Source: a virus
Reading direction: 5' to 3' (one strand)
Length of the DNA stretch: 64,000 nt
Virus record (IMG/VR): IMGVR_UViG_3300026290_000001
Made by a program: the position numbers and the translations under genes
Notes under the pieces: model-generated
Told to the model about the DNA's origin: nothing
What the model saw: only the letters and a program-made list of their open reading frames with translations
Databases searched by the model: none
In this document: piece by piece, positions 1 through 64,000 of the stretch
How the letters are laid out: each line of letters opens with the position of its first letter
How positions within the stretch are numbered: the stretch's first letter is position 1

Positions 1-29
1 AAATTGCTATTTATGATATTTTAAAAGAA

Positions 30-2282
30 TTGGATAGTTATAAGTCTGATTGGGATTTAGATGTTGAGAAGGGGATACAGCAAGCAGAAAAAGAACAAGG
101 ATTTGAATTTTCTGATGAGCAAAAAAATATTATTAAAGAATCAGTAAAACATAATGTTGTTAGTATTTCAGGCAAGGCAGGTTGTGTTGATTGTGATACT
201 GAATATTTTAATGGAATTGAATGGATTAAAATATCAAAATATAAAAATAAAGATAAGGTATTACAATATAATAAAGATGGGAGTGCTGAATTAGTTACCC
301 CCTTAGAATATCATAAGTATCCGGCAGAATATTTATGGCACTTTGAAACAAAGTATGGATTAGATCAATGTTTATCAGATGAACATAATGTATATTACAT
401 AACTTCAAAAAATAATTTATATCACAAAACATTTAAGGAAGTTAGAGAAAATCATAATACAACTGGATTTAAAGGTAGATTTATTACTACTTTTAATTAT
501 GAAGGTAAGGGATTACCTTATAATGAATGGGAAATAAGATTAAAAGTAGCAATAAAGGCAGATGGTAGTTTTTATAGTTCAAATCCTTATACTTGTTATA
601 TTAATGTTAAAAAACAAAGAAAAAAAGATAGAATTGAATACTTGTTAGATAAAAATAATATAAATTATGAAATAATGAAAAGTGGGGAAGGATATAATAG
701 ATATAAGTTTACATATTTAGATAACGAAAAAACATACACTAATGAATGGTATAATTGTAATAAGGAACAATTTAAAATCATTTTTGATGAAATATTTTAT
801 TGGGATGGAAATTTTAATGATAGAGATCAATATTATACTTCATTAAAATCGGATGCAAATTTTATTCAATTTGTAGGAACAACATTAGGTTATAAATCAA
901 CTATTCAAATTCAAAACAGATTAAATAGAAAATATAAAACTGCTGGAAAAGAATATACTAGAAAATCAATTGGTTATATAGTTGTTTTTACAAAAAGAAA
1001 TTTAATAGGTTTATGTTCAGACTCAAGAGAGGATCATACAAAAACCCCAATTATTCAATATAAAACATTAGATGGTTTTAAATATTGTTTTACCGTTCCT
1101 TCAGGTATGTTAGTTTTACGTAGAAATAATAAAATATTTATTACCGGGAATTCAGGTAAAACCACTATTTCTAGAGCATTACTAACAATATATAAAAATG
1201 CAAATAAAACAATAGGAACCTGTGCACTTTCTGCCAAAGCTGCACAACGTATCACTGAAGCAACTGGTTTTCAAGCATCTACTATTCACCGTTTATTAGG
1301 AGCAAAAGGATTAAATGAATTTACTTTTAATTATGAAAATCCATTACCTTATGATGTGATTTTAGCAGATGAATGTAGTATGAATAATGCAAGAATTTTT
1401 TATGATTTGATCTCAGCAATTAAACCAGGATCGAAATTAATCATGTCTGGTGATTGTCGGCAGTTACCTCCTATTGGTTTTGGGAACATTTTTAGTGACG
1501 TTCTTGAATTAAAAGAGCAATTTAATATTTATGAACTTACTAAAGTACATAGGCAAGCAGAAAAATCAGGAATATTAACCGATGCTAATCTAATTAGAGA
1601 GGGTATTAATCCTATTCAACAACCTGAATTTAAAATTGTTAGTGGTGAATTGCAAGACATGTACTACATGTTTAGAGATAATAAACAAGCATTAAATGAT
1701 ATTGCAATTAAAATGTATTTAAAATCAATTGAAGAAGATGGGTTGGATGATGTTATAATTATTACTCCAAGAAAAAAAGATTGTATTAATAGTACTATTG
1801 AAATTAATAGAATAATTCAAGATAAATTAATTAGTGACAATAAACCATTTTTAAAAAAGGGTAATTTAAAATTTAAACTTGGTGCAAAGGTAATTCAAAG
1901 AGTAAATAATTATGATAAGAATATTTTTAATGGTGAAATAGGATATATTGTTGATATTTTTAAGGCAAAACCTACAGATGAATATGACAATATGTTTACA
2001 GTACAATATCCTAGTAAAACCATTACCTATTCAAAGAACGAATTGGATCAGATTGATTTAGCATATGCCCTTACGATCCATCTCGCACAGGGTAGCGGAT
2101 ATAAAACTACAATAGTTATTATTGATAATTCTCATTATATTTTACTTGATAGTTGTTTACTTTATACAGGTATTACTAGAGCGAAACAAAGGTGCTTATT
2201 ATTGGCTGAACCTTCAGCATTTAAAAAATGTATTGTTAATAATAAAAGTATTGAAAGGCAAACATGGTTTAAAGAATTTTAA
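30..2282 (+). CDS. RecD-like superfamily I DNA helicase, interrupted by an in-frame intein
   Basis: Walker B-like DECSM, motif SGDCRQLPP, C-terminal motif LAYALTIHLAQGSGY typical of RecD/TraA-like helicases; the Walker A P-loop is split as GKAG / SGKTT by a 323-codon insertion. Confidence 0.75.
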   Translation: MDSYKSDWDLDVEKGIQQAEKEQGFEFSDEQKNIIKESVKHNVVSISGKAGCVDCDTEYFNGIEWIKISKYKNKDKVLQYNKDGSAELVTPLEYHKYPAEYLWHFETKYGLDQCLSDEHNVYYITSKNNLYHKTFKEVRENHNTTGFKGRFITTFNYEGKGLPYNEWEIRLKVAIKADGSFYSSNPYTCYINVKKQRKKDRIEYLLDKNNINYEIMKSGEGYNRYKFTYLDNEKTYTNEWYNCNKEQFKIIFDEIFYWDGNFNDRDQYYTSLKSDANFIQFVGTTLGYKSTIQIQNRLNRKYKTAGKEYTRKSIGYIVVFTKRNLIGLCSDSREDHTKTPIIQYKTLDGFKYCFTVPSGMLVLRRNNKIFITGNSGKTTISRALLTIYKNANKTIGTCALSAKAAQRITEATGFQASTIHRLLGAKGLNEFTFNYENPLPYDVILADECSMNNARIFYDLISAIKPGSKLIMSGDCRQLPPIGFGNIFSDVLELKEQFNIYELTKVHRQAEKSGILTDANLIREGINPIQQPEFKIVSGELQDMYYMFRDNKQALNDIAIKMYLKSIEEDGLDDVIIITPRKKDCINSTIEINRIIQDKLISDNKPFLKKGNLKFKLGAKVIQRVNNYDKNIFNGEIGYIVDIFKAKPTDEYDNMFTVQYPSKTITYSKNELDQIDLAYALTIHLAQGSGYKTTIVIIDNSHYILLDSCLLYTGITRAKQRCLLLAEPSAFKKCIVNNKSIERQTWFKEF
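183..1151 (+). mobile_element. Intein with LAGLIDADG-type homing endonuclease domain, inserted in the helicase P-loop
   Basis: Begins with Cys (CVDCDTEY, intein block A-like) directly after GKAG; ends ...FITGN followed by extein Ser (SGKTT); internal LKVAIKADGSF and IFYWDGNF LAGLIDADG-like motifs; removal restores GKAGSGKTT. Confidence 0.7.
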
Positions 2283-2304
2283 TCAAAAACATAATATAAA
2301 TATA

Positions 2305-2333
2305 TTGACAAACAACAACATAAATAATATACT
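2305..2333 (+). promoter_or_regulatory. Sigma-70-like promoter (TTGACA - 17 bp - TATACT)
   Basis: Consensus -35 TTGACA at 2305-2310 and -10 TATACT at 2328-2333 with 17-bp spacer, upstream of the 2393 ORF and the sigma-like gene. Confidence 0.5.
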
Positions 2334-2392
2334 ATTACTAAGGAGCGAGGCACAGAAAAACAGAATTTTGGATTGATGAGACTATAAATATT

Positions 2393-2578
2393 TTGTCAAC
2401 TAGGGAATTATCTTTAAAAGATTTTGGTGGTATAGAAAGTGTTTGTATAGGAGATTCTGGATATCCACTTTGTACAATTACTTTTAAAAACGGTATAGAA
2501 ATATATGCGGAAAATCAATCTCCACTTTGGGCAGTAGAAGAGAATGATAAAATATTAGATAGTTTAAACCAAAGGTAA
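2393..2578 (+). CDS. hypothetical protein
   Basis: ORF downstream of the predicted promoter, co-oriented with the module. Confidence 0.35.
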   Translation: MSTRELSLKDFGGIESVCIGDSGYPLCTITFKNGIEIYAENQSPLWAVEENDKILDSLNQR

Positions 2579-2619
2579 ATTTCGTTCAAACTTAAAAAGA
2601 AAGGAGGATAAATTTAAAA

Positions 2620-3219
2620 ATGCCAGCACAAATACCAGACACAGAATACATGCTAGACGATTCAAAGAGACAAATTCTAGAAAACAATATAGATTTTATT
2701 CACTATATAACTAACAAACTTTTAAATACCCACGATATATCCAGGGATCAATATGATGATATTTTTCAAGATTGTACTATTGACTTTATCAAATGTTTAA
2801 AAGAATTTGACAAATCTAAGTCTAAAATCACTACTTATACAGGTAAAAAAATGATATCCGAACACAATAGAAGAATGGATAGATACTACAAAAAGAAAAA
2901 TGTTTTAGGCGAATATTTCTTTGATGACATTATCAATAGTGATTCCGAAGATACATTAGAAGTACTTAATGTTTTATCTGCTACATATGATTTTGAAGAC
3001 AATATAATTCATAATATTTTTATTCAAGATATATTAAATCAGTTAGAAAATAAATTTTCATCAAGAAATTTAGAAATTTTTAATTTACATATGAACGGAA
3101 TAAAGCAAACCAAAATAGCAAAGATGTATAATATTACTAGTCAAAGAGTAGGGCAAATTATTAGTAAATTTAGAGAAGAGGCACAAAAGTTAATGATAGA
3201 AAATGGGATATATCAATAG
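2620..3219 (+). CDS. sigma-70 family-like transcription factor (region 4 HTH)
   Basis: C-terminal segment QTKIAKMYNITSQRVGQIISKFREE resembles sigma region 4.2 helix-turn-helix; strong RBS AAAGGAGG upstream. Confidence 0.45.
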   Translation: MPAQIPDTEYMLDDSKRQILENNIDFIHYITNKLLNTHDISRDQYDDIFQDCTIDFIKCLKEFDKSKSKITTYTGKKMISEHNRRMDRYYKKKNVLGEYFFDDIINSDSEDTLEVLNVLSATYDFEDNIIHNIFIQDILNQLENKFSSRNLEIFNLHMNGIKQTKIAKMYNITSQRVGQIISKFREEAQKLMIENGIYQ

Positions 3220-3343
3220 GAGGCAATATAAATGATTTGTAGATTTAAAATATGGTTTAATACTAAAGTTTTAAAAAGAAATGGGAATAAAAATAAAGTA
3301 GTTAAAATCACTAATATTAAATATTATTAAGGAGAATTGAATT

Positions 3344-3688
3344 ATGAAAATTATAAACAATCCTTTTGATACTATAATTCAAGCAGTAGAAGAATTATAT
3401 CCTAATACACATGCACTTATTCAGTTTAATCCAGAATTAAGAGGCAGAGATTATGGAGAATGTGGATGCACCACCTTCCCTACTAACCCAGACGAAGAAA
3501 TATTAATAGACATATCTACTAACATCCCTTTTATTCACATGCCTGAGATTCTTGCACATGAATTAGCACATGTAGTAGTTGGCACAAATGAAGAAAATGA
3601 TCATGGTGATAAATGGCAGGAAGTGTTTGATGCTATTCATGTAAAATATGAAGAGTTAGTAGATTTTGCTGAGAAAGAATATTCGTAA
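3344..3688 (+). CDS. small HExxH zinc-metallopeptidase-like protein
   Basis: HELAHVVVG motif; RBS AAGGAG upstream. Confidence 0.35.
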   Translation: MKIINNPFDTIIQAVEELYPNTHALIQFNPELRGRDYGECGCTTFPTNPDEEILIDISTNIPFIHMPEILAHELAHVVVGTNEENDHGDKWQEVFDAIHVKYEELVDFAEKEYS

Positions 3689-3865
3689 AGGAGGTTAACC
3701 CCATCAAACACATACAAGATATTAGAAAGTTAATCCCAACGGGAAATACATTTTTAAAAACTTACACAAAGCATTATTTAATGTGTCAAATATTAAGTAG
3801 TTTATTATTAATAATTATTACAATTTGTATTGCGGTTTATATTATAAATATAAAAGGAGGGTAAA

Positions 3866-4153
3866 ATGAAAAAAATTTACCGTAATTTTGAATTAGATGC
3901 ACATAAAGAAAAATCTTTAGCAGGTTATCTATTATTATACTTTGCCATTTATGATAAAGACGGTTATGAATGGGTTTGTGGTTTTGAAGATTCTGTTGAA
4001 AAAGTAATTGATAAAATTGACGATCTTGAAGAATGGGTGGATGAATTTTATGAAAATATTAAAAACAAAATTTGCTCAGATTGTTATGAAGAATTAAATG
4101 ATATGTTGTATTGTAAGTTTTGTGATTTAGATTATAATAAATACATAAAATAA
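3866..4153 (+). CDS. hypothetical Cys-rich protein
   Basis: ORF with RBS AAAGGAGGG; CxxC ... CxxC pairs. Confidence 0.3.
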   Translation: MKKIYRNFELDAHKEKSLAGYLLLYFAIYDKDGYEWVCGFEDSVEKVIDKIDDLEEWVDEFYENIKNKICSDCYEELNDMLYCKFCDLDYNKYIK

Positions 4154-4171
4154 AAATAGGAGGGAAACAAA

Positions 4172-4381
4172 ATGTATAAAAATACTCGTACTGCCGAAGT
4201 ATTAGTTAATGGAGAGTGGATTCATATTGAACCAATTAACATTAAAAAGGGTATGGGGTTTAGAATGTTTGAGGAAGATGGGACTCCTGTAACTACAAAT
4301 GGAATTAATTCTTTTATAGCATCTAGTGATGCATTTATCAATAAACATGGTGTAGTTTGCATTAATACATACTCAATATAA
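4172..4381 (+). CDS. hypothetical protein
   Basis: ORF with RBS AGGAGGG. Confidence 0.3.
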   Translation: MYKNTRTAEVLVNGEWIHIEPINIKKGMGFRMFEEDGTPVTTNGINSFIASSDAFINKHGVVCINTYSI

Positions 4382-4422
4382 AAGTAACATTTGGTATTAA
4401 ATTATAAAGATATGGAGGCAAA

Positions 4423-4758
4423 ATGAACACATCTTATTTTGCAAAATACAAAGGAGAAAACGCGGTTTCAATAGCAGGTAAATGTCCAGACTGGTTTAAG
4501 GGTAGACAATATAAAAAACTTGCCCCAAAATATAATTGGTGGAAGAAATGGCATGATGAAAAATTAAGTGAAGAATGGTATATAGAGCAATATTACAAAA
4601 CAATATTAAATAAACTAGATGCTAAAAAAGTTTATGAAGAACTAGGTAAAAATGCAGTTTTACTTTGTTGGGAAAAATCGGGAAAGTTTTGTCATCGTCA
4701 TTTAGTTGCCGAATGGTTTAAAAAAGAATTAGGAATTGAAGTTGATGAATTAAAATAA
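4423..4758 (+). CDS. DUF488-like protein
   Basis: C-terminal LLCWEKSGKFCHRHLVAEW resembles the DUF488 conserved C...E...CHR motif. Confidence 0.35.
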   Translation: MNTSYFAKYKGENAVSIAGKCPDWFKGRQYKKLAPKYNWWKKWHDEKLSEEWYIEQYYKTILNKLDAKKVYEELGKNAVLLCWEKSGKFCHRHLVAEWFKKELGIEVDELK

Positions 4759-4790
4759 TTTTAAACAATAAAGTTTTAAAAGGAGGAATA

Positions 4791-5069
4791 ATGACAAAAC
4801 AATACTTTAAAATCATATCATTAAATAATACCAGAGCAATAGAATTAGAAAGATACGGAGATTTCAACGAAGAATATCATCAGAAATATATTGGTCAAAT
4901 AGGCTATATGATAGGTCACTCTATATCAGATAAAAGTATATTTAAAGATTTTAAATGTTTGATCACTAAAACAGATAATATGGGTAGGCCATTAGATGGT
5001 GATTGGTTCCATAAAGACGATTTGGAAAAAGTGAAAAGAAAGGAGGAAATATTAATATGGCAGAAATAA
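4791..5069 (+). CDS. hypothetical protein
   Basis: ORF with RBS AAGGAGG. Confidence 0.3.
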   Translation: MTKQYFKIISLNNTRAIELERYGDFNEEYHQKYIGQIGYMIGHSISDKSIFKDFKCLITKTDNMGRPLDGDWFHKDDLEKVKRKEEILIWQK

Positions 5070-5133
5070 TTGCCATAAACCATAAACATCTAATTAAAAC
5101 AATAAAATAAATATGGAGGTAATAAATTATTGA

Positions 5134-5373
5134 ATGGATGAAATAATAGAAATGCTAGAAGAAAGGCATACACCATTAGAAATAGTTGAAATTTTGTATG
5201 GTTTAGATAAGTTTGATATTGACAATTATGCTGTCGAGCATGATATATGCCCTGTATGTTTAGGAGAATTGGTTATGCGTAGGTATAAAGAACGTAGACC
5301 TGATTTTTGGGGATTCCCCGCTTATGAGGAAATGTGTGATTTAGTTTGTAGTAGATGTGGAGAGGTATTTTAA
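5134..5373 (+). CDS. zinc-ribbon protein
   Basis: CPVC ... CSRC Cys pairs. Confidence 0.3.
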   Translation: MDEIIEMLEERHTPLEIVEILYGLDKFDIDNYAVEHDICPVCLGELVMRRYKERRPDFWGFPAYEEMCDLVCSRCGEVF

Positions 5374-5391
5374 AGGAGGGATTATTACATA

Positions 5392-5592
5392 TTGAATATT
5401 ACATTGTATTCTACTGATTGCCCTAAATGTAAAATATTAAAACAAAGATTGGATGAAAAAAATATTAATTATGAAATATGTAAAGATGTAAATTTTATGT
5501 TATCTAAGGGGATTAAGTCTGTGCCAATGCTAGAAGTGAATGATGAAATGATGAATTTTGACAAAGCAATATTTTTTGTTAAGGAGATATAA
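5392..5592 (+). CDS. glutaredoxin/NrdH-like redoxin
   Basis: N-terminal CPKC redox motif in a 66-aa protein immediately upstream of nrdD. Confidence 0.5.
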   Translation: MNITLYSTDCPKCKILKQRLDEKNINYEICKDVNFMLSKGIKSVPMLEVNDEMMNFDKAIFFVKEI

Positions 5593-7347
5593 ATGGATAG
5601 TAAATCGATTATTGACGAATATATAAAGAAAACAGATTGGAGAGTAAATGAAAATTCAAATTCACCTTATAGTTTTGGTGGATTAAATAAACATATAATT
5701 GCTGAAATATCAAAAGATTATTGGCTAAGGAATGTTTATCCCAAAAGAATAACTAATACTTATCTTAATGGGAAAATGCATATTCATGATCTTGGAGGAA
5801 TGACGTTATATTGTTGCGGATATTCTCTTAAAGATATACTAATGATGGGTGTACAAGGAGTACCTAATATTCCTACTTCTGCCCCTGCTAAACATTTTGA
5901 TGCTGTACTTAATCAATTAAGTAATTTAGTTACTGTGTTTCAAAATGAAATTATGGGTGCAGTAGCTTTTAATTCTTTTGATACATTACTTGCACCATTT
6001 GTTAAAAAAGATAATTTAACTTTTAAAGAAGTTAAGCAAAGTATGCAAAATTTTATTTTTAGTATTAACTCTAATTCTAGAGGTGGTGCGGAACCTGCTT
6101 TTTCAAATATTACATTTGATCTCACACCACCAGATGATTTATTAAATGAAAATGCAATTATTGGTGGAGATTTTGTTGGTTTTACATATAAGGATTGTCA
6201 AAAAGAAATAGATATGATAAACAAAGCATTTTATGAATTAATGCTTAAAGGAGATGCTAAGAAACGTCCGTTTGCATACCCAATACCCACATATAATATC
6301 CATTCTCGTTTTGATTGGAATAATCCTAATAATGATTTGTTATGGGAAATGGCAGGTAAATATGGTTATCCATACTTTGCAAATTTTTTAAATAGTGATA
6401 TGAACCCAAGTGATATAAGAAGTATGTGTTGCAGACTTAGTATTAATTTAAAAGAATTATCAAGAAAAAATGGTGGGTTATTTGGTGCAGGAGATTCTAC
6501 TGGCTCTATTGGTGTAGTTACAATAAATCTGCCAAGAATAGCATATTTAAATAGTAGTAATAAAAAGAAGTTCTATAAAGATTTAGAACGCACTTTAAAT
6601 ATTGCCAAAGATAGTCTTGAAATTAAACGAAAATGGTTACAAGAAAATATTGTTGATAAAAATATGATTCCTGCCTTTTGTACATATGTAGGCACTTTAA
6701 AAAATCATTTTAGTACAATTGGTGTAGTTGGTATGAATGAAATGTGTGAAAATTTTTTTGGGAAAGATATTGATATATTAACTTCGCAAGGAAAAGAATT
6801 TGCAATTGAAGTTGGTAATTTTATTCGTAATAAACTTATACAATATCAAGAAGAAACTGGCAACCTTTATAATTTTGAGGCTACCCCTGCCGAGTCTACA
6901 TGTTATAGATTAGCAAAAAAAGATTGTGAAGAATTTGATGATATTATTATTAGAGGAACAAGAGAAGCACCTTATTATACAAATTCTTGTCATATGCCAG
7001 TTAATAAAGTTAAAAATATCCATCAAGTATTTGAACATCAAAATGATTTGCAAATTCTATTTACGGGTGGAACCGTAATTCATATATTTATGAATGGTGC
7101 TATTAGCGGACAACAAGCGAAAAGCATTATTAAAACAGTTTGCGAACAATATAAAGTTCCATATGTAAGTATTTCACCATTAAATAGATATTGTCCTAAT
7201 CATAATTATATCGAAGAAAAAGTTGATTATTGTCCTATATGTAATACGCCAGTTGAAATGTATCAAAGAATTACGGGTTATCTTAGGAGAGTTGAATTTT
7301 TTAATGATGGTAAAAAATCAGAATTCAGAGATAGAGTACAATTATAA
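5593..7347 (+). CDS. nrdD: anaerobic ribonucleoside-triphosphate reductase (class III)
   Basis: C-terminal glycyl-radical motif RITGYLRRV preceded by Cys-rich zinc ribbon CPNHNY...CPICN; size and gene order with nrdG. Confidence 0.8.
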   Translation: MDSKSIIDEYIKKTDWRVNENSNSPYSFGGLNKHIIAEISKDYWLRNVYPKRITNTYLNGKMHIHDLGGMTLYCCGYSLKDILMMGVQGVPNIPTSAPAKHFDAVLNQLSNLVTVFQNEIMGAVAFNSFDTLLAPFVKKDNLTFKEVKQSMQNFIFSINSNSRGGAEPAFSNITFDLTPPDDLLNENAIIGGDFVGFTYKDCQKEIDMINKAFYELMLKGDAKKRPFAYPIPTYNIHSRFDWNNPNNDLLWEMAGKYGYPYFANFLNSDMNPSDIRSMCCRLSINLKELSRKNGGLFGAGDSTGSIGVVTINLPRIAYLNSSNKKKFYKDLERTLNIAKDSLEIKRKWLQENIVDKNMIPAFCTYVGTLKNHFSTIGVVGMNEMCENFFGKDIDILTSQGKEFAIEVGNFIRNKLIQYQEETGNLYNFEATPAESTCYRLAKKDCEEFDDIIIRGTREAPYYTNSCHMPVNKVKNIHQVFEHQNDLQILFTGGTVIHIFMNGAISGQQAKSIIKTVCEQYKVPYVSISPLNRYCPNHNYIEEKVDYCPICNTPVEMYQRITGYLRRVEFFNDGKKSEFRDRVQL

Positions 7348-7349
7348 AT

Positions 7350-7802
7350 ATGGAAATTCTTATTAAAGGTATTTTTCATGAACGCACAGAAGATGCTCCT
7401 TTTATTGGGGCATTAATCTGTGCAAATAATTGTAAATTTAATTGCCCTAATTGCTATAATAAAGAATTAAAATTTTCACCTAGTTATTATATAAATGATA
7501 ATGAAATAATTCAAGAGGTAAAATCCAATCTATTTAATAAAGGTATTATTCTTGCAGGATTAGAATGGACTTTACAAGCAGAAGAAATGTTTAGGTTAAT
7601 TGAATTAGCATTAAATAATCAATTAGAAATTATTTTGTATACTGGAATGGATTATGATGTATTAATTAAAAAGTTTCCTGAGTTATTGAATTATCATATT
7701 TATATAAAAACAGGCAAGTATATAAAGGAATTATCAACAGATGATAATATTCAATTTGGAGTTAAATTAGCAAGTTCAAATCAAAAAATATATAAAATAT
7801 AG
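7350..7802 (+). CDS. nrdG: anaerobic RNR activating protein (radical SAM-like)
   Basis: Cys cluster CANNCKFNCPNC near N-terminus; directly downstream of nrdD. Confidence 0.6.
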   Translation: MEILIKGIFHERTEDAPFIGALICANNCKFNCPNCYNKELKFSPSYYINDNEIIQEVKSNLFNKGIILAGLEWTLQAEEMFRLIELALNNQLEIILYTGMDYDVLIKKFPELLNYHIYIKTGKYIKELSTDDNIQFGVKLASSNQKIYKI

Positions 7803-7987
7803 AAAGGAGGGAAATAACCATACCACAATTCATTCTCTGTAAAAAAACAACTTGTCCTAACCCGAACATGAAAATCATCCTTACAATGATTTTATAAATT
7901 TATGTGATGATAATGATGAGTATAGATATTTTGTGAAGATTCGTGAAACTGACAAAGTGATTAAATTAGATGTAAATAAAAAAGAAG

Positions 7988-8431
7988 ATGAGGAGAAAAT
8001 TGATGAATATTAAAATTAAATACTTTAATGACCAACTAGAAAAAATACAAAAAATATCTCAAGGAGATTGGATTGATTTACGTTCATCTATTAATTGTGA
8101 ATTAAAACAAGGAGAATTTAAATTAATACCACTAGGTGTTGCTATGGAATTACCAAAAAATCATGAAGCACATATTGTTCCTAGGTCAAGTACTTATAAA
8201 AATTTTGGAATTATTCAAACTAATCATAAAGGCGTAGTTGACGAATCTTATTCGGGCAATAACGATCAGTGGTTTATGCCTGTTATTGCCTTTAGAGATA
8301 CAAAGATAAATATGAATGACAGAATATGTCAATTCAGGATTGTAGAAAAAATGCCAGAAGTTAATTTTATTGAAGTTGAAGAATTAGGTAATAAAGATAG
8401 GGGAGGGCATGGAAGTACAGGTATTCAATAA
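7988..8431 (+). CDS. dut: dUTP diphosphatase (dUTPase)
   Basis: dUTPase motifs PRSS and [10 protein letters not shown]-terminal Gly-rich RGGHGSTG. Confidence 0.7.
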
Positions 8432-8496
8432 ATATAGCAGAGGTTATCCCTCTGCTATCCCTTCAATAAACAATTTAATTCAAAGGAGGCAATTAT

Positions 8497-8691
8497 ATGA
8501 AATGTACCGATCCTAAATTATGCATCCACTATTTTGAATTTGATATTTCACCAACAAAAATAAAATCAGTTTGTATAAAACATGAATTTGATATTAATTT
8601 TCACAACATAAATCAAATAGAAAAATGCCAAGATCATAAAACATACGAGCAAGCTAGGGAAGAACGGAAAAACTACTTGAAAATTAATTAG
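8497..8691 (+). CDS. hypothetical protein
   Basis: ORF with RBS AAAGGAGG. Confidence 0.25.
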   Translation: MKCTDPKLCIHYFEFDISPTKIKSVCIKHEFDINFHNINQIEKCQDHKTYEQAREERKNYLKIN

Positions 8692-8742
8692 TTATGTATT
8701 AAAATAGTAATATAAAAATACATTAATTATTGGGAGGTATTT

Positions 8743-8982
8743 ATGGAATATACGAGCGTAAATAATATCGCAGACGCTACCCATTGGATATCATTGCCTG
8801 ATGCTGATAGTCCAGTCAGAGATTCAATTATTCCCCACAAAACATATAAATTACACAAAATAAAAGATGATATTGATTTTGAAGAATATTATATAATTGA
8901 TGAAAATAATAATTATGCTATGACATATATTTGTCATAAAGGAATGTTTGTAAAAGAAAGGATAATTAATGAAAATCCCTAA
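8743..8982 (+). CDS. hypothetical protein
   Basis: ORF with RBS GGGAGG. Confidence 0.25.
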   Translation: MEYTSVNNIADATHWISLPDADSPVRDSIIPHKTYKLHKIKDDIDFEEYYIIDENNNYAMTYICHKGMFVKERIINENP

Positions 8983-9274
8983 AACTATAAAAATTGGCTG
9001 GAGAATTTATGAAGTAAAATTTATTGATGAAGAAATTAGAGATAAGAATGGTGATTTACTAGATGGGCAAATCGACTTCAATAATCATATTATCTATATC
9101 GATAATGGCATGATATATGAAGATGAAAGAATAGTTACATTTTTACATGAAGTTGTGCATGGAATATTCCATAGTTACTGCAATTCAAAGTGGAATGATG
9201 ATGAAGATTTAGTGGAGTGTGTTGCAGAAGGGATATTCCAATTGATTAAAGATAATCCTAATTTATTTAAATGA
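8969..9274 (+). CDS. small HExxH metallopeptidase-like protein
   Basis: HEVVHGIFH motif. Confidence 0.3.
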   Translation: MKIPKTIKIGWRIYEVKFIDEEIRDKNGDLLDGQIDFNNHIIYIDNGMIYEDERIVTFLHEVVHGIFHSYCNSKWNDDEDLVECVAEGIFQLIKDNPNLFK

Positions 9275-9290
9275 GAAAGGAAATATAAAT

Positions 9291-9554
9291 ATGGATAATA
9301 TAATTAAACAAATACGTAAAATTATTGGAAATAATGATTCTAGTCATATACAAGTTAATATTGGTATTAATGAGATATGGTTTAATATCTATGAATCGGA
9401 AGTATTGATAACTATTGATACAAAAAAGAAAGAAATTTACGTTGACTGTGAATTATCAAACCATCATTTAACTAGCAGTATGTTATACGAATTATATATG
9501 ATTACTGAATTATTAGAAACTAAATGGGATGTGTTTGAGGAATTATTAAAATAG
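9291..9554 (+). CDS. hypothetical protein
   Basis: ORF co-oriented in module. Confidence 0.25.
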   Translation: MDNIIKQIRKIIGNNDSSHIQVNIGINEIWFNIYESEVLITIDTKKKEIYVDCELSNHHLTSSMLYELYMITELLETKWDVFEELLK

Positions 9555-9568
9555 AAAGGAAAGGTAAA

Positions 9569-10240
9569 TTGATTAAAGTAGAAAATATAGAAGTGTTCAA
9601 TTTTCAAGGGGCTTTAAGGGGCATGCGGAATCCTTTAGAATCTTGGGATAAATCAGATAGTTATTGGAATGACACTACTATTGAAAGTGTCAAAGATTTC
9701 ATCATTGGTGAAAAAGATATGACACTTGCTTTAAAACTTATTAAAGCAGGAAATGAACATGCAAAATTCATGCGTCAAATTTTTGTCTCAATGGATATTA
9801 CTGCGCCTTTATATTGGTGGAAGGAAGCAGACACATATAAAATTTCTACAGTAGCAAACAGTACATCCACTATGCACAAAATGGGCAGCAGACCATTAAT
9901 TTATGAAGATTTTTCTTGGGATAAATTCTTTGAAACAAATTTAGGTAATATTACTGATGAATATATCTACAACTCAATTGAAAAATACCGACAGGATACT
10001 TTATCTCACTTAAACGAATTGATAGAAATATGGCAGGAACGAAGAGATAAGAAAATATGGCTGGCAATAATTCAAAACTTACCTTCTTCGTTTAATCAAA
10101 TGAGAACTTGGACTGGTAATTATCAAGTATTAAGAAATATGTATTTTCAGAGACGTAATCACAAGTTAAAGGAGTGGAAAGATTTTTGTAAGGTGATTGA
10201 GGAGTTACCTTATAGTGAATTGATTATAGTGGAAAAATAA
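9569..10240 (+). CDS. ThyX-like (flavin-dependent thymidylate synthase fold) protein lacking the canonical RHR motif
   Basis: Segment ITAPLYWWKEADTYKISTVANSTSTM loosely parallels the ThyX region around the RHRxxSxxxxSxR motif but without the Arg/His residues; placed among nucleotide-metabolism genes. Confidence 0.3.
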   Translation: MIKVENIEVFNFQGALRGMRNPLESWDKSDSYWNDTTIESVKDFIIGEKDMTLALKLIKAGNEHAKFMRQIFVSMDITAPLYWWKEADTYKISTVANSTSTMHKMGSRPLIYEDFSWDKFFETNLGNITDEYIYNSIEKYRQDTLSHLNELIEIWQERRDKKIWLAIIQNLPSSFNQMRTWTGNYQVLRNMYFQRRNHKLKEWKDFCKVIEELPYSELIIVEK

Positions 10241-10257
10241 AAAGAAAGGAAGAATAT

Positions 10258-10788
10258 ATGAAAATAATAAATATATCGGGCAAGGCGCAACACGGGAAGG
10301 ACACAACGGCATTAATTTTAAAAAAGAAATTAGAATCAAAAAATAAAAAAGTTATAATAACTCACTATGCAGACCTACTCAAATATGAAGCAAAACAATT
10401 TTTTAATTGGGACGGAAATAAAGATGAAAAAGGTAGACAAATACTTCAGTATATGGGTACTGATGTAATAAGAAAAATAAATCCTGATTATTGGGTTAAT
10501 TTCATTAAAGAATTTATGTCAATGTTTGAAAATGAATGGGATTATGTAATAATTCCTGATTGCAGGTTCCCCAATGAGATTGAAGTGTGGGGCATTGATA
10601 ATTGGCCTAATGTATCGGTTAGAATTATTAGAGATAATTTTATTAGTAATCTCACTCCTGAACAATTAAATCATCCATCTGAAACTGCTTTAGATGATTA
10701 TGAATTTGATTATTACATATTTAATTCTGATGATATAAATTATTTAAATAAAGAAGTAGATTATTTAGTTGAATGGCTGGAGGTATAA
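10258..10788 (+). CDS. P-loop nucleotide/nucleoside kinase (dNMP-kinase-like)
   Basis: N-terminal Walker A ISGKAQHGKDT. Confidence 0.4.
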   Translation: MKIINISGKAQHGKDTTALILKKKLESKNKKVIITHYADLLKYEAKQFFNWDGNKDEKGRQILQYMGTDVIRKINPDYWVNFIKEFMSMFENEWDYVIIPDCRFPNEIEVWGIDNWPNVSVRIIRDNFISNLTPEQLNHPSETALDDYEFDYYIFNSDDINYLNKEVDYLVEWLEV

Positions 10789-11346
10789 ATGAAAAGAAAG
10801 TTTTTTATTGATTTTGATAATACAATTATAGATACAACCAACGCTTTCTGCGCAGTTTATAATGAGCTTTATTGCGATCATCCTAATTTTAAAACAGCAG
10901 AACCAGATCAAGTTAAGGTTTACAATTTTTCTGACGAATGTCCTTTAGTTACAAATGTAGAAGAAATTTTTACTCATCCATTATTCTTTCAATTTGCAGA
11001 ATTTATAAATCACAATACATATGAAACTCTAGAAAAATTAAACAATAAATATCAACTTATAGTATGTTCAATAGGTTGGCCTAAAAACTTAGCATACAAG
11101 GCACGTTGGTTGGAAGAAAAACTACCTTTTATTAAAGACTATGTTCTAATCAGTAATCCTACATGCAAAATGAATAAGAGCATTGTAAATATGGAAGGTG
11201 CAATATTTTTGGACGATATACCGTCAAACTTATATAGTTCAAATGCTGAAAGAAAGATATTATTTGGTAAGAGATATATTTGGAATAAAGAATGGGATGG
11301 AGAATGGGTAAGAAGTTGGAGTGAAGTTGAAGGAAGGTTTTTGTAG
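10789..11346 (+). CDS. HAD-family 5'(3')-deoxyribonucleotidase-like
   Basis: N-terminal FIDFDNTIIDT (DxDxT HAD motif I). Confidence 0.5.
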   Translation: MKRKFFIDFDNTIIDTTNAFCAVYNELYCDHPNFKTAEPDQVKVYNFSDECPLVTNVEEIFTHPLFFQFAEFINHNTYETLEKLNNKYQLIVCSIGWPKNLAYKARWLEEKLPFIKDYVLISNPTCKMNKSIVNMEGAIFLDDIPSNLYSSNAERKILFGKRYIWNKEWDGEWVRSWSEVEGRFL

Positions 11347-11398
11347 AAGAATTAAAATAGTAATATAAATATATGTTTATATAATAAACATTATTTAA

Positions 11399-11734
11399 GA
11401 TTTAGTTAAATTTAGTTATAGGACAATCATAGGTGTTCATAAGTTTATATGGGAAAATGGTGAACCATATAGACCAAATTATTTAAGTGATTTATTTAAA
11501 AAGACAGTTACTGATAATAATTTACCACCAATAAGACTGCATGATTTAAGACATACATTCGCAAGTGTAGCAAATGAATTAGGAGTTGGATTATATGATA
11601 TTAGCAAAGCATTAGGTCATAGTCAAATAGGTACTACTAGCGAAATATACACACATATGTTTGATAAGACCCATAAGAAAACCATTAGTAAAGTTGCCGA
11701 TGCCTTTAAAGAAACAGAAAAAAATAAGGAATGA
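11399..11734 (+). pseudogene. tyrosine recombinase/integrase C-terminal fragment (no start codon, about 110 codons)
   Basis: Open frame after a TAA stop encodes ...IRLHDLRHTFASVANELG...LGHSQIGTTSEIYTHMF (H-x-x-R box and catalytic Tyr region) but lacks the N-terminal 2/3 and any ATG start. Confidence 0.6.
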
Positions 11735-11790
11735 TATTTCTACCATTCCTTACATTCTTTATACATTTTTTAAAGTTATCCACAGGCTAC

Positions 11791-11812
11791 AAATCCCAAT
11801 ATATAGGCATTT
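11791..11812 (+). repeat. recombination-site-like core, copy A (aaatcccaatatataggcattt)
   Basis: Imperfect palindrome (aaatccc / 8-9 bp AT spacer / ggcattt); 20 of 22 nt identical to copy B, same orientation. Confidence 0.5.
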
Positions 11813-11856
11813 GTTTTTCTGAAAATCATGATAAAAACCTTATTTGGTTCAAATTA

Positions 11857-12216
11857 TTATCTAACTTGTTCTTTCCATGCATTTCCAAATTGCTTTTTCA
11901 ATGTTTTTAAAGACGATTCAATTAAAATTTGAATTTCACTTTCAGTTAAAGCAATACCTTTTTTATTCAACATTTCCGATAAAGCAATAAATGCTTCTCT
12001 ATATTTAGTTTGACCATCAACATCTTTAAAACTCTTTTGAACATATAAAACTGCAAGTCTAGCTAATTCTTGATTAGTCTGAATTTCATGATCAATCTTT
12101 TTAAGATTCTCTATACCTAATTTTTTCTTTAAAAGTGCAATTATAAAATATGAAAAAATCAATCCTATGATATACATAATATTTAAAAATAATTCACTAA
12201 TGATTTGATTATCCAT
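11857..12216 (-). CDS. membrane-anchored hypothetical protein (lysis cassette)
   Basis: N-terminal hydrophobic segment; directly downstream of endolysin. Confidence 0.3.
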   Translation of the reverse strand: MDNQIISELFLNIMYIIGLIFSYFIIALLKKKLGIENLKKIDHEIQTNQELARLAVLYVQKSFKDVDGQTKYREAFIALSEMLNKKGIALTESEIQILIESSLKTLKKQFGNAWKEQVR

Positions 12217-12236
12217 ATGTAACCTCCCTCTACCCT

Positions 12237-12953
12237 CTACTTCTTCAATTCTTTAAGTAAATATTCAACGGCATTATCAATTAAAACAGCACATTCTATT
12301 CGTGTAATACTACTATTAGGATCTAAAATCCCATCGCCTTTACCAGAAAGTATTTTCTTCTCATATAATCTATCTGCACTTTTTGCTCCCCAATGATCTT
12401 TAGGCAAGTCTTTAAAATACTTTGACATTTCTTCAATCACCTTACCTTTCAACAATTCCTTCTGAACTTCATTTTTAAATTTATCCCATGTCCAACCTAA
12501 ATGACCTGCTCTTATTAAACGTGGACAATTTTTTCCATTCCAATCCCAATGCTGTCTTAATGATTCTACATTTTTATTTTTAGATTTTAATAATTCTGCC
12601 ACAAGTAAAACTGCATTTTCTAATGTTTTTTGGTAATTCCCACTTTCACATATTTCAATTCCTATACTACGTCTATTACCAGCACCACTTCCTCCATCTC
12701 CTGCGTGCCAAGCATTTTCAAATAAAGGAATACATTCAATTGCTTGTTTTTCATCAATGGCAATATGATAACCTGTAGAAGATGTATTTGAAGGATTGGT
12801 TAAATAATCTCTTTCATTTCTTGCAGTAGATTTTGAATTCCCTGTGTTGTGAATAGTAATATATTCCCAATCCATTTTATATTTTGGACGTTTATTAGAA
12901 TTCATAGGAATGTGATCTATTACATAAGGAAAAGGTAAATTAAATTTACTCAT
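12237..12953 (-). CDS. endolysin, N-acetylmuramoyl-L-alanine amidase (amidase_2/PGRP-like)
   Basis: HNTGNS...GYHIAID...AWHAG...SIGIEICE...CPRL motifs typical of amidase_2 domain; adjacent to holin. Confidence 0.75.
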   Translation of the reverse strand: MSKFNLPFPYVIDHIPMNSNKRPKYKMDWEYITIHNTGNSKSTARNERDYLTNPSNTSSTGYHIAIDEKQAIECIPLFENAWHAGDGGSGAGNRRSIGIEICESGNYQKTLENAVLLVAELLKSKNKNVESLRQHWDWNGKNCPRLIRAGHLGWTWDKFKNEVQKELLKGKVIEEMSKYFKDLPKDHWGAKSADRLYEKKILSGKGDGILDPNSSITRIECAVLIDNAVEYLLKELKK

Positions 12954-13217
12954 TTATTTTTCACCACCTTTAACTAATCTCTCAATAAAGTCCGTTCCAG
13001 CATATCCAACGGTAATAAAAACTATCATTATCAACTTGCTTGTTTCAACACCTAGTAAGGCAATAGCAGTTATAGTCCCAATAGCACAACTTACCAATAA
13101 ACTTATAAATATTTGAGGTAAACTTTTATTGTTATTTACAACCATTCGTAAGACTTGACCTGCCATTCCTAAGATTGCACCTAGCAAAATAAATGATTGA
13201 ACTTCAAAAATATTCAA
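12954..13217 (-). CDS. holin
   Basis: 87-aa protein with two to three hydrophobic helices and charged C-terminus, immediately upstream of the endolysin. Confidence 0.6.
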   Translation of the reverse strand: MNIFEVQSFILLGAILGMAGQVLRMVVNNNKSLPQIFISLLVSCAIGTITAIALLGVETSKLIMIVFITVGYAGTDFIERLVKGGEK

Positions 13218-13239
13218 TTTACCACCTCAGAATTAAAAA

Positions 13240-13536
13240 TTAAATACTAGGAATATTGTCATTATCATCCAAAGTATTTATATCATTTATATTATTACTA
13301 TAATCAGGTTTATCAGGCCAAGTATTATGTTTACTTAAATTTTCAAATAATGATTTTACACAATAAATTAATGTCACTCCGATTATTTGAATGACGATTT
13401 TTTCTGAAAGATTTTCAGCAATTTGTTCTCTTCCTAGAAAGGCCAATAAATAAGAAAGATAAACCCAAATTACGCTGTTAATCATTAATAAATAAACTAT
13501 TCTTTTGCTAAATTCATCTATGTTAAATATTTTCAT
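13240..13536 (-). CDS. small membrane protein
   Basis: Hydrophobic segments; lysis-cassette context. Confidence 0.3.
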   Translation of the reverse strand: MKIFNIDEFSKRIVYLLMINSVIWVYLSYLLAFLGREQIAENLSEKIVIQIIGVTLIYCVKSLFENLSKHNTWPDKPDYSNNINDINTLDDNDNIPSI

Positions 13537-13547
13537 AACTCACCTTC

Positions 13548-13772
13548 TCACAAACGTATTTGTTGATGACAACTTGGACAATGTTCAATAGGTGAAGCAG
13601 GATAAGTTATTATATAATAAATAACCCATAAAATTACTAATAACCAAAACAATGGAGAACGAATAATAGTTGATAATATATTCCAAACTAAAAACAAGAT
13701 ACCTTGAATAAAAGATGTAGTTATATCTGTTATGTTATTAAAAAATATATCTACTTTGTTTTTATATTTCAT
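13548..13772 (-). CDS. small membrane protein
   Basis: Two hydrophobic helices. Confidence 0.3.
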   Translation of the reverse strand: MKYKNKVDIFFNNITDITTSFIQGILFLVWNILSTIIRSPLFWLLVILWVIYYIITYPASPIEHCPSCHQQIRL

Positions 13773-13779
13773 AATCTAC

Positions 13780-14361
13780 CTACTTTAAAACCATACTTAT
13801 CACTGCACCAAATCCCATAGACATTGCAATTATAAATAAATTCTTTAAAATATCTGATAATTTTATTTTATTATCACCACTTACTTCATCAATCTTCTTG
13901 CTTAATTTCTCCACACTAACTTCTGTACTGTTCATTCTATTGCTTAGTACGTCTAATGAATTACTGATCTTCGCTTGATTTTCACTAATTTCAGCAATCA
14001 ATTTATCTCTTTTAATTCCGTCTTCTCTCTGTAATTTTGTGAGCAATTGGAGTTCGGACAAAACACTTGTAATATCATATATTTTGTTTGTTTGGCTTTC
14101 CAAATCATCTATACGGTGATTTGCCACCTTTATTTTTTCATCAACATTCTTAAATACTTCGGCACAAATTTTTGGTTGTTCACATTCTTGATTTATGACC
14201 AATTCACAACACCATCCAATCTTTGTATTCATTCCTCCTTTGCGGTATAATGGGTACAAGGTAATTAATTTGACCGCAAAATTAATTACCATAACGAATA
14301 AGGCAGGATACCTATTTTTATCCTGCCTTATTTTTATTTTATTAAATTTAAAAAATCTCAA
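13780..14361 (-). CDS. coiled-coil protein with C-terminal membrane anchor
   Basis: Heptad-like central region, hydrophobic C-terminus IIAMSMGFGAVISMVL. Confidence 0.3.
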   Translation of the reverse strand: MRFFKFNKIKIRQDKNRYPALFVMVINFAVKLITLYPLYRKGGMNTKIGWCCELVINQECEQPKICAEVFKNVDEKIKVANHRIDDLESQTNKIYDITSVLSELQLLTKLQREDGIKRDKLIAEISENQAKISNSLDVLSNRMNSTEVSVEKLSKKIDEVSGDNKIKLSDILKNLFIIAMSMGFGAVISMVLK

Positions 14362-14375
14362 AAAATCATTTTTAA

Positions 14376-14397
14376 GAATCCCAATATATAGGGATTT
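14376..14397 (+). repeat. recombination-site-like core, copy B (gaatcccaatatatagggattt)
   Basis: Imperfect palindrome about 60 bp downstream of the XerD-like recombinase stop; direct repeat of copy A. Confidence 0.5.
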
Positions 14398-14456
14398 CTA
14401 AACCCGAAAATTTGAACCAAATTAAAGATTTGTTATGATACAAAATAAAAACATAA

Positions 14457-15461
14457 TTATTGATAGAAATATTGAGTATAACTTTGTTGCTTGTGTTCAA
14501 ACGTTTGTTTTGCGTAAATGCCCGTAGTTTGAATATCATCATGACCTAAAAGTTCTTGTAATACCGACATTGGACAACCGTTATTTAGCATCAAGGTTGC
14601 GAAAGTATGTCTGAGCATATGGGGATGAGTTCTCTTGTCAAGCCCTGCACGTTTACCTATTGCTGCTATTTCTCGTTGAATACCTCGATTGCTTAATCTT
14701 CTATATTCCTGCCGTTCTGTTACAAATAATGCTTCACAGTCATCCTTACGACTTTCAAGATATTTTTTAAGGTAAATTGCAGCTCTAGCAGAATAGAATA
14801 CAATTCGCTCTTTGTTTCCTTTGCCTAATACCTTAATCGTCCGATTTGATTGTCCTATATCATCTTTATTTAGTGCCGATATTTCAGATAATCGACAACC
14901 TGTTGAATACATAATTTCAGTTAATGCTTTTTCTCGCAAAGTGAAACAACTTTCACGGAATAGTTCCAATTCTTCAATTGTTAATGCCTTTGCCATTGCT
15001 TTTCCCACTTTATAAGGTTTAATTCTAATCATCGGATTTTCTTCAATAATCTGTTCCTCACAAAGCCATTCAAAGAAACTGCGAAGTACTGAGCGAATTG
15101 TCTCAACAGTACTTTTAGCATTTACTGTTGGGTCGCTTTCCCGATCATCCAGATAGTTAATTATGTCCTGCTTGGTTATTTCATTTACTGGTTTTTCTTC
15201 GGTTCTATCGGTAAATATTTTAAGATGAAGTCGATAATTATCAATAGTTATTGGACTTAATCCTTGCCGTTTTTTATCCTTCAAAAACAGTTTTATGTTT
15301 TTCCGCAAATTATAATATTCTGGATCGCTGTTTTGTTTTATAACTCTGTATTCATCAAGAATGGAGGCTAATTGATTTTTAGCCTCCATCTTATTCATGC
15401 CTTTTTCTATGATTCCATCTACAATTTTAGCATATAGCTCATAATTGAGATTAGGGTGCAT
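14457..15461 (-). CDS. XerC/XerD-like tyrosine site-specific recombinase
   Basis: RLSE (box I Arg), GKGNKER, HMLRHTFAT (H-x-x-R), LGHDDIQTTGIYA (catalytic Tyr). Confidence 0.8.
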   Translation of the reverse strand: MHPNLNYELYAKIVDGIIEKGMNKMEAKNQLASILDEYRVIKQNSDPEYYNLRKNIKLFLKDKKRQGLSPITIDNYRLHLKIFTDRTEEKPVNEITKQDIINYLDDRESDPTVNAKSTVETIRSVLRSFFEWLCEEQIIEENPMIRIKPYKVGKAMAKALTIEELELFRESCFTLREKALTEIMYSTGCRLSEISALNKDDIGQSNRTIKVLGKGNKERIVFYSARAAIYLKKYLESRKDDCEALFVTERQEYRRLSNRGIQREIAAIGKRAGLDKRTHPHMLRHTFATLMLNNGCPMSVLQELLGHDDIQTTGIYAKQTFEHKQQSYTQYFYQ

Positions 15462-15729
15462 AGAATACCTCCTTTTATTTAGTTGTTACTGAAGGTTCAT
15501 AGTCTACTGCGAAGTAACTTCTTAATACACATTTGCGAAGTCAGAAAACTTTTTAACCAATATCAAACAACCCCGACAATTTCTCTAACTTTTTCCCTAT
15601 ACATATTAGGCACAAAATCAATTATAATTCGCCCACTTTCTACTGCATATACCCACATTCCTAATATAGCTTCACTCATATCATTCATCTCCTTTTAGAT
15701 TAAACAATTCGGTTCTTAACATATCGATT

Positions 15730-15960
15730 TCAGCCATCATCAAAGTGAGTAGAAGTGCTATTCCTTCTGCATCTTCGTTGAAAGCCAACTTCGATATAGT
15801 CATTCTTGTTGAACACTTGCTCATCATATTCCCAACCACTAAACCCCTTCATGGCGTCAATATCTTCTTCCTCAATTCGCACTATATTCGTCCGAACATA
15901 GACTGTATCAGCATTCACTTCAATGGGCTTAACTGTTTCCTGTGTCCCTCTTATTCTCAC
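15730..15960 (-). CDS. hypothetical protein (GTG start)
   Basis: Small ORF just downstream of the tail-fibre gene. Confidence 0.25.
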   Translation of the reverse strand: MRIRGTQETVKPIEVNADTVYVRTNIVRIEEEDIDAMKGFSGWEYDEQVFNKNDYIEVGFQRRCRRNSTSTHFDDG

Positions 15961-16035
15961 GCTTTATCACCTCTTTATAGTATTTTCCTTGATAGGCTTC
16001 TATTCGACCCATTCGACCAATTACCACTGTTATTA

Positions 16036-17187
16036 TTAAAAATACACGAGGCGAGCGCCGATAACCGAATACTTTTCAGACTCCGAATAACCCACATGCA
16101 GCCGAAACGCCCCCGCCTTATCCGCAGCCGACCAATCACCACCGAAACGCGGCAAGCGCGAAACATTCAGAACCGCGGAATCGGGATAATGCGTGCTTTC
16201 GCTTCCGTTTGCTGTTTTGACGATAAAACCCGTTTCCGTACCACCTTGTATGTCGTCTATGTAACCGACTATATTCGTTGTCGCACCCTGTCCGTAATTT
16301 GTATATCCAGAACCAATATCGTTAAAACTTTCATTGCCGATTAGGATGTTTCGGTCTGCATCACTAAATAATCCGTCAATCCAATAGTAAATATTACCCC
16401 AAAAATCTTCTATGCCACAAAATTTTAATTGTTGTTTTCCTGTAGTTTCACCATAGAACATACCTTTAGCATTTGTAGCACCCGTATTAACTTTGGCACT
16501 ATTCCCATCGACATAACCTCTGCCTAAAGCAGTTTGCCAATCCCTACTCTTAAACATCACCGTACCTAAGACTTGCAACATTAAAAGTTGAAAATAAGCC
16601 ATTTGGTCATAACCACTGCCATTCGCCTGTGCAATAGTTCTAAATGCACCGATAGTTTCATAAGCGGTTGTTATTTTTCCGCTTAAACTTCTTAATTTAG
16701 AACCGTCAGAATATCCTAAATAAGCTGAAATGTAACACTTGGCTTTTTCGGTTGTACCCCTCATATGTGCTAAACATTTATACCCACTATCTACCTTTGC
16801 ATTAGCATATCTTACATACAAGTCAGTCCCAATGGTTTCAAATTTCCACCAAATCTTAGGAAATTCAATCATTACGTCACCATCTGCACCACTTGTAATG
16901 TCTGCATTTGTCCCGTCAATTTTTTTAGTATAATCGTTTGGATTTAGATAGTATTGCACCACTCCATTTTTAAGTAAACATGGTTTAATCTGATTAAATG
17001 GAAACTTGTCTTGCCAACTACCATAAGAAAAATTGCCATTATTTCCTTGGGCTGGAGTAAAACCTATTGCATTATCTGTATAGGCTAAAGCAGTTTCGGG
17101 GTTGCTATTTGTAGTATCAATTTTGATGCCATATATTTTAGGTGGTGATTTTACTGGTTTTCTTTTCCTAATTAATGCCTCACCCAT
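16036..17187 (-). CDS. tail fibre / receptor-binding protein with C-type-lectin (FGE)-like C-terminal domain
   Basis: Position in fibre cluster; C-terminus RFGGDWSAADKAGAFRLHVGYSESEKYSVIGARLV fits the RGGxW...GFRxV pattern of CLec/FGE-fold variable domains; 3' end visibly GC-rich. Confidence 0.45.
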   Translation of the reverse strand: MGEALIRKRKPVKSPPKIYGIKIDTTNSNPETALAYTDNAIGFTPAQGNNGNFSYGSWQDKFPFNQIKPCLLKNGVVQYYLNPNDYTKKIDGTNADITSGADGDVMIEFPKIWWKFETIGTDLYVRYANAKVDSGYKCLAHMRGTTEKAKCYISAYLGYSDGSKLRSLSGKITTAYETIGAFRTIAQANGSGYDQMAYFQLLMLQVLGTVMFKSRDWQTALGRGYVDGNSAKVNTGATNAKGMFYGETTGKQQLKFCGIEDFWGNIYYWIDGLFSDADRNILIGNESFNDIGSGYTNYGQGATTNIVGYIDDIQGGTETGFIVKTANGSESTHYPDSAVLNVSRLPRFGGDWSAADKAGAFRLHVGYSESEKYSVIGARLVYF

Positions 17188-18030
17188 TTACCTCACCACC
17201 TTTAGCTGAATTGGCAAACTAACTTCAGGTTTATCCATCGCATATAATGTTATAGAATTATTAGCAGTTGTTACACGATAAATTTTACCCCACTCATTTA
17301 CTCGTTCTTTATCTGTAGCAAATGTGCCACTCATTACTACGTCAACTATAGGATTGTCATTTGACGATATTCCAGTTACCGTTTGCGTTTTCGTATATGG
17401 GGCTTCTGTACCTGTCCAAGTAGTATCAAGTGTTGTCGTAAGCGTAGCGTGATATACGTGTCCTAATTTACTTATTGTCGCACCATCTGCCAGATGGTTA
17501 GCAAACTTTTTCCCAACCCCACTAACCAAAGGTCTTTTATCGACAATTATATTTACAGTTTTATCCGCATTTGTACTAATAGTACCAATTAATAGACTTC
17601 CATCTGTAATTGTTCCATCTATACTACTAGCAAAATTTCCATCATTTTTAAGATATATAGTATAGGTTATACTGGCCGATACTGGATTAATAGTAAAAGT
17701 TGTATCAGATGTTTTAGTTATAGTATTTATTGTATTTCCACTAAATGTTTCACCAGTACCACTAGCAATAACTATACTTAATGTATCTGTACCACTCGTA
17801 TAAAATGCAGATTTTATTCTAAATGGACTATCCAATTCTAATGAATTTAATAAAAATCTCGCATCTTTCCATGTTGCTCCTAAATCTCTAGGATCAGTAC
17901 CACCTAAAGTAACATTTGCATCATCAGCAACATGGATAATATCTAAACCACTATATTTATTTCTAATTTCTGCTACTTGCTCATCTGTATGTATAGCAAA
18001 TACTTTGCTATTTTTAATTACACAAATCAT
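17188..18030 (-). CDS. tail fibre protein
   Basis: Shares a roughly 110-aa domain (about 75% identical by eye) with the adjacent tailspike; Ser/Thr/Gly-rich. Confidence 0.45.
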   Translation of the reverse strand: MICVIKNSKVFAIHTDEQVAEIRNKYSGLDIIHVADDANVTLGGTDPRDLGATWKDARFLLNSLELDSPFRIKSAFYTSGTDTLSIVIASGTGETFSGNTINTITKTSDTTFTINPVSASITYTIYLKNDGNFASSIDGTITDGSLLIGTISTNADKTVNIIVDKRPLVSGVGKKFANHLADGATISKLGHVYHATLTTTLDTTWTGTEAPYTKTQTVTGISSNDNPIVDVVMSGTFATDKERVNEWGKIYRVTTANNSITLYAMDKPEVSLPIQLKVVR

Positions 18031-18049
18031 AAATTTATATCTCCCTCCT

Positions 18050-19813
18050 TTACACTATTATCCATGAACCTTTATTTCCCTCAGAATTAGGTTCAGGAGA
18101 GAAAATAGGACTGCCACTATAATTAGAACAACGTACATATCCATTGTTATATGCAAATATATCAATTAAACCTGCATCACCAACATTAGAATTTGAAGCA
18201 AATAAAGAACCTTCTTCACAACAATCTATATTGTATTCCACATTGTTTTTTGCAATAATTCCCGAACTAAATCCTTTTCCACCATTATTAACTGTTAATC
18301 CTGATTTATTTCCACAAACACATATATTTTCTGCCATCATACCCCCACCAGTAGAATCATAAGCACCTTTTTCAGAATTACCATTTGCTATACAATTATT
18401 TATATAAATCCCTGCGAAATTGGAACATTCATAACCATTTTCATTATTGGAAGATGCTGTATATGGTGCAGTAATACCTGCTCTGTTAGTTACAAAAAAA
18501 CCAGATTTAAAACCAGATACTCCAACATTTGTACCACAAGTTATGCTTGCGCCTGTTGTTGATAATATTCCATAATTAGTACTAGCATTAGAACCAATAA
18601 TTGCAACATTATTTAATAATCCTAATTCAGAACGGTCAGCAACAATACCATTACAATTTGTAAATTTTAACGTTGTAGTTAAAACAACAAAATCTCCACC
18701 CGTTAATGCAACAGCAGGGAATGGAGTACCTTGAAAAGTATTTTTAACCGTTACTACGTTTCCATTTATATTTATAATTTCATACATTCCACGTAAAACT
18801 TCATGATTACCTGTGCCTGTAGTATTTTTTATAATAGCATATTGTCCTACTTGCATACCTACTGCACTAGCAACTGTTATAGGTACAGACCAATTTCCAG
18901 CAGTATCAGAAACACTACCTACGTTTGAAACGGTTGTGGCAATAGGAGTAGCACCAATTATTCTTATATTAGAACCATTAACATGATTTATTTTAAGTTG
19001 AGAAGTATGTTCATACATTTCTGTTAATAAAGAAATAGTTACAGTAGTTGAACTAGTTATACTAGCAGTTTTTATACTATCTAAAGCATTTGGTATTGTA
19101 GTAAAATCACATCCAGTAGAGCCAACAGTTATAGTTTTATTGGCATCTATAATAGTATCTGTTAAATGTTTAATAAATTCACTACCTACAGCACTAACTA
19201 AAGGTCTTTTATCAGTAATTGTATTTATAGATTTATCTGCATTGGTACTAATTGTTCCTATTAAAATACTTCCATTTGGAATACTACCATTTGTACTTTT
19301 ATCAAAATTACCATCATTCTTTAAATAAATATTATAGGTCACGCTAGCACTTACTGGATTAATATTAAAAGTAGTATCAGATGTTTTTGTAATAGTGTTT
19401 AAAGTAGTACTATTAAAACTTTCACCTGAACCCGAAGTAATTATTATTGATAAAGTATCTGTTACTGAATTATATTCAGCAGATTTTATCTGAAACGGAT
19501 ACCCATATACATCTTCTACATTACTTTTTAAACTATCATGATCATATGCTGTAAATAATCTTCCTATTATCGTTCCATTACTCCATGTCTGTGCTGTCCC
19601 TTGAAATCCCCTAGTTACACCAACCAAACTACTACCACTTTTATCTGTATATAAAATAGTTTCTGCATTATTACCAGTTCCTATAGTAGCAAGATTAGGT
19701 GCATTGGGAAAAACTGAAATATCAGTTACGGGGATGGTAGTTGCAATACTATTTATATCAGAAGAAAGTGTTGTAAGAGGGGAGTTAATTTTAGCATTAT
19801 ACATTGTTTCCAT
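18050..19813 (-). CDS. tailspike with right-handed beta-helix (pectate-lyase-like) domain, putative depolymerase
   Basis: Repetitive N/G/S-rich coils (NCNGIV...NNVAIIG...GTNVGVSG...NNCIANGN...) typical of parallel beta-helix; N-terminal domain shared with neighbour. Confidence 0.5.
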   Translation of the reverse strand: METMYNAKINSPLTTLSSDINSIATTIPVTDISVFPNAPNLATIGTGNNAETILYTDKSGSSLVGVTRGFQGTAQTWSNGTIIGRLFTAYDHDSLKSNVEDVYGYPFQIKSAEYNSVTDTLSIIITSGSGESFNSTTLNTITKTSDTTFNINPVSASVTYNIYLKNDGNFDKSTNGSIPNGSILIGTISTNADKSINTITDKRPLVSAVGSEFIKHLTDTIIDANKTITVGSTGCDFTTIPNALDSIKTASITSSTTVTISLLTEMYEHTSQLKINHVNGSNIRIIGATPIATTVSNVGSVSDTAGNWSVPITVASAVGMQVGQYAIIKNTTGTGNHEVLRGMYEIININGNVVTVKNTFQGTPFPAVALTGGDFVVLTTTLKFTNCNGIVADRSELGLLNNVAIIGSNASTNYGILSTTGASITCGTNVGVSGFKSGFFVTNRAGITAPYTASSNNENGYECSNFAGIYINNCIANGNSEKGAYDSTGGGMMAENICVCGNKSGLTVNNGGKGFSSGIIAKNNVEYNIDCCEEGSLFASNSNVGDAGLIDIFAYNNGYVRCSNYSGSPIFSPEPNSEGNKGSWIIV

Positions 19814-21031
19814 TTACTCTATCACCCCTTCATAATTAACCTTCCAAACATCATTAACTTTGCCATAGATGCCAATGATAGGTTTCCATTTTCCATTAAT
19901 TTTTACATAAACATTATTAATATTTTTCCAATTACCATTTACTTTATAAATCAGCGCAGTATTGTAAACTGAAATATCATTAATATTTAATAATAAATTA
20001 TCATTAGCATTGGTTTCTACAAATACATTTGTAGTTTCATGTATATTTATATTTAAACTATCATTAGAATTAATATCAACATTTTTGTGAATATAACTTT
20101 CATTAATAGACAATCTAATTGAATCAGTTATATTATTAGATGCAGTTAAATTATTTACATTATCCGTTGAAGAAATATTTAATGTATCACTAACATTTGG
20201 CAAGGCAGTAACATTTGCATTGTCAGCACAATAAATATTAATAGCATCATTTTTATTAAACTCATTAATAGTTAAATCTATGCCATTAATATCTAAATTT
20301 TCAGATGTGCTAATATCTACCAATATATTTTTGGTTTCATTTACACCTATATTTAAATTATCACCAGTATTTATATTAGTAATTAATTGACTTTCTTCGG
20401 TAATATCTAAATATAAATTGTTTTCAATATCCTTGGATAATACTAATAAAGAATCTTCTTGTAGATTGATATCTAAAGAATCTTCTAGGTTTAAAGAAAT
20501 ATATGATGATTCATCTATTGTTAAATTAATATCATCTTCTACTTCAATGTTTTTATCTAAATTATTAGTTTCACTTAATGATAAATCAAGATCGTCATAA
20601 GTTTTTATATTGTAAGCATCAGGAGAATCCCATATAGATAATTCTTGTATATTTATAGACAAAGAATCATTAACATTTATATTTACATTTAATGATTGCG
20701 AATCACTTACAGTTAAGTTAAGTGCATCTTGAAGTGTATTAGTTACTTCTAAATCCGAAACATCATTTAGTGTAATTATAGGCGGGTCAGTACCTGAAGC
20801 ATTTACAAGCCTTTCACTTTCCTCTACAGATGTAATAATTAAATTGTCAGAAACACTAAAAGTCCAAATTTTATTACTTTCTTCAGTTATAGTTATTGTT
20901 AATTCATCATGTACATTTATTTCTATAACTGCTGATTCTGTAATATTTAGTGTTAATTCATCCGAAGAGGAAGATGATATATCGTTTAATGTGTTGAAAG
21001 ATGTTTGGTTAAAACGTCCTTGATTAAACAA
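19814..21031 (-). CDS. tail/baseplate protein with short internal repeats
   Basis: Acidic, repetitive D/E-S-L-N-I units; fibre-cluster context. Confidence 0.3.
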   Translation of the reverse strand: MFNQGRFNQTSFNTLNDISSSSSDELTLNITESAVIEINVHDELTITITEESNKIWTFSVSDNLIITSVEESERLVNASGTDPPIITLNDVSDLEVTNTLQDALNLTVSDSQSLNVNINVNDSLSINIQELSIWDSPDAYNIKTYDDLDLSLSETNNLDKNIEVEDDINLTIDESSYISLNLEDSLDINLQEDSLLVLSKDIENNLYLDITEESQLITNINTGDNLNIGVNETKNILVDISTSENLDINGIDLTINEFNKNDAINIYCADNANVTALPNVSDTLNISSTDNVNNLTASNNITDSIRLSINESYIHKNVDINSNDSLNINIHETTNVFVETNANDNLLLNINDISVYNTALIYKVNGNWKNINNVYVKINGKWKPIIGIYGKVNDVWKVNYEGVIE

Positions 21032-21091
21032 TAAATATCACCTCCTCATTAATTAAAAATAGGACTATATATAATTTTTATATTAATAATA

Positions 21092-21472
21092 TTAACTAAT
21101 ATTAATTGTAAGTGTTACGGTAAGAAGCCAGTTTCCACCGGATTTTGTGCCTAAATTTTCCACCTTCCTATTCAACATAACTCCTCCACTAGAAGCATTA
21201 AAAACTCCCCATTCCTGCCATGCAAAATTAGCATCAGTAGTTCCAAAACTAGATTTAAATACTAACTGATTATTAGTTCTTGTAGGGAAAGTGGCTTCCA
21301 TGCCCTTTCTTACTTTGTTAGAACTTGCTTGTAAATCAATCTGTGAAGCTGCAAAAGCAGTAGTAGAATCACCGACTCCGATATGCGAATTTGTCGAATT
21401 AAAGAATACGGGTGAATCATCATTAATTATACAAGCTGCTATAAAATCTCTACCACTATTTGTTAATGCCAT
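21092..21472 (-). CDS. hypothetical structural protein
   Basis: ORF in baseplate/fibre region. Confidence 0.3.
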   Translation of the reverse strand: MALTNSGRDFIAACIINDDSPVFFNSTNSHIGVGDSTTAFAASQIDLQASSNKVRKGMEATFPTRTNNQLVFKSSFGTTDANFAWQEWGVFNASSGGVMLNRKVENLGTKSGGNWLLTVTLTINIS

Positions 21473-21536
21473 TTTTATAATTCCTCCTTAAATTTATATT
21501 TGTAAAATAATAAATAATTTAATAAATATTTAAATA

Positions 21537-21716
21537 TTAAATATTAAAACCCATATCTTTTAAATTATCTTCTGATGCCATAAAATCATCTTCAGATATA
21601 ATAACTTCAATGGGTTTTACCAAACCTTTATCAATTTGTTCCTGTGTTGCCCAATCAGGATATTTTTCTAATCTGAGCGTTGCTTTCATGCTAATTCCCA
21701 TTTTTTCATTATTCAT
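21537..21716 (-). CDS. small acidic hypothetical protein (59 aa, below the ORF-track cutoff)
   Basis: ATG at 21716 preceded by AGGAGG RBS; open to TAA at 21537. Confidence 0.3.
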   Translation of the reverse strand: MNNEKMGISMKATLRLEKYPDWATQEQIDKGLVKPIEVIISEDDFMASEDNLKDMGFNI

Positions 21717-21779
21717 AAAATCTAATAATTACCTCCTTATTTTTCTAGTATATTTATATTAATAAAATAATTAATATCT

Positions 21780-22286
21780 TTATTCTTGATAGACGAACCA
21801 AATGTCCCCATCCTCACCGTCTTCATTACTAGGTTGTACAGTAGAAAATATAAAATGGTGTGCAGAAGTTTGTATTATATCTTCAAGTGTTTCTTTAATA
21901 TCATAAGAACCACTACCATTAGATTGAAAACTACTATAAATCCTACTTGCGGGTATATAAACTCCACCACTACCATAAAAAGAAAATTGTAATATACTTC
22001 CACTTACATCAGGATGAAAATAAACGTATCCATATACATAATCTACTTTATATGTACCAATTTTACTTTCTGTGTCTAATGTAGGAAAACCATCAACAAT
22101 TTCATACCACTGGTAAGTTTCCAATCCAAAATTACCCATGACCTGAACTTTATTTTGCCTATGCGGAATTTCTGATAATATTACTAATCCATTTATTATT
22201 TTTTTATATTCACTTAATGAAACTAAAGGTTGCTCATTATTACCTCTTCGTATTGAAATAAAAGGATCATAAAAAATTTGATTCAA
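21780..22286 (-). CDS. hypothetical structural protein
   Basis: ORF in baseplate region. Confidence 0.3.
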   Translation of the reverse strand: MNQIFYDPFISIRRGNNEQPLVSLSEYKKIINGLVILSEIPHRQNKVQVMGNFGLETYQWYEIVDGFPTLDTESKIGTYKVDYVYGYVYFHPDVSGSILQFSFYGSGGVYIPASRIYSSFQSNGSGSYDIKETLEDIIQTSAHHFIFSTVQPSNEDGEDGDIWFVYQE

Positions 22287-22448
22287 AATTTATCACCTCC
22301 AACCTAATTTTTCAAAAAATAGAAAAATCAAAAATGTTCAAAAATTTATCTTCTGTTTTCTCTTGTTTTCTTCCATTTACTCTGTTTTTCAAGCACAAAA
22401 TTTGAATAAAAGGAATATTTTATTGTTGAGCCAAGAACACTCGTGACT

Positions 22449-23741
22449 TCAGTCATGAGATGAATTGGCTCTGTTCTGTTCATATATAATCCATGATTTT
22501 CTTGCATTAATTCTTTGCATGTTAGATATTTTCGGTGTCTTCATACCTCTGGGTGCATTACTAAAATCTATTTTTTCACCATCTATACCCATAAGAATGG
22601 CATAACCCGTAGACATTCTACCTTTAATAAAATATTCATTACCTATATACCTTACTTTATCAAACTTCCTAAATCCTTCTATTTTACCTGTAGGTATCTT
22701 CTGATGACTTCTTACTCCTTTTGCCTGTTGGTAATCGCCTTTAGGGATACACTTTTTTAATACAGCTTTTTCAGTTTTAAAGCTTACATCAATTAACCCT
22801 ATATCTTCAATATTATTTAAACAGGCAATAGCTACAGCATCGTAGTAATGCTCTTTTGGTAATCCCATTAGCTGTCTATGTTCTTTGGTAATAAATCCAA
22901 AGGTTTCTTTTGCATTTGGTAGCTGTCTTAATAATTGTTGTCTTATACTATTCATCTGTGTTGTGTGTTTTAATTGTCCTTTAATTTTACCATTCTTCTT
23001 TAATTTAATTCCTCCTTTGTGCAAACTATTATGACAAGTTTTACAAAGTGTAATTAAATTTTCTGCATCATCTGAGCCACCATTTTTTCTAAAAACTATA
23101 TGATGTACCTCTAATCTGCTGTCTTTACTTTTTCCTTTGCAATACTGGCAAATATATTTATCTCTACTTAATACATAAGCTTTAGTATTAGCAAATCCAT
23201 AATTAGTTCCTTTTTGATAAAGCCATTTATTACTTAATACTGCTGGATTTTTTAAAGCATGTGGGTCAAATGTTGCTGTTTCTATTATTATATTTGTAAT
23301 GGGCATTATTGATTTTGCAAAATCAATTTCTTTTAAGTGTGAATTAATTTTACTTGTCATTGTAGGAGAAAATCTATCTTTTTTAATGCTGTTTTTCCTA
23401 TTATTAAATCTAGGTTCCCTATATCTAGTTTTCCTATTCCTTCTAGTTCTCCTATATTTAGCTCTTTTGTCCATTTTGTCAGATATATCATTTCTAATTT
23501 CTACTTCTGATATATAATACACTTCATTTTCGTCATTTGCTACTGCACTTCCTATTTTACTACTACCAGTATCAATTCCTAAAGTTAAATCTTGTGTATA
23601 GTCTGTAGCATGATATAGTAATTTAATTGTAAATGGAGTTCTTCTTATGCATTTTGCTTTACCATCTTTTAACAATAATCTTGCTATTGCTGGTTTACAA
23701 GGCATTAAAGGACTCCCATCTTCATTAATTACATAAACCAT
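22449..23741 (-). CDS. iscB: IscB-type RNA-guided nuclease (OMEGA system effector; PLMP + split RuvC + HNH)
   Basis: N-terminal PLMP motif (GSPLMPCKPAIARLLLKDGKA), RuvC-I LGIDTGSSKIG, Arg-rich bridge RRTRRNRKTRYREPR, RuvC-II IIIETATFD, HNH CQYCKGK...EVHHIVFRKNGGSDDAENLITLCKTCH, RuvC-III HYYDAVAIA. Confidence 0.75.
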   Translation of the reverse strand: MVYVINEDGSPLMPCKPAIARLLLKDGKAKCIRRTPFTIKLLYHATDYTQDLTLGIDTGSSKIGSAVANDENEVYYISEVEIRNDISDKMDKRAKYRRTRRNRKTRYREPRFNNRKNSIKKDRFSPTMTSKINSHLKEIDFAKSIMPITNIIIETATFDPHALKNPAVLSNKWLYQKGTNYGFANTKAYVLSRDKYICQYCKGKSKDSRLEVHHIVFRKNGGSDDAENLITLCKTCHNSLHKGGIKLKKNGKIKGQLKHTTQMNSIRQQLLRQLPNAKETFGFITKEHRQLMGLPKEHYYDAVAIACLNNIEDIGLIDVSFKTEKAVLKKCIPKGDYQQAKGVRSHQKIPTGKIEGFRKFDKVRYIGNEYFIKGRMSTGYAILMGIDGEKIDFSNAPRGMKTPKISNMQRINARKSWIIYEQNRANSSHD

Positions 23742-24030
23742 AAAATCAAATCCTTTCGGATAAATACTCTGCTTAAAAGCAGGTTATGCGTATCTATATA
23801 CTATTACCATATATAGAATTCGTCCTCATCTCGACAATGATAAAATAGCTTATATGTATATCACACCGAGCCTTACCCTCCAACTCTACTTAGTGATATA
23901 CGATAGAGCAATGGTCTGATGCGTCAACCAAAGGTATCATAACTATTCTATCGTAGTATAAATTTCTCTATACTAAGTCTGGTGAACTTAGACTTTAGAA
24001 GCCTCCGACTTTAGTCGGGGGTAGTTCACT
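23742..24030 (-). ncRNA. candidate omega-RNA scaffold upstream of iscB
   Basis: About 285 nt with no ORF, GC-enriched relative to surroundings, several stem-loops on the - strand (cccccgact-aaa-gtcggagg; ctaagt-tcaccag-acttag; ctgct-ttta-agcag) directly 5' of iscB. Confidence 0.45.
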
Positions 24031-24271
24031 CTATTTCAGGATTGATAGATAAATCATCTTTGCTTGTACTATTTACATTAGATAAATTATCTTCATTGGA
24101 CAAATCATCATTAATAATTTGACTTAATTCGTCTATTTTAGAACTTAATTTGATAATCTCTATCTGATACATATTATTTTGTAAACATAAAGTGACTACA
24201 TCTAAGGGCAAATTACTATTGTTTATTAACTCTGCCAGTTTAATATTAAAATCACTTATAATAAAAATCAC
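24026..24271 (-). CDS. hypothetical protein
   Basis: ORF; may overlap the 5' end of the IscB element. Confidence 0.2.
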   Translation of the reverse strand: MIFIISDFNIKLAELINNSNLPLDVVTLCLQNNMYQIEIIKLSSKIDELSQIINDDLSNEDNLSNVNSTSKDDLSINPEIE

Positions 24272-24328
24272 TTCCTTTATATTATTTTTTTATCTTATTA
24301 TATTGTTATTTTTTATCTTACTATCTTG

Positions 24329-24649
24329 CTATATTGTTATCTGCGCTTTTATTTCAATCCTACAAGTGTTATTAAAAATATCTTTGTTAATATTTATTAC
24401 TTTTCCATCTAATAATCTATTTATCTCATTTTCGTATTTATCAATAAAAACCACATCGATTTTATTATCTAGATTTAATTCTAAAAAACTACAAACATCT
24501 GAACTTTTATTTGTTGGGATTTGCCCTATAAATCTGTGATAATAAATATTTTCCATTTCATGATAATAAACATCTAAAGTTCCTTGTTGAAAATCGTCTG
24601 AATAGATATGGTTGTCTAGGCAATTAAATTTTATTTTTAATTTCATCAC
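24329..24649 (-). CDS. hypothetical protein
   Basis: ORF co-oriented in late module. Confidence 0.3.
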   Translation of the reverse strand: MMKLKIKFNCLDNHIYSDDFQQGTLDVYYHEMENIYYHRFIGQIPTNKSSDVCSFLELNLDNKIDVVFIDKYENEINRLLDGKVININKDIFNNTCRIEIKAQITI

Positions 24650-24679
24650 CTTCTTTCAAGTTTATTTATTTTTATATTG

Positions 24680-25606
24680 TTATTGAACTCCGTTTAATTT
24701 ATCTTCAAGTGTTATAAAATATGAACCATACACTATATCACCTGGAATCCTATCTGTAATCCCTGTTGAATTCATATTTCCTATTGCTGTTCTTGCAATA
24801 TTAAATTTCAAAGCAGTTAATGTTTTATTGCTAGATGAAACTTTTGCATTAGTTATATGATAAGATGTTCCACCTACTGTTACATATTCAGTTAAACCTT
24901 TGTAATTCCTAAACTCTACTATTTTATCAACAAACGAATTCCATCGATCCCATGTCAAAGTTGTTACTGCACCATGATTATTGAAAGCATTTCTTTCTGC
25001 TGTAGTCCAAGACCAATTAGTAGGACGAGATTTTGAAGTAGTTAAATAAGTATAACCAGACCAATCCGAAACCTCATAATTATAATTACGATCCCTTGCT
25101 CTACATCTAAATCCATATTGTGTATTTGGTTGTAAATTATTAAATGTGTCTGAAGGAGAATATGGTGAAGCAGTAATTCCATTAGTGCATTGAATATCAT
25201 AAACATTAGCATTAGATACATTAGAATAGTTTATAGTAATTGAATTAGAAGATATTGATGAACTAATATAATATGGTGTAGACAATTTTGATCTTGCTGT
25301 AGTTACATATATTGTATCTATTAAATACCAAGTTCCGTTCCATTTTCCAGATACTGAAACTTTATATTCAGTATTAGGTGTTAATTTTTGATATAAAGGA
25401 GGACTAGGCATTGAATTATAAATATCGTGCCATGTATTATAAGTAGAATTGGTTGATGTCCAATTATTCCAATATACATACTCTTGTGTACTTGACTTTA
25501 CAAGCACAATCTCAAATCCACCATAATCTTTTGCAGGATATGTTAATTCAGTAACATTGATTCGCATAGAATTGGAAGTTACATTATTGGCATATATTCT
25601 AGCCAT
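24680..25606 (-). CDS. structural protein with fibronectin-III/Ig-like repeats
   Basis: Trp/Thr/Ser-rich beta-sandwich-like repeats; baseplate context. Confidence 0.3.
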   Translation of the reverse strand: MARIYANNVTSNSMRINVTELTYPAKDYGGFEIVLVKSSTQEYVYWNNWTSTNSTYNTWHDIYNSMPSPPLYQKLTPNTEYKVSVSGKWNGTWYLIDTIYVTTARSKLSTPYYISSSISSNSITINYSNVSNANVYDIQCTNGITASPYSPSDTFNNLQPNTQYGFRCRARDRNYNYEVSDWSGYTYLTTSKSRPTNWSWTTAERNAFNNHGAVTTLTWDRWNSFVDKIVEFRNYKGLTEYVTVGGTSYHITNAKVSSSNKTLTALKFNIARTAIGNMNSTGITDRIPGDIVYGSYFITLEDKLNGVQ

Positions 25607-25735
25607 AAAATCACCTAAATTTCTTTATAATTGAATAAATTATTTAAAAAAGAATAATAATAATTAATAAGCAAAATAGTTAAATAGTATTGTAAAAAAT
25701 TAGATAATATGATAGTATAAATATATATTATTAAA

Positions 25736-26335
25736 ATGAAAGGATGTATAATAATGAAAATTAAAAACTTATCTTATCTGTTTATTGGTTTGCTAGTTGG
25801 GTGTTTATTTCCCATTCAATCTTTATTTGCCGAACAACCTATTACATTAATTATCAATGGTAAAACAATTACTAATGCTTCACCACAAATAGTTTCAGAT
25901 AGAACGTATGTACCTTTGAGGGTAATATCCGAAGAATTAGGTGCAACAGTTGAATGGGACGGAGTAAATAGGGTAGTTAGGGTTAATAGTGGGGATGGAC
26001 AAAAAATTGAAAAGATTAATCAAAATCAAACTCAAAACAATAATGATAATAGTAATGTGGAGAGCAACCCTAGAGATAATATCAATTATATTAGTAGTGA
26101 TGATATGGAAAAATATTACGAAAGAGATACAAATAAAGGTTTTGTAAAAAATCGTTGGGTAGATGGTAAATATTTTATTGACTATGATAGAAAAATTACA
26201 CGTTTTGAAGATTATGAATATTATTATGATAGAGAAAGAGATATATTTTATTGGGCAGATTATAAGGCAATTTTAATCTTTGGAGAAACAATAAAAGATT
26301 ATCCTAAATATAAATTTAACCAAATACAGCAGTAG
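25736..26335 (+). CDS. secreted lipoprotein with copper-amine-oxidase-N-terminal-like domain (moron)
   Basis: Signal peptide with lipobox LLVGC; domain ITLIINGKTITNASPQIVSDRTYVPLRVISEELGATVEWDGVNRVVRV; opposite strand to the surrounding late genes. Confidence 0.5.
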   Translation: MKGCIIMKIKNLSYLFIGLLVGCLFPIQSLFAEQPITLIINGKTITNASPQIVSDRTYVPLRVISEELGATVEWDGVNRVVRVNSGDGQKIEKINQNQTQNNNDNSNVESNPRDNINYISSDDMEKYYERDTNKGFVKNRWVDGKYFIDYDRKITRFEDYEYYYDRERDIFYWADYKAILIFGETIKDYPKYKFNQIQQ

Positions 26336-29189
26336 AAGAAATAGCATCTCCTTCAACTAAAACTCTTTTTGCTCCATACCAACTACTACCAACATAAACT
26401 TCATCACCTAATAAAACTTGATTAGCACTTATTTGTAAATGTGGATAAGTAGAACCACCTGCTGAAATAATAACATTATGACCAGAAGTAGTGTACATTA
26501 AAATTTCTTTATTACTACTATTTTTTCCACCTATTTGCAAAGAATTAAATGCAGTAAAATCTCCAGCAGTTATTTGATTAGCATATATTTTACCAGTAAT
26601 AACATAATCTTTTCCTAATTGTGTAGTTAAGGCAGTATTAGTAACATAGTTTGCTAAATCACCAGAATATACTAAATCTGTTGGTTTATCTATCACTTTG
26701 CCCCATGCTATATAAGCATTCGGACCCATTTGAATATTGTCACCAACAATTAACTCATTAACTTTTAGTTTATTTGCACCAACACTACCATTGGACAAAT
26801 AATTACCATTGATTTTATTTAAAGAATCCAATACATTAGTACCTGCAATTTTTAAACTCGAACAATCTATATTACCTTGAATATCTGCTGATGTTGCCAC
26901 TAAGTGACCTGAAAGGGAAACCCTGAAGGGTGCATAATTATAGTTACTACTACCTAAATATATTCCATTCGTGTCGGCTTTAAATATGGCATTACCCGAT
27001 CCTATCTGCATATGTCCTTTTAATATTAAATTACCATCAATGTCAGCATATAATTTTTTGTTCCATTGAGAACCTTCATATTTTTCAATAGTGAATCCAT
27101 CTGTTGCGTTAGATATGGAACGTACTTTATTGTCTGAACGGGTAATTGTTAGTCCATCTGTTATATCTATTTTTACACCATTATAGAGTTTATTTTCTAA
27201 GAGTACTCCTTCTGCTAATTCTGAAACTGGTAATCCACCATCCGTTATTTGTAGGGAAAGACCTGAAATTTTTACTCCCGTTTCATTGACGGTGAAGAAT
27301 TTTTTACCTTCGTTGTTTGATGCGTCTATTATGAGGTTTTGACCAATTAATAAAGTACCTAAAATTCTTTCTGCTACAATCCGATCTGGCAAAATCGCAG
27401 TATGAAATGTATTACCTCCATCTTGGGTAAGAGTAATTACACCATGCATCATACGAATAAATTTATCAGAATCGTTCGGATCTATAATACTGATGCCTCT
27501 TCTATCAGTAATTACCGTCTCATTACCACAAGCAATTACTGCTTGTTTAGTAGCATCCCATGCATTATTTATAATTTTCTGTACTTCATTATTAGCATTT
27601 TCACCCAATGACCATTTATATTTTTCCATATCAACAGTAGTAGATGTGCTCACTGCTTGATTTATTCTCTTTAAAAACAAATCATAATCACGATTAATAT
27701 TTTCAATATTACTAATTACAAGATTGACACTATTTTCTTCAAAATCAAAATCCATTTCAATAATTTTTGCCATAATGCTAATATCAAAAGTTTCATGGTC
27801 AATTCTAACCAAATCACCTAAAATCAATTTACCTTTATCTAATTGACAATCTTCATCTAAATATTGATCAATATTTATCGAATCTATCTCTATTAATATT
27901 TGTGGTGTATTTATTTTTACAAACTGTTCTTTACCCCAAGATAATAATTCTTTAGCATCAAAGATGTATTGATTTTCAACAGTTTTTACAACTATATAAT
28001 CAGTAAGTTCAAATAATTCAGATTGAGTAAAATTACTTTCCATACGCAATGTGTCACCAAGAGAAATTATATTAGATTGTACAGAATTTATTTGTGATTG
28101 TTTATTACTAATTTCAGTGTTTTTATTATTTATTTCATTTTGTTTGGCAGATTGTTGTGCTAATAAATCATAAGCACTTTGACCCTTAGATTGTGCCAAA
28201 TCTATATTGTCTTGAATTATTATTAATTCAGATTGTAGTGTAATTAATTGACTATTTAAAATTATTAGTTCTGCTTCATATGTTTCTAATTGAGATAAAT
28301 AACCTTGATATATACCATCATTATCTTGTAATTTTTTATTATAAGCCAATAAAGCATGACATAATTCATTGGACATATAATGACTACTTTGAATTACATT
28401 GCCTTGCTCATCTTCTGTATATGGATAAAGAAAATATCCAAAGTTATCTAAATAGTCAGTACCAGTTATATTGTATTCATTTATACTTAATCCCGATTTG
28501 CCATAAATTTTTAAACGAGTGCAAAAATCTGAATCATCCAAAGATTGATTTAGTGATTTCAAATAGATACCATAATTAAAATTTAAACCAGTGTAGTTTC
28601 CGATTTGGTCTAATTTATAAAAACTTATCTTTTTATTTTCAGTATCCCATTTAATAATTGCACTAAATGTTTCTGAAACTGTAAATATTGCATCTAGTAC
28701 CGTAGCAGAAGTAATTTCTAACATGCGAAATTTAGTGTCGAACTCTGAATTCACGTACCCCAAAGACCATGTAGTTTCCTTTAACAAATCGGTCATTATT
28801 TGTGATAATGTTTTGGATTCAACTTTATATCCTCTAATTAAATTATCTTTTAATTTAAAGGGGAGAGAAAAACATTCCACTTGAAACGAATCTATATCTT
28901 CACCCATATTTTGAATTGGTTTTTGTATAATAAACCATTCAATTTTATTATTATATTCAAATTTTATTAGGTATTTATAACGAATCATATTAAGATGTTT
29001 GTTATAAACTAATTCGTTCTCTATTTCAATATATAAAGGAAGATCAAACGATAATTCTGAAATATTACCAAGTTTACAGTTATATTGTATATTAAATGCC
29101 TGATTAGATAAATCTGCAATAATATTTCTATCAGGTTTTGTAAGATATAGTTTTGGTTTTTGTAGTAAGTCTATTATAAATATCACCAC
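26316..29189 (-). CDS. tail-associated lysin / baseplate hub (Tal-like) protein
   Basis: 957-aa protein downstream of tape measure and Dit-like gene; central coiled-coil. Confidence 0.4.
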   Translation of the reverse strand: MVIFIIDLLQKPKLYLTKPDRNIIADLSNQAFNIQYNCKLGNISELSFDLPLYIEIENELVYNKHLNMIRYKYLIKFEYNNKIEWFIIQKPIQNMGEDIDSFQVECFSLPFKLKDNLIRGYKVESKTLSQIMTDLLKETTWSLGYVNSEFDTKFRMLEITSATVLDAIFTVSETFSAIIKWDTENKKISFYKLDQIGNYTGLNFNYGIYLKSLNQSLDDSDFCTRLKIYGKSGLSINEYNITGTDYLDNFGYFLYPYTEDEQGNVIQSSHYMSNELCHALLAYNKKLQDNDGIYQGYLSQLETYEAELIILNSQLITLQSELIIIQDNIDLAQSKGQSAYDLLAQQSAKQNEINNKNTEISNKQSQINSVQSNIISLGDTLRMESNFTQSELFELTDYIVVKTVENQYIFDAKELLSWGKEQFVKINTPQILIEIDSINIDQYLDEDCQLDKGKLILGDLVRIDHETFDISIMAKIIEMDFDFEENSVNLVISNIENINRDYDLFLKRINQAVSTSTTVDMEKYKWSLGENANNEVQKIINNAWDATKQAVIACGNETVITDRRGISIIDPNDSDKFIRMMHGVITLTQDGGNTFHTAILPDRIVAERILGTLLIGQNLIIDASNNEGKKFFTVNETGVKISGLSLQITDGGLPVSELAEGVLLENKLYNGVKIDITDGLTITRSDNKVRSISNATDGFTIEKYEGSQWNKKLYADIDGNLILKGHMQIGSGNAIFKADTNGIYLGSSNYNYAPFRVSLSGHLVATSADIQGNIDCSSLKIAGTNVLDSLNKINGNYLSNGSVGANKLKVNELIVGDNIQMGPNAYIAWGKVIDKPTDLVYSGDLANYVTNTALTTQLGKDYVITGKIYANQITAGDFTAFNSLQIGGKNSSNKEILMYTTSGHNVIISAGGSTYPHLQISANQVLLGDEVYVGSSWYGAKRVLVEGDAISSTAVFG

Positions 29190-29208
29190 CTTTCTAAATA
29201 ATTAAATA

Positions 29209-29982
29209 CTAATAAAATCTGAATTCATATTTCATGTCCAAAAAACACTTGCCATCAACCTTTAGTCTATTTTTACCATAAGGCAAACTCATATAATAAT
29301 TATTTATAAGTTTGTCATATCTATAAATAGGTGGAGGTGTGCTTTCTAACGAACTTTCTATATTTCTTCTCTTACAATCGATTTGTACAATTTCATTATC
29401 TTCTAATTCTGAAAATCCAAATTCTTTACCGTTAGATAAATTTAAAATAGATACTTTACCTTTTTCTAGTTTTTTAATTGTTATTATAGGTAAAACATCC
29501 ACATCTCCTAAATTATTAAATACAAAATGATTAGTACTTTCTTTGCTAAAATCATAAGATTCTAAATAGATATGCGAATGTGCATAAGAACTCTTACATC
29601 TAAATTGACAAGTTATATAACCTTGATTTATACCATTATGAGATATTTGTGGATCAGAAATTAAAATACAATAATAAATTTTATCAGGATTTTCCGAAAA
29701 ACGCATTTTAGCATAATATGGTTTTCTTAACCATCGTTTAACCCTTTGTAAAGATTCTTCCGTCCATCCCTTTTTAAAAGCAAAAACTAAATCCAGTATT
29801 AAAGGTTTTGGTTTAACTTCTTGAAAATAAGGTTCATTTCTACCACGTATTTCAGTTTCAATTATTTCTACTTCTGCTACAAAAGGTTCTTCTGTCATTC
29901 CAGAAGAAAGATTACAATTTATAATATCGTAATCATATGAATATTCATTATCAAATTCAAAATACGCAGAATCTTTTATCAT
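29209..29982 (-). CDS. distal tail protein (Dit-like)
   Basis: Position immediately downstream of the tape measure gene. Confidence 0.35.
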   Translation of the reverse strand: MIKDSAYFEFDNEYSYDYDIINCNLSSGMTEEPFVAEVEIIETEIRGRNEPYFQEVKPKPLILDLVFAFKKGWTEESLQRVKRWLRKPYYAKMRFSENPDKIYYCILISDPQISHNGINQGYITCQFRCKSSYAHSHIYLESYDFSKESTNHFVFNNLGDVDVLPIITIKKLEKGKVSILNLSNGKEFGFSELEDNEIVQIDCKRRNIESSLESTPPPIYRYDKLINNYYMSLPYGKNRLKVDGKCFLDMKYEFRFY

Positions 29983-30030
29983 TGCTGTTCACCACCTTAA
30001 AACAAAACAGAAGGGGAGTAGATACCCCTT

Positions 30031-33000
30031 CTATTTACCAAGTTTACTCATTCCATTATTTATCCGTTTAAAGAAACCATCAACACCTTTTTCTGTGTTT
30101 TCTACTTTATCTATATGAACATTCATATTATAAGTTACGTTACCTCCACCAGCAAACTGTAATTGTGGAGTTGCATTGGCAATTAATTTTTGCATATTAG
30201 GAATTAGATATCTTTCAATATTTTTTGGTGGAATTAAAATTTCATTTGTTAGTGCTTTGATTATATGTTCATTGGCACTGGTATTGAAAAATTTATTAAA
30301 TTTATCAACAAAACCAAATGATTTATCTCCGACTATACCACCTTCATGATATATCCTAATTTGTCTTTTCTTTTCATCCCATTCTACTTGATGACCTAAT
30401 GCTTCTGCAACTTCCCTGATAGAAAGATATGTTGTTCCGTCAACATTTTTAGCTGGTTTAAATCTCTTTCCACCAATTATAATTGTCTGGTTTTGTCCAT
30501 AACCTTCCCAATCAGCAGATGCTCCTAAAAGTGATGCAAGAAGTCTAGATTGCATAATTGCTCTATTATTGACAAGTTCAAAAGAACCAGAATCCAATAC
30601 TGCCATAGGTTGTCTACCAGATGTGTTAGAACTAGGATTAGTACTTTCCAAAGAGGGAATAGACATATTCGCACTATTTGCACTTTCTAATAATGCTAAT
30701 GCCTGTTCCATTTTTGTAATTAAATTAGCACTAATACTATTACCAATAAACTCTAAATTGCCATTTACAAAAGTTTTAAATTCTGCAAAAGCTGATTTAA
30801 CTTTATCAATATTACCATTTATAATATCAGAACGAATTTGGGCAAACTTTTGTTCGTCATTAATTAAATCGTCATAGTGTTTTTCGGTTTCTCTTTTAAT
30901 TCTATCCAACCTATCTTTTTCTAAGTTAAGTTTAGTATCTTCTGCTTTTTTCTTTGCATCAATATCTTTTTTATAAGCATCTAATTGGTCTTTAAGATTT
31001 TCTTTACGTAAATCAATTGAATGGTCATGTTGATATTCATTAATTTCATCCTCTTGTTCTGCCAATTGTTTTATTAATTCTGCTTTTTTTGCTTTTGCTT
31101 CAAAAGAATCATCTAATGATAAAACGTCAATATTTTTTTGAGTTTCTAATATTGCTTTTTGTTTCTTTTCCAATTCACGATTATAATCATGCTCATTTTC
31201 TTCTCTATCTAGTGCTTTGATTCGTGCATTGATGTAATCTTCAAATTGTTTTAATTCATCATCAAGATTATCAGTTGCTTGTTTATGACGTTTTTCTTCT
31301 GCTTTCATTTGTTCATCTATGGCATCTAATGCAACTTGTTTTTGTTTTTCATAGATATTTTTATAGATAGAGATGATTTCGTCTGCTATGGATGCTAGTT
31401 GTTGTTTGATAGAGAATTGGAGATTGATATATTCTTGCTTTAGTTGTTTTAAAGTATTTATCAATTCTTGTTTTTGGTCAGCATTGTATCTATCACTTGC
31501 TAATTCCTGTTGAACTAATGCTATTTTATTTCTTAAAATATTAACACTTTCAATATTAATTTGATTTTCTCGTTCTAATAATGCAATATATTCAGCAGAC
31601 CCTTTTTCTAATAAAGACATTTCATTTCTAAGGTTTTCTTTTTCTTGAGTTAAATCAGATAGTTTAATATCTTCAATTGATAAATTAATTTTAAATTCAG
31701 CAAAACTCAAATCTCTTATTTCATCATCTATACCTTGAATTTCTTTTTTAAGACCTTCTGCACTATCTTTGAGTTTTTTAAAATCTTCAATCGCTTTTGC
31801 AATTTTTTCATTCTTTATATCAACTTCAATTGTATCTGTTGAACCAGACATTATTTTGTTAAAGTCAGATTCAGACAACCCTTTTCCAATATAAGACCGT
31901 AGATTCTGTTCTGCTTGTTTTAGACTTGAATCAAAAGTGTTATTTATATCTAAAAGCAGGTTTTGTTTTTTTTGTAATAAAAGTATCATTTGGTCATATA
32001 TTTCTGTTTTTTGTTCAAAAGAAGTTACATCGTCAAGTTGATCTTTAAAAGTTTCTATTTCTCTGTTAATTGCTTCGAGTGCTTCTTTCCAAACTTCAAA
32101 GGTTTTGGTAAAGGATTTGGAGGATTTAGAGGAAGAACCATATCTATCTAAAGAACTAGATACATTAAGATTTTTAAACTTAGATGCCATATCTCTAGTG
32201 GCTTTTTGAAATTCAGCATAATCTTTAAGCATCTGGTTTGTTTTAGAATCAACAGCTAAAGCACTACCGCTTTCAATACGTCTAAAATCACCCATACTCG
32301 AAGGATTTACTAATAGCGTACCTGCATTAAAAGCATCAAAATATTTCGCCCATTCAGAACCTAATTTGCTTATTAATTGCAATTCAATTGCTTCTCTTGC
32401 TTGAGCTAAATTTGCCCATTGAGTTACATTATTGCCATATAATTTTGATAAATGATTAAATAATTCAGCATGGTTATTTTTAACACTGTTATAGAAATTA
32501 ATATCTTGTTCTTTAGTTTTTATAAAGGCATCATAAATTGCATTTTGGTAATCTTCTGTGTCTTTGACAAGTTGTTGTCTTAATTTGGACTCATCTTCAA
32601 GTAGAGGAATATAATCTTGATAATCAGATATTATTTTTTCTATTGAAGATTGAGTAAGACCTTTGTCAGATAATTCATCAAGAAAACCTTTTAGGTCTTT
32701 TATTTTAGATACATTGTCTTTGTAAGTGGTTTGAAAATCGGAGAGAGCTTTTTCATATTGATTTAAAGTATTAATCGCATTTTTTGAATCAATAGTAGAA
32801 GGATATAGTGATGCAAAATTAATAGCAAATTCTTTTAAATCGGGATTACCTTTAGTTAATGTATTAATTAAATTAGTTATTTCCTTAGATGTTTTTGATA
32901 ATCCATCTCTATTTTTCTTAGAATCATCGCCACTATTAATAGCAGAAGTTAATTTATTATATTGTTCAATTAAAGAATCTAAATCAGAATTAGCAACTTT

Positions 33001-36000
33001 AGTAGCAAAATCACTTAATGCTTGTTGTTGAGTTTCTATATCTTCGGGTTGTAAAGCAAGTGATTTAGCAAATTCGGAAACAACTAATTTGGCAGAATCA
33101 GACATTTCCTTACCATTAGATTCTAAAGTTTTAATGGTTTCTTGCGCTTCGTATTCTAAATATTTTTGTTTGTTTTTAGAAAGATTATATATTTCTTCTT
33201 GTTGTCTTTGATATATATCTTTCCAATCTTCTAATTTTCTGAGGTTATACCATTCAGTTCCTTTATTATTATCAATCATTAATTGATATTCTTCTATACG
33301 TTTTTCTGCGGTGTCTCTGAGGTTAATTGCTTTTTTAATTTCTTTATTAGTTTGTTTATCTGATGCTTTAACTTTAAATTCTAATAATTCCTGTTCTTTT
33401 TTTAATTCTTCATCTAAAGCCAAAATTCTTAGTTTAATTACTTCTATAGAATCAGAATAAGCTTCTCCTTCAAGATTAATACCAGTAGCAGATACACCAT
33501 ATTTATCAACAAGTTCTTTTTGAATTTCTAATAATCGTTTCTTTTCTTCGGTAGTTGCGGTAAGATTTTTCTCTTTATCTTTAAGAGTTTCATATTCAGA
33601 AGTTAATTCTTTTAACCCCTCTTTTTGTTGTTTTAAATTTTGTATTTGATTTTGACTTGTTTCTATTTGTTTTTGTTGTTCTTCTCTATGTTTTTTAGTA
33701 GCATTAGTGAGTCCATAAATAGCAACCATTGCAGTTGTTGCAACAACTGCCAATAATCCTAATGGATTTGTTGCCATCGTTGCTTTTAAAAAATTCATTG
33801 CAGCAGTAAGTCCTTGTGTTGTTGTCAATAATGCTAAAAGGGAAATATTGGCAGCATTAGTAGTAGTAATGAATGCGATCATTGCTTTTATACTAGAAGT
33901 AATAGCAGTTCCTTTCCAAATTAAAAAAGCCGTAGTTAAAAGTGCTACAACAACTTCTGCATTTCCAAGAACTTCAACTAAAGTTGTCATAGCAATTACA
34001 AAACCTTTAATTACGTCAGAATTTAATGCTTCTTGCCATTTCCCCATTACTGTGTTTTTGAATTGTGCAGATTTTGCCTCAATTGATTCCATATACTTTT
34101 CGTTTTCAATTAAAGCAGAATTTGTCGAATTTAAGGCAGTAGTTAGAGAGTCCTGCATATCCTTGTAATTAGTCATCATAGCCATTACTATGTTTCCTTG
34201 TCTTTTTCCTGCGACAAGTTCCGACATATTAGCCCTCTGTACGTCTGTAAGTTTTTCCCAAACTAAGGCTAATTCTAACATAATGTCATAGGTGGATTTA
34301 AAGGTATTTTCATCTTTGCGAATTTGAATACCAATATTTTTAAATGATTCTTCAAGTTTAGGAAGATATTCTAAAACATCTTCACCATCTTCGGATACAC
34401 CTCTAAGTCTCATTGAAATTGTTTTGAGGGCTGTTCCTACGGTTGCTGGGTCTTGTACCACTGCGTTAGCAGCAGTTATCAATGCAACTGCTTCTTCCAT
34501 TGTATTGCCAGCAGAATATAATGAAGCAGCAGATCTACGCATAGCTTCACCAATACCTGCACTTGAAATTGCAAAATTATTTCCAACTTCATTATAAATA
34601 TCTACAATTTTCTGTATATTTCTACCTTCTTCATCTACTGCAACACCAAAACCTTTTACTGCTGAAATAATTGCTAGACTAGCTTCTTCTACTCCAATAT
34701 CACCTACATTAGAATATAATAATGCTTGTTTTGCTAATTGAGCAGATTGTTCAAGGGAATAACCCAAACGGGCAAACTCTGTCGTACTATTAATAACTTC
34801 CACACTAGTTTTTGCCAAATTTCGACCTATAGCATTTGCCTCAAGTGAAAATTTATTTAATGTTTCTCTAGTTTCGTCAGTAACTTTATTCAAATTTGTG
34901 AGAGCAGTATCTATGTCGATGATACTTTGAATACCATTTTTTACTGCTGTTATTGTTTTGATTATTACATCACCGATGAGCAACCAACTAGCGAATTTCT
35001 TGCCCGCTTCAAGTAAACTTTGTCCAAAAAGTCCAGTATATTTATTAGCATCTTGAATTTCTTTCTTATAAATACTTGTGGTAGTAGAAATTTCTCTAAG
35101 TTTAGAATTGGCTTCTGCCATATTCTTACTGAAATTTTTATTAGTTGGATCAAAACCACGTATTTGAGATTCAAGAGTATTTAAAGCACTTAAATTATCA
35201 CCAACAATAAACTTTCCATCTACACCTCTCATGCCCCTGATTCTATTTAATAAATCTTGTTGAGCAAGAGATTGTTTATGTATTTCACTTGTTAACTTTT
35301 GCTGTTGAATAATATCTTTATCAATATTTTTTGCTTTTATTGTACCAACATTCCGTAATGTTTGTTCTCTAATTTTTTCAAGTTGAATTAATTTTTCAGC
35401 TTCTATTCCTTCTATTTTGGTTTTTTCACCAATGTCAATTTTTCTTCTAATAATATTATTATATTGACCTTGATGATAGGTTATTTGTTTAGTTAATTCT
35501 TTTGCCTGTTCTGTATCTTTATTTCCTAAACTATGATAATCTTGTCTTAATTTATTTAATTGTGTTAAATGCTGTTTGGCTTCATTAAAATTTTTATTTT
35601 GTGTATTTTTAATAGTTTCTAAATTAGTTTTTTCAAGATTATCATAATAATCTGCCATTTTAACCAGTTCATCTGGTTTCTTTGTCATATCACCTACAGT
35701 TTCTTTAACTCTCTGTGACCAATATTTGGACTGTTCTTTATTTAATTTTTCTAACTCTGTACGTTGTTTTTTATAATTAATAGTAGTTTCTGTTACTTTT
35801 TTATATACTTCGTCTGTTCCTGCTTTTAAATGTTCAATTTGTTTTACACTCTCACCATTTGCTTTTGTCCACTCTTTAGTTCTTTCAGTAATTTTTGCTT
35901 CAGCATTTTCAATTTGTACATATTTTTCTTTATACTTGTCTAAACCCTTACTATCAACATCAATTTTTATTTTAGGATTAACTCGTTGTTCAATATCTTT

Positions 36001-36075
36001 TTTTACTTTATTTAGTTCTGATTCTGATGCTCTATCTAATAACGTTTTTATTCGGATTACAATATCATCTGCCAC
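30031..36075 (-). CDS. tail tape measure protein
   Basis: 2014 aa, extensive coiled-coil, central hydrophobic block, position between tail genes and baseplate; C-terminus carries a copper-amine-oxidase-N-terminal-like segment (YLSIREVAEALGHQVEWDEKKRQIRI). Confidence 0.8.
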   Translation of the reverse strand: MADDIVIRIKTLLDRASESELNKVKKDIEQRVNPKIKIDVDSKGLDKYKEKYVQIENAEAKITERTKEWTKANGESVKQIEHLKAGTDEVYKKVTETTINYKKQRTELEKLNKEQSKYWSQRVKETVGDMTKKPDELVKMADYYDNLEKTNLETIKNTQNKNFNEAKQHLTQLNKLRQDYHSLGNKDTEQAKELTKQITYHQGQYNNIIRRKIDIGEKTKIEGIEAEKLIQLEKIREQTLRNVGTIKAKNIDKDIIQQQKLTSEIHKQSLAQQDLLNRIRGMRGVDGKFIVGDNLSALNTLESQIRGFDPTNKNFSKNMAEANSKLREISTTTSIYKKEIQDANKYTGLFGQSLLEAGKKFASWLLIGDVIIKTITAVKNGIQSIIDIDTALTNLNKVTDETRETLNKFSLEANAIGRNLAKTSVEVINSTTEFARLGYSLEQSAQLAKQALLYSNVGDIGVEEASLAIISAVKGFGVAVDEEGRNIQKIVDIYNEVGNNFAISSAGIGEAMRRSAASLYSAGNTMEEAVALITAANAVVQDPATVGTALKTISMRLRGVSEDGEDVLEYLPKLEESFKNIGIQIRKDENTFKSTYDIMLELALVWEKLTDVQRANMSELVAGKRQGNIVMAMMTNYKDMQDSLTTALNSTNSALIENEKYMESIEAKSAQFKNTVMGKWQEALNSDVIKGFVIAMTTLVEVLGNAEVVVALLTTAFLIWKGTAITSSIKAMIAFITTTNAANISLLALLTTTQGLTAAMNFLKATMATNPLGLLAVVATTAMVAIYGLTNATKKHREEQQKQIETSQNQIQNLKQQKEGLKELTSEYETLKDKEKNLTATTEEKKRLLEIQKELVDKYGVSATGINLEGEAYSDSIEVIKLRILALDEELKKEQELLEFKVKASDKQTNKEIKKAINLRDTAEKRIEEYQLMIDNNKGTEWYNLRKLEDWKDIYQRQQEEIYNLSKNKQKYLEYEAQETIKTLESNGKEMSDSAKLVVSEFAKSLALQPEDIETQQQALSDFATKVANSDLDSLIEQYNKLTSAINSGDDSKKNRDGLSKTSKEITNLINTLTKGNPDLKEFAINFASLYPSTIDSKNAINTLNQYEKALSDFQTTYKDNVSKIKDLKGFLDELSDKGLTQSSIEKIISDYQDYIPLLEDESKLRQQLVKDTEDYQNAIYDAFIKTKEQDINFYNSVKNNHAELFNHLSKLYGNNVTQWANLAQAREAIELQLISKLGSEWAKYFDAFNAGTLLVNPSSMGDFRRIESGSALAVDSKTNQMLKDYAEFQKATRDMASKFKNLNVSSSLDRYGSSSKSSKSFTKTFEVWKEALEAINREIETFKDQLDDVTSFEQKTEIYDQMILLLQKKQNLLLDINNTFDSSLKQAEQNLRSYIGKGLSESDFNKIMSGSTDTIEVDIKNEKIAKAIEDFKKLKDSAEGLKKEIQGIDDEIRDLSFAEFKINLSIEDIKLSDLTQEKENLRNEMSLLEKGSAEYIALLERENQINIESVNILRNKIALVQQELASDRYNADQKQELINTLKQLKQEYINLQFSIKQQLASIADEIISIYKNIYEKQKQVALDAIDEQMKAEEKRHKQATDNLDDELKQFEDYINARIKALDREENEHDYNRELEKKQKAILETQKNIDVLSLDDSFEAKAKKAELIKQLAEQEDEINEYQHDHSIDLRKENLKDQLDAYKKDIDAKKKAEDTKLNLEKDRLDRIKRETEKHYDDLINDEQKFAQIRSDIINGNIDKVKSAFAEFKTFVNGNLEFIGNSISANLITKMEQALALLESANSANMSIPSLESTNPSSNTSGRQPMAVLDSGSFELVNNRAIMQSRLLASLLGASADWEGYGQNQTIIIGGKRFKPAKNVDGTTYLSIREVAEALGHQVEWDEKKRQIRIYHEGGIVGDKSFGFVDKFNKFFNTSANEHIIKALTNEILIPPKNIERYLIPNMQKLIANATPQLQFAGGGNVTYNMNVHIDKVENTEKGVDGFFKRINNGMSKLGK

Positions 36076-36189
36076 ATATATCCACTCCTTTCTTTACAAA
36101 TTTAAAAATAGGCAACAAAAAAGAAGTGGATATAATAATCTCACTTCTAAAAATTCAAACTATTAAAATTATTAAATTTTAAATTATAT

Positions 36190-36435
36190 CTAAGTAATCA
36201 TTCCATGAAACAATCCACCAACCTTAACTTTTCTACCATCTTTCAATTTAATATACACAATCTTACAGCACATTCTATATCGCAACATACTCTGAGCATA
36301 TGATCTAGGTGGAGGTGGAGCTAGATATGATTCTTTCCAATGCTTGTATTCATATTCAATAATTTCATCTTTGTATTTTTCAACTAATTGATTTAATGCT
36401 TGTTTATTAGTTTTGTCTGTAGGCATAATAATCAC
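36190..36435 (-). CDS. hypothetical protein
   Basis: RBS AAGGAAGTGATTAT identical to that of the upstream recombinase gene. Confidence 0.3.
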   Translation of the reverse strand: MIIMPTDKTNKQALNQLVEKYKDEIIEYEYKHWKESYLAPPPPRSYAQSMLRYRMCCKIVYIKLKDGRKVKVGGLFHGMIT

Positions 36436-36507
36436 TTCCTTTTGATTGTATGATTATATTATATGCGAAAAGGGGAGTGAAAATTAAGATAAAATGAAGT
36501 TTCTATC

Positions 36508-37545
36508 TTACAAATCACTTAAAGATTTATTTTCTACTTGTTTAATCCCATCTTCATCAAAATACTTACCTAATTCCTCATCTATCTCAGTGTCATTATA
36601 TAATGACACCATATTCGTACTCTCCCAGCCAACTACATCTTTAATTACATCTGCTGGAATATTTGCTTGGCAAAGTGCGGTTGTAAAATAATGTCTATTT
36701 GAATGCCAATACCAATCTATACCTAAAATATTAGAAAAAGTTATTGCCCAAGAATTTAATAAAGATATAGTGCCTGGTTTCCATACACTATTTCTTTTAT
36801 TCCAAAATAACTCTTCCCCTTCAATGCCTAATTCTTCACGTTGCTTCATCCATAAATCAAAATAAGGTTTAAATTTAGAAACCAAGATATACCTATAAAT
36901 CATTTTACCCTTAGAACTTCTACCCTTTGTTTTTATCTTTTCAGGAGTTTTATATAAAGCACCGTATTTAATATTTTCTTCTGTAAAATGACTTACTTTA
37001 AACCTTAATAATTCTGCCTTTCTTGATCCACTACTTACTGCCAATGCAACTGCACATGCTTGTTGATATTTGCCTTTTTCAACTAAATAATTAAGCAATT
37101 CGTCAACTTGTTCATCTGCAAGGACAGTTTTATCCCTAACATTTACTTTTACTGGTGCAGGGATTTTATTAACTATATTGCGAAAATTAGGGTGAATGTC
37201 ATCTAGCATTGCCTCTATATAATTAGACATACTACTAATTGCTGACTTCAATCTTCTTACTCTATTAGGACTAAGATTTTGTGTATTCACAAGCCAATTC
37301 TGATATTTTAAAATATCACGTTTAGTAAAATCTATAAAAAATTTATTATCATTATATTGTAAATTCCATACCCAACAAATTTCAATATCATTTTCATAAC
37401 CTTTTATAGTGGCATGAGACATATCTTTCCCTCTGCAATAATCTAAAAATTCATTAAGTAAATCTTTATTTTCTTTTGAAACTCGTTTCCACAATTCAGG
37501 AGTTACAATTGTATGTTGTTCGGTTTTCCTTGCGATTATAATCAC
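36508..37545 (-). CDS. tyrosine recombinase / phage integrase family protein
   Basis: SGSRKAELLRFK (box I Arg), WHSNRHYFTT (H-x-x-R), GWESTNMVSLYND (Tyr). Confidence 0.7.
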   Translation of the reverse strand: MIIIARKTEQHTIVTPELWKRVSKENKDLLNEFLDYCRGKDMSHATIKGYENDIEICWVWNLQYNDNKFFIDFTKRDILKYQNWLVNTQNLSPNRVRRLKSAISSMSNYIEAMLDDIHPNFRNIVNKIPAPVKVNVRDKTVLADEQVDELLNYLVEKGKYQQACAVALAVSSGSRKAELLRFKVSHFTEENIKYGALYKTPEKIKTKGRSSKGKMIYRYILVSKFKPYFDLWMKQREELGIEGEELFWNKRNSVWKPGTISLLNSWAITFSNILGIDWYWHSNRHYFTTALCQANIPADVIKDVVGWESTNMVSLYNDTEIDEELGKYFDEDGIKQVENKSLSDL

Positions 37546-37607
37546 TTCCTTATGTTCTATATAATAAAATAGGGCAAGGGATAGATAAAAACATCTACCA
37601 CTTACCC

Positions 37608-38120
37608 TTACACAACATCTATACCTCTAGTTTTTAAAGCACTTTTCATCGTTTGAACATGTAACCCTTTACTTCCAATTTCTTCTCGTGTATTCTTAAT
37701 AAATGGTCTTGGTTTGCTCCAAGGATCATTCCCATATCCAAATTCTATATTATGTGCCAAACTTTCACCTAAATCAACACCACCATATCCACCATGATTG
37801 TATGCAAATGAATGATTAAAATCGGCATTATCAACAACTTCAAGTACTCCATCTTCAATTAAATGAGAATTCATTTGTCCTGTATCCCCAAGACCGAGTG
37901 AACCTTCAATAAAACCTCTACGTTTATACATAACTGGATTAGGATATTTATCATAAACATCTGTTTTTACATGATCTGAAATTTTATCTTTAACCATTTC
38001 AGACATTTCTTTTTGAAGTGAAGAATTAACTTGTTGTGTAATATACTGCTCAAGTTGTTTTAAACTACTAAAGCTTTTACCCAATTTCCTCACCTTCACT
38101 TTGATTGCCATTTGCAACAT
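37608..38120 (-). CDS. hypothetical tail protein (possible tail assembly chaperone partner)
   Basis: Overlaps the upstream ORF by 44 nt in another frame, upstream of the tape measure region. Confidence 0.25.
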   Translation of the reverse strand: MLQMAIKVKVRKLGKSFSSLKQLEQYITQQVNSSLQKEMSEMVKDKISDHVKTDVYDKYPNPVMYKRRGFIEGSLGLGDTGQMNSHLIEDGVLEVVDNADFNHSFAYNHGGYGGVDLGESLAHNIEFGYGNDPWSKPRPFIKNTREEIGSKGLHVQTMKSALKTRGIDVV

Positions 38121-38715
38121 TCCACATATCCTTCAACATAGGTAATTTATCCCAATCTAATTTATTTATATCTTTTACTAAACTTTTACTGAGACTTTTT
38201 ATTTGCTTATCTGTGGGGAGTTTTTCAACCACTTTATCTAATTTACTTGCCAATATTCCCTCAATACTATTATTTAACTTTATAATCTGAGTAAGTTCAC
38301 AATCCACCAAATCCAATATAAATTCAACTTCAGTTATTGGTATTTGATTTAAAATCCTTTCTATCCCCACATTCTCACAAAGATAATCATAATCTTCAAT
38401 AAGATTTTCTGAGAACTCGATATTAGTGTAATTCACCAATAATGAAACATCACTGGTTAATTTTTTATAAAAGTAATCTATTTTGCTTAAACCATTAATT
38501 TCATCTAAGACAATACAACTATCTATAATTTTATTTACTATTAAATTTTTTTCTATAATGGATAAATACTGTTTAACTTCAAGCAGATCATCTACGAATT
38601 TACCTGCTTCAATTTGTTCTTTTATTTCTTGAACTAACATATTAAATACCTCCAATATATTTATTTTAATAATATATAAAAATCTCTGTGCGAGGCCACT
38701 CTTTGTCATAGCCAC
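38077..38715 (-). CDS. hypothetical tail protein (possible tail assembly chaperone)
   Basis: Acidic protein, overlapping pair with 37608..38120. Confidence 0.25.
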   Translation of the reverse strand: MAMTKSGLAQRFLYIIKINILEVFNMLVQEIKEQIEAGKFVDDLLEVKQYLSIIEKNLIVNKIIDSCIVLDEINGLSKIDYFYKKLTSDVSLLVNYTNIEFSENLIEDYDYLCENVGIERILNQIPITEVEFILDLVDCELTQIIKLNNSIEGILASKLDKVVEKLPTDKQIKSLSKSLVKDINKLDWDKLPMLKDMWNVANGNQSEGEEIG

Positions 38716-39112
38716 ATTTCAAAGTTAAACTTGTTAAATGTAAAGAATCATCATCAATTATTAATCCTGATTCAGCAATACCGTCTAAAATAAATTTAGG
38801 GACAGTATTGTCACAATCTTTACGGATTTTGGTTTTGAAGTAACTAACAAATGTCATTTCACACTGTTCTATTTTTTTATTTGTAAGTTTGTTTTCTTCT
38901 ACAAACCAGATTATGAAATCTTTCCATTTTTGTTTTAAATCATTCATTTGAGGACGTTTCATTATCATCCATTTATTGATAGATGGATGAGTAGGTTTAT
39001 CAATAGGAATTTTTTTACGTTTTGGATATTTAGCAAAATAATATTTATTGTATTTTTCTAAAACATTATTATCTATAATTAGTTTTATTTCTGAAATAAT
39101 AAATTCCTCCAA
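38666..39112 (-). CDS. hypothetical protein
   Basis: ORF in tail module. Confidence 0.3.
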   Translation of the reverse strand: MEEFIISEIKLIIDNNVLEKYNKYYFAKYPKRKKIPIDKPTHPSINKWMIMKRPQMNDLKQKWKDFIIWFVEENKLTNKKIEQCEMTFVSYFKTKIRKDCDNTVPKFILDGIAESGLIIDDDSLHLTSLTLKCGYDKEWPRTEIFIYY

Positions 39113-39174
39113 ACAAAAAGAGAGATTATTTATAATTTCTAACCCCTCTTTATATATTAATTTATATTGTTGTT

Positions 39175-40137
39175 TTAAAACACCACATAACTCACACCAC
39201 TACCAACAATTGCATCTTCACTACCACCAGCAAACGGTACTGGTTCACTTAAAATATCTAATGGGAAACCTGCTTGATAAGTACCAACCACAAATAATGC
39301 TGCTAATTCAGGGGTATTATTAATTATACTTTCTACATTACCTGGCATTATCTGGTCTGGATCGCCATCAACATTAGTAGGAGAAGTAATTGTTAATAAA
39401 TTATTAGCAAAACCAACAGTCCCTTGTTGACTTATTCCCGTACCAGCAACTAATATCACCGAATAATCATTTCCACTTACACCTGCTGTTTTACAATTAA
39501 TTACCATAGAACCACCTGTTGAACCTGTTACAGTTACACTTGCTGGAATGGCAAGTTGAGTATCAGCAAATCCTATAGTATCACCAATGGAAGATGTTAT
39601 TGTTCTTATATATTCAGTGTTATCTACACTGAATTTTATTGTTTTTGTGTTAAGCGAATCTAATTCAAAATTTTTAGTTGAATCTATTAATGTTGAAGTT
39701 GTTCCTATAGAAGTAGATGTACCATGAAGAAGTGCAGTTTGAATGGGAGTAGTTATGGTTGCGTTTAGATTAGTAGGGATATTGGTTATTAAACTTGCTC
39801 CTACATCAACTACACGACCTGTAATTTTTAATGTTCCTCCACTAACGGCAGATACTCGACATCTTACTCCTGCAAAATGTGCTAAATCTATGACGAAAAC
39901 CTGATTGGCATTACCTGTGACAGATGTAGCAATTGTTAATTCTGGTAATTTAACAGCAGGAATAGGAAACCAATTAGGTGTAGATGAACCATCACAACCT
40001 TCAAAATGTACAGTATAATTAGCCGAACTAATAATATAAACCGCCATTTGATTGTTTCTACCTGTTTTAAAAGTTACTCCATTACCTGTAGTTGTTACAT
40101 TATCTTGGAAAATCCAAGAGTTTGTTTGTACGTTCAT
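39175..40137 (-). CDS. putative major tail/structural protein
   Basis: Preceded by a terminator hairpin and a long CA-rich leader, suggesting high expression; Thr/Ser/Gly-rich. Confidence 0.35.
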   Translation of the reverse strand: MNVQTNSWIFQDNVTTTGNGVTFKTGRNNQMAVYIISSANYTVHFEGCDGSSTPNWFPIPAVKLPELTIATSVTGNANQVFVIDLAHFAGVRCRVSAVSGGTLKITGRVVDVGASLITNIPTNLNATITTPIQTALLHGTSTSIGTTSTLIDSTKNFELDSLNTKTIKFSVDNTEYIRTITSSIGDTIGFADTQLAIPASVTVTGSTGGSMVINCKTAGVSGNDYSVILVAGTGISQQGTVGFANNLLTITSPTNVDGDPDQIMPGNVESIINNTPELAALFVVGTYQAGFPLDILSEPVPFAGGSEDAIVGSGVSYVVF

Positions 40138-40291
40138 TTTATTTGCCTCCTTTTGATTTATGGATTTATGTTGTTTTGAGTGGTTGGTTGATTGATTGGT
40201 TAGTTAGTTGGTTGATTTGATTGGTTGAATGATAGTTGATTTGATTTGATTTGATTGTTATTTGAGTGATAGTTGAAAGGTTAATAAAATA

Positions 40292-40320
40292 GGGTAGATA
40301 CTGTAGGAATGTATCTACCC
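40292..40320 (-). terminator. rho-independent terminator-like hairpin
   Basis: Perfect 10-bp stem gggtagatac / gtatctaccc with 9-nt loop, 7 nt after the stop of 40327..40617, followed by T-rich tract on the - strand. Confidence 0.5.
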
Positions 40321-40326
40321 ATGTGA

Positions 40327-40617
40327 TTATTTTTGTGGAATAATTTTGTCAAATGTTTTCATTGTTTCTTTTATTGTTTCTTTTACCATTTCCTTTTCTT
40401 CTGAAAAATCTACATCAACCCAATCGCAATTTTGGGGAGAAAAAAGCATTTGAATATACCAGATATCCGAGTCTTTAACATGTTCCATATAATTACCATC
40501 TGTAAAATAAAAACCTTTTTTATCTTTACCTATGGTGTAGATTCTATCCATATAAAGACCAGGGGGTGGGGCGGCAGGACAAGTATAAGTTAATTTAACT
40601 TCATTGTATTTCATCAT
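40327..40617 (-). CDS. hypothetical protein
   Basis: ORF with RBS. Confidence 0.3.
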   Translation of the reverse strand: MMKYNEVKLTYTCPAAPPPGLYMDRIYTIGKDKKGFYFTDGNYMEHVKDSDIWYIQMLFSPQNCDWVDVDFSEEKEMVKETIKETMKTFDKIIPQK

Positions 40618-40683
40618 TTCGGAATCACCTCTTTTAAATTATAGGAGATTATGTAAAGACATAACCTCCTATAAAAACTATAA

Positions 40684-41439
40684 TTAAACTTCTACATAAT
40701 GCATCATATCACCAGTTGAATCAGCGAGAATATCCCATTCAATCGATAATCTTGCTACGTTATCTGCGTCCATAGTAAGAGATACATTAGATTTTGGCTT
40801 AACATTTAATAATTGATACTGTACAAATGTATCAACCTGATTTGTTCCACGAACAGCACTATCAGCATAAATAGTATAACCACCAGGGAAACTTACATTA
40901 TCAACGGTAAATGTATTATGAGTTCCTTCTAACATATAATAACATACTACTTTTCCTGCGGTTGAAAATGTAGTCGGATTAAAAGTTAAGGCTTTATCTG
41001 TTATAGAATACTTATCTTCAGCACTTGCTGGAGTTCCTGCTGTTTGTTCAGCGTCATGGGTAATACCATCACTATTTAATTTAAAAATAACTAGACTACC
41101 AGCTTTGGGAAGTTCAGTTAATGATGCACCTCCACCACCGGCTTGAACATTTAAAACTTCACGTTTTGCTACAGGCATAGTTTTATTAGACATAGTTGTT
41201 CCGAAGAGCAAAGATAACCATTTAAGTTCAAAAACTTCCATCTCTGTCTTAAATGTACCCTCTCTCTGTTTATCCCATCTAATAGCTTTTGTAGTCTTAT
41301 TGTAAGCATAAACGGAATCAGCAGTAAAATCTATTGAACTTGTTTTGGCGTAATCAGCATAAAGAACTGGTTTTAATCCACCACCAGCAACTTGTTCATA
41401 TACATGAAGATTGGCCGCATCTTTAATACCATATAGCAT
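40684..41439 (-). CDS. putative tail tube / major tail protein
   Basis: Size and position; followed by an imperfect hairpin. Confidence 0.3.
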   Translation of the reverse strand: MLYGIKDAANLHVYEQVAGGGLKPVLYADYAKTSSIDFTADSVYAYNKTTKAIRWDKQREGTFKTEMEVFELKWLSLLFGTTMSNKTMPVAKREVLNVQAGGGGASLTELPKAGSLVIFKLNSDGITHDAEQTAGTPASAEDKYSITDKALTFNPTTFSTAGKVVCYYMLEGTHNTFTVDNVSFPGGYTIYADSAVRGTNQVDTFVQYQLLNVKPKSNVSLTMDADNVARLSIEWDILADSTGDMMHYVEV

Positions 41440-41509
41440 ATTATAAATTCCTCCTTTAATTATTTTTGTTTAATAAAAAGAGTAGATAATAGAAATCCAA
41501 TCCTTACAT

Positions 41510-42229
41510 CTATTCTTTATATTGATAATTTAACTTTAATAAATCAGTCCAATGTTTATTTTCAATTAATGATTTTTCACCACTAACTAAATAGATTCTA
41601 AAATGATCATTATAAGTACTAATTCCCATTATCGAACTATAGCAATTTATTATTCTCCAAATAGTCCACTTTTTTATTTCTTCAATCGGAATATAACTTC
41701 TCCCACCAAACTCACAATAGTTTATTATATCTTCTAATTTAACCTCATTATTTTTAGCATTTCTACGTCTACCTTCTTGAAGTTTTTCCCATATATCTCT
41801 TTGTCTATCATTTTTAAATACAGGTTTTTTCTCTTTTACTGGTCTTTCCCTACCACATATTTTTAATATAATCTCGGCAAATTCATCAAAATTATTTTTA
41901 TTCAATCTACCTTTAAACCCATCAAAAAAAATACCTTGTTCATCAACATCGAATTTATTCTTACAGAAAAACTCTAAAGATAAAAATAAGAAACTTACAA
42001 CATCCTGTGAACTACACAATAAATCAAAAGTGTTTAATCCTTCTTTTTCTTCCTCTGTTATCTCATCATCAAATAAACTATCAACTGTTATATAATAGGG
42101 AAGTAGTAACTTCTCAAATTCTTCAAGACGATAATCTAATATTTCTTCAAAACTTGGTTGATAAATCATACAAATATCATAAAAAGGAATTGGTTTCTGT
42201 AATTTAAGATAAAGATTTAAATTTTCCAT
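41510..42229 (-). CDS. hypothetical protein
   Basis: ORF in tail/head-tail joining region. Confidence 0.3.
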   Translation of the reverse strand: MENLNLYLKLQKPIPFYDICMIYQPSFEEILDYRLEEFEKLLLPYYITVDSLFDDEITEEEKEGLNTFDLLCSSQDVVSFLFLSLEFFCKNKFDVDEQGIFFDGFKGRLNKNNFDEFAEIILKICGRERPVKEKKPVFKNDRQRDIWEKLQEGRRRNAKNNEVKLEDIINYCEFGGRSYIPIEEIKKWTIWRIINCYSSIMGISTYNDHFRIYLVSGEKSLIENKHWTDLLKLNYQYKE

Positions 42230-42243
42230 ATTCTCACTTACTT

Positions 42244-42720
42244 TTATTGAAATTCCGTAGACCTGTACCCAATATATGCACCTGAATAATAATCATTTAC
42301 AGAAAAATCTGCCATATCATAAAATTCTAATTTCCCTAAACCAATATCTCTTGAATAATTCATTAATTCATCAATCTGATTTATTAAGAAATCATACCTT
42401 AAAAAACCATGATCTGTTTTAATCAAAGAATTATGAGAAATCACGTAAAAATAAATAGATCCATTTTTATAAGACATACCTTTTGCTCTATAATTAAAAG
42501 ATGTTGTTATGAATGTTTTAGGTGTTGTTTCAATAGTGGGTATGTACTTGTATGGATATATATTTTCGTAAATTAAACTACTGGCATCGAAATCTTCTGG
42601 TAAAGGTATATCTAAAAAATTAGATTCATTATTAACCAAGCATTTTACAATTTCTTGATCTTCAATTAATTTTGAAAGAATAATATATTTATTTGTACTA
42701 AGTTCAGCAAATCGTCCCAT
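42244..42720 (-). CDS. hypothetical protein
   Basis: ORF. Confidence 0.3.
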   Translation of the reverse strand: MGRFAELSTNKYIILSKLIEDQEIVKCLVNNESNFLDIPLPEDFDASSLIYENIYPYKYIPTIETTPKTFITTSFNYRAKGMSYKNGSIYFYVISHNSLIKTDHGFLRYDFLINQIDELMNYSRDIGLGKLEFYDMADFSVNDYYSGAYIGYRSTEFQ

Positions 42721-42737
42721 TAGATACCCCCCTTTAC

Positions 42738-43910
42738 CTAAAATAAATTCCTTATCATAATTCTAAATGCTGGTGTTACAAGACTTCCGCTTTCATTCCT
42801 TGCAAAAAGCTTTACATATCCAATAGTACTTCCAGCAGTTATCACACAACTATCAGTATCATAACTTGATATAGTTGCTAAATTTGTATTACTCACACCA
42901 TCATCACTTTTTAGATAAAATAGCATATCTCCAGGCACAATAATTCCATTATCACGAACAATACAATTATAATTAGATGATTTACCTTTTATAATTGAAT
43001 CACTTCCAATAATTTCTGCTGTAATATTGTGTTGGACTTCTTCAACCACGGTTACGGTAATACTATCACTTACCCCATTGGCACTTGCAGTTATTGTACA
43101 ACCACCTGTTTTTATAGCAGTTACCAAACCTGTACTGCTAACTGTGCAAATTCCTTCGTTTGAACTGATATAGGATAGGGCAGGGGAGGGAGATAATAAA
43201 AATTCATTATCATATACATTTACATTAAGTTGAAGGGTATCACCATCTTGAAGATTTATGGTTGATCCGTTAAGGATTTCTATAGTGTAAGTGTGAGTTA
43301 TAACTTCTTCAATGCAATATTCCATTTTTAATACTATTAGACCAGGCATGACTAAACGATTTATATCAATAACTCTATAATTATCATTTGATATAGAAAA
43401 TACTTCGCCACGTTCAATCAAAGAAGTTATATTATCATTTTTAATATAAACAATAATACTTGACTCAGGTATTGTTAAATATTTATTACTGTTATATCCC
43501 ATTGAATATAAACGAACATTACCATCTATTACAACGGGATAATTATATACAGTATTGTTTTTGTTTAAAGTTATATTTTGTGATGATAAATAAACTGTCC
43601 CAAATTCATAAACTGGATTAGTATCATCTATTCCAATGCACAACCATGTTTTATTATCAAAAACAATTTTGTCCCCAACACTGATACTATCACCAGGTTT
43701 CATTAATACTTTTTTAATAAAATAATCATCAGTATCAATTACTTGTATGTCAGTTGTAAATATTGAATCATTAAAATATGCTGAACGATAGGATGGATTA
43801 CTACTAAAATCTTTTGTTATAGAATTTTTCATATAATCAATTTGCCTATCGTTTATAGTATAACCATTGATTTTCAATTTTCGTTCATATAAATCCCAAT
43901 TTGTAGTCAA
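42738..43910 (-). CDS. structural protein with bacterial Ig-like (Big_2-type) domain
   Basis: C-terminal CTVSSTGLVTAIKTGGCTITASANGVSDSITVTV resembles Big_2 Ig-like domain. Confidence 0.4.
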   Translation of the reverse strand: MTTNWDLYERKLKINGYTINDRQIDYMKNSITKDFSSNPSYRSAYFNDSIFTTDIQVIDTDDYFIKKVLMKPGDSISVGDKIVFDNKTWLCIGIDDTNPVYEFGTVYLSSQNITLNKNNTVYNYPVVIDGNVRLYSMGYNSNKYLTIPESSIIVYIKNDNITSLIERGEVFSISNDNYRVIDINRLVMPGLIVLKMEYCIEEVITHTYTIEILNGSTINLQDGDTLQLNVNVYDNEFLLSPSPALSYISSNEGICTVSSTGLVTAIKTGGCTITASANGVSDSITVTVVEEVQHNITAEIIGSDSIIKGKSSNYNCIVRDNGIIVPGDMLFYLKSDDGVSNTNLATISSYDTDSCVITAGSTIGYVKLFARNESGSLVTPAFRIMIRNLF

Positions 43911-43934
43911 TAATCCACCCCCTTTTCATTTATT

Positions 43935-44468
43935 TTAATAAGCCTCAGGAATAAACTTTTTCCAAACAACTGTCGATTCAGAACCTTCTTTTTCACACCA
44001 GTAGTAATGTGGTGAAGCATAAACTACCACATTTCTCAACATACTTGGAGTACCTAAAGAACCACTGGATAGTTTTTCTACATCATCTCCCCAAGATGCA
44101 TTAGTGCAGTCTTCCGCAACTGCAACATCATTTCCGTCAGTACCTATAGTTTTATATTCAACCACAACAGTATCATCTTCTTTAGATGCTACAGCAGTTA
44201 CTAATACAGAATTAGCATTTATAGCTTTTGCCAATTCTTCAACTGCCTTATCTGCTGTTAAAGTTTCTCCTAAAACAACTGCAATGTTTCCTTCTTGAGC
44301 ATTCTCAGCAGCAACAACAAATTCATAAATTTCCGTTCCTCCGATAGTAACTGTTTCTGCTACTACGGGAATTCCTTTAAAAGTAAGAGTAGCAGTAGCC
44401 TTGTGTGGATTTGTTGGGTGTTCTTCGCTAAACCATTTCTCCTGCAATTGCAAAGTTCCATATGCCAA
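43935..44468 (-). CDS. hypothetical structural protein
   Basis: ORF with strong RBS, preceded by the repeated stem-loop element. Confidence 0.3.
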   Translation of the reverse strand: MAYGTLQLQEKWFSEEHPTNPHKATATLTFKGIPVVAETVTIGGTEIYEFVVAAENAQEGNIAVVLGETLTADKAVEELAKAINANSVLVTAVASKEDDTVVVEYKTIGTDGNDVAVAEDCTNASWGDDVEKLSSGSLGTPSMLRNVVVYASPHYYWCEKEGSESTVVWKKFIPEAY

Positions 44469-44537
44469 AATTAATTACCTCCTTTTCTTTATAAATAAAA
44501 AGGAGAGGGAAGGTTATTATCCTTCAAATTCTCCTAG

Positions 44538-44858
44538 CTAGTTATATTTATTTATCAATTTCTTAATAATATTAATACTCTTAAATACTTCTCGTTTTAT
44601 CTCACTATGAGAATATTGATTTTCAGACAACGCTTGCAATGTTGCTATTAAAGATAAAAAACTAGCATCTTTTTTTAACTTCAAAATCAAATCCTTACTG
44701 CCCGTCAACTCAAGAATAAGACTATCCAAATATGATTTTAAAGTTTCTGGTTCTGACTCACTTATTGGAAGGATTTTGTACACACGACCAATCAAGAAAT
44801 TCAGATAATTTAGAAAGAATTCATTGTCAATAATATTATCAATATGTACTTTAACCAT
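44538..44858 (-). CDS. hypothetical head-tail connector-region protein
   Basis: Small ORF downstream of capsid genes. Confidence 0.3.
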   Translation of the reverse strand: MVKVHIDNIIDNEFFLNYLNFLIGRVYKILPISESEPETLKSYLDSLILELTGSKDLILKLKKDASFLSLIATLQALSENQYSHSEIKREVFKSINIIKKLINKYN

Positions 44859-45313
44859 TATGAATCACCATAGGTATATAAAGTATAATCTACTATCATC
44901 CTTGAAATCTCTTTATCTAGTTCTTGTGCTAAAACCGTAAGTCTCAATAAATGTTCTGCCTGGGACGTTAATTTGAAATCCTTCGTTGTCATCCTTTGTT
45001 GCAATAATTCAAGATTATAAATCTTATCATTCAACCAATATTTTCTCATTATTGTAGCAAGAATTAATTTTTCTTCTTCTGTAAGAGTTTCATTAAATTT
45101 ACCTTCAATTGCTTCTCCAGTTTCACTTTCATCTTCACTAACTGGTTCAACCCTATCATTTAAATCTTTCTCACATGCTTTAAACCTTGTTATTGCCTTT
45201 AATAGTAATCCGTGTAAAATATCATCTCTTTCAGATTCCGTAAAATCTAAAAGAGAATCATCTTTTATATCACTAAGAAACATATTATATATTTCAGAAT
45301 ATAGTGAGGACAT
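44858..45313 (-). CDS. hypothetical head-tail connector-region protein
   Basis: Small ORF downstream of capsid genes. Confidence 0.3.
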   Translation of the reverse strand: MSSLYSEIYNMFLSDIKDDSLLDFTESERDDILHGLLLKAITRFKACEKDLNDRVEPVSEDESETGEAIEGKFNETLTEEEKLILATIMRKYWLNDKIYNLELLQQRMTTKDFKLTSQAEHLLRLTVLAQELDKEISRMIVDYTLYTYGDS

Positions 45314-45327
45314 TATCTTTGCCCCCT

Positions 45328-46080
45328 TTATTTAATGTTGATAAAATTGTCAACAGGTTTACCTTCAGGTTGTAAAAGAATATCCAATTCAATACCCATT
45401 GATTCTTCGATATAATTCTTTATTTTAATAGAATCCAATTCACCACTTTTAATCATTTTTGCCGCTTGTTCGACCACTGAATTCTTATATCCACTAGGTA
45501 ATTTATCAAACTTTTTCTTAAATGAATTAAAATCAAGTCTTAAAATATCAGATACATTATTCAATCCAAGAATTTCTTCATAATGTTTGAAAATGTTTGC
45601 ATATTTCAAAATTTCAATTTCATCATCTTCTATTACTCTAATCCAAGGCTCTCGTATAAATCTTGAGTCAGTATTTTTAAGATCAATAAATTCACCAAGT
45701 TCTATATTATTTGTATCTCCAGGGTTTTCCCAAACAATTTTATAACCAATTTTACGTTTGGATTTATAAATCAATCTACCACTGGATATATTTTTTAAGC
45801 AAATCATACGATTAAGATCTGGTTTCCAAGGTTCTTCTTTTGGTTGGATATTTTTTTTAGATGTTTGAGAAGGTTTAGATTCAAGTTGGGAAGTATCGGT
45901 ATTCAATTCTAAACTTTTTTTAATTCCTTCTACCTGTTCATCATCTAGTTTAGTCATGTGACTTTTTACTTCATATCCTAAATCTTGTGCTGTTTCAATA
46001 ATCTTTTTATTCTCAATATCTAGTTCCTTTGCCAATTCAAATACTTTCATATTAAAATTTACTCCTCTCATTCTTTGCAA
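45328..46080 (-). CDS. hypothetical protein with Rho-N/SAP-like N-terminal motif
   Basis: N-terminus MKVFELAKELDIENKKIIETAQDLG. Confidence 0.3.
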   Translation of the reverse strand: MQRMRGVNFNMKVFELAKELDIENKKIIETAQDLGYEVKSHMTKLDDEQVEGIKKSLELNTDTSQLESKPSQTSKKNIQPKEEPWKPDLNRMICLKNISSGRLIYKSKRKIGYKIVWENPGDTNNIELGEFIDLKNTDSRFIREPWIRVIEDDEIEILKYANIFKHYEEILGLNNVSDILRLDFNSFKKKFDKLPSGYKNSVVEQAAKMIKSGELDSIKIKNYIEESMGIELDILLQPEGKPVDNFINIK

Positions 46081-46086
46081 TTAAAA

Positions 46087-46105
46087 AGAGGGGATTAACC
46101 CCTCT
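46087..46105 (-). terminator. rho-independent terminator downstream of the capsid gene
   Basis: Perfect 7-bp GC-rich stem agagggg / cccctct, 5-nt loop, followed by a T-run on the - strand. Confidence 0.55.
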
Positions 46106-46146
46106 AAATAATTACTATAAAATTATATTGATAATTTATAATTTAA

Positions 46147-47145
46147 TTAGTCAGATATTTGATATCTGCCATAAAGGTCAGTAATTACAATACCAGTACC
46201 GTACCGAGTAGCTGCAAAGTAATCTTGGGTCAAATCTTGGTTGGCAAGTGCATCACCACTGATAATTCTCATTTCACCTTCGGTTACAAATTTTACAGGT
46301 TTTGCATCAACGGATACTATATAAAGATCACTTTCAGAAAGTTTGAAATTATATGTACCAACGGTGTGAACCTGTTTGATTCTCATCATAGGAGTACCAT
46401 TAAAGTTACCATAATAACCCATTTTGTACATATCATCTTTTGCAGCATCAGCTATAATAGCAGTAGTTACTTTCCGTAGTGCTTTTCTAGTTCCTGCAAT
46501 CATGGCAGATTTGCCAGTGGCGGCTTCAACGTGTTCAATTACATCAAGTAAATCTTCTTCATCAAAAGAACCATTGTCGGTGAATCCAGCAGGTAAACCA
46601 GAGAAAGCACCAGTGAAAGCGGTGTAAATATCATCGTTAATTTTCAGTTTGAAAGCCTTATCTAATGCTTCAAGCATTTCGTTAAAGTCTACACGTCCGG
46701 CGAGTAAACGAGAAAGATGTTCGTATATTTTGATGCCTTTCCAAGAGGTGGTGATAGAAACATTAGTTCCAACATCTAAACGCTGTCTACGTAGAGATTG
46801 AGTTCCATCGGCAATTTCTGAAATTACCAACATGGTGCGGTCTGGCGCATAGAAACTATTCTGATCACCAAGGGCAAGGTTCTTATATTCCACAAAATTT
46901 TCAAAGAAATTATCATCAGGAAGTCCTTCAAGGACAGTGTTTTGAAGAATCTCTTCTAATATTTCAAACATTGCTACGCCATTTCTACGGAATGATTTAT
47001 AATCCAATTTGGTAGAACCACCATTGAGTTCTATAAAATGTTGGCGCAATGCCTCTGTTGCATCGGATTTACTAAATTTATCATGTGAAAATTTATTTTT
47101 ATAAATATCTTTCGCTAATTTTACCAAAGTTTTATTATCTTCCAT
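46147..47145 (-). CDS. major capsid protein (putative)
   Basis: 332 aa, position after portal/scaffold region, followed by a strong terminator. Confidence 0.5.
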   Translation of the reverse strand: MEDNKTLVKLAKDIYKNKFSHDKFSKSDATEALRQHFIELNGGSTKLDYKSFRRNGVAMFEILEEILQNTVLEGLPDDNFFENFVEYKNLALGDQNSFYAPDRTMLVISEIADGTQSLRRQRLDVGTNVSITTSWKGIKIYEHLSRLLAGRVDFNEMLEALDKAFKLKINDDIYTAFTGAFSGLPAGFTDNGSFDEEDLLDVIEHVEAATGKSAMIAGTRKALRKVTTAIIADAAKDDMYKMGYYGNFNGTPMMRIKQVHTVGTYNFKLSESDLYIVSVDAKPVKFVTEGEMRIISGDALANQDLTQDYFAATRYGTGIVITDLYGRYQISD

Positions 47146-47182
47146 TTAATTTATTCCTCCTTTATTTATATTAATAGATTAA

Positions 47183-47713
47183 TTATCTAACACTAATCAT
47201 CTCTACCACATTAAGATACTTCGAACCATTGTAGATTTCTCTTGCAATGATTTTTCCATAGAAAACTTCACTCTTAGCAATGTTGGCTACTTCTGCCCAC
47301 TTAACACCTGTGGCGTCAGGAGCAACATAGGAATTAACTGCGGGGATGCCACTACCACTGCTAATCGGAGTAATGCAATCATCGCTGATACTAAAAGTGT
47401 CACCAACTTCAAGAGGTATTAGAGTAATATTCGCACCTGCGGCATTTTGAAACTTGTCTAATGCCTGACCAGATTTCGTTGATTCATCATAGATGATTTC
47501 TGGACTGGCTACAAGGTAACAATTAGGAGTAGTTTCACCCCCAGGTGCCACACACTTCCAGAGTTCTCTTTCTCCCGTAATTAGGGAATGCAATTTTACG
47601 ATACATCCATTGTCAATAGCAGTAGGATCAGCACCTACATAGTACCGTCCACTCTTGATATTACCTGCTTTAGTAGCCTTGATTGCGTCTGTTCTTACGA
47701 TTCCGTATGCCAT
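47183..47713 (-). CDS. hypothetical head protein (scaffold or decoration candidate)
   Basis: Immediately upstream of the putative capsid gene. Confidence 0.3.
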   Translation of the reverse strand: MAYGIVRTDAIKATKAGNIKSGRYYVGADPTAIDNGCIVKLHSLITGERELWKCVAPGGETTPNCYLVASPEIIYDESTKSGQALDKFQNAAGANITLIPLEVGDTFSISDDCITPISSGSGIPAVNSYVAPDATGVKWAEVANIAKSEVFYGKIIAREIYNGSKYLNVVEMISVR

Positions 47714-47729
47714 ATTATAAATTCCTCCT

Positions 47730-48710
47730 TTAAATTTTTAGTTCATTTTTTAAAATTTCCTCAATATTATCAAATTCCCAATAGGGAATACGAAGCAAAA
47801 TTATATTATGCTTTTTACAATATTCATTTTTTAGTTCATCATGAATTTGTAAAGTTTCAAACTCCTTCTTGGTCATCATACCTTTAACCCATTCATAATG
47901 TTGTTTCCCGTCATATTCAATCAACATTCTTAATTGGGTTTTTTCTTTGTCCCAAAATACAGGAACATCAAATTTAAGTAAACCTCCTCCAACGCCCTTT
48001 AAATCATCAAAAGTATATTGGGTGTGATGTGGAATATCATATTTTGTAAGTAAAATATCTAATTGTTTCTCTCCTTTAGATTCTGCACACTGGGAACAAC
48101 CTCTATTATTGCAACTTCTACTGAATATTTTTGCTTTCCATTCATACCCACATTCTAAACATTTCCACCAAGCGTACTTATTACAACCATAAGTTATATC
48201 ATAGGGAGTTAAATCGCCATTTTTGGTAGGATGCCACTCTAAGGTTAGGTCTGGTCTTTTAGTAGCGAGACAGTTTGATAATGTTACTTGCGCCCCTACG
48301 CAAACACCACATCCATTACCACTATAAATACCACTCCAATCAGCTAGAAAAATTTCTCCACAATCTTCTTTTAAACATCTCCATTGCATTTTAGTTTTTG
48401 CATTGCTATAATTTGTACTTATTAACTCAAAAGGTTTATTATTTAATACACACCAATTTTTCATATTTTGAATTGTGTATGGATTAGAAACATCAAATTT
48501 CATTGGATTGCTTCTTAAAAATACCGATATACTTTGAAAATAATAATAACTATCCATATCTTTAAATGTTAATTTTGAAAGCGCATTCTTATATTTCAAA
48601 TCAATCAAAATATAACCTTTTGCTAATAAAGTTTCCTTCACTAACTCATAAGTCCATTTAGTACCACTTGTATAACCCATAAATTCCTCCTCATCCTTGT
48701 TTACAAACAA
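47730..48710 (-). CDS. homing-endonuclease-like protein (zinc ribbon + PD-(D/E)xK/Vsr-like nuclease domain)
   Basis: Cys-rich region with EWHPTKNGDLTP zinc-ribbon motif, C-terminal ...LIEYDGKQHYEW...LLRIPYWE nuclease-like motif; intrusive position between capsid-assembly genes. Confidence 0.45.
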   Translation of the reverse strand: MFVNKDEEEFMGYTSGTKWTYELVKETLLAKGYILIDLKYKNALSKLTFKDMDSYYYFQSISVFLRSNPMKFDVSNPYTIQNMKNWCVLNNKPFELISTNYSNAKTKMQWRCLKEDCGEIFLADWSGIYSGNGCGVCVGAQVTLSNCLATKRPDLTLEWHPTKNGDLTPYDITYGCNKYAWWKCLECGYEWKAKIFSRSCNNRGCSQCAESKGEKQLDILLTKYDIPHHTQYTFDDLKGVGGGLLKFDVPVFWDKEKTQLRMLIEYDGKQHYEWVKGMMTKKEFETLQIHDELKNEYCKKHNIILLRIPYWEFDNIEEILKNELKI

Positions 48711-48827
48711 AAATAAGGAGAGGGAAGGTTTTTATCCTTCAAATCTCCTTTTATATAAAGAGGTAGTGGGAACATACCCCACCAGGAGTAACCTCCAAAT
48801 CTTAATTTCTTTTAATTTTTACTCTAC

Positions 48828-50294
48828 TTACTCTTTCTTCGAATACTTCTCTAAAAATTCATCAACTTTACTATGATTCTCTTCAATCTTCTTACTAAAA
48901 TCCAACTTCACTTTATCATTTTTATTTTTCTCTTTTGGTTTTGAAAAATTATTAGCACTCTGAATACCTAAAATCATATAACACTCTTTTTCCAAATCTT
49001 TAATTTTAAATTCAGATGCGGTTTCTTTCAATTTTTCATATTCAGGAATACCTTGAAGTTTATCATCGAATCGAGAGAAAAGATTTTGTTCGGATTCTTT
49101 GCGTTCTTCGGCAAATTTTATTGCCTGATATTCACGCAGAGCAATTACTTCTTCTTCTAGAGCAGAATAATTGTTTCTCATAATATCAATTGCTTCTTTT
49201 TCTTCTTTTGTAAGTCTATATTGGAAAAGTTCAATTCTTTCTCCCACAAAAGATACAACATCTTCTTCCTTTTTATATCCTTGACGATATATTTTTGTAC
49301 CTTCCCAATTTTCATATTCAAAACGATCATCATAAACCTGATCAATAAAATACCATTCATTATCTTCATCTTCCACGGGAGATAATAATTGATATAAAGC
49401 ATATCTTATCTCTGAATGCGAAAGTTCAAAAGATTTGATGAATTTTTCTGGTTCGTTATTATCATCGTTTTCTGAATCTAAATCATTGGTAGAATACAAT
49501 TCTTTTAATTTCTCCTCGATTTCCTCAAATTGCATCTCTTCTATATTAAAAGGTAATTCTTCTAAAGTTACCTTATATTCAGAAAGCAAAGCAATTATCT
49601 TTTCATCCACATTACTACCTCCTTTTTCAGTTTTATCTATATCATAATTAGAAAGAGTATTTTTTAACTCTTCCATCATTAAGATAAACTTTTGTTTTGT
49701 ATATTCTTCAAATGTTCCAGTAGTACCCAAAGCATTTTCCATACCAGTACCAGAATCTTTATTTAAAAATGTAATACCTTGATATCTATAATCAGTTATA
49801 TTAAACACCTTATCTTTTGCATTAAAAGTATATCCATCAATAATAATTTCCATAGATAATTTTATATTTTCATCTCTTTCAATTATATCTTCTGCATAAT
49901 TTGAGTACTCACGCCAAATATATGCATCCACAAAAACATAATTTTTGCCATTAAATTCTTTTATTTCATGATTACAATTTTCTGGCACAAGCCCAATTGG
50001 GGTTTCCTGAAATATTACTTTATATTCTCCTTCTTTTATCTTGTTGGGTTCTAAAGTCATATCATGGCCACCAAATTGAGGTTGTCCATCTTCATCAAAA
50101 ATTACATTTGCAAGAATTGGAATGTTTTTTATAGAATCTTTTGCATTTTCCATATCTGACACTATAAAATTACTCTTATTTGGGTTCACGCCATCATGAC
50201 ACACCCTTAATCGCATTTTTATAAATTTTTCAGAATCAAAAGATTCATCCACTTCATATGTGGTAGCAAGTGAAAGATGTTGCAATTCATTCAA
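48828..50294 (-). CDS. putative prohead protease/scaffold protein
   Basis: Position directly downstream of portal; acidic coiled-coil C-terminal half. Confidence 0.35.
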   Translation of the reverse strand: MNELQHLSLATTYEVDESFDSEKFIKMRLRVCHDGVNPNKSNFIVSDMENAKDSIKNIPILANVIFDEDGQPQFGGHDMTLEPNKIKEGEYKVIFQETPIGLVPENCNHEIKEFNGKNYVFVDAYIWREYSNYAEDIIERDENIKLSMEIIIDGYTFNAKDKVFNITDYRYQGITFLNKDSGTGMENALGTTGTFEEYTKQKFILMMEELKNTLSNYDIDKTEKGGSNVDEKIIALLSEYKVTLEELPFNIEEMQFEEIEEKLKELYSTNDLDSENDDNNEPEKFIKSFELSHSEIRYALYQLLSPVEDEDNEWYFIDQVYDDRFEYENWEGTKIYRQGYKKEEDVVSFVGERIELFQYRLTKEEKEAIDIMRNNYSALEEEVIALREYQAIKFAEERKESEQNLFSRFDDKLQGIPEYEKLKETASEFKIKDLEKECYMILGIQSANNFSKPKEKNKNDKVKLDFSKKIEENHSKVDEFLEKYSKKE

Positions 50295-50525
50295 TACTTA
50301 ATCACCACCTTTACTAAAAAATCATTTTATTACTAAAAATAAATTGCTTCTTATCTAGTTGATTGAAATCAAATGATATAGAAGAAGAATTCTCAAAAAT
50401 AAATAAACTATCGGTAGAAACCAATAGTTTAAATCCATTTTGCAACAATTTATTTTTTAGTTCTTGATTAAAACAGTGAATAAACTTCACATTAGGATAC
50501 CTCCTTCTTTAAATTAAATATTTAA

Positions 50526-52052
50526 TTATGTCCTATTATCAGGATTATTACTATCAACCACCTGACCTGCTTCTGTTGATCCTTCTATATTATCCCCCTT
50601 ACTTTTTGCCCCACCTTTATTAGAATCCTGATAAGCTGATTTAAGTGGCACAAATTTATCCGTAATTTTCATCACATCATTTTCAAGTAGTATCGAATTC
50701 ATCACATCAGAAGGAGATAGTCCCAAAGACGCACAATAATGACGTTTTACTGGAAGTCCAACTGTACTTGCTTCTCTATACATAGTTGCTAATTCATTTT
50801 TGTTATATCTTGTAATGTCCAAGAAAGTAACCTTGAAATTTATTTTTTTATTTTCATCTTTCAATCTGCGATTTATCCATCTCTCAAATTGCCGTAATAA
50901 TTGAAATACAGTTGCTTCATCACTCATAATGGCTTTGTTCAAGGCGGCACCAGATGCTTTATCACTATTAAAAATAAGTTTTGGTACACCAGCCGAATTA
51001 TAAATTGAATTCTCTGCCAAACTTACTCCATCTAACTCTCTTTCACTTTTATTAAGTTTAATGGATTCTACGGAATCAAAAGGGGATAATGCGATTCCGA
51101 TTTGATTAGGTAAATTACTACCCATAAGCTGATAGTACTCTTTGGCAATATCTAAACTTAAGGCGAAATTATTGGCAGAATCATCACTTTTGTTATATGG
51201 AATCTTAGCAATAAGTAGTAAATAGTTTTCTAATTCAGTTTTAGACATCTGAATATCCTTATACTCATAAAGTGAATAAATATCTTCAAATATTCCCGCC
51301 AAAGGTGGTATAGAATAATCGGTGTTAGATATTTTAATGCAAATAGTTTTACTAGAATCTAACTCTTGCCATTTCATATTCTTTCTATCTTTTTTATAAA
51401 TTTCATATTTTTCTCTAAATTCAGGAGCATACCTTTCTAAATCTTTTGGATAGGTGTCAAAATAATTGAACGAAAAACTGTAATTGTAGCACCCATCCTC
51501 AATACTACTTATAGCACAATAATCAGGGTTTAATAAATCAAAAAAGAAAGAATTTTTAGTTGAATAAATATACCCATACGCAACATCATCTATAAATGCC
51601 CTATATGTTAATTTTGAAAATTCATGTTTAATATTCATTGTTTCTAATAAATTTAATGTTGTTATATATTTTTTTTCTATTGTTGTAATTAAATCTTTAG
51701 TAATTTCATAATCAGTTTGGTTATATATATCTACCACATAATCAAAAGTTAACATTGTGGAAAAATAATCAATTAATCTTCTATAATGAGAAGAACTATC
51801 TAACAAAAACCTTGATAAATCTCTTAGTTTCTTTTCATATTTATGAGGATTTGCTAACCATGCAATTACATCATTTTTTGAAAATGTTTTATTAAAAGTA
51901 GAATTTGGTTGAGTATTATTTAAATCTTTTTTTATGTATTTTGCAAACTCAGCAAAATGAAGCATCATACGTTGAAACTGCATATCTTCTTTACTTAATG
52001 GTACATCGGTTTTAATAATTTCTTCTTTAATATCTGTTTTAGTATCTGTCAA
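50526..52052 (-). CDS. portal protein (putative)
   Basis: 508 aa directly downstream of large terminase. Confidence 0.55.
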   Translation of the reverse strand: MTDTKTDIKEEIIKTDVPLSKEDMQFQRMMLHFAEFAKYIKKDLNNTQPNSTFNKTFSKNDVIAWLANPHKYEKKLRDLSRFLLDSSSHYRRLIDYFSTMLTFDYVVDIYNQTDYEITKDLITTIEKKYITTLNLLETMNIKHEFSKLTYRAFIDDVAYGYIYSTKNSFFFDLLNPDYCAISSIEDGCYNYSFSFNYFDTYPKDLERYAPEFREKYEIYKKDRKNMKWQELDSSKTICIKISNTDYSIPPLAGIFEDIYSLYEYKDIQMSKTELENYLLLIAKIPYNKSDDSANNFALSLDIAKEYYQLMGSNLPNQIGIALSPFDSVESIKLNKSERELDGVSLAENSIYNSAGVPKLIFNSDKASGAALNKAIMSDEATVFQLLRQFERWINRRLKDENKKINFKVTFLDITRYNKNELATMYREASTVGLPVKRHYCASLGLSPSDVMNSILLENDVMKITDKFVPLKSAYQDSNKGGAKSKGDNIEGSTEAGQVVDSNNPDNRT

Positions 52053-52139
52053 TAAAATTACACCACCTTTCTATGTGAAATTTATATTTATGTTTATTGA
52101 TTTGTTATTTATATAATTAATTATATTTTTATTTTGTTA

Positions 52140-54014
52140 TTATCGTTTGCGAATTTGGGGTTTTTTAAATTGAAATAATTCTTGGACATTAATATCGTTG
52201 TTGGTTTTTCTTTGTGTAATATGTTTTCTTCTTAATTGTTGCAAATACCATGCTAACATGGCAATGCAATATGCACGGTCATCGTGCATGATTCTTTCTT
52301 TATCAGGTGGAAGATTATATCTATATCCACCATTAGGACTATCAAATCTATAAATATTTACCAATTCTTCTTTTGCCAAATCAATATTTTTTAATGCTAA
52401 TTCTTCATCAAAAGATAATTTATGTATTTTTTGACTAGATTGAATATCTTTCTTTTTATTTTTATTATCATCTTCATATTCTACTTCCTGATTCTCAAAT
52501 AAAGAAATATATCCCTTCATATCATACTCTTCTGTAAATGATATTAAATCTAATCCCAACATTTCAACTAATGCATCAAACATTTCATTTTTATATTTTT
52601 TAGGACTCATTAATTTTAATTTATCTACTGCATTTGGAAATTTAGTAATATAATCAGCAGATTCTATTTTATCAATCAACCCTTTATGTGGATTGCCTTG
52701 TTGATCAATCCAATCCTCCATAAGATAGTCTGCAATATTTACGCCAGCACCGCCAGCACCCGAATCAATGAGAATTGCTTCAATATTTTCATAATCAGCA
52801 CATTGTTTTCCATTGTAATCTAAAATCATTTGTTTTAAATATGCAATTTGTTCTGGTGTTCTCATTGGTGTTTTTTTCTTCTTACCAATGTCTACAAAAC
52901 TAACACCATTGCAAATTCTCATTTTATATCCAACTTGTTCATCAAAATAAATTTCACCAACTAAAGATACCGAATTATCATAACTCCTAGCAGGATCATA
53001 TCCTATCACAAACTTACTATTATCAGTGTTATATAAAATAGGAGGTCTAACTTCACTATTTCTAATTATAACTGATCTTTTAATTGCCTGATTTTCTCCG
53101 CCTTCATTAGAAAATTTATTATAATACTCTCTTAAGGCTTTAATTTTATTCTTTTTCATAGCATCTTCTACAACTTCTTTTTTCAACAAAGATGGGTAAA
53201 CCTTACCATTATAAGTAGAATTAAATACAATTTCTACATTTATATCTGCAACAAAATAATTTTTATTACCTAAAAACATCTCTTTGGCATAATCTCTATA
53301 TACCTTGTAAAAATATGTGTCCGTACCAGATGCTGAAGATGCAAATATTGCTTGGTTAGGAAACTCTTTAGGTAATAAATCTAAGTTTATATCTCCACCT
53401 AATTTAAAGTTACTATCTTGTGTAATAAAGGGTAGGGAAGTAATAAACAATTCTTCTGGTGCAAAACCACTTTCATCATAAATATTTAAATTACTTCTTT
53501 TACTTCTATTATGATCAAAAGCACCATTTAGTGAATTTAAAGCACTTCCATTATAAAGTTTATATTGAAATGAAGAAGGATTATGTGTAAATCCATCAGT
53601 ATCAGACCTACTTTTAACTGTTTCATTATAAAAAACATCTGTTAATCCAGTAAAAGAAGCAATTTCTCTTTTTGCTATTTTTTCTATTTTCATAAATGCT
53701 TCTTGTGCTTGACTACCAACTCCACTCATTACATATGCTTGAAAATTAGATATTAAATTAGTCTTTGCCATTGCAAAAGGTGCAATCATTGTAGTTTTAC
53801 CACTACCCCTACTCTGACACCATACACAAAAAGGAGTTGTCCAACTCATCATAAAAACATACTTTTGACTATCTAAAAAATCAATTCCATAGAAACGTTC
53901 ACAAAAACGAATGGGGTATTGCCTCCCCCATTGTACAATTTGTACTAAACGCATATATCCTTCTAATTTTCTTTGAGACATTTCTTGTTTTGTTTTTTGA
54001 ATAATATATTCCAT
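52140..54014 (-). CDS. terminase large subunit
   Basis: Walker A QSRGSGKTT, Walker B-like NIYDESG, C-terminal nuclease motifs IGYDPARS and LIDSGAGG. Confidence 0.8.
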   Translation of the reverse strand: MEYIIQKTKQEMSQRKLEGYMRLVQIVQWGRQYPIRFCERFYGIDFLDSQKYVFMMSWTTPFCVWCQSRGSGKTTMIAPFAMAKTNLISNFQAYVMSGVGSQAQEAFMKIEKIAKREIASFTGLTDVFYNETVKSRSDTDGFTHNPSSFQYKLYNGSALNSLNGAFDHNRSKRSNLNIYDESGFAPEELFITSLPFITQDSNFKLGGDINLDLLPKEFPNQAIFASSASGTDTYFYKVYRDYAKEMFLGNKNYFVADINVEIVFNSTYNGKVYPSLLKKEVVEDAMKKNKIKALREYYNKFSNEGGENQAIKRSVIIRNSEVRPPILYNTDNSKFVIGYDPARSYDNSVSLVGEIYFDEQVGYKMRICNGVSFVDIGKKKKTPMRTPEQIAYLKQMILDYNGKQCADYENIEAILIDSGAGGAGVNIADYLMEDWIDQQGNPHKGLIDKIESADYITKFPNAVDKLKLMSPKKYKNEMFDALVEMLGLDLISFTEEYDMKGYISLFENQEVEYEDDNKNKKKDIQSSQKIHKLSFDEELALKNIDLAKEELVNIYRFDSPNGGYRYNLPPDKERIMHDDRAYCIAMLAWYLQQLRRKHITQRKTNNDINVQELFQFKKPQIRKR

Positions 54015-54022
54015 TAATTATT

Positions 54023-55177
54023 TCACACCTTTAAATCACCTTCATAATTATATATTTTTGTTTTTAATAATCTATTTTCTTCTTCTAATTTATCATTAGA
54101 CTCGGTAAGATTTAAAATCATTTCACGTTGCTTAGTAATCATTTCAGTATAATCATTTTCGTCAAATATTAATTGTTCAATAATACTTTTATTGCTTATA
54201 TCAGCAACTTGCTTTATACCCTTGCAAGTTTCTATATCAAATAAATTAACTTCTGAACCTGGTATTTTTTTTTCATGCAAATCTTTAATTATTCCTGATA
54301 ATGTACCTGCTCCTTTTGATTTATTAGTTGCATGATTTACTGATATACCATTATCTTTAGCCAATGCTAATAATGAACGATACATCTTATCTTTTGCTTC
54401 AAATAATGATTTAACTCCACCTACAGAATTTGCAACATTATTAACATCTGCTGTCATAATTGCTAACGCTTGATTAATTTTATCTATTTGATTAAAACTT
54501 TTAACTATTTCTATGACGGTTGGCAGTTTGAACGAATCCTCAAGTGTGCTTTCGTCAAGAAAATCAACTAAAGTATTATAAAGATATTTTTTATCCATAG
54601 GGTTTTCATTCTCAAATGGATCATAACCAACCATACGAATTACATCTTCTTTATTTCTTTTATCCAACTCATTAGTATCTAAATCAATTTCCGTTTGAAA
54701 TATATTTGGATCAACATTTGTATCTAATGGTACAGATTCAGAAAATGTTTTTGATTTCCATTGTGGTAAACTATTAATTTTTTGAAAGTAGATTTGAGCT
54801 ATATTACTATTACTGTTACTTGCTTGTTGTTCAGCAGTTAAATATACCGATGAATCAAAATAATAATCTAATAATCTACATAAAAAATATAATGCCACTT
54901 TACAATCATCATGTTTTTCAACAAGATAAGCATATAAATCAATTACACATTGTTTACAAATGACTGTACGTTGGTTATTCCCCTTTAATATTATAGAATT
55001 TGACAAATAGTAGTTTCTTTCTTGCTCTTTTTCTTCTCCACAACAAACGCATTTAAACATAATTTTTTCTTTTTTTTCTTGTGGTACTTTTTTAGTACCA
55101 GATTTTACTTTAGGAATAAGTACCACTCCTTTTATCCTTTGATCTAAAATAAATTTTCCCAATTCAATACACAACAA
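54023..55177 (-). CDS. hypothetical protein (possible terminase small subunit / DNA-binding)
   Basis: Immediately upstream of the large terminase; N-terminal CxxC pairs. Confidence 0.25.
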   Translation of the reverse strand: MLCIELGKFILDQRIKGVVLIPKVKSGTKKVPQEKKEKIMFKCVCCGEEKEQERNYYLSNSIILKGNNQRTVICKQCVIDLYAYLVEKHDDCKVALYFLCRLLDYYFDSSVYLTAEQQASNSNSNIAQIYFQKINSLPQWKSKTFSESVPLDTNVDPNIFQTEIDLDTNELDKRNKEDVIRMVGYDPFENENPMDKKYLYNTLVDFLDESTLEDSFKLPTVIEIVKSFNQIDKINQALAIMTADVNNVANSVGGVKSLFEAKDKMYRSLLALAKDNGISVNHATNKSKGAGTLSGIIKDLHEKKIPGSEVNLFDIETCKGIKQVADISNKSIIEQLIFDENDYTEMITKQREMILNLTESNDKLEEENRLLKTKIYNYEGDLKV

Positions 55178-55241
55178 AACACTTTCAAAATCCCAATAGA
55201 GTAGGGAAGTGAAAGTGTTTAATGTAAATTGAATTATTTAT

Positions 55242-55550
55242 TTAATTATCTTCCAAACTTTCTATTACAATATGATCTACCATCGTCTCAAAGAAAGATT
55301 CAAGAACGTCATGTACGCACCCAGGGCATATTTGACCATCGGCAAGTTCATAAATCATTTCAACATATCTATCTATGGTACAATTCACACAATCACAACC
55401 ATCGTCTTCATCATCATAATCACTAAAATTCAATTCTTCAAACATTTCATCAAAATCATTTTCACTACATGGTTCATCATTAATAGCATACCTAGAACCT
55501 ACAAATTCTCCTGTACGATCATCATAATATTCGTCAATACTTAATTTCAT
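55242..55550 (-). CDS. acidic Cys-containing hypothetical protein
   Basis: ORF. Confidence 0.3.
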   Translation of the reverse strand: MKLSIDEYYDDRTGEFVGSRYAINDEPCSENDFDEMFEELNFSDYDDEDDGCDCVNCTIDRYVEMIYELADGQICPGCVHDVLESFFETMVDHIVIESLEDN

Positions 55551-55602
55551 AAATTAATCTCCTTTAATTCATTTATATTTATTTTAATAATTTAATTAAA
55601 AT

Positions 55603-56571
55603 TTAAATTGGTATCAACATCAACTTAGTTTTATCATAAATTAATTCACCATTGTCATTCTGACACACATATATAAATCCTTGCTGTTGTGGTACAGTTA
55701 ATAATCCATCGGTATAATCCATTGCTTCTGTTTCACAACAACAACCTTGTTCATACATATATATATCACCTTGAATATAAGAACCAAGTTTATGAGTGTG
55801 GGCTAATATAATTGAATCAAAATCCCTATCAATCCTAAAAAAATAATCAATAGCTTTTTCAGTAGTTTTTAACATTCCATTTGAAGATGTTCTAGGATGT
55901 GCAAACCATGTTTTCCCTATTTTACATTTCCAATCTTTTGTATATTCAATATCAATATCAAAAACATTTTTAATAGGTTCATACCAAATTTCTGTTTTTT
56001 GCCTTTTATCATAATTTTTAAAACCATTATCAATAATCATATCTAAAGAAGTATCAGGCATTAATTGAAGTAAATCATCGTGTATTTTATCACTAAAATA
56101 TTTTTGTAATCTCAATTCATGATTCCCATAATTTAAAATCACTTTCTTTGGTTTTAAATATTCAATTAAATCAATTATGTATTGCCTAGTTTCAATCATT
56201 TCTTCAACAAAATTAACTCTATATTTTTTACTAAATTTACTAATTGATTGACAATCAGATATGTCTCCATTTAACTGTAAAACGTCAACTTTATTTATAT
56301 ATTCTCTAAAAGTTTTTACTGGAAGTTGAAATGGAACGTGAGTGTCAGATATTGATAAAATTCTAGTAGCAACACCATTGCTTTTAAGATAGTTGTCATA
56401 CTCAATTAAACCATAAGCAGTTTTTCTTAAATGATCTGCACTACAATCTAACTTTAATAAATCAACAATTTCTTGCCATTCAATATCATATTTTTCTATA
56501 AGTTTTAATTTGCATAATCTTAATTTCCATTCAAAACCCGATTCTGAATCTTTCTTATTTAAAAATTCCAT
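55603..56571 (-). CDS. calcineurin-like metallophosphoesterase
   Basis: Motifs SISDTHVPF, NGDISD, LNYGNHE, ILAHTHKLG. Confidence 0.6.
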   Translation of the reverse strand: MEFLNKKDSESGFEWKLRLCKLKLIEKYDIEWQEIVDLLKLDCSADHLRKTAYGLIEYDNYLKSNGVATRILSISDTHVPFQLPVKTFREYINKVDVLQLNGDISDCQSISKFSKKYRVNFVEEMIETRQYIIDLIEYLKPKKVILNYGNHELRLQKYFSDKIHDDLLQLMPDTSLDMIIDNGFKNYDKRQKTEIWYEPIKNVFDIDIEYTKDWKCKIGKTWFAHPRTSSNGMLKTTEKAIDYFFRIDRDFDSIILAHTHKLGSYIQGDIYMYEQGCCCETEAMDYTDGLLTVPQQQGFIYVCQNDNGELIYDKTKLMLIPI

Positions 56572-56599
56572 AAGACCTCCTTTAATTCAAAGGTTAATT

Positions 56600-56675
56600 T
56601 GGAGCCGAGTATAGGATTTGAACCCATAATCTGTTGTTTACAAGACAACTGCCTTATCAATTTGGCTAACCCGGC
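56600..56675 (-). tRNA. tRNA-Thr (anticodon UGU), CCA encoded
   Basis: 76-nt cloverleaf folded by hand: 7-bp acceptor stem, T-arm with TTCAAAT loop, anticodon stem GTTGT/ACAAC with loop CTTGTAA. Confidence 0.7.
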
Positions 56676-56877
56676 AAATTAGAAAGTTGGTATCTGCCTA
56701 ACTTAATAGGTCAAATCCCACTTTCTTTGTTATTAATATTAATTCAGTCGGCGTAAAGCCTTTATAATAAAATTCAAACTTTAGTAGATTGGCACTCGCT
56801 ATATCTCTTCAAAGAGCATAATTTTAATAGTTTGATAGCTGTCCATTCTACCCTCAAAGTTTAAATTTATTAATATA

Positions 56878-57264
56878 TTATTCTTTTTCAATCAAAATCT
56901 TTTTCTTTTCAGGTCTATCTAAAATTAAAGTAATAAAAGTTAAACCATTTTTACTTTTAACTTTTATTTTTTCAATCTCATTCATAATACTATCAGCAAT
57001 GGGTAATTCAAAATATGTGTCATAAGTATATCCTTCAACCTCAGTTGAACCACTTACTTTCAGGCCAAAGTTTGTTTCTTCAACCTTTACATCACTAGGA
57101 TCAATACCAATCGTTTTACAAACACACATATAGGTTTTATCGTCTTTTTTGCTCCAGTATGTAGGAAGCATGTCCTTCACAATTGAATTAAAAACTAATT
57201 TTCTAGGCTTTCCAAAACCTAAAGTAAATAAATCCTCAAAAACATCATCAAAAATCCTACTCAT
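56878..57264 (-). CDS. small heat-shock protein (Hsp20/alpha-crystallin-like)
   Basis: About 128 aa; segment GIDPSDVKVEETNFGLKVSGSTE resembles the alpha-crystallin domain core. Confidence 0.4.
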   Translation of the reverse strand: MSRIFDDVFEDLFTLGFGKPRKLVFNSIVKDMLPTYWSKKDDKTYMCVCKTIGIDPSDVKVEETNFGLKVSGSTEVEGYTYDTYFELPIADSIMNEIEKIKVKSKNGLTFITLILDRPEKKKILIEKE

Positions 57265-57361
57265 AAAAATTCCTCCTTAAAATAATTTTAAAAAATATTG
57301 ATAAAGTGGAATACCACATTTATCCTAAAAAATAAATAATAAAATAATTTTAATTTTTATA

Positions 57362-57571
57362 TTAATAACCTAAAAAATATTCCTCCTCATCTATTTTAAA
57401 TTCTTCTCCATTTTTAATTGCTAAATATTTTTTAAATTTAAACTCATCCACATATTTCTTTTTTCGCTTGCTTTTCTTTTTTACACTTGTAGTTACCCAA
57501 TTTTTATTTGTTTCTTTAAGGATACCTAAATCTATCATTTCCTGAAATTGTGCTTTTGTTATTTGGATCAA
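57362..57571 (-). CDS. hypothetical basic protein
   Basis: ORF. Confidence 0.3.
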   Translation of the reverse strand: MIQITKAQFQEMIDLGILKETNKNWVTTSVKKKSKRKKKYVDEFKFKKYLAIKNGEEFKIDEEEYFLGY

Positions 57572-57724
57572 AGTTAATCTATAACTCCTTTATTATTTAT
57601 TGTAATAAAAAATAAAAACTAATAAACATATCGACCAAATATTTATTAGCAATATTTATATTGATACTATATTCATTACATACAAATACTTATTTTTTTA
57701 AATAGTGTTGATATATTGGGATTG

Positions 57725-58546
57725 TTAAGGATTTTCTATTACTTTAGCAGGTCTATATTTATCTTTATAATTATGCCATGCTTTTCTCTGCCATTCTAAT
57801 TGTTTTTCCCTCCAACAACTCCTACAAAATTTTCTTCTATTAGATGTTGCTTTTATTAATTTTCCACATTCATTACAATTAATAATTTTTGGATTACCAT
57901 TATACAAATCAAAGTAATATCCAATATTATCAAAGGTAGTTATTTCAAAAACTACTATTCCATTTTCCTTGATATTATTCATAAATATAAGATGAATTTT
58001 CCCCTTCATTCTAACATCAACCAATCCTAAAATCTCTAATTCATTAATTATGGCATTTATTTTATACTCATTATTAGATATTTTAGACACTTCTAATATC
58101 TCATTATATGTATTTTGATTACCACTTATATAATTATATTTTAAAACATTTCCGTATTTTAATTTATGTATTTCTTTATATATCTTCATTTCTACTAACA
58201 AAACAAACAGAATTTTTTTATAATTATACTCTATATCTAAATTATTAATGTATTCAATTTCTTCGTTTGTTATAGGAATACTATCAATAATTATTAAAGG
58301 GTTATCTTTTCTACCTCCTTTTTTGAGTGCAGTATTAATTTGTTTGAAATATAAAACATCATTGAAATTAACTATATACTTCTTGCAAAATTCATATAAT
58401 TTTTCTTTTCGTTGTTTAGGTTTTATGCCAAGTTTTTTCCAATATTTAACTAACAAAACCAATTCATAATTATGACGTTCAGTTAAAAATCCATGTTGTT
58501 CAATTTGTTTTGCATATTCTTCTTCATTGTATTTTTCTTGAATCAA
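57725..58546 (-). CDS. hypothetical protein with C-terminal zinc finger
   Basis: CNECGK...CRSC motif. Confidence 0.3.
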   Translation of the reverse strand: MIQEKYNEEEYAKQIEQHGFLTERHNYELVLLVKYWKKLGIKPKQRKEKLYEFCKKYIVNFNDVLYFKQINTALKKGGRKDNPLIIIDSIPITNEEIEYINNLDIEYNYKKILFVLLVEMKIYKEIHKLKYGNVLKYNYISGNQNTYNEILEVSKISNNEYKINAIINELEILGLVDVRMKGKIHLIFMNNIKENGIVVFEITTFDNIGYYFDLYNGNPKIINCNECGKLIKATSNRRKFCRSCWREKQLEWQRKAWHNYKDKYRPAKVIENP

Positions 58547-61347
58547 ATAATCACTTCTTCCAACTTGTACTTTTTATTCAAGTAAACAATACCCCCTTCT
58601 TTATTAGGCATGGGAAAAAATATAGATTCTTTTGTGTTTGATTTAATATTTGAAAAAATATACTTACCAAAGGAATTCCATAAAATATCTTTGTTTGAAC
58701 TTTTATATTCACAATAAAATATTTCAACTAAATAATTAGTTAATTCATATGCGTATGAACATATTTCAAACATTCTACTTTTAAAGTCATCATAAATATT
58801 ATTTACAATACGATCAGATTCTTCATCAAATTGCTCTTTGTTGGCATTTTGATTAATACCCATAGTATTCAAGTCTTTTAATTCTTTCATAAATTTTTTA
58901 TACTCATTTAATACTTTCTGATAGGTTTCTTGATTTTTAGGAATATCATTTTTCATATATAATTTATACAAATCACCTATTTTACTTGTTTTTAATTTAC
59001 TTTTAATATCAAAATCAACATTTTCAATATGTTTACACAATAAATTCATTACACTGTCACTATCAATTACTGGTAAAAATCTATAATATGCATCCACAAA
59101 AGACTGTTCTTTTTCATTACAATTTTCCTTAATTAATAGTTCATTTAATGTTAATCCAAATTTTTGCTGACTAGACAAATCGTTACTTTTGACATATTTT
59201 TTATATTTATTATAGGTATTTTTATAAAGATGAATAAAAAAATATGGATGTTTATCCAATAATATTTTATTTAAAAATTCCTTTTCTTTTTTAACTTTTT
59301 CATCATCATCTTTATAAATTTTTTGCCTTTCAATCCAAATCTTAGGAATGCCCTTAACTTTTTTACCTATTTTTGCTTTATCAATTTGAGCAGATTGAAG
59401 TTTCGTACACATTTTTAATCTATTTATCAATGTTTGATATTCCAAACTTTCTTTATTAAAAAGAGGGAGTAAGGCATAAGCACTTGTACTTTTATTTGTT
59501 ATAGAGCCTATAGTGGAACCAAAGGCGAAAAGATCAGCTTTATATAAATCTTCTTCTGTAAATACCATAGATATAGATTTAGGTGCATCATAAACCACTG
59601 GCAACTCATCTTGAAATATTGAATTTAATATTGTTTGATCAGAAGTAGTTGCAATAATATCAAAATCCCAATCACTTCCAGCCCAATTAAGAGTTTCATA
59701 ACCATGTATATTTACTATTACTCCACCATCATCACAATACTTATACCATTTATTTAATTTATCATGATTAATTAAATTTAATTTCAAATGTTCTGATTTA
59801 TAAGTAAGTGGTGCTCTCATTGAATCTACGATACAAACATTTTTTTTATTCCAATAATTACAATAATACTCTTTTTCTTTAAGCAATCCAGTAACCTTTT
59901 GCCCGCAAATATGTTGCATCATAGCATAGGGATCACTTACTAAAACCTGAAAATTTCCATCTAAAATAATTTCACCAAGACAACCTCTTTTTATGATATT
60001 GTTAGTATATTTATAAACTTTATCTCTGATATATTTATCATTTTTTAATTCATGATTAACTATCAAACTTTTTAACCAATAATTATTACTATACTTTAAA
60101 AAATATTGAATACTTTCTTGAGTTATATTTTCTCCTAATAAAAATAATAACGTATAATATATATTATCAAAATTGACCCCAGTAACCCAATCAACAAAAG
60201 GAGTACAAATCTTCTTAATATCTTTTTGGTTTAAATCCAAAGTCTGTAAAAATTGATAATTCATTTTTAATATATCATTAGGTTTTTTAGGAGAAGTTAA
60301 ACTAACACCCCATTTTAAATCATTCATCTCGCAATTATGTATATATTCTTCTAAACTACCAAACGCATTCCAAAGTTTAAATTGACTTTCCGATACAACC
60401 ACATCGATATCCCTTAAATCAACCTGTATTGGATTATTATTGTCTTTGTATATAGTATTTATTATATAATTACCATGATTTTCATTTTCACAATATTCAT
60501 CTATATCAAATACGCAGAGCATCCCTTTCAGAAAATTCTGCCTGACACAAAATTGACCAGGAATATAATCTAATCCTAATTCTTCTGCCCATTCTTTAGC
60601 TTTACTTGGTTTAATCAACCCTTGACCATCAAACCTATTAAAACTCAACTCTACTTCTTTAATTACAATATCATCATCTTTATTTTCTTCTGTTTCAGTT
60701 ACAAAATTAACATTAACTTTTTGCTTAATTTCATAATCAGGCACTACACAAAATTTAGGCGTACTTACTATTTTTGTAGATGAACCCGACAATCCTTTAT
60801 ATGCATTGTATTTAGAAGGGCATAGGGGTATATTTTTATCTCTATTATTATCTAAAATTTCATTAAGTTGATTTAAAATTTTCTCGTTGCAAAATACCAC
60901 TGTTGAAACTCTGGATTGACTGGCAGATGATGATAATCTAAAATACCGTTCAGAATTTAATAATAATCCATTTTTAAATAAATAATTATAATGTGAGTTA
61001 TGTTCCATTACTATAGTTATGTACTCAGGAATAAAAAGCATATCTAAAATATTATTTTGTAATTCTATTATTCTACTTGAGTTTTCCTTTGAATATATTT
61101 GTTTTTTTAACCTATCTCTTTCTTTATACCATTGTTCAAGTTGTATATAATTAATTTCTTTACCAGTTATTTTTCTAATACTTCTAAGAATTTGATTGTC
61201 TGATAAAGCAATTAACTCACCATTTTGTTTAGCTTGTTGTGGAGTTAATTGTATATCATACCCATATTCTTTAAGCCTAGATGATTTAAATTTCATAGTA
61301 TATAATTGTCTATTTATCAATATTTTTTGCCTCCAATAAATCTTCAT
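58543..61347 (-). CDS. large protein of unknown function (934 aa) with acidic motifs VFDIDE and SDWDFD
   Basis: Long uninterrupted ORF; no P-loop; acidic clusters could be metal-binding catalytic motifs (primase/polymerase-like), unassigned. Confidence 0.4.
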   Translation of the reverse strand: MKIYWRQKILINRQLYTMKFKSSRLKEYGYDIQLTPQQAKQNGELIALSDNQILRSIRKITGKEINYIQLEQWYKERDRLKKQIYSKENSSRIIELQNNILDMLFIPEYITIVMEHNSHYNYLFKNGLLLNSERYFRLSSSASQSRVSTVVFCNEKILNQLNEILDNNRDKNIPLCPSKYNAYKGLSGSSTKIVSTPKFCVVPDYEIKQKVNVNFVTETEENKDDDIVIKEVELSFNRFDGQGLIKPSKAKEWAEELGLDYIPGQFCVRQNFLKGMLCVFDIDEYCENENHGNYIINTIYKDNNNPIQVDLRDIDVVVSESQFKLWNAFGSLEEYIHNCEMNDLKWGVSLTSPKKPNDILKMNYQFLQTLDLNQKDIKKICTPFVDWVTGVNFDNIYYTLLFLLGENITQESIQYFLKYSNNYWLKSLIVNHELKNDKYIRDKVYKYTNNIIKRGCLGEIILDGNFQVLVSDPYAMMQHICGQKVTGLLKEKEYYCNYWNKKNVCIVDSMRAPLTYKSEHLKLNLINHDKLNKWYKYCDDGGVIVNIHGYETLNWAGSDWDFDIIATTSDQTILNSIFQDELPVVYDAPKSISMVFTEEDLYKADLFAFGSTIGSITNKSTSAYALLPLFNKESLEYQTLINRLKMCTKLQSAQIDKAKIGKKVKGIPKIWIERQKIYKDDDEKVKKEKEFLNKILLDKHPYFFIHLYKNTYNKYKKYVKSNDLSSQQKFGLTLNELLIKENCNEKEQSFVDAYYRFLPVIDSDSVMNLLCKHIENVDFDIKSKLKTSKIGDLYKLYMKNDIPKNQETYQKVLNEYKKFMKELKDLNTMGINQNANKEQFDEESDRIVNNIYDDFKSRMFEICSYAYELTNYLVEIFYCEYKSSNKDILWNSFGKYIFSNIKSNTKESIFFPMPNKEGGIVYLNKKYKLEEVII

Positions 61348-62554
61348 ACTCTAAAAAATTAAGTCCTAATTCTTTAAAATCATTCATTACATTATATTTA
61401 TAATTACGTACTTTATAATGTGAATACAATAAAGAACCACTTCTACTTTCTCGAATTCGTTTTCTAGGCATCATTAAAATATATCTATTTGCACCTTTTG
61501 ATTCAACAAATTTTAATTCCTTTAATATCAATTTTGCAAGATTAAGAATATTATCAGGATAATTATTAACCATTTTAAATCTAATATTATCAAGTTTATG
61601 ATCATCTTCTAAAAATAATAGATAAATAGGTTTATTATTAAATCGAGATAGTTCTTGCTTTAATTTATTTAATTCTAATTTTCTTTCTTCTTTATGTTTT
61701 TGGAATTGTTTAAAATATGATTCTTCATTTTTTCTAATAGTTTCTTGTCTTTTTAACTCTTTTTCCTTCTTTTTATCAGAATATTGTTTATTTTTATTAA
61801 ATACTTCTTCTGAAAGTAAAAAATTATTATTTTTAAAAATGAGTCCATTAATATCAATAATATATTTCTTAATATCTTTATCAAAAGATATTAATTTATT
61901 ATGCAACAAATGTCTTTTCTCGTTATCATAATATTTACCATTTGCAATTTTAAATCTAAAATCACTTAAGCCCAATATATTCAAATGAGTATAATTAAAC
62001 ATAAATAATTTGTACATTGGATCAAAATAAAAACCTGTAAATTGTTCTATTGCTTTATCTCTAAACCTATTTCCTATTTCTGCTTTTTCAATATATTTAT
62101 CCGTCCCTAAAATCCAAATATCATTTATATCTGCTAATTTATATAATTCATGTCTTTCTAAACATTCTGTTGCTATTGGACTACATTGAAATTCGAAAAC
62201 AAATCTTTTATCACCTATTTCAAAATACAAATCAGGTCTTTGCCTAGTTTCTGGTATATATGATTCTAACTTTATATTTGATAAACCATCTTGCTTTAAC
62301 AACCAATTATAAAGCATTATTTTACCTTTAATATGTTCGTCTGTTTCAGGTTCATAATAAATACCTTCACAATTAATATTTTTTTCTTTATGTCTAAAAT
62401 ATGGATAAACTATTTCTCCGTGACAATACTCATAAAAATTACCACAATCGGGACAAAGTAATCTATTTTCTTCAGACCATTTTTTTAGAATAAATTTATC
62501 ATATTTACCATCAAAACAATTAATAATTGTATTACCAATCTTACAAGTTAACAA
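61310..62554 (-). CDS. CoiA-like (competence protein CoiA family) nuclease-like protein
   Basis: N-terminal zinc finger CPDCG...H, then RQRPDLYFEIGDKRFVFEFQCSPIATECLERHELY...WILG matching the CoiA family signature. Confidence 0.5.
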   Translation of the reverse strand: MLTCKIGNTIINCFDGKYDKFILKKWSEENRLLCPDCGNFYEYCHGEIVYPYFRHKEKNINCEGIYYEPETDEHIKGKIMLYNWLLKQDGLSNIKLESYIPETRQRPDLYFEIGDKRFVFEFQCSPIATECLERHELYKLADINDIWILGTDKYIEKAEIGNRFRDKAIEQFTGFYFDPMYKLFMFNYTHLNILGLSDFRFKIANGKYYDNEKRHLLHNKLISFDKDIKKYIIDINGLIFKNNNFLLSEEVFNKNKQYSDKKKEKELKRQETIRKNEESYFKQFQKHKEERKLELNKLKQELSRFNNKPIYLLFLEDDHKLDNIRFKMVNNYPDNILNLAKLILKELKFVESKGANRYILMMPRKRIRESRSGSLLYSHYKVRNYKYNVMNDFKELGLNFLEYEDLLEAKNIDK

Positions 62555-62570
62555 TAAAATTATTCCTCCT

Positions 62571-62810
62571 TTAAACAGACAATATAAAAGCTAAAAAACA
62601 AAATGCGATAATGCCAATCACTATATTTGCAGTTGTATTTGCAACCGGATCAATAGTATTATTATTATTTTGCTTTACACTTGAATTTAAATAAAAATTA
62701 CTATTCCTTTTTGCATTTCTCTTTTTTCTATCATTCTCTCTTAATGCATAAGTAACTCCTCTTGCTATTGACCTATTTAAAACTCCATAATTTCTGGGTC
62801 TCATCATCAT
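62571..62810 (-). CDS. small membrane protein
   Basis: C-terminal hydrophobic helix. Confidence 0.3.
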   Translation of the reverse strand: MMMRPRNYGVLNRSIARGVTYALRENDRKKRNAKRNSNFYLNSSVKQNNNNTIDPVANTTANIVIGIIAFCFLAFILSV

Positions 62811-62830
62811 AATTTTTATTCCAACCTTCC

Positions 62831-63046
62831 TTAATTAATACCCACAATATCATCCATATCCTGTGCCAACTCACTATAATATTCTTTCTTACATTCCCAA
62901 TCACACCAAGGTGTTTCTGATCCTTCAGGTAATTGTTTAGAACATTTCCAACAGTATTTAAACAATTTTTCCTTAACTTTAAATCTACCGAAACTAGTAT
63001 TATTAATACCATTATTATATTTATCTTTTATTTCTCTCATTTCCAT
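62831..63046 (-). CDS. small zinc-finger protein
   Basis: CWKC...CDWEC. Confidence 0.3.
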   Translation of the reverse strand: MEMREIKDKYNNGINNTSFGRFKVKEKLFKYCWKCSKQLPEGSETPWCDWECKKEYYSELAQDMDDIVGIN

Positions 63047-63341
63047 ATTTCCTTCTCTTTCTAATTACTATTTGCAATACCTCATCTGTATTATTAAACA
63101 ACAATAAATCTAAATTATTGCCACATACAAAATTAGATACAATTCCATCTTTGTCTACTTTTTTCATAACCGCCCCATCTTCCTCAAAAAGCAAACTGCT
63201 CCCTTTAATTATTTTTATGTATGCTTGTTCTTTTGCCATATATATACCATCTAATAAATTTGAAATATTAATTATACCTGTCTCATCTTCCAATTCAAAT
63301 TCTGCATTATCGTTATAAATTAACTGACCGTATAATATCAT
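63021..63341 (-). CDS. hypothetical protein
   Basis: ORF. Confidence 0.3.
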   Translation of the reverse strand: MILYGQLIYNDNAEFELEDETGIINISNLLDGIYMAKEQAYIKIIKGSSLLFEEDGAVMKKVDKDGIVSNFVCGNNLDLLLFNNTDEVLQIVIRKRRKYGNERNKR

Positions 63342-63530
63342 ATATAAACCTCCAATTTTTTATTTAATTCTCAGCCTACATTCTTAAACTTTAAATCTTA
63401 CCTAACCCCCCTAAATTTTTATACACATTTTTACTATACTTACTGTAGAATTTCACTCTAAATTCAACGTGAATATGTTTTATGAAGTTCTATATGGTTA
63501 GAGTAGCAAAAGCGTTTTTAGAGTGAAATT

Positions 63531-63980
63531 CTATTGATTAGATAGTAATTTTTCTTTATGTTCCCTTACACGTTTAATTGCTAAATTAAAATATTGATCA
63601 TGTGGTTCACTCAGACTCCATTCAAAACCTATGTAATTTCTTTCAGTATTTAAACAAGCTATCGCTGTTGTGCCTGAACCTATGCAATTATCTAAGACTA
63701 AATCTCCTTCATTTGTATATGTTTTAATTAGATATTCAAATAATTTTACTGGTTTTTGAGTGGGGTGTGGTAATTTTTCTTTAGAATTTGAATTAACTAT
63801 AGGATTATATATTACAGTTGATGGATTTTTTAATTTTGCATTGTACACATCATAACTTCTTCCAGCATAATCTGTATTAAAAACAATTTCATTATCTTTT
63901 CTTTTTGAGATAGAACTTCTAAAATTAATATTATTATTTTCTTGCATTTGTTTCATTCTTTCGCTTTTACGTTCTATCAT
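63531..63980 (-). CDS. DNA methyltransferase C-terminal portion (N6/N4 beta-class; AdoMet-binding FxGSGTT region) - possibly truncated or split
   Basis: HPTQKPVKLFEYLIKTYTNEGDLVLDNCIGSGTTAIA matches the TQKP...DPFxGSGTT region; no DPPY-type catalytic motif in the 149 aa, and an in-frame stop lies just upstream of the ATG. Confidence 0.5.
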   Translation of the reverse strand: MIERKSERMKQMQENNNINFRSSISKRKDNEIVFNTDYAGRSYDVYNAKLKNPSTVIYNPIVNSNSKEKLPHPTQKPVKLFEYLIKTYTNEGDLVLDNCIGSGTTAIACLNTERNYIGFEWSLSEPHDQYFNLAIKRVREHKEKLLSNQ

Positions 63981-64000
63981 TTGTCTATTATATGTATATT

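Follow-up and report, generated by a model that had tools for sequence, protein, structure and literature searches.

A probable mobile intein with a LAGLIDADG endonuclease domain in the P-loop of a RecD2-like phage helicase

The window, a stretch of 64,000 nucleotides from the IMG/VR virus record IMGVR_UViG_3300026290_000001, starts inside a gene for a RecD2-like SF1B helicase, in which an insert of 323 codons interrupts the Walker A motif. The N-extein ends in the first half of this motif, GKAG (171-182), and the C-extein opens with Ser, the +1 nucleophile, as the first residue of the second half, SGKTT (1152-1166), and closes with a TAA stop codon at 2280-2282. The reading frame is already open at base 3, up to the 5' edge of the window, which rules out the TTG at base 30 as the start codon; both that start and the ORF length of 750 aa given in the first-pass annotation are products of the truncation at the window edge. 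In intein-less homologues, which have about 750 aa, the P-loop lies near residue 367; this places about 306 helicase codons upstream of the window and gives a predicted precursor of about 1070 aa. The features of the locus are as follows.

3..182, + strand: N-extein, the last 60 codons of the N-terminal part of the RecD2-like SF1B helicase (translation)
183..1151, + strand: intein, Cys1 to Asn323, 323 aa (323 codons, translation)
183..482, + strand: N-terminal lobe of the HINT domain, aa 1-100 (family conservation; 6zgq profile match)
183-224, + strand: block A, CVDCDTEYFNGIEW
357-398, + strand: block B, GLDQCLSDEHNVYY, with Ser65, His68 and Val70
483..1037, + strand: LAGLIDADG homing-endonuclease domain, about aa 101-285
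534-572, + strand: LAGLIDADG motif 1, IRLKVAIKADGSF, with Asp127
771-815, + strand: LAGLIDADG motif 2, FKIIFDEIFYWDGNF, with Asp208
1038..1151, + strand: C-terminal lobe of the HINT domain, aa 286-323 (conservation and gapless homologue alignment)
1077-1124, + strand: block F, FKYCFTVPSGMLVLRR, with Cys302 (1086-1088), Pro306 and Arg313/314
1131-1151, + strand: block G, KIFITGN, with Thr321, Gly322 and Asn323
1152..2282, + strand: C-extein, the remaining helicase (Pfam, NCBIfam and PHROG matches)

The host protein carries the SF1B helicase domains AAA_30, AAA_19, SH3_13 and UvrD_C_2 (Pfam), to which full-length homologues add HHH_RecD2, and the C-extein also matches PHROG 4412. The score against the NCBIfam RecD2 model (TIGR01448) is 331.6 bits and stays below the cut-off of 500 bits because the gene is truncated and interrupted.

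In frame 3, the insert begins with Cys (TGT, 183-185) and ends with Asn (AAT, 1149-1151), followed by Ser (TCA, 1152-1154), and the translated junctions read ...NVVSISGKAG/CVDCDTEYFN...NKIFITGN/SGKTTISRALL (the slash marks a junction here and below). The native flanks of the intein are ...KHNVVSISGKAG / intein / SGKTTISRAL..., and removal of 183-1151 re-forms the Walker A sequence GKAGSGKTT. The intein-less homologue P0115 (749 aa) is 94% identical to the spliced protein over 100% of the length and reads KHNVVSISGKAGSGKTTISRALL at this place, and the P-loop of P0115, P0116 and other intein-less homologues is GKAGSGKTT or GRAGSGKTT. The extent of the insert, its Cys and Asn ends and the restored P-loop had thus been read correctly in the first-pass annotation.

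The spliced window DNA aligns to the intein-less alleles L003 (92.6%), L004 (87.3%) and L002 (84.6%) in a single HSP that runs ungapped across the junction, confirming the exact insert boundaries, and the empty site in L003 and L004 is GGCAAGGCAGGT/TCAGGTAAAACC. L002 and L004 both have RecJ-like, Pol III alpha and helicase genes in this order, and NrdD lies downstream of the helicase in both L004 and the window. Close alleles with 84-93% nucleotide identity are without this precise, in-frame insertion, which argues against a native domain of homologous helicases, the outcome against which the intein proposal had been set. A tblastn search of the insert found no second copy in the whole window, and the sole megablast match of window positions 1-8000 to GenBank phages is 96 nt at the 3' end of the intein. 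The GC content of intein (23.8%) and extein (28.5%) differs modestly, and the two values are too alike to date the invasion.

The structure model of the insert (pLDDT 95.9) is predicted to fold into a HINT domain that flanks a double-motif LAGLIDADG domain on both sides, the latter with a pseudo-dimeric alpha/beta fold whose two LAGLIDADG helices both terminate in an acidic residue. The sequences LKVAIKADGSF (within aa 118-130) and IFYWDGNF (within aa 197-211), which had been pointed out earlier as endonuclease motifs, are both present. The Foldseek search of the model matches the TliVMA intein (E 2.6e-14) and also PI-SceI, PhoVMA and PI-PfuI. The family profile matches PDB ID 6zgq (E 1.1e-6), and hhalign against the full AceL intein, with the sequence taken from the supplement of PMC7891396, gives a probability of 96% and an E value of 3.8e-9.

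Recognition of the insert as an intein rests on these profiles and the structure prediction. The Pfam-A and NCBIfam scans yield no model of any kind, intein and LAGLIDADG included, that matches the insert at E<=1, which reflects poor model coverage and is not evidence against intein membership. A phmmer search of the insert against PDB sequences gives a spurious match only, and the same search with the C-terminal 37 residues gives chance matches only. The sole PHROGs match of the insert is phrog_32482, annotated as "PhoH-like", whose profile evidently includes an intein from the same family. The junctions, the HINT and LAGLIDADG fold and the conserved residues described below support the earlier proposal of a LAGLIDADG intein splitting the helicase Walker A motif. 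The region 183-1151 is very probably a mobile intein, composed of a HINT domain with an inserted monomeric LAGLIDADG endonuclease, inside the P-loop of the RecD2-like helicase.

The insert is a real intein from a large phage family with studied relatives, a clean example and no new type of element. The family comprises 513 clusters at 50% identity (E<=1e-30) and resides in at least 33 unrelated proteins, with host families including terminase, PhoH, dNMP kinase, DnaC, DnaB, RecA and ABC proteins; the insertion is nearly always at G-x-x-G / [C/S/T]-G-K. The 214 family members assigned by extein fall into 33 unrelated clusters, and for 51 of them the closest intein belongs to a different cluster. 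The nearest intein (P0235) is 78% identical, with a C-extein of its host helicase that is only 37% identical.

The helicases nearest to that of the window carry no intein, and an intein-containing allele of the same helicase lineage was not found, so we infer homing in this lineage from presence and absence. The released intein, or its endonuclease domain, would cut the P-loop coding sequence of intein-less alleles, and repair would copy the intein in. As the target encodes a near-universal motif, relatives would have moved into many unrelated NTPases as well. The intact conserved residues and the presence/absence pattern suggest an active endonuclease, and the conserved residues point to its putative target site.

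Among 70 close relatives, His68, Cys302, Arg313, Thr321 and Asn323 are each conserved in all 70, Cys1 in 69, and Ser/Thr65 and Gly322 in 67, while the LAGLIDADG acidic residues Asp127 and Asp208 are each kept in 68. Cys is the first residue in 144 of 145 further representatives and TGN the end in 131, with C, S or T at +1; over the family, about 213 of 215 members keep Cys1. The splice-junction residues Cys1, Ser65-x-x-His68, Asn323 and Ser+1 are present in the window copy and conserved family-wide, the +1 residue being Cys in most members and Ser in the window copy.

The class-1 helper positions Asp F:4, block-F His and penultimate His are occupied by Cys302, Gly308 and Gly322, respectively. 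These three helpers are common in class 1 but not obligatory. The N-terminal Cys/Ser/Thr nucleophile of class 1 is present as Cys1, and at this position the intein departs from class 3 as defined by Tori et al. 2010, which is without such a residue. The class-3 Trp B:12 is also missing, being Val70 in the window copy and V, C, F, I or L in the family, whereas the class-3 Cys F:4 and Thr G:5 are found as Cys302 and Thr321, which align to AceL Cys124 and Thr144. The class-3 signature has three residues, of which Cys F:4 and Thr G:5 are two (PMC2807308). The combination of Cys1 with the class-3 residues Cys302 and Thr321, without either C-terminal histidine, had escaped the first-pass annotation and is more notable than the penultimate Gly.

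The penultimate Gly, regarded as uncommon and possibly affecting splicing in the first-pass annotation, is indeed present as Gly322 but is not peculiar to the window copy, as the counts above demonstrate. It appears native to the family and not a defect, since Gly-to-His slows or abolishes splicing in two studied homologues (PMC7891396, PMC5050341).

The first of these homologues is the metallophosphoesterase (RDF) intein of mycobacteriophage Bethlehem, which Kelley et al. 2016 (PMC5050341) name gp51 and AY500153 annotates as gp52. This homologue is a full-length intein, has 317 aa against 323 aa in the window and also bears a LAGLIDADG endonuclease; the family profile matches it with an hhalign probability of 98.3% (E 2.3e-14, 275 columns). 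Both inteins share Cys1, the block B [T/S]xxH, the F:4 Cys (VWC in Bethlehem, YC in the window), a Pro four residues on and TGN/S. The C-terminal HINT segment of the window intein aligns gap-free to the Bethlehem RDF intein (VWCLRVPNGRFFIEDGGKIHLTGN) and also to AceL NrdHF (HCLSVPGKSFVVTDEHGNRSVTGN), although BLASTP between Bethlehem and the window is significant only in the last 27 residues, with 10/27 identical. The Bethlehem insertion site is not a P-loop but the phosphoesterase motif HEGNHD/C, and its host is an actinobacteriophage. This intein splices completely in E. coli, G316H makes it slower and the endonuclease is toxic (PMC5050341); the passages of that paper considered here do not dissect the roles of Cys1 and the F:4 Cys.

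The second homologue, AceL NrdHF (PDB ID 6ZGQ; Hoffmann et al. 2020, PMC7891396), is a naturally split class-3 intein, whereas the window intein is contiguous. It resides in the RNR beta-subunit gene nrdHF, not in a P-loop, and a free-standing GIY-YIG endonuclease gene lies between its halves in place of the internal LAGLIDADG domain. Its splicing half-time is about 4 min; the reaction depends strictly on C124 (F:4), loses a factor of ten in rate with T144A and is abolished by G145H (PMC7891396). This proven class-3 intein has Met at B:12, where the window copy has Val70. AceL is obligately class 3 because its first residue is Ala, whereas the window intein has Cys1.

It is highly likely, judging from these sequence comparisons, that the insert is an intein that splices. 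The primary translation product would be an inactive helicase precursor of about 1070 aa, from which the intein excises itself, joining Gly(-1) to Ser(+1) and producing the intact GKAGSGKTT loop. The initial attack by Cys1 is somewhat favoured: its retention in nearly all family members makes an N-S acyl shift at this residue the most likely start of splicing. Cys302 and Thr321, held by His68, would also be required, whether to relay a thioester to Ser+1 or to organise the active site. Asn323 would cyclise unaided by a block F or block G histidine, possibly with help from the invariant Arg313 and Arg314.

A less probable alternative is that the same intein follows the class-3 route, with Cys1 not being the initiating nucleophile. 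Here, Cys302, activated by His68 and Thr321, would directly attack the Gly(-1) carbonyl to form the block-F branched thioester, the N-extein would be handed to Ser+1 and Asn323 would cyclise; Cys1 would owe its conservation to something else, for example packing, homing-site constraints or a redox disulfide with Cys302. The invariance of Cys302 and Thr321 among the close relatives and the Ser+1 of the window copy, which is typical of class 3, are in favour of this route. Tori and Perler are said to have reported in 2011 that WCT inteins starting with Ser or Cys use the class-3 route. Three such inteins are listed in Tori et al. 2010 (PMC2807308), and class-3 inteins reside mainly in helicase and ATPase P-loops, with a phage origin having been proposed (PMC2807308). 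Among solved HINT domains, that of AceL NrdHF is closest in sequence as well as in structure; this intein likewise is without Trp B:12 and both C-terminal histidines, and its class-3 mechanism is proven by mutagenesis, a model placing the F:4 thiol at 3.0 A from the carbonyl to be attacked (PMC7891396). However, an unused position 1 drifts, as in AceL (Ala) and MP-Be (Pro), whereas Cys1 stays nearly invariant here; Cys+1, found in most family members, is rare in class 3; Trp B:12 is missing; and the homologous Bethlehem RDF intein is handled as class 1 by Kelley et al. (PMC5050341).

Two further readings, even taken together, are doubtful. The family might splice through two thiols, by a route outside both classical class 1 and class 3, in which the Cys1 thioester would pass to a Cys302 branched thioester and from there to the +1 residue, or it might represent a "standard phage intein" stock ancestral to class-3 inteins, from which inteins such as AceL NrdHF would derive through simple loss of Cys1. 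If the stock reading is true, class-3 chemistry had more than one origin. The large, mostly metagenomic family is a natural test bed for the question of how this chemistry arose. In phages that infect anaerobes, a disulfide between Cys1 and Cys302 could also make replication proteins splice in an oxygen-sensitive manner.

It is quite improbable that the insert is a decaying or splicing-dead intein that leaves the phage helicase gene non-functional, as might be suggested by the missing Asp F:4 and C-terminal histidines and by the lack of a match to a curated intein HMM. The 323-codon frame is intact, every family-invariant residue is present in the window copy, including the LAGLIDADG acidic residues, and the "missing" residues are absent family-wide, also from two members that splice efficiently; the extein keeps all helicase motifs, at 94% identity to intein-less homologues. 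The idea of no intein at all, that is, a permanent lineage-specific helicase domain or an RNA-level intron with an in-frame LAGLIDADG ORF, can draw on the LAGLIDADG ORFs of group I introns and the lack of a Pfam domain in the insert but is practically negligible, since a HINT fold with Cys1 and Asn-Ser junctions flanks the LAGLIDADG domain, 33 unrelated host protein clusters share the insert, always with C...N / [C/S/T] junctions, close alleles precisely miss it, a retained insert would prevent ATP binding by splitting the P-loop itself, and the intron alternative is disfavoured by the Rfam scan of 1-2600, which found no group I/II intron or other Rfam family.

The solved endonuclease-bearing inteins TliVMA and PhoVMA (PDB IDs 7QSU, 7QSS, 7QST), PI-SceI (1VDE), PI-PfuI (1DQ3) and PI-PkoII (2CW8) have only 8-15% identity to the window intein. 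With 323 aa, it is more compact than these (360-540 aa) and probably is without their extra DNA-recognition region. The family also offers compact inteins in which Cys, Ser or Thr at +1 is tolerated, as is Gly at -1.

Inteins of DnaB, MCM, RFC and phage TerL also reside in the Walker A motif of replication or packaging ATPases, and phages are thought to help in the spread of P-loop inteins (PMC4760082, PMC5050341). The "classic" P-loop site in these sources is GK/T, between the invariant Lys and Ser/Thr, whereas the window family inserts two residues upstream, at G / [C/S/T]GK. RecD2-like helicases are absent from the top bacterial hosts tabulated in the accessible part of Novikova et al. 2016 (PMC4760082). 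The P-loop preference of inteins and their travel with phages were already established, and this general picture is unchanged. Since the helicase would be unable to bind ATP before the intein leaves, splicing may gate phage replication.

The cultured-phage counterpart is the "exodeoxyribonuclease V" of Enterocloster phage PMBT24 (WDQ45496.1, OQ326496.2), a divergent RecD-like helicase of 1108 aa whose P-loop is interrupted at the same position by an intein of 46% identity. Its junctions read LNAGAG/CVDSETEYFN...IFITGN/CGKT, with Cys at +1 in place of the window Ser, and its neighbourhood is similar, with Pol III alpha, sigma factor, helicase and NrdD. The intein is unannotated in its record. 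As the curated intein models miss the family, hundreds of such phage and metagenome genes are prone to misannotation, and a profile built from the family would reveal inteins in 33 or more unrelated host proteins. Besides the PMBT24 gene, the CB457P1 "hypothetical protein" is a misread example; such genes pass for odd long helicases or hypothetical proteins.

Plus-strand frame 3 translates as open from base 3 through the TAA at 2280-2282, and the helicase frame reads ...KHNVVSISGKAG-CVDCDTEYFN...(323 aa)...NKIFITGN-SGKTTISRALL.... The translation gives the following features.

183-1151, plus strand, intein (exact insert limits)
183-185, plus strand, Cys1 (TGT)
1149-1151, plus strand, Asn323 (AAT)
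1152-1154, plus strand, Ser+1 (TCA)

The first-pass annotation had described an insert that begins with Cys, ends with Asn before Ser and, once removed, leaves the canonical Walker A motif GKAGSGKTT, and the translation bears this out. The 750-aa length it gave for the ORF arises artefactually from the window edge, the frame having no stop ahead of the TTG at base 30. In intein-less homologues, which are about 750 aa long, the P-loop lies near residue 367, placing about 306 helicase codons upstream of the window and so that the real precursor would be about 1070 aa long. The interrupted protein, a RecD2-like SF1B helicase, matches the Pfam families AAA_30, AAA_19, SH3_13, and UvrD_C_2, NCBIfam TIGR01448, and PHROG 4412.

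A search with the conceptually spliced helicase protein returned thousands of helicases, the nearest being P0115 (94% identical; splice-site sequence GKAGSGKTT), P0116 (90%; GRAGSGKTT), and P0117 (87%; GKAGVGKTS), all 737-749 aa long. Their fetched contigs (L003, L004, and L002, respectively) align to the spliced window DNA at 92.6%, 87.3%, and 84.6% identity, each in a single ungapped HSP spanning the junction. The 969 nt are therefore a precise in-frame presence/absence polymorphism. L002 and L004 have the gene order RecJ-like DHH, Pol III alpha, helicase in common, and NrdD and NrdG lie downstream in L004, as in the window.

At the insertion site, L003 has the codons GCC GGA AGT GGC where the window has GCA GGT↓TCA GGT (171-1166 compared; ↓ marks the insertion point), a difference that might alter susceptibility to the homing endonuclease; L004, more distant than L003, agrees with the window codons. 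Another intein-less helicase (P0121, 76% identical to that of the window) carries the NCBI label of a Crenarchaeota/Thermoproteota MAG, which is probably a mis-binned phage contig, since all its relatives have phage context.

The insert has no match at E ≤ 1 in Pfam-A and NCBIfam, and phmmer finds nothing real among PDB sequences. Homology searching settles its identity, yielding 114 relatives with E values down to 6e-96. When 1.84 billion representatives were scanned exhaustively, 2116 hits reached E ≤ 1e-3, 1061 reached E ≤ 1e-10, and 513 reached E ≤ 1e-30. The relatives begin with CVDxDTE[Y/F]F and end with ...RRxxxIFITGN, followed by Cys/Ser/Thr and then usually GK[S/T/D]. The AlphaFold2 model of the intein, built on 70 relatives, has a mean pLDDT of 95.9; its best Foldseek matches are the endonuclease-bearing inteins TliVMA (E 2.6e-14), PI-SceI, PhoVMA, and PI-PfuI, and in structure comparison its middle domain matches the LAGLIDADG enzymes I-DmoI and I-Tsp061I. 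Asp127 and Asp208 close the two LAGLIDADG motifs originally proposed, and each is retained in 68 of 70 relatives; an Rfam scan of window 1-2600 matched no family, hence no intron model. Homology, fold, conserved motifs, and the Rfam result together support the initial reading, in which an intein bearing a LAGLIDADG endonuclease interrupts the P-loop.

Residues of the splicing active site and their conservation across 70 close relatives
A:1, Cys1: Cys in 69/70
B:7, Ser65: Ser 52, Thr 15, Cys 3
B:10, His68: 70/70
B:12, Val70: hydrophobic, never Trp
F:4, Cys302: 70/70
Block F, Arg313: 70/70
Block F, Arg314: 68/70
G:5, Thr321: 70/70
G:6 (penultimate), Gly322: 67/70
G:7, Asn323: 70/70

The catalytic set of the window intein is intact. 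The penultimate Gly, at first noted as uncommon, is the family norm, and Gly308 occupies the block F position where His is usual. More strikingly, F:4 holds an invariant Cys where class-1 inteins usually have Asp, and the Thr at G:5 is likewise invariant; the class-3 "WCT" signature comprises three residues, of which these are two (PMC2807308). Only P0020 (480 aa) has Gly for Cys at position 1 (GVDCDTEFFN...), with the remaining catalytic residues all intact, which may come from a sequencing error, mark a dead copy, or hint, as a natural variant, that Cys1 is not needed.

The family is homologous to inteins that splice. The AceL NrdHF sequence, taken from the supplement of PMC7891396, aligns in hhalign with 96% probability (E 3.8e-9), its Cys124 falling on Cys302, the following V-P on V-P, and T-G-N↓S on T-G-N↓S. 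This intein begins with Ala, follows the class-3 route, and is without any block F or G histidine; C124 is essential, T144A is tenfold slower, and G145H abolishes activity (Hoffmann et al., PMC7891396). The mycobacteriophage Bethlehem RDF intein, reading HEGNHD↓CSWTN...EVWCLRVPNGRFFIEDGGKIHLTGN↓SRARDY, matches the family profile with 98.3% probability (E 2.3e-14) over 275 columns. Kelley et al. (PMC5050341) showed that it splices completely in E. coli and that precursor accumulates with G316H; its endonuclease had to be inactivated because of toxicity. By analogy with these two inteins, the window intein is very likely competent to splice, and their mutants show a penultimate Gly that would likewise be required here, not defective.

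With its P-loop split, the precursor helicase would be inactive; GKAGSGKTT would be regained through splicing. We slightly favour Cys1 as the first nucleophile, since it is retained in about 213 of 215 family members; position 1 drifts where inteins do not use it (Ala in AceL, Pro in MP-Be). A serious, if less probable, rival is the class-3 route, in which Cys302 attacks first. In its favour are the unvarying Cys302 and Thr321 and the relationship to AceL NrdHF, whereas the retention of Cys1 and the Cys at +1 in most relatives, which is rare in class 3, speak against it. Tori and Perler reportedly showed in 2011 that WCT inteins beginning with Ser or Cys are class 3. Three WCT inteins with Ser or Cys at position 1 are listed in Tori et al. 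2010 (PMC2807308). Thirdly, both thiols may act in a relay. A more novel but less likely reading is that the family has a hybrid two-thiol chemistry or represents the ancestral stock of class-3 inteins.

In P0235, the nearest intein relative, the intein is 78% identical but the C-extein of the helicase around it is just 37% identical; no intein is present in the nearest helicases, at 84-94% identity. Clustering the exteins of the 214 family members in which both junctions and 100 aa or more of extein are present gives 33 mutually unrelated clusters, the largest being RecD2-like helicases (77 members). For 51 of the 214, the closest intein belongs to another extein cluster, and one intein pair is 75% identical across two host families. 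The host families include terminase large subunit, PhoH, dNMP kinase, guanylate kinase, DnaC-like, DnaB, RecA, ABC, and AAA_24/25. Insertion nearly always occurs at G-x-x-G↓[C/S/T]-G-K; the "classic" GK↓T P-loop site of Kelley et al. (PMC5050341) lies two residues further downstream. As judged from sequence, this pattern fits a predicted homing endonuclease whose target would include conserved P-loop coding sequence.

Family members are also found outside P-loops (proteins P0054, P0061, P0089, P0090, P0096, P0106, P0110, and P0111; loci L008 and L009). These sites include SAM-binding motif I of small DNA-methyltransferase-like proteins (EPx↓CGxGH...NPPY), TSCPD domains, the GGGAF↓SGKD loop of S-adenosylmethionine synthetase, RtcB of Bacillus phages, and a TOPRIM primase of mycobacteriophages; at most of those examined, a Gly-rich loop precedes a Cys or Ser. 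Window 1070-1165, comprising intein blocks F and G and the first 14 nt of the C-extein, has 86.5% DNA identity to the intein in the DnaB-like gene of Enterocloster phages CB457P1, CB473P1, and CB473P3, inteins that overall are about 46% identical in protein to that of the window. Constraint or recombination could account for this local conservation around the 3' junction.

P-loop inteins of replication ATPases with phage carriers are well documented (PMC4760082, PMC5050341), and 186 GenBank phage records contain related inteins, so the window intein belongs to a known kind. The RecD-like "exodeoxyribonuclease V" of Enterocloster phage PMBT24 carries, at the same site and amid comparable neighbouring genes, an intein with 46% identity. 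More distant relatives sharing the C1...YC...GN pattern include the mycobacteriophage Turj99 protein annotated "intein-containing topoisomerase primase" and the RNR intein of Staphylococcus phage Romulus. Modestly new are the family size, its invisibility to curated models, and the mixed class-1/class-3 signature. The intein is unannotated in the records of PMBT24 (L005, OQ326496.2; gene labelled 'exodeoxyribonuclease V', 1108 aa) and CB457P1 (L001, OP172753.1; DnaB-like gene, 823 aa, labelled 'hypothetical protein'), and the primase/helicase CDS of KIL4 (L006, KU130129.1) is annotated as a two-piece join, as though RNA processing took out the insert.

The window has no close DNA-level relative among GenBank phages. 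It derives from a tailed phage of a low-GC host (GC 28.7%), which is probably anaerobic, and it also encodes a 2013-aa tape-measure protein, a YomG/Prophage_tail protein, and one tRNA-Thr. Further coordinates are as follows.

5593-7347, NrdD
7350-7802, NrdG-like activase
26316-36075 (-), tape-measure and YomG/Prophage_tail region
56600-56675 (-), tRNA-Thr

Follow-up and report, generated by a model that had tools for sequence, protein, structure and literature searches.

One of the closest described systems is found in dairy phages, where lytic derivatives of temperate phages have lost lysogeny modules or keep int genes in truncated form; an example is phage TP-778L of Streptococcus thermophilus, whose truncated integrase gene arose by recombination of a complete int with a resident truncated int during excision (PMC3952083). 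The locus described here resembles TP-778L in that an integrase fragment lies beside the lysis cassette and in that part of the lysogeny module was lost by deletion, but its junction is a deletion at a 2-bp microhomology, with no second copy involved. Deletions in Sfi-type phages were reportedly studied by Bruttin, Lucchini and Brussow. The phage studied here is much larger than these dairy phages, at about 135 kb as judged from its longest contigs, and besides the remnant it still has two tyrosine recombinases that are intact.

Integration at the tmRNA gene (ssrA) by tyrosine integrases is well documented for prophages and genomic islands of Enterobacteria, Vibrio and other bacteria; this class is reportedly also discussed in 10.1101/2020.11.02.365908. 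In agreement with it, intact homologues lie immediately 3' of tmRNA genes, and the ancestral attP carries the tmRNA 3' end between arm-type repeats. The stretch of viral DNA that was analysed, 64,000 nucleotides long and called the window below, differs from them in having no attP core, no arm sites and no working enzyme. The ssrA-linked homologues found here belong to uncultured or poorly studied Clostridia and are known from sequence. With the lambda-type integrases that have an AP2-like arm-binding N-terminus, the relatives share the three domains, the arm repeats and an HTH_17 partner, whereas in the window nothing but the final ~94 residues of the catalytic domain is left. We consider it very likely that the interval is a non-functional relic of a lambda-type integration module.

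The open frame and the integrase remnant

The relic lies where two blocks of genes meet. An early block on the + strand (RecD-like helicase, NrdD, NrdG, dUTPase, dNMP kinase and NT5C) ends with NT5C, which anchors the synteny with the relatives, and on the - strand a lysis and late block (holin, an amidase that carries an SLH domain, tail genes and an ORF of tape-measure size, 2014 aa long) ends with the holin, which defines the convergence point where an earlier note on this DNA had placed the frame. The features of the locus are collected in Table 1.

Table 1. Features in and around the integrase remnant, in window coordinates.
Feature	Position	Strand	Evidence and remarks
NT5C-type 5'-nucleotidase	10789-11346	+	PF06941, E 5.1e-10; last intact early gene
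NT5C-to-xis spacer	11347-11449	+	Exact match to L004 up to 11450
Deletion junction	11449-11450		2-bp microhomology (AT)
Integrase remnant	11450-11734	+	Pfam, phrog_1 and tblastn; keeps H48, R51, H74 and Y84
Terminator-like hairpin	11724-11753	-	13 pairs, then TTTTTTCTGT; pattern scan
~96-nt insert	11760-11855		Between hairpin and holin stop; in window, L022 and L053; absent from L021/L024-27 and L004/L005
Core copy A	11792-11811		Palindromic, AATCCCAATATATAGGCATT; inside the ~96-nt insert, 58 nt downstream of the fragment
Holin	11857-12216	-	PF09682, E 8.9e-14; last gene of the lysis/late block
Endolysin	12237-12953	-	Amidase_2 and SLH domains
Core copy B	14377-14396		AATCCCAATATATAGGGATT; 61 nt past the stop of the 334-aa integrase
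Intact tyrosine integrase	14457-15461	-	334 aa, Xer-like N-terminus; PF00589, E 3e-41; SAM_4 and SAM_1
Second intact tyrosine recombinase	36508-37545	-	345 aa; PF00589, E 3.4e-14; SAM_4

The G+C content of the window is about 28%. It rises to 0.34-0.37 between 14000 and 18000, against about 0.28 elsewhere, in a region that holds the intact integrase and adjacent tail-protein genes. A 300-nt repeat with 75% identity occurs at 17485-17784 and 19157-19456, and a tRNA-Thr gene (anticodon TGT) lies at 56600-56675 (-). In the late region, 22449-24029 (-) encodes a 430-aa IscB-like protein with RRXRR and HNH domains, immediately downstream of a HEARO RNA (full-length Rfam match at 23819-24029, 121.7 bits); this is an IscB/omega-RNA (OMEGA-type) element.

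The frame at 11399-11734 (+) comprises 111 codons and a TGA, with a TAA directly before it at 11396-11398. The earlier note had described it as an open frame without a start, and this is borne out: an ORF search found none of at least 30 aa initiated by ATG, GTG or TTG in this frame, and the first conventional start codon is that of M87 (ATG at 11657). The remnant has neither a start codon nor a ribosome-binding site. Against the reading as a silent relic it may be set that an ATA at 11429 stands 5 nt after an AGGA.

The same note's assignment of the frame to the C-terminal catalytic region of a tyrosine recombinase agrees with the profile searches. PF00589 matches with an E-value of 1.2e-11 (45.1 bits, cut-off 27.1), residues 16-89 of the frame corresponding to profile positions 97-170 of 172, which is the C-terminal half of the catalytic domain only. 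The frame is also matched by PHROG phrog_1 (integrase; E 3.8e-20), and the motifs quoted in the note are present: LHDLRH, with H48 at 11540-11542 and R51 at 11549-11551, LGHS, with H74 at 11618-11620, and IYTHM, with the tyrosine nucleophile Y84 at 11648-11650. The boundaries given for the frame hold, but they are not those of the integrase. Integrase homology begins at W18 (11450), so that the true integrase part has 94 codons and the TGA, and the first 51 nt of the frame (11399-11449) are spacer DNA from downstream of NT5C, identical to the NT5C-to-xis spacer of a related phage contig, L004. That this spacer reads open is chance.

The remnant corresponds to residues 290-378 of homologues that are 378 aa long, with 81% identity. 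When a full-length homologue of this kind was used as a tblastn query against the window, it matched 11450-11713 (residues 290-377) and, at 22% identity, the intact integrase at 14457-15461; no other part of it is encoded in the 64 kb. The upstream exon or alternative start that the earlier note had named as a possible way back to a full-length protein was thus looked for by tblastn and not found, and the note's pseudogene reading stands. The remnant is also, as had been proposed, a third and distinct recombinase. To the integrase at 14457-15461, which is of a different lineage, it is 36% identical over 47 aa, and it gives no tblastn match at E<=10 to the recombinase at 36508-37545.

The catalytic set of a tyrosine recombinase, R-K-H-R-H/W-Y, is incomplete in the remnant. 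Alignment with the proteins P0053 and P0055 and the protein of L028 places Arg-I (in the LGLRREE segment) and the beta-hairpin Lys, two of the six residues, in the absent part. The core-binding (SAM-like) and arm-binding domains are missing as well; both are found in relatives, and neither is encoded anywhere in the window. From what is known of tyrosine recombinases, a protein that lacks two of six catalytic residues, both DNA-binding domains and a start codon would be unable to recombine DNA. The missing start codon by itself suggests that the remnant is not expressed.

The proposed ancestral module and its deletion

The close relatives of this locus were found in metagenome contigs, through exact-protein look-ups of short database matches; when IMG/VR was scanned with the fragment, with NT5C and with the intact integrase, two near-identical contigs and otherwise only distant matches came up. 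A megablast search of 9500-13500 against a GenBank collection of phages found no cultured relative. In the relatives L004, L005 and L053, as the comparison proposed in the earlier note had anticipated, a longer gene lies at the same locus between the same flanking genes. The order in L004, L005, L021/L024-27, L022 and L053 is NT5C, an excisionase-like (xis-like) HTH_17 gene, attP, int, the hairpin and the holin, and the window can be aligned to this order on either side of a 1,375-bp gap. In L004, a contig of 6.6 kb, ThyX, dNMP kinase and NT5C are followed by about 1.8 kb before the lysis genes, where the window has 0.5 kb; NT5C and its downstream spacer are 94% identical in nucleotides between the two.

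The xis-like protein was found in L004, L005, L022, L024 and L053, with 68-78 aa. In the attP of the relatives, GTTCGACTCCCCCGCCTCCACCA is preceded by two and followed by three TAGGTAGACA arm repeats, five in all. The core reproduces the 3' end of a tmRNA gene (L004 and L005). In Clostridia loci this tmRNA 3' end is GTTCGACTCCCCTCGCCTCCACCA, which the L004 core matches at 23 of 24 positions, and TAGGTAGAC arm repeats are common to the L004 attP and the tmRNA-linked loci. A tRNA scan found no tRNA in the relatives' attP; the tRNA-like end there is the tmRNA 3' end. The full-length integrase has an AP2-like arm-binding N-terminus, a SAM-like core-binding domain and a catalytic domain (PF14657, PF14659 and PF13102 with PF00589).

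A scan of bacterial genomes found intact 378-aa homologues in genomes and MAGs of Clostridia and Bacillota, among them Anaerobacterium chartisolvens and Ruminiclostridium sufflavum, and these homologues match 68-71 of the 94 remnant residues. The tmRNA gene ends ~150 nt upstream of the int start in five of nine loci (L028, L029, L031, L034 and L035). The features by which an ssrA-targeting module is recognised are therefore found in relatives, and in the window the attP core and arm sites have been deleted. The decayed module would thus have been a classical ssrA-targeting xis-attP-int unit, as read from these alignments. The SLH domain of the endolysin and the tmRNA-linked homologues in Clostridia together point to an S-layer-bearing clostridial host.

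Two other members of the integrase family were observed in damaged form. In Ruminiclostridium sufflavum DSM 19573 (L037), an integrase at 7686-8666 and 15518-15703 is split just after HDLRH by about 6.85 kb of inserted DNA; codons 314-327 occur on either side of it, which means that the integrase gene itself has been the target of an insertion. In L007-L009 (for example L007 at 1237-1605), a truncated copy with residues ~257-375 only adjoins a 23S_rRNA_IVP gene, AbiEii and a relaxase, apparently as part of a mobilisable element. A conserved family of "mini-integrases" was also considered, all 49 word-index protein matches being no longer than 188 aa, and was rejected, since many of these matches are cut by contig ends or are pieces of pseudogenes and since intact 378-aa homologues exist.

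The lesion in the window was placed by comparison with L004. The two agree base for base up to 11450, where L004 continues into the xis-like gene, and the window resumes at L004 position 4908; L017 and L019 also run on beyond this point. The deletion is 1,375 bp, from L004 position 3533 to about 4907, and it removed the xis-like gene, attP and the first ~290 int codons. The junction reads AAGTTTATAT|GGGAAAATGG in the window, where L004 has AAGTTTATAT|TGAGG on the left side and ATGGCAT|GGGGAAATGG on the right. Nothing in the 64-kb window matches the deleted DNA, which so was not relocated there. An ancestor of this ~135-kb phage of anaerobic Clostridia would have carried an xis-like HTH gene, a tmRNA-derived attP and a ~378-aa integrase gene between NT5C and the end of the lysis operon. 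In the lineage of the window, a single 1,375-bp deletion between 2-bp microhomologies took attP, the xis-like gene and some three quarters of int, and it joined the NT5C spacer in frame to int codon ~290. What remains is probably transcribed only passively, at the 3' end of the early operon.

None of the phage-borne alleles recovered is intact; all are damaged, in five different ways. L053 has an in-frame loss of about 72 codons, in the arm-binding domain. L005 has a frameshifting loss of about 124 nt that contains the LGLRREE (Arg-I) segment, and L004 has the same type of loss and a nonsense codon. L021 and L024-27 have lost about 830 bp, comprising the right half of attP and the 5' end of int. 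L022 has lost about 1,050 bp at an ATAT microhomology and keeps xis, and the window has lost 1,375 bp. The remnants of the window and L022 differ at 1 nt in 267 and their deletions are non-nested, each keeping DNA that is absent from the other, so these two deletions are independent and recent. The same holds for L053 and L004/L005, each of which retains what is lost in the other. The large deletions could be secondary erosion of genes that were already dead, and the minimum number of independent first hits is for that reason two. The window allele is the one most frequently assembled.

Retention of the 3' end and other readings of the fragment

All five alleles keep at least 88 C-terminal codons. 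Between alleles, the dN/dS of the retained 86 codons is 0.19-0.23, much as for the functional neighbour NT5C (0.07-0.26), and no stop or frameshift was found in the retained segment of any allele. The sole comparison that postdates truncation is that of the window with L022, with its one difference in 267 nt, and given this near-identity the low dN/dS reflects divergence before truncation and is not a measure of relaxation. We read it as divergence while the gene worked, followed by recent and separate inactivations; continued selection predicts the same value.

Continued selection would be expected if the C-terminal fragment were functional, as a small protein (a modulator of tyrosine recombinases or a trans-acting half-enzyme) or as a selected cis element. 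We regard this as improbable. The dN/dS of about 0.2 and the frame that is unbroken in every allele are in its favour, but with the window and L022 1 nt apart there has been no time for decay since truncation. Three sequences, P0001, P0002 and P0003, do have an ATG and are called as proteins of 91-136 aa, yet the N-termini of the called ORFs vary by allele and come from the junction or from internal Met codons. The window allele has no ATG, GTG or TTG start and is uncalled in any assembly: in four independent assemblies of 35-138 kb the gene callers leave this 510-nt interval empty. A protein made from it would have neither Arg-I nor the Lys nor any DNA-binding domain. That at least the last 88 codons have escaped each of the five types of lesion is the remaining point for a function, and here a cis role is predicted for the last ~30 nt only.

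This role is that of a terminator. The hairpin of Table 1 overlaps the last codons of the remnant and its stop codon, its sequence is conserved in L004, L021, L022, L024 and L053, and it is a predicted terminator of the convergent lysis operon. The extreme 3' end of the remnant would double as the T-tract of this terminator, as the pattern scan suggests. Deletions that reach into the hairpin, or into the holin 100 nt further on, would be selected against, which accounts for the very end being kept and does not explain all 280 nt.

Phages that insert into the 3' ends of genes commonly carry a duplicate of the gene end, and the fragment could in principle be such a duplicate, linked to attP and taken from the 3' end of an integrase gene, of the host or of a mobile element, that the phage targets. 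The homologous integrase of Ruminiclostridium sufflavum is interrupted just after HDLRH, and 58 nt beyond the fragment there is a palindromic site, both of which fit. Nevertheless, sister phages carry a contiguous longer gene with its own promoter-proximal attP and xis at exactly this locus, the 5' boundary of the fragment is a simple microhomology deletion junction with no att core, and the host sequence in the ancestral attP is the 3' end of tmRNA and not of an integrase gene, which together leave this reading with a negligible probability.

A sequencing or assembly artefact, or an intact gene that is frameshifted or interrupted with its 5' part nearby, has as little chance of being right: metagenome assemblies can collapse or become chimeric around mobile modules, and several break near the integrase at 14457-15461, but at least six assemblies, made from different samples, have the same junction (four of 35-138 kb, and two IMG/VR contigs with 99.98-99.99% identity to the window), NT5C ends 103 nt upstream, which leaves no room for ~290 codons, and N-terminal integrase homology is absent from the whole 64 kb.

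Neighbouring recombinases and a possible repeated loss of the tmRNA route

The earlier note had taken the remnant together with copy A of a core site as a sign of past module replacement. The link to copy A is not supported. The remnant's own att site lay upstream of the gene and was removed by the deletion, and copy A lies downstream, in the ~96-nt insert that some sister alleles lack; the position of the old att site and the variable insert mark copy A as unrelated to the remnant.

Copies A and B share a 21-nt near-palindrome, in direct orientation, on either side of the lysis cassette (11857-14361). Copy A is built as ACAAATCCC-AATATATA-GGCATTTGT and copy B as AAGAATCCC-AATATATA-GGGATTTCT; each is internally symmetric and lox-like, and their alignment shows no extended homology outside the 21-nt core and a 14-nt palindromic motif. 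If both copies were substrates of the 334-aa integrase, the lysis cassette would be excisable. Occurrences of the 21-mer in other viral contigs are coding coincidences and carry no information on recombination: there are seven foreign matches, at least five of them in one conserved context, which in L046 is the inside of a 403-aa ORF (peptide MPIYWDL).

Past replacement of one recombinase module by another, which the earlier note had suggested, is a plausible hypothesis, made reasonable by the second, intact integrase 2.7 kb away; the contigs of the older alleles end before that integrase. Contigs of several independent assemblies (L058, L063 and L064) end 12-73 nt upstream of the start of this 334-aa integrase, at about window position 15,530, and these ends hint at structural heterogeneity, for example a functional attP or the end of a prophage. 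In L063, an IS200/IS605-type Y1 transposase with TnpB/OrfB lies at about 1070-2900 (window ~14404), 8 nt from core B and downstream of the intact integrase. The other intact recombinase, at 36508-37545, adjoins the 2014-aa ORF of tape-measure size, an unusual place for a recombinase.

A gene relic of this kind is well known and ordinary, and it would not surprise a phage specialist. What is added here is a reconstructed ancestral module, a clue to the host and a series of independent decay states. In annotation, only 11450-11734 of the frame should be kept, under the label of a remnant, and the fragment should not be counted as an integrase when the temperate lifestyle or the integration site of the phage is judged. 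The ancestral lifestyle of the lineage that is indicated is integration at the tmRNA gene of Clostridia.

The five decay states of one lysogeny module also form a small natural series, which could serve for studies of the ways in which large temperate phages lose or swap integration. At least four to five distinct lesions of the module coexist across metagenomes, and it is possible, though we would put it forward only tentatively and think it rather unlikely, that the relic is a sign of lysogeny at the tmRNA site being lost, repeatedly and to this day, from a natural population of a ~135-kb Clostridia phage. On that reading, the low dN/dS would mean that each allele was functional until recently, and the ~90 codons that are always kept at the 3' end could act as a spacer, or as a platform for the terminator, where the early and lysis operons converge. 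Repeated loss, if true, would point to active selection against the tmRNA route, or else to the Xer-like integrase at 14457-15461, with its lox-like sites on either side of the lysis cassette, having taken its place.

What the first reader, a model, noticed from the sequence alone, without database searches (positions are those of the whole stretch)
16036..16330. Tail-fibre gene with compositionally anomalous GC-rich 3' end encoding a CLec/FGE-like motif: DGR variable-region-like, but no RT or template in window
The last roughly 150-250 bp of the 16036..17187 gene are far richer in G+C than anything else in the window, using codons like gcg/cgc/ccg/cgg that are otherwise rare here. The encoded C-terminus (RFGGDWSAADKAGAFRLHVGYSESEKYSVIGARLVYF) follows the RGGxW ... 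GFRxV pattern of C-type-lectin/FGE-fold domains that diversity-generating retroelements diversify in phage receptor-binding proteins, and ends in a GC-run (ggcgctcgcctcg) where an initiation-of-mutagenic-homing-like element would be expected. However, there is no reverse transcriptase ORF and I could not find a second (template) copy in the window, and the variable-looking codons do not all end in C as AAC-derived codons would. So this is either a DGR remnant, a target serviced by an RT outside the window, or a recently acquired foreign receptor-binding tip.
Basis: partly seen in the sequence, partly recalled or inferred. Interest (0 to 1): 0.7.

Follow-up and report, generated by a model that had tools for sequence, protein, structure and literature searches.

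The report
Phage tail gene with dead DGR
The GC-rich end of this phage tail gene is the former hypervariable receptor-binding tip of a diversity-generating retroelement whose template and reverse transcriptase were deleted, leaving only a short scar, so the tip is now fixed; this is a clear example of a known system decaying, not a new mechanism.

The parts
16036..17187 (-). Tail protein or receptor-binding protein gene (383 aa). It is a former DGR target with a C-type-lectin (CLec) fold.
16037..16182 (-). Former variable region (VR): A-poor, G-rich, now fixed.
   Evidence: It is colinear with the VR/TR repeats of relatives. Against the TR of the closest intact relative, L114, 29 of 42 TR-adenine sites are changed but only 25 of 104 other sites (p = 1e-6); the latter equals the background divergence of the gene, 27%. 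It holds the highest GC peak of the window. It is identical in 9 contigs and 3 protein cluster members.
16010..16034 (-). Template-repeat (TR) fragment. The following 8 nt, 16009..16002, are of uncertain origin.
   Evidence: 25 of 25 positions equal the gene's own VR base or are A, and 17 are identical. No random window 25-mer out of 20,000 and no shuffle out of 20,000 reaches this. The 19 nt at 16029..16011 are identical to the TR of L114, and 18/19 to 21/25 match the TRs of L013, L011 and L012. blastn also hits the TR interior of L016, L019 and L021.
15929..15994 (-). Remnant of the 3' end of the reverse-transcriptase gene (about 22 codons plus the stop: YQGKYYKEVIKRENKRDTGNS*). It overlaps the RBS and start of the next ORF.
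   Evidence: It is the best tblastn hit of a family RT in the whole window (residues 341-363 of L011's RT, 65% identity) and lies at the syntenic position. By DNA, window 15986..15863 matches L011 3115..3241 (72%, E 2e-18) and window 15985..15896 matches L012 2983..3072 (78%, E 4e-18). It maps to the RT 3' end in all four reference cassettes.
15730..15960 (-). Small conserved ORF (phrog_18126) that follows the RT in DGR-intact relatives. It marks the downstream edge of the deleted cassette and looks frameshifted here.
   Evidence: phrog_18126, E 1.8e-9. Homologous ORFs lie directly after the RT in L011, L013, L018, L022, L026 and L114. The C-terminal part reads in the frame of 15681..15839.

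Best explanation
The gene encodes a distal tail or receptor-binding protein. Its C-terminal C-type-lectin domain displays a patch of residues that an adjacent diversity-generating retroelement (DGR) used to rewrite. In the ancestral arrangement, still intact in many relatives, a ~145-nt template repeat lies 25-60 bp after the stop codon, followed by a ~350-aa reverse transcriptase. The template RNA is reverse-transcribed with random bases opposite adenines, and the cDNA replaces the variable region. Repeated rounds, plus selection for G at scaffold codons, leave the variable region poor in A and rich in G. That produces the GC anomaly in a 29% GC genome. In this phage about 1.3 kb of the cassette has been deleted. 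Only 25 nt of the template and the last ~22 codons of the RT gene remain; the RT end was probably kept because it carries the ribosome-binding site and start of the next gene. With no full template and no RT, the variable region is fixed and now evolves only by ordinary mutation, so the phage has one fixed receptor specificity. Shown here: the composition, the fold, the DGR activity signature in relatives, the scar, the absence of a template or RT in the DNA examined, and the absence of variation. Inferred: the tail-tip receptor-binding role, the past mutagenic homing in this lineage, and the reason the RT end was retained.
For: Composition and codon anomaly. Tail-protein family. CLec fold of DGR variable proteins. 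Relatives carry VR-TR pairs with almost only A(TR)-to-N(VR) mismatches; for L114, 30 of 42 A sites changed and 0 of 104 others. The RT is downstream with a YCDD motif or an RVT_1 hit. Synteny is target-TR-RT-small ORF in relatives, against target-75 bp-small ORF in the window. TR fragment. RT remnant. The window VR carries the adenine-specific fingerprint relative to L114's TR: 69% of TR-A sites differ against 24% of non-A sites, and the latter equals the 27% background divergence of the gene. There is no second copy or RT in the window. An anchored TR/VR pattern hits only the VR itself on the 64.9-kb and 99.6-kb IMG/VR contigs of this phage and nothing in 185,579 reference genomes. No RT or TR lies in the 8.5 kb beyond the window's far end. 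Nine contigs from several samples differ by 1-4 nt over up to 21 kb, with no difference in the VR or scar. The 90% protein cluster has 3 members with identical tips. Other relatives show independent partial deletions of the same cassette.
Against: About 29 kb of the ~135-kb phage genome could not be examined, so a second template there is not strictly excluded. The metagenome scan was uninformative because that collection does not hold this phage. Assemblies give consensus sequence and can hide low-frequency tip variants; no reads were available. The scar is not a single clean junction. The segment from the stop codon to about TR position 34 is also missing, and 8-16 nt between the TR fragment and the RT remnant (16009..15995) cannot be assigned. 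At least two deletions or a more complex event are therefore needed. The RT remnant is short: the protein-level E-value is only 0.066 within the window, so its weight comes from position, DNA-level matches and agreement across four reference cassettes. The anchored search pattern assumes no non-adenine mismatch over 62 nt.
Confidence: 0.9

Rival explanations
1. The variable region is still an active DGR target, serviced in trans by a template and RT elsewhere in the phage or host genome, outside the window.
For: DGRs with remote or multiple targets are known (my own knowledge; a two-target phage DGR is described in PMC10743442). About 29 kb of the ~135-kb genome was not examined.
Against: The cognate cassette next to the gene is visibly deleted. 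No TR-compatible sequence exists in the window, on the 99.6-kb contig, in the 8.5 kb beyond the window, or in reference genomes. There are no tip differences among 9 contigs from several samples or among 3 cluster members, while differences do occur elsewhere in the gene.
Confidence: 0.04
2. The GC-rich tip is a recently acquired foreign receptor-binding module from a higher-GC phage, and its composition reflects the donor rather than DGR mutagenesis.
For: The composition shifts sharply within one gene. Phage tail tips are commonly exchanged (my own knowledge).
Against: The same excess appears in the tips of relatives in AT-rich genomes that carry their own cassette: L013 0.45 against 0.30, L012 0.51 against 0.35, L011 0.53 against 0.37. 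It is explained by A-to-G or A-to-N changes relative to their TRs. At non-adenine template positions the window's tip is as diverged from L114 (24%) as the rest of the gene (27%), so there is no recombination boundary. The TR fragment beside the gene matches the gene's own tip under the adenine rule.
Confidence: 0.04
3. The neighbouring tyrosine recombinase (14457..15461) switches tail-fibre tips by site-specific inversion or cassette exchange (shufflon-like), and the odd tip is one such cassette.
For: A tyrosine recombinase gene lies 575 bp downstream of the tail gene. The closest relative, L111, also has a 334-aa tyrosine recombinase downstream of its tail gene.
Against: No alternative tip cassettes and no meaningful inverted repeats flank the tip; only short chance-level matches were found. 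There is no second copy of the tip in the window. All contigs show a single arrangement.
Confidence: 0.01

Closest known systems
Bordetella phage BPP-1 DGR (Mtd target, TR, Brt reverse transcriptase)
   Different: The window has no functional TR or RT, only a scar. Sequence identity to Mtd is about 12-18%. Family TRs use AAT rather than AAC codons, and the TR lies directly after the stop codon with no gene between. The accessory protein Avd was not looked for.
TaqVP, the Thermus aquaticus DGR variable protein (PDB 5vf4)
   Different: 13-18% sequence identity. TaqVP is a bacterial protein with an active DGR, whereas this is a phage tail protein whose cassette is deleted.
DGR-intact homologues in uncultivated phages (for example L114/P0003, L011, L012, L013)
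   Same: 69-74% protein identity, the same tip scaffold (LPxFGGxW...AGAFxL...IGARL), and the same downstream small ORF. L114's TR contains the 19-nt sequence kept in the window's scar.
   Different: They keep a ~145-nt TR and a 351-362-aa RT. The window keeps 25 nt and about 22 codons.
Degraded DGR cassettes and orphan variable proteins in cyanobacteria (Vallota-Eastman et al. 2020, PMC7517822)
   Same: [quoted passage not shown] The window fits the same idea.
   Different: Those cases are cellular regulatory proteins. This one is a phage tail protein, with both deletion edges identifiable and several independent deletions in close relatives.

Membership tests
Diversity-generating retroelement (functional cassette) | DGR-type reverse transcriptase gene near the target | tested here: not met
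   tblastn with family RTs finds only residues 341-363 at 15994..15929; nothing else in the window reaches E below 0.2. No RVT Pfam hit appears within +/-10 kb of the gene or in the 8.5 kb beyond the window end.
Diversity-generating retroelement (functional cassette) | Full-length template repeat that differs from the VR almost only at its own adenines | tested here: not met
   Only a 25-nt fragment remains (16034..16010); it does obey the adenine rule, 25/25. No full copy was found in the window, on the 99.6-kb contig or in reference genomes.
Diversity-generating retroelement (functional cassette) | Hypervariability of the VR within populations | tested here: not met
   There are no differences in 15900..16200 among 9 contigs from several samples, and 3 protein cluster members have identical tips. 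Consensus assemblies only; reads were not available.
Diversity-generating retroelement (functional cassette) | IMH or hairpin element at the 3' end of the VR | tested here: inconclusive
TR-VR homology runs to about the stop codon. No specific IMH or hairpin analysis was done for the window.
Diversity-generating retroelement (functional cassette) | Accessory variability determinant (Avd or equivalent) | not tested
   No gene lies between the target, TR and RT in relatives. Other positions were not searched.
DGR variable proteins with C-type-lectin fold (Mtd/TvpA/TaqVP type) | CLec/FGE-like fold with the variable residues in the C-terminal segment | tested here: met
DGR variable proteins with C-type-lectin fold (Mtd/TvpA/TaqVP type) | Homologues demonstrably paired with a TR and RT | tested here: met
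   25 of 44 informative related loci have a TR with adenine-biased mismatches plus an RT aligned over about 270-360 aa.
DGR variable proteins with C-type-lectin fold (Mtd/TvpA/TaqVP type) | The tip of this gene carries the adenine-specific substitution fingerprint relative to a template | tested here: met
   Against L114's TR, 29 of 42 TR-A sites are changed and 25 of 104 non-A sites (p = 1e-6). Against its own TR fragment, all 8 differences have A in the fragment.
PHROG 5302 tail protein | Profile match over most of the protein, in a tail-gene context | tested here: met
   E 1e-74, residues 16-382. The gene sits in a block of tail genes (YomG_N/Prophage_tail, YomF_N) upstream of holin and amidase genes.

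The most novel reading that the evidence does not exclude
Loss of the DGR is not an accident of this one phage but a recurrent and possibly selected outcome in this tail-protein family. Among the nearest relatives there are at least four independent deletion states: the window; L112; L008 and L113, which share one scar; and L111. L018, L022/L025, L026 and L044 add more among more distant relatives. Every one that keeps an RT remnant keeps the last 45-60 nt of the RT gene, which overlaps the start region of the next gene. If cassette loss is favoured once a successful receptor specificity has been found, phages would alternate between a searching state with the DGR and a locked state without it, and this family would be a good data set to measure that turnover.
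Probability: 0.3. Interest if true: 0.45.

Novelty: new member of a known kind. Interest (0 to 1): 0.3.

Why it matters
The finding explains a striking compositional anomaly with a known mechanism and shows what a dead DGR looks like in sequence: an A-poor, G-rich gene tip next to a short template fragment and the end of an RT gene. Surveys that find DGRs through their RT will miss such orphaned targets. Recognising them by tip composition and scaffold motif would allow DGR gain and loss to be counted. For this ~135-kb uncultivated phage it means host recognition through this protein is fixed rather than adaptable. It does not reveal a new mechanism.

Tried and rejected
1. Search for a template in the window by relaxed blastn and by an adenine-aware scan: only A-rich background matches, at most 96 of 120.

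The 109-nt version ran but also matches any poly-A or N run, so 53 of its 55 hits are artefacts. It was replaced by a pattern with plain letters at scaffold positions.

3. Metagenome-contig scan: no hits, not even the VR itself, so that collection lacks this phage and the result is uninformative. The genome-contig scan also gave no hits.

4. I first concluded that the scar is shared with relative L008, because the spacer has the same 75-nt length and blastn aligned continuously. I rejected this after mapping the scars onto intact cassettes. The window and L008 share only the RT-end part (global score of the first 50 nt is -3), whereas L008 and L113 share a different scar. The excess of window-versus-L008 differences at TR-adenine columns (23/37 against 25/96) is then simply what independent DGR diversification before separate losses would produce.

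5. Shufflon-like or invertase switching by the neighbouring tyrosine recombinase: no supporting repeats.

6. Pfam gave no hit for the tail protein.

7. One literature search on orphan or decayed DGRs was badly specified and useless. Mentions of 'remnant' in PMC5758913 and PMC6199706 refer to prophage remnants, not DGR remnants.

Full report
OBSERVATION

Its 3' end is compositionally extreme.
- The best 150-nt GC window in the whole 64 kb is 16047..16196 at 0.58. The next best is 0.473 and the mean is 0.2875.
- Adenine falls to 6-9 per 60 nt in the last two full 60-nt bins. The last 150 nt are A 0.13 and G 0.34, against A 0.35 and G 0.22 in the rest of the gene.
GC3 is 0.16 against 0.57.

The anomalous part is mainly 16037..16182.

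WHAT THE PROTEIN IS

Pfam finds nothing, but PHROGs gives phrog_5302 'tail protein' at E 1e-74. The gene sits at the end of a block of tail genes and upstream of holin and amidase genes.

The same protein, or a variant with one substitution, is found on at least 15 contigs. Two independent assemblies are 135.3 kb long and one is 138 kb, and the gene content is SPbeta-like (YomG_N, YomF_N, YonG_N). The window is therefore part of a large uncultivated phage.

An AlphaFold2 model built from 44 homologues is confident, with pLDDT 90.6 and pTM 0.92. Its best matches among solved structures are DGR variable proteins.
- Formylglycine-generating-enzyme-type folds follow, then canonical C-type lectins.

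THE FAMILY IS A GENUINE DGR TARGET

I examined 45 related loci from IMG/VR and five more from other assemblies.
- 25 of 44 informative loci carry a second copy of the last 110-160 nt of the gene, starting 25-80 bp after the stop codon. Almost every mismatch is A in the downstream copy against G, C or T in the gene.
- A reverse transcriptase aligned over about 270-360 aa follows. It has a YCDD motif in L011 and L013 and an RVT_1 hit in L114.
- In L114, the closest intact relative (74% protein identity), 30 of 42 template adenines differ from its own variable region and 0 of 104 other positions do.
- The order in relatives is target (VR), TR, RT, then a small ORF of 79-96 aa.
- Tips of relatives in AT-rich genomes are also GC-rich: L013 0.45 against 0.30, L012 0.51 against 0.35.
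- A-to-G is the commonest change. At several scaffold codons the template has A where every variable region has G, for example TTCAGT in the TR against TTCGGT in the VR.

The GC anomaly is thus a family-wide by-product of adenine mutagenesis plus selection, not a sign of foreign origin.

WHAT IS LEFT IN THE WINDOW

Only 75 bp (16035..15961) separate the stop codon from the small ORF (15960..15730, phrog_18126). That spacer is a scar with two recognisable pieces.

1. TR fragment, 16034..16010. It matches the gene's own variable region at every position except where the fragment has A: 25/25 under the adenine rule, 17/25 identical. None of 20,000 random window 25-mers and none of 20,000 shuffles reaches this. 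The 19 nt at 16029..16011 are identical to L114's TR, and 18/19 to 21/25 match the TRs of L013, L011 and L012. blastn also places this segment in the interior of the TRs of L016, L019 and L021.

2. RT remnant, 15994..15929. It reads YQGKYYKEVIKRENKRDTGNS*. It is the best tblastn hit of a family RT in the whole window, and it matches the RT's extreme C-terminus. At DNA level, 15986..15863 aligns to the RT end plus small-ORF start of L011 (72%, E 2e-18), and 15985..15896 aligns to that of L012 (78%, E 4e-18).

Compared with L114's TR, the window's variable region differs at 29 of 42 template-adenine sites but at only 25 of 104 other sites (p = 1e-6). That 24% equals the 27% divergence of the rest of the gene. 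So the tip carries the DGR fingerprint and shows no recombination boundary.

The junctions are not fully resolved. The stretch from the stop codon to about TR position 34 is also missing, and 8-16 nt between the two fragments cannot be assigned. More than one deletion event is likely.

IS THE TIP STILL SERVICED FROM ELSEWHERE?

- No full template is detectable in the window by relaxed blastn or by an adenine-aware scan. There is no RT apart from the remnant.
- A 62-nt pattern that any cognate template must match (each VR base or A, with plain letters at scaffold positions) hits only the variable region itself on this phage's 64.9-kb and 99.6-kb IMG/VR contigs. It hits nothing in 185,579 reference genomes.
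- The metagenome collection does not hold this phage, so that scan was uninformative.
- The 8.5 kb beyond the window's far end has no RT domain and no template.
- From the contig coordinates, about 106 of ~135 kb have been covered. About 29 kb remain unexamined.
- Nine contigs from several samples differ from the window by 1-4 nt over up to 21 kb, and none of those differences lies in the tip or scar.
- The 90% protein cluster has three members that differ only at residues 175 and 205. The next homologue is only 74% identical.

There is no sign of hypervariability, with the caveat that assemblies are consensus sequences.

RELATIVES LOST THE CASSETTE TOO, INDEPENDENTLY

- L112 keeps 93 nt of TR fused to the RT end.
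- L008 and L113 share a different scar that keeps only the RT end.
- L111, the closest relative, has no trace of a cassette.
- L018 keeps the TR and 93 N-terminal RT residues.
- L026 keeps only 110 C-terminal RT residues.
- L022 and L025 keep the TR but have no RT.
- L044 has a degenerate TR.

I had first read the window's scar as shared with L008, because both spacers are 75 nt long. Mapping the scars onto intact cassettes showed they share only the RT-end part, so the window's deletion is its own event. Every deletion that retains an RT remnant keeps the last 45-60 nt of the RT gene, which overlaps the ribosome-binding site and start of the small ORF. A functional constraint on which deletions survive is the likely reason; this is inference.

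COMPARISON WITH WHAT IS KNOWN

This is the BPP-1 type of system: a CLec-fold tail receptor-binding protein, a TR, an RT and adenine mutagenesis. It is in a decayed state.

As a functional DGR it fails three defining tests: RT, full TR and hypervariability. As a member of the DGR variable-protein family it passes: fold, homologues paired with cassettes, and adenine fingerprint.

Degraded DGR cassettes and orphaned variable proteins have been described in cyanobacteria, with the suggestion that the diversification components are removed once a good variant is found (PMC7517822). I did not find a report of this particular phage family or of such a two-edged scar, but the literature library is incomplete.

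VERDICT

It is explained as an orphaned, fixed DGR variable region with a deletion scar (confidence 0.9). It is a new member of a known kind, of low-to-moderate interest. The most interesting open angle is the recurrent loss of the cassette across the family.

Noticed in passing
window 15681..15960 (minus strand): The small ORF after the scar (76 aa, phrog_18126) looks frameshifted. Its tail (VGFQRRCRRNSTSTHFDDG) has no counterpart in relatives, while the overlapping frame 15681..15839 encodes ...KLAFNEDAEGIALLLTLMMAEIDMLRTELFNLKGDE. That resembles the C-terminus of the single 90-aa ORF of L013. The nine same-phage contigs show no differences in the part checked, 15900..16200.
   Followed up: partly
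window 14457..15461 (minus strand); L111 2540..3544; L109 1843..2721: A 334-aa tyrosine recombinase (Phage_integrase plus SAM-like N-terminal domains) sits between the tail genes and the lysis genes. A 334-aa tyrosine recombinase with the same domains also lies downstream of the tail gene in the closest relative, L111. A second, 292-aa tyrosine recombinase lies just beyond the window's far end. No repeats suggest that it acts on the tail gene.
   Followed up: partly
window 17485..17784 and 19157..19456: A 300-nt direct repeat at 75% identity. The two tail genes upstream of the finding (280 aa and 587 aa) share an internal domain (...KSAxYxSxTDTLSIxIxSGxGExF...NTITKTSDTTFxINPVSAS...). This is apparently a partial duplication of a tail-fibre segment.
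   Followed up: no
window 22449..23741 (minus strand): A 430-aa protein with RRXRR and HNH domains (a homing-endonuclease-like gene) is embedded in the tail-gene block.
   Followed up: no
L022 11162..11300 and L025 7209..7347: These relatives keep a TR with purely adenine-type mismatches to the VR, but the RT is gone and the small ORF follows directly. Their TR has an in-frame TAA (GGCACTCACTAAATG) where the VR reads GGCGCTCGCTTGATG, so a faithful copy of the template would truncate the protein.
   Followed up: partly
TR/VR pairs of L011-L025 and L114 (alignments): At several scaffold codons the template always has A and every variable region has G; for example TTCAGT in the TR against TTCGGT in the VR, the second Gly of the FGG motif. 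The template itself would encode a defective scaffold, so only mutated copies can work. This also accounts for the strong A-to-G excess and the GC-richness of the tips.
   Followed up: partly
L008, L112, L113, L018, L026 and window 15929..15994: Independent deletions of the cassette that retain an RT remnant all keep the last 45-60 nt of the RT gene. That stretch overlaps the ribosome-binding site and start codon of the following small ORF. This suggests a constraint on which deletions survive.
   Followed up: partly
window 5593..11346 (plus strand), from the annotation of L001/L002: The part of the window beyond the lysis genes encodes anaerobic ribonucleotide reductase (NrdD) with its activase, a dUTPase, a deoxynucleotide monophosphate kinase and a 5'-nucleotidase. 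Four N6/N4 DNA methyltransferase genes lie just beyond the far end in the 138-kb contig, but only one in the 135-kb contig.
   Followed up: no

Follow-up and report, generated by a model that had tools for sequence, protein, structure and literature searches.

The window (the whole 64,000-nucleotide stretch of viral DNA that was analysed) holds, within a phage tail module, an open reading frame of 430 amino acids that an earlier note had read as an IscB-type RNA-guided nuclease. Cas9 descends from transposons of the IscB-ωRNA type, and the locus raises the question of whether this gene is an IscB, whether it came as a mobile element, and what such a nuclease would do in a phage. We read it, with a probability of roughly 0.85, as a non-autonomous IS200/IS605 iscB-ωRNA element that was recently inserted in one lineage of an SPβ-like phage. 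The features on which the analysis draws are as follows.

21780..22286, minus strand: downstream phage gene for a 168-aa YomF_N protein (PF27067), of an SPβ-type tail module
22419..22423, plus strand: TAM, TTTAT, directly 5' of LE; present in the empty sites and so part of the flank
22424..24029, minus strand for iscB and ωRNA: whole element, 1,606 bp, delimited by empty-site comparison
22424..22470, plus strand: LE with a subterminal imperfect hairpin, CATGACTGAAGTCACG (22442..22457), which overlaps the iscB stop codon
22449..23741, minus strand: iscB coding sequence, 430 aa, assigned by HMMs, motifs, fold search and dN/dS
23742..24029, minus strand: ωRNA scaffold (HEARO), with the Rfam model over 23819..24029
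24025..24029, plus strand: TEM, TTCAC, the RE tip, read from the sequence (GTGAA on the minus strand)
24026..24271, minus strand: ORF81, 81 aa, upstream flanking phage gene, the end of which straddles the junction
24030..24045, minus strand: predicted guide segment, TCAATCCTGAAATAGA, outside the element and formed by the last 16 nt of ORF81 before the junction

Identity of the encoded protein

The open reading frame is present as first described, and each motif that had been listed for a full IscB architecture was found in it: PLMP (aa 11-14); RuvC-I, GIDTGSS (aa 55-61, Asp D57); an Arg-rich bridge helix (about aa 93-117); RuvC-II, IIIETA (Glu E154); the HNH insert (CQYC from 198, with C198/C201; H213/H214; N228; CKTCH at 233-237, with C233/C236/H237); and RuvC-III, EHYYDAVA (H298 and D301). 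The catalytic and zinc residues are invariant across an alignment of 37 homologues, and the catalytic motifs line up with those of OgeuIscB. Profile-HMM searches placed the protein in IscB and spoke against both a group II intron maturase and a simple HNH family: the NCBIfam equivalog guided_IscB (NF040563) matched aa 2-305 at 351.4 bits (E=4e-105; cut-off 175), and a Pfam search returned RRXRR (E=2.2e-54, aa 2-178) together with HNH (E=3.6e-14).

A structural model of the protein was used for a fold search, in which all of the top 10 hits were IscB- or IsrB-ωRNA-DNA complexes (best E=1e-18). The whole-protein model, which is of low confidence (pLDDT 61), matches IscB structures over the full length of these structures, and its residues 355-412 reach a pLDDT of 70-86. 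The C-terminal part of about 120 aa is presumed to be the TAM-interacting domain; a comparison of the last 122 aa with PDB sequences gave no match. The dN/dS of iscB against three relatives is 0.10-0.23 (purifying selection), a value that compares copies from different genomes and thus reflects selection on the transposon family, not on the window copy.

Homologues of the protein are labelled 'HNH endonuclease' in PHROGs and GenBank, and its HNH motif gives a weak and local match to the intron maturase 6me0 (E=5e-6), which could be taken to favour a protein-guided HNH homing endonuclease, a group II intron maturase or a CRISPR-associated Cas9-like effector over an IscB. Such identities are at odds with the full-length match to the IscB equivalog HMM, the PLMP domain, the RuvC domain split by HNH and the adjoining ωRNA described below. 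The Pfam search found no reverse-transcriptase or maturase (X) domains in the 430-aa frame, only the RRXRR and HNH families; the Cas9d model scored 36 bits, far below its cut-off of 375; and no CRISPR-like repeat array was found in the 19-28 kb part of the window. Refuted by the HMMs, the ωRNA and the missing repeats, a non-IscB identity retains practically no credence, and the 430-aa frame is a bona fide IscB.

Element boundaries and insertion site

Protein-based look-ups in ENA, Logan and NCBI assemblies yielded 16 contigs in which the 81-aa upstream gene is directly followed by the YomF_N gene. Twelve of these are close relatives (L037-L043 and L180-L184), with a spacer of 131-133 nt between the two genes, and 4 are more distant. 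The empty sites read ...CCTGAAATAGA^ATAAAATATTCC..., against ...CCTGAAATAGA[GTGAAC...CTCAACA]ATAAAATATTCC... in the window, with the element boundaries sharp within 1 nt (one A is ambiguous) and no target-site duplication. When the element was removed in silico, the window and these relatives were colinear across the junction and shared 89-94% identity along 1-3.4 kb. The alignment to related phages that lack the insertion both defines the ends of the element, which on the plus strand runs from LE (22424) to RE (24029), and shows that the gene is not ancestral to the module; with the HMM assignment above, neither of the refuting results named in the earlier note was obtained. The span of 22287-24060 given in the earlier note does contain the element and is slightly too wide, the true extent being 22424..24029, with the guide reaching to about 24045. 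Searched as an exact pattern, the empty junction did not turn up in JGI metagenome contigs; 22 kb of the window, compared with GenBank phages by megablast, matched none of them, which points to the lack of a cultured close relative.

The neighbourhood had been described as lying between baseplate and fibre genes, which is only approximate: upstream are a YomG_N-type tail protein and small open reading frames, and downstream is the YomF_N-type 168-aa protein. The co-orientation of iscB with the late operon, on the other part of that description, was confirmed by the flanking tail genes, which lie on the same strand.

Insertion left the product of ORF81 unchanged (...PEIE*). The gene ends in GA|G TGA in the window and in GA|A TAA in the empty sites, with the element tip (GTGAA on the minus strand) providing the G of the last Glu codon and the TGA stop. 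We considered that the element might split a longer phage gene, the frame of which runs on downstream; this was rejected on two grounds, as all ORF81 homologues are 77-82 aa long and, in the empty sites, ...GAA TAA closes the gene at the junction. Only 6 RE junctions had enough flank for comparison, and a silent stop-codon insertion was seen in the window alone.

Transposon ends and target motif

The TTTAT that precedes LE corresponds, in iscB orientation, to ATAAA 3' of the protospacer. Across 74 distinct insertion sites of the LE family, ATAAA stands exactly at the TAM position in 66. The resulting logo was discarded as an IscB-specific one: this LE occurs mostly in elements that lack IscB (PATE-like ones, or ones that encode TnpB), so what the logo shows is the specificity of the LE/TnpA family for its target. 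Of the IscB-carrying copies alone, about 9 of 10 have ATAAA. Judged from the TnpA target motif and by analogy, the TAM of the IscB itself is probably ATAAA, and the ATAAAA flank fits the NWRRNA TAM of OgeuIscB (PMC12660989).

At the other end, the TEM is identical to the wild-type TEM of the ISGst elements, for which both TAM and TEM were established by experiment (PMC10055086). A hairpin core, GACTrAAGTC, is common to the LE hairpin and to the 5' hairpin of the RE/ωRNA, CCGACTAAAGTCGG (~24003-24016). The LE hairpin is flanked by a covarying outer stem (GAGCC...GGCTC), and its motif was found in >100 metagenome contigs and 17 viral contigs.

The ωRNA and its predicted guide

The omega-RNA that had been expected just upstream of iscB was found there: the HEARO family (Rfam RF02033) matched in full length directly 5' of the gene and on the same strand, at 23819..24029 (minus strand), with 121.7 bits against a gathering score of 83. 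Two more conserved helices (~23815-23791 and 23782-23769) extend the ωRNA toward the iscB ribosome-binding site. In a consensus fold of 9 sequences, 42 of the 82 pairs covary (both sides changed, pairing kept), and the single-sequence fold has a z of -3.3. A HEARO RNA also lies 5' of iscB in L003, L004, L007, L008 and L009.

In IscB elements RE marks the limit of the ωRNA, and the guide has to come from transcription of sequence beyond the element (PMC10055086). Likeness among copies of the present element starts exactly at 24029, and the flanks upstream of this position are unrelated. The predicted guide, the 16-nt length of which was assumed by analogy with OgeuIscB, has a perfect match of 16-20 nt, followed by ATAAA, in five empty-site contigs (L180 and L040-L043), and no second target was found for it within the window. 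The empty alleles of L037, L038 and L039 differ at the TAM-proximal bases (...ACAGT|ATAAA), with two mismatches in 16 nt; that of L037 reads ...GAAACAGT, then ATAAAA.

A promoter and terminator scan at the element found promoter-like sites no more often than expected by chance, and the production of ωRNA is for this reason taken to rely on an assumed read-through. ORF81 and the flanking tail genes run in the same direction as iscB and the ωRNA; for functional IscB ωRNAs, sharing the strand of the upstream gene is reportedly the favoured arrangement (PMC10055086).

Mobility and distribution of the element

Neither the element nor the rest of the window was found to contain a tnpA. The earlier remark that an adjacent TnpA is missing was thus correct, with the qualification that this is no special trait: tnpA is found near only ~1.5% of iscB genes, and ~98.5% of them lack one (PMC10055086). 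Without TnpA the copy is non-autonomous, which is the usual state of iscB and is compatible with membership in IS200/IS605. A pattern-limited search of a 99.6-kb viral contig did not find the cognate TnpA. In relatives at 75-80% identity (L008, L006 and L004), a Y1_Tnp gene follows right after iscB (E=1.6e-34).

Related copies occupy unrelated sites in L094 (89%) and L098 (98%), and different contexts also surround those in L003, L005 and L083 (~90%) and L169 (76%) and the deletion derivatives of the element in L159 and L174. These copies at different sites demonstrate the mobility of the element sub-lineage. The copy in L098 had been a candidate for the same insertion in a diverged phage, and hence for evidence of homing; its flank proved unrelated to the window, which makes it another transposition site.

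All filled contigs represent one clone (identity of 99.97% or more along 13 kb), and the element is kept in 13 of the 13 contigs of this lineage. A supposed homing signature in L030 and L031 was dismissed, as their flanks are 100% and 99.97% identical to the window and belong to the same clone. With the filled allele confined to a single clone, no spread of the element between phage backgrounds was seen, and for the same reason the role in homing or inter-phage competition that the earlier note put forward is one we infer: it would be the expected consequence of the known IscB mechanism.

Proposed mechanism and alternative explanations

The carrier would be an SPβ-like temperate phage with a large genome (~135-138 kb) and a low-GC anaerobe as host. 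From the anatomy of the element, we infer that a Y1 TnpA acting in trans, and encoded by the host or by another element resident in the same cell, inserted the single-stranded element on the 3' side of TTTAT, a motif that here coincides in part with the TAA stop of a small gene in the tail module. Expression would follow from late-operon transcription through ORF81 into the element, giving an ωRNA whose 5' ~16 nt, TCAATCCTGAAATAGA, would be phage flank. By homology with known systems, the IscB-ωRNA complex would recognise TCAATCCTGAAATAGA followed by ATAAA, that is, the empty allele or the donor joint after excision; HNH and RuvC would cut the empty allele, and recombination with a filled genome would copy the element back. 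The filled allele would be protected, its protospacer being followed by GTGAAC and no TAM. The expected effect in the phage is that the element would be retained after excision, and co-infecting or resident sibling phages with an empty site could be converted or damaged.

A tentative extension of this mechanism, to which we give about one chance in four, is a natural gene drive: guided by its RNA, the element would spread from phage to phage. If this is true, the ORF81/YomF junction of empty-site siblings would be cut in cells that these co-infect or in which they are resident as prophages, and the siblings would be either crippled or converted together with the adjacent tail-fibre alleles, while the TAM-proximal variants (...ACAGT|ATAAA) would be drive-resistant escapees. 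A corollary is that, with the G-TGA of the element end mimicking the A-TAA of the TAM, the IS family could insert silently at TAA stops, and silent insertion of this kind would make essential phage operons safe landing sites.

Two other explanations were weighed. The IscB-ωRNA could serve as a weapon of the phage, kept since, in mixed infections, cutting the empty alleles of rival siblings or prophages favours the carrier; the effect would resemble marker exclusion by phage homing endonucleases, and it would be the phage, not the transposon, that is under selection. The perfectly matched predicted target in circulating relatives, an insertion that is silent for ORF81 and kept in every contig of the lineage, and the position of the gene in the late operon would all suit such a role, and the TAM-proximal differences in L037, L038 and L039 could be escape variants. 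Two mismatches in 16 nt are, however, no excess for phages that are ~6% diverged, and the filled allele occurs in one genotype only. Nor does the window copy stand out from an ordinary transposon copy: both ends are kept, the guide is simply flanking sequence, and copies that are almost identical are found at sites unrelated to it. We regard selection at the level of the phage as improbable.

Somewhat less improbable, and still doubtful, is an inert passenger: a one-off transposition in which the nuclease and its RNA are silent or inactive in the phage and will decay. The single carrier clone, the absence of TnpA from the window, the promoter signal that does not exceed chance and a dN/dS that speaks for the transposon family and not for the window copy are all consistent with it. 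Intact catalytic residues, reading frame, ωRNA and both ends argue the other way, as does co-orientation with a transcribed operon in the configuration reported as favoured for functional ωRNAs. A non-autonomous iscB-ωRNA element, recently inserted in one phage lineage, is the reading that we retain.

Comparison with known systems

The ISGst IscB element of Geobacillus stearothermophilus (IS605; Meers et al. 2023, PMC10055086) has the same RE-ωRNA-iscB-LE layout, and there too the RE flank supplies the guide. The two share the TEM TTCAC, an AT-rich TAM (TTTAT here and in ISGst2/TnpB2, TTCAT for GstIscB), the non-autonomous state, the co-orientation with the upstream gene, and ends that also occur in TnpB-carrying and ORF-less (PATE-like) relatives. 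ISGst resides in a bacterial chromosome, whereas the window copy lies in a phage structural operon, has a predicted activity and belongs to an uncultured low-GC anaerobe as host; unlike ISGst, the window insertion overlaps and restores a stop codon. OgeuIscB-ωRNA (Altae-Tran et al. 2021; 7UTN, 7XHT, 8CSZ) shows the same domain order and catalytic residues (phmmer E~1e-42) and likewise has a HEARO-type ωRNA. The window IscB is shorter (430 against 496 aa), with ~25-40% identity in the aligned parts and a C-terminal domain that is not alignable by sequence.

A precedent for IscB elements in clostridial phages is the CST143 'HNH endonuclease' of Clostridium botulinum phage c-st (NC_007581), an IscB-like protein with 40% identity over 320 aa. 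In this cultured phage genome it is followed by a truncated OrfA, the remnant of an IS200-type transposase. Unlike the window iscB, CST143 lies in a non-structural region beside other IS elements, and it is annotated only as an HNH endonuclease; iscB genes are hidden under such labels in phage annotation.

Homing endonucleases of the HNH and GIY-YIG types in phages (T4, SPO1 family) cut the endonuclease-free allele of a co-infecting phage, after which their gene is copied in by recombination and flanking markers are co-converted. The same population effect would be expected of the window element, with the difference that it would find its target by guide RNA and TAM, and phage homing endonucleases do so by protein; it also has transposon ends, unlike those enzymes, and could reach new sites via TnpA. 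To our knowledge, demonstrations of the selfish 'cut-and-copy' role of IscB-ωRNA are confined to bacterial chromosomes and plasmid assays. The filled allele and the perfectly matching empty alleles from related phages form a natural substrate pair (guide TCAATCCTGAAATAGA, TAM ATAAA) with which RNA-guided homing between phage genomes could be tested, and the locus adds a compact IscB of 430 aa with a predicted native target and TAM. The element belongs to a known transposon family, found here in a less common setting, and is not a new kind of system.

Identification of the IscB gene and its ωRNA

Profile searches leave no doubt that the 430-aa ORF belongs to the IscB family, as the earlier note had read from its motifs, all of which are present in the translation. 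The protein scored 351 bits against the NCBIfam equivalog model of RNA-guided endonuclease IscB (curated cut-off: 175), and a Pfam search returned RRXRR (E=2e-54) and HNH (E=4e-14) with no resemblance to a reverse transcriptase or to an intron maturase, an alternative that the note had named. The nearest solved structures by sequence were entries for the characterised OgeuIscB (E~1e-42), with the catalytic motifs of RuvC-I, RuvC-II, HNH and RuvC-III aligned; a search of the C-terminal part against PDB sequences did not confirm the presumed TAM-interacting domain. Seven catalytic residues (D57, E154, H213, H214, N228, H298 and D301) showed no variation across 37 homologues, and dN/dS between the window iscB and three relatives was 0.10-0.23. 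For an AlphaFold model of only moderate confidence (pLDDT 61), the top 10 fold matches were without exception complexes of IscB or IsrB with ωRNA and DNA, and Cas9d came next. No CRISPR-like repeats were found near iscB. The features of the element and its flanks are:

22449..23741 (-): iscB ORF, 430 aa; PLMP (aa 11-14), GIDTGSS (55-61), arginine-rich segment (~93-117), IIIETA (151-156), CQYC (198), HH (213/214), N228, CKTCH (233-237), EHYYDAVA (297-304)
23819..24029 (-): full-length HEARO RNA, the IscB ωRNA scaffold (Rfam, 121.7 bits; gathering score: 83)
24045..24030 (-): predicted guide TCAATCCTGAAATAGA, the 16 nt directly 5' of the scaffold
22419-22423 (+): target-adjacent motif (TAM) TTTAT, abutting the left end (LE)
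LE: imperfect hairpin CATGACTGAAGTCACG that overlaps the stop codon of iscB
24025-24029 (+): transposon-encoded motif (TEM) TTCAC at the end of the right end (RE)

The HEARO RNA, the sole one in the window by Rfam, lies directly upstream of iscB on the same strand, where the note had expected an ωRNA. Folded together, nine ωRNA copies gave a consensus with 82 pairs, of which 42 show compensatory changes; these include pairs in two helices that lie 3' of the Rfam model and extend to the ribosome-binding site of iscB.

Element boundaries and empty sites

IscB relatives (72-90% identity) are present on six other viral contigs; in the upstream alignment similarity starts exactly at GTGAACTACC (window 24029), and the sequence 5' of this point is unrelated among the contigs. 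Empty sites were located through homologues of ORF81, the 81-aa phage gene (24026..24271, -) adjoining the ωRNA side of the element. In 16 contigs the YomF_N gene (168 aa; 21780..22286, - in the window) comes directly after ORF81, without IscB; 12 of these contigs are close relatives (131-133-nt spacer) and 4 more distant. The empty-site junction reads ...CCTGAAATAGA^ATAAAATATTCC... and the window junction ...CCTGAAATAGA[GTGAAC...GGCTCAACA]ATAAAATATTCC..., so the insertion spans 22424..24029 (1,606 bp; ambiguous by 1 nt) without a target-site duplication. Alignment to relatives lacking the insertion, which the note had proposed for finding element ends, gave sharp ones. After in-silico removal of this segment the window was colinear through the junction with seven empty-site contigs (89-94% identity over 1-3.4 kb). 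The results bear out the note's observation and support its reading of an IscB (OMEGA) element inserted in a phage tail module.

The insertion point falls between bases 2 and 3 of the last codon of ORF81. The element tip G-TGA takes the place of A-TAA in the target (window 24026-24031 versus the empty sites of L040-L043), which leaves ORF81 with its final Glu codon and a stop codon; GA|A TAA becomes GA|G TGA and the protein (...PEIE*) is unchanged. At the sequence level, this is a neat case of an element rebuilding the stop codon where it lands. Since TEM and TAM differ by transitions at two positions and nowhere else, this could be a general route to silent insertion at TAA stops for the IS family; among the six junctions available, the window alone shows the pattern.

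Transposon anatomy and related copies

IscB elements have a TAM 5' of LE that is recognised by TnpA and nuclease alike (TTTAT for ISGst2, TTCAT for GstIscB), and the TEM TTCAC as RE terminus (PMC10055086). The window element, TTTAT then LE ... RE ending in TTCAC, matches exactly this layout of Meers et al. (PMC10055086). A hairpin at the RE, which is the ωRNA 5' end, shares its GACTrAAGTC core with the LE hairpin. No Y1 transposase gene (tnpA) was found in the window, in agreement with the note; one directly follows iscB in relatives at 75-80% identity (Pfam Y1_Tnp, E=1.6e-34). A pattern-limited search placed IS200-type relatives of that TnpA in at least 43 viral contigs, the window's viral contig not being among the 43. 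tnpA is near only ~1.5% of iscB genes (PMC10055086). By every testable criterion the element belongs to both the IscB/OMEGA family and the IS200/IS605 transposons, as a non-autonomous copy.

A search with a 17-nt LE motif returned 17 viral contigs as well as >120 from metagenomes. Exactly ATAAA (TTTAT on the other strand) abuts the end at 66 of 74 distinct insertion sites; most elements with this LE lack IscB (miniature or TnpB-bearing relatives), so the 74-site logo reflects the specificity of the family that shares this end. ATAAA was also found in about 9/10 IscB-bearing copies. Unrelated contexts surround L094 (full-length copy, 89%) and L098 (partial copy, 98%), and two contigs (L159, L174) hold deletion derivatives; judged from these sequences, the sub-lineage is recently mobile.

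Among metagenome contigs with LE motif AAGTCACGAGTGTTCTT (L044-L163), the same hairpin occurs at >70 distinct sites, mostly without IscB, either as PATE/MITE-like copies beside ordinary genes or, in L147, beside a TnpB-like ORF. Covariation is seen in the bases on either side of the conserved hairpin (GAGCC..GGCTC, CATCT..AGATTG, CGTGC..GCAC). L174:968-1319 (IMGVR_UViG_3300027711_000254, an 83-kb viral contig) is an ORF-less mini-element that has kept only both ends and the ωRNA (92% identity to the window copy), now joined to LE; its flank is ATAAAT, and iscB is cut down to ATG-TGA via deletion at an ATG microhomology. This guide-RNA-only derivative could depend on IscB supplied in trans. L159:2181-2886 is internally deleted, the initial ~70 nt of its ωRNA being fused to the iscB 3' half and LE.

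Host phage and genomic setting

The terminase, portal, tail, integrase, NrdD and helicase genes together with 28% GC identify the window as a large temperate phage of a low-GC organism; its products include the large terminase, a 2,014-aa tape-measure protein and tail proteins bearing SPβ-type domains (YomG_N, YomF_N). The window is 99.98% identical to an IMG/VR viral contig of 99.6 kb, and no close relative was found among GenBank phages. Thirteen contigs (up to 138 kb) carry the identical IscB protein, each with the same neighbours. Because all filled contigs, those with the element, are a single clone, there is no sign of spread between phage backgrounds.

Several other features were recorded in the window. 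Within the tail module, on the other strand (25736-26335, +), a gene that may be a moron or cell-wall-binding module codes for a 199-aa protein with a Cu_amine_oxidN1 domain and a hydrophobic N-terminal segment (putative signal peptide); the tape-measure protein (30031-36075, -) also has this domain near its C-terminus (aa 1876-1911). A GC-richer island (14000-18000; 0.33-0.40 vs ~0.28 elsewhere), just beyond a gene-orientation switch near 12 kb, holds the genes for a tyrosine integrase (14457-15461, -) and for a tail protein (16036-17187, -). A 405-aa protein without family match (19814-21031, -) has degenerate ~20-aa repeats (…D.L.I.I.E…), with direct DNA repeats of 54-60-nt period in its gene, and probably serves as a fibre or decoration protein. 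The phage also encodes a tRNA-Thr (anticodon TGT; 56600-56675, -).

Predicted guide and target, and proposed mechanism

We take the guide length to be 16 nt, by analogy with OgeuIscB. A perfect 16-20-nt guide match followed by ATAAAA is present in five empty-site contigs (L180, L040-L043); four others have one mismatch, L037 has two, TAM-proximal, and more distant relatives have five. The empty alleles of L037 (330-360) and L038/L039 (260-290) read ...GAAACAGT|ATAAAA, with TAM-proximal differences from the predicted guide and an ORF81 end of ...PETV*; they could be cleavage-resistant variants, or reflect ordinary divergence. No second guide target was found in the window. Since the protospacer in the filled allele is followed by GTGAAC, the carrier is predicted not to cut itself.

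The guide has to be transcribed from outside an IscB element, from which follows a co-orientation bias with the upstream gene (PMC10055086). Here iscB sits inside the tail module in the same orientation, bearing out the co-orientation that the note had claimed, and a promoter scan found no promoter-like sites above chance. In the mechanism that we propose, TnpA in trans would have inserted the element and could also excise it; late-operon read-through would yield IscB-ωRNA, which would cut empty alleles or donor joints; and recombination would then restore or spread the element. An extra consequence, obvious for a phage, would be that co-infecting siblings are converted or damaged.

Comparison with known systems

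The biology is as a specialist would expect; the value lies in a naturally occurring pair of filled and empty phage alleles that is fully defined, and in an insertion that restores the stop codon at its target. The phage setting and recovered target alleles make a possible phage-to-phage RNA-guided drive directly testable. No paper on RNA-guided homing between phages was found in a full-text literature search of limited coverage.

IscB-like genes in phages are uncommon, not new: they occur in 16 of 50,697 GenBank phage records (E<1e-20), mostly labelled 'HNH endonuclease', and two PHROG families of that name match the window protein (phrog_2214 over aa 2-377, most of its length; phrog_119 over aa 1-307). 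IscB seems under-annotated in phage genomes. IscB-like genes with this label, at 27-32% identity, also appear in ~9 Staphylococcus myophage records. The flank ATAAAA also fits NWRRNA, the TAM of OgeuIscB (PMC12660989). Clostridium phage c-st (NC_007581) has an IscB homologue, CST143, under the annotation 'HNH endonuclease', with a truncated IS200-type OrfA following it (133377-134994).
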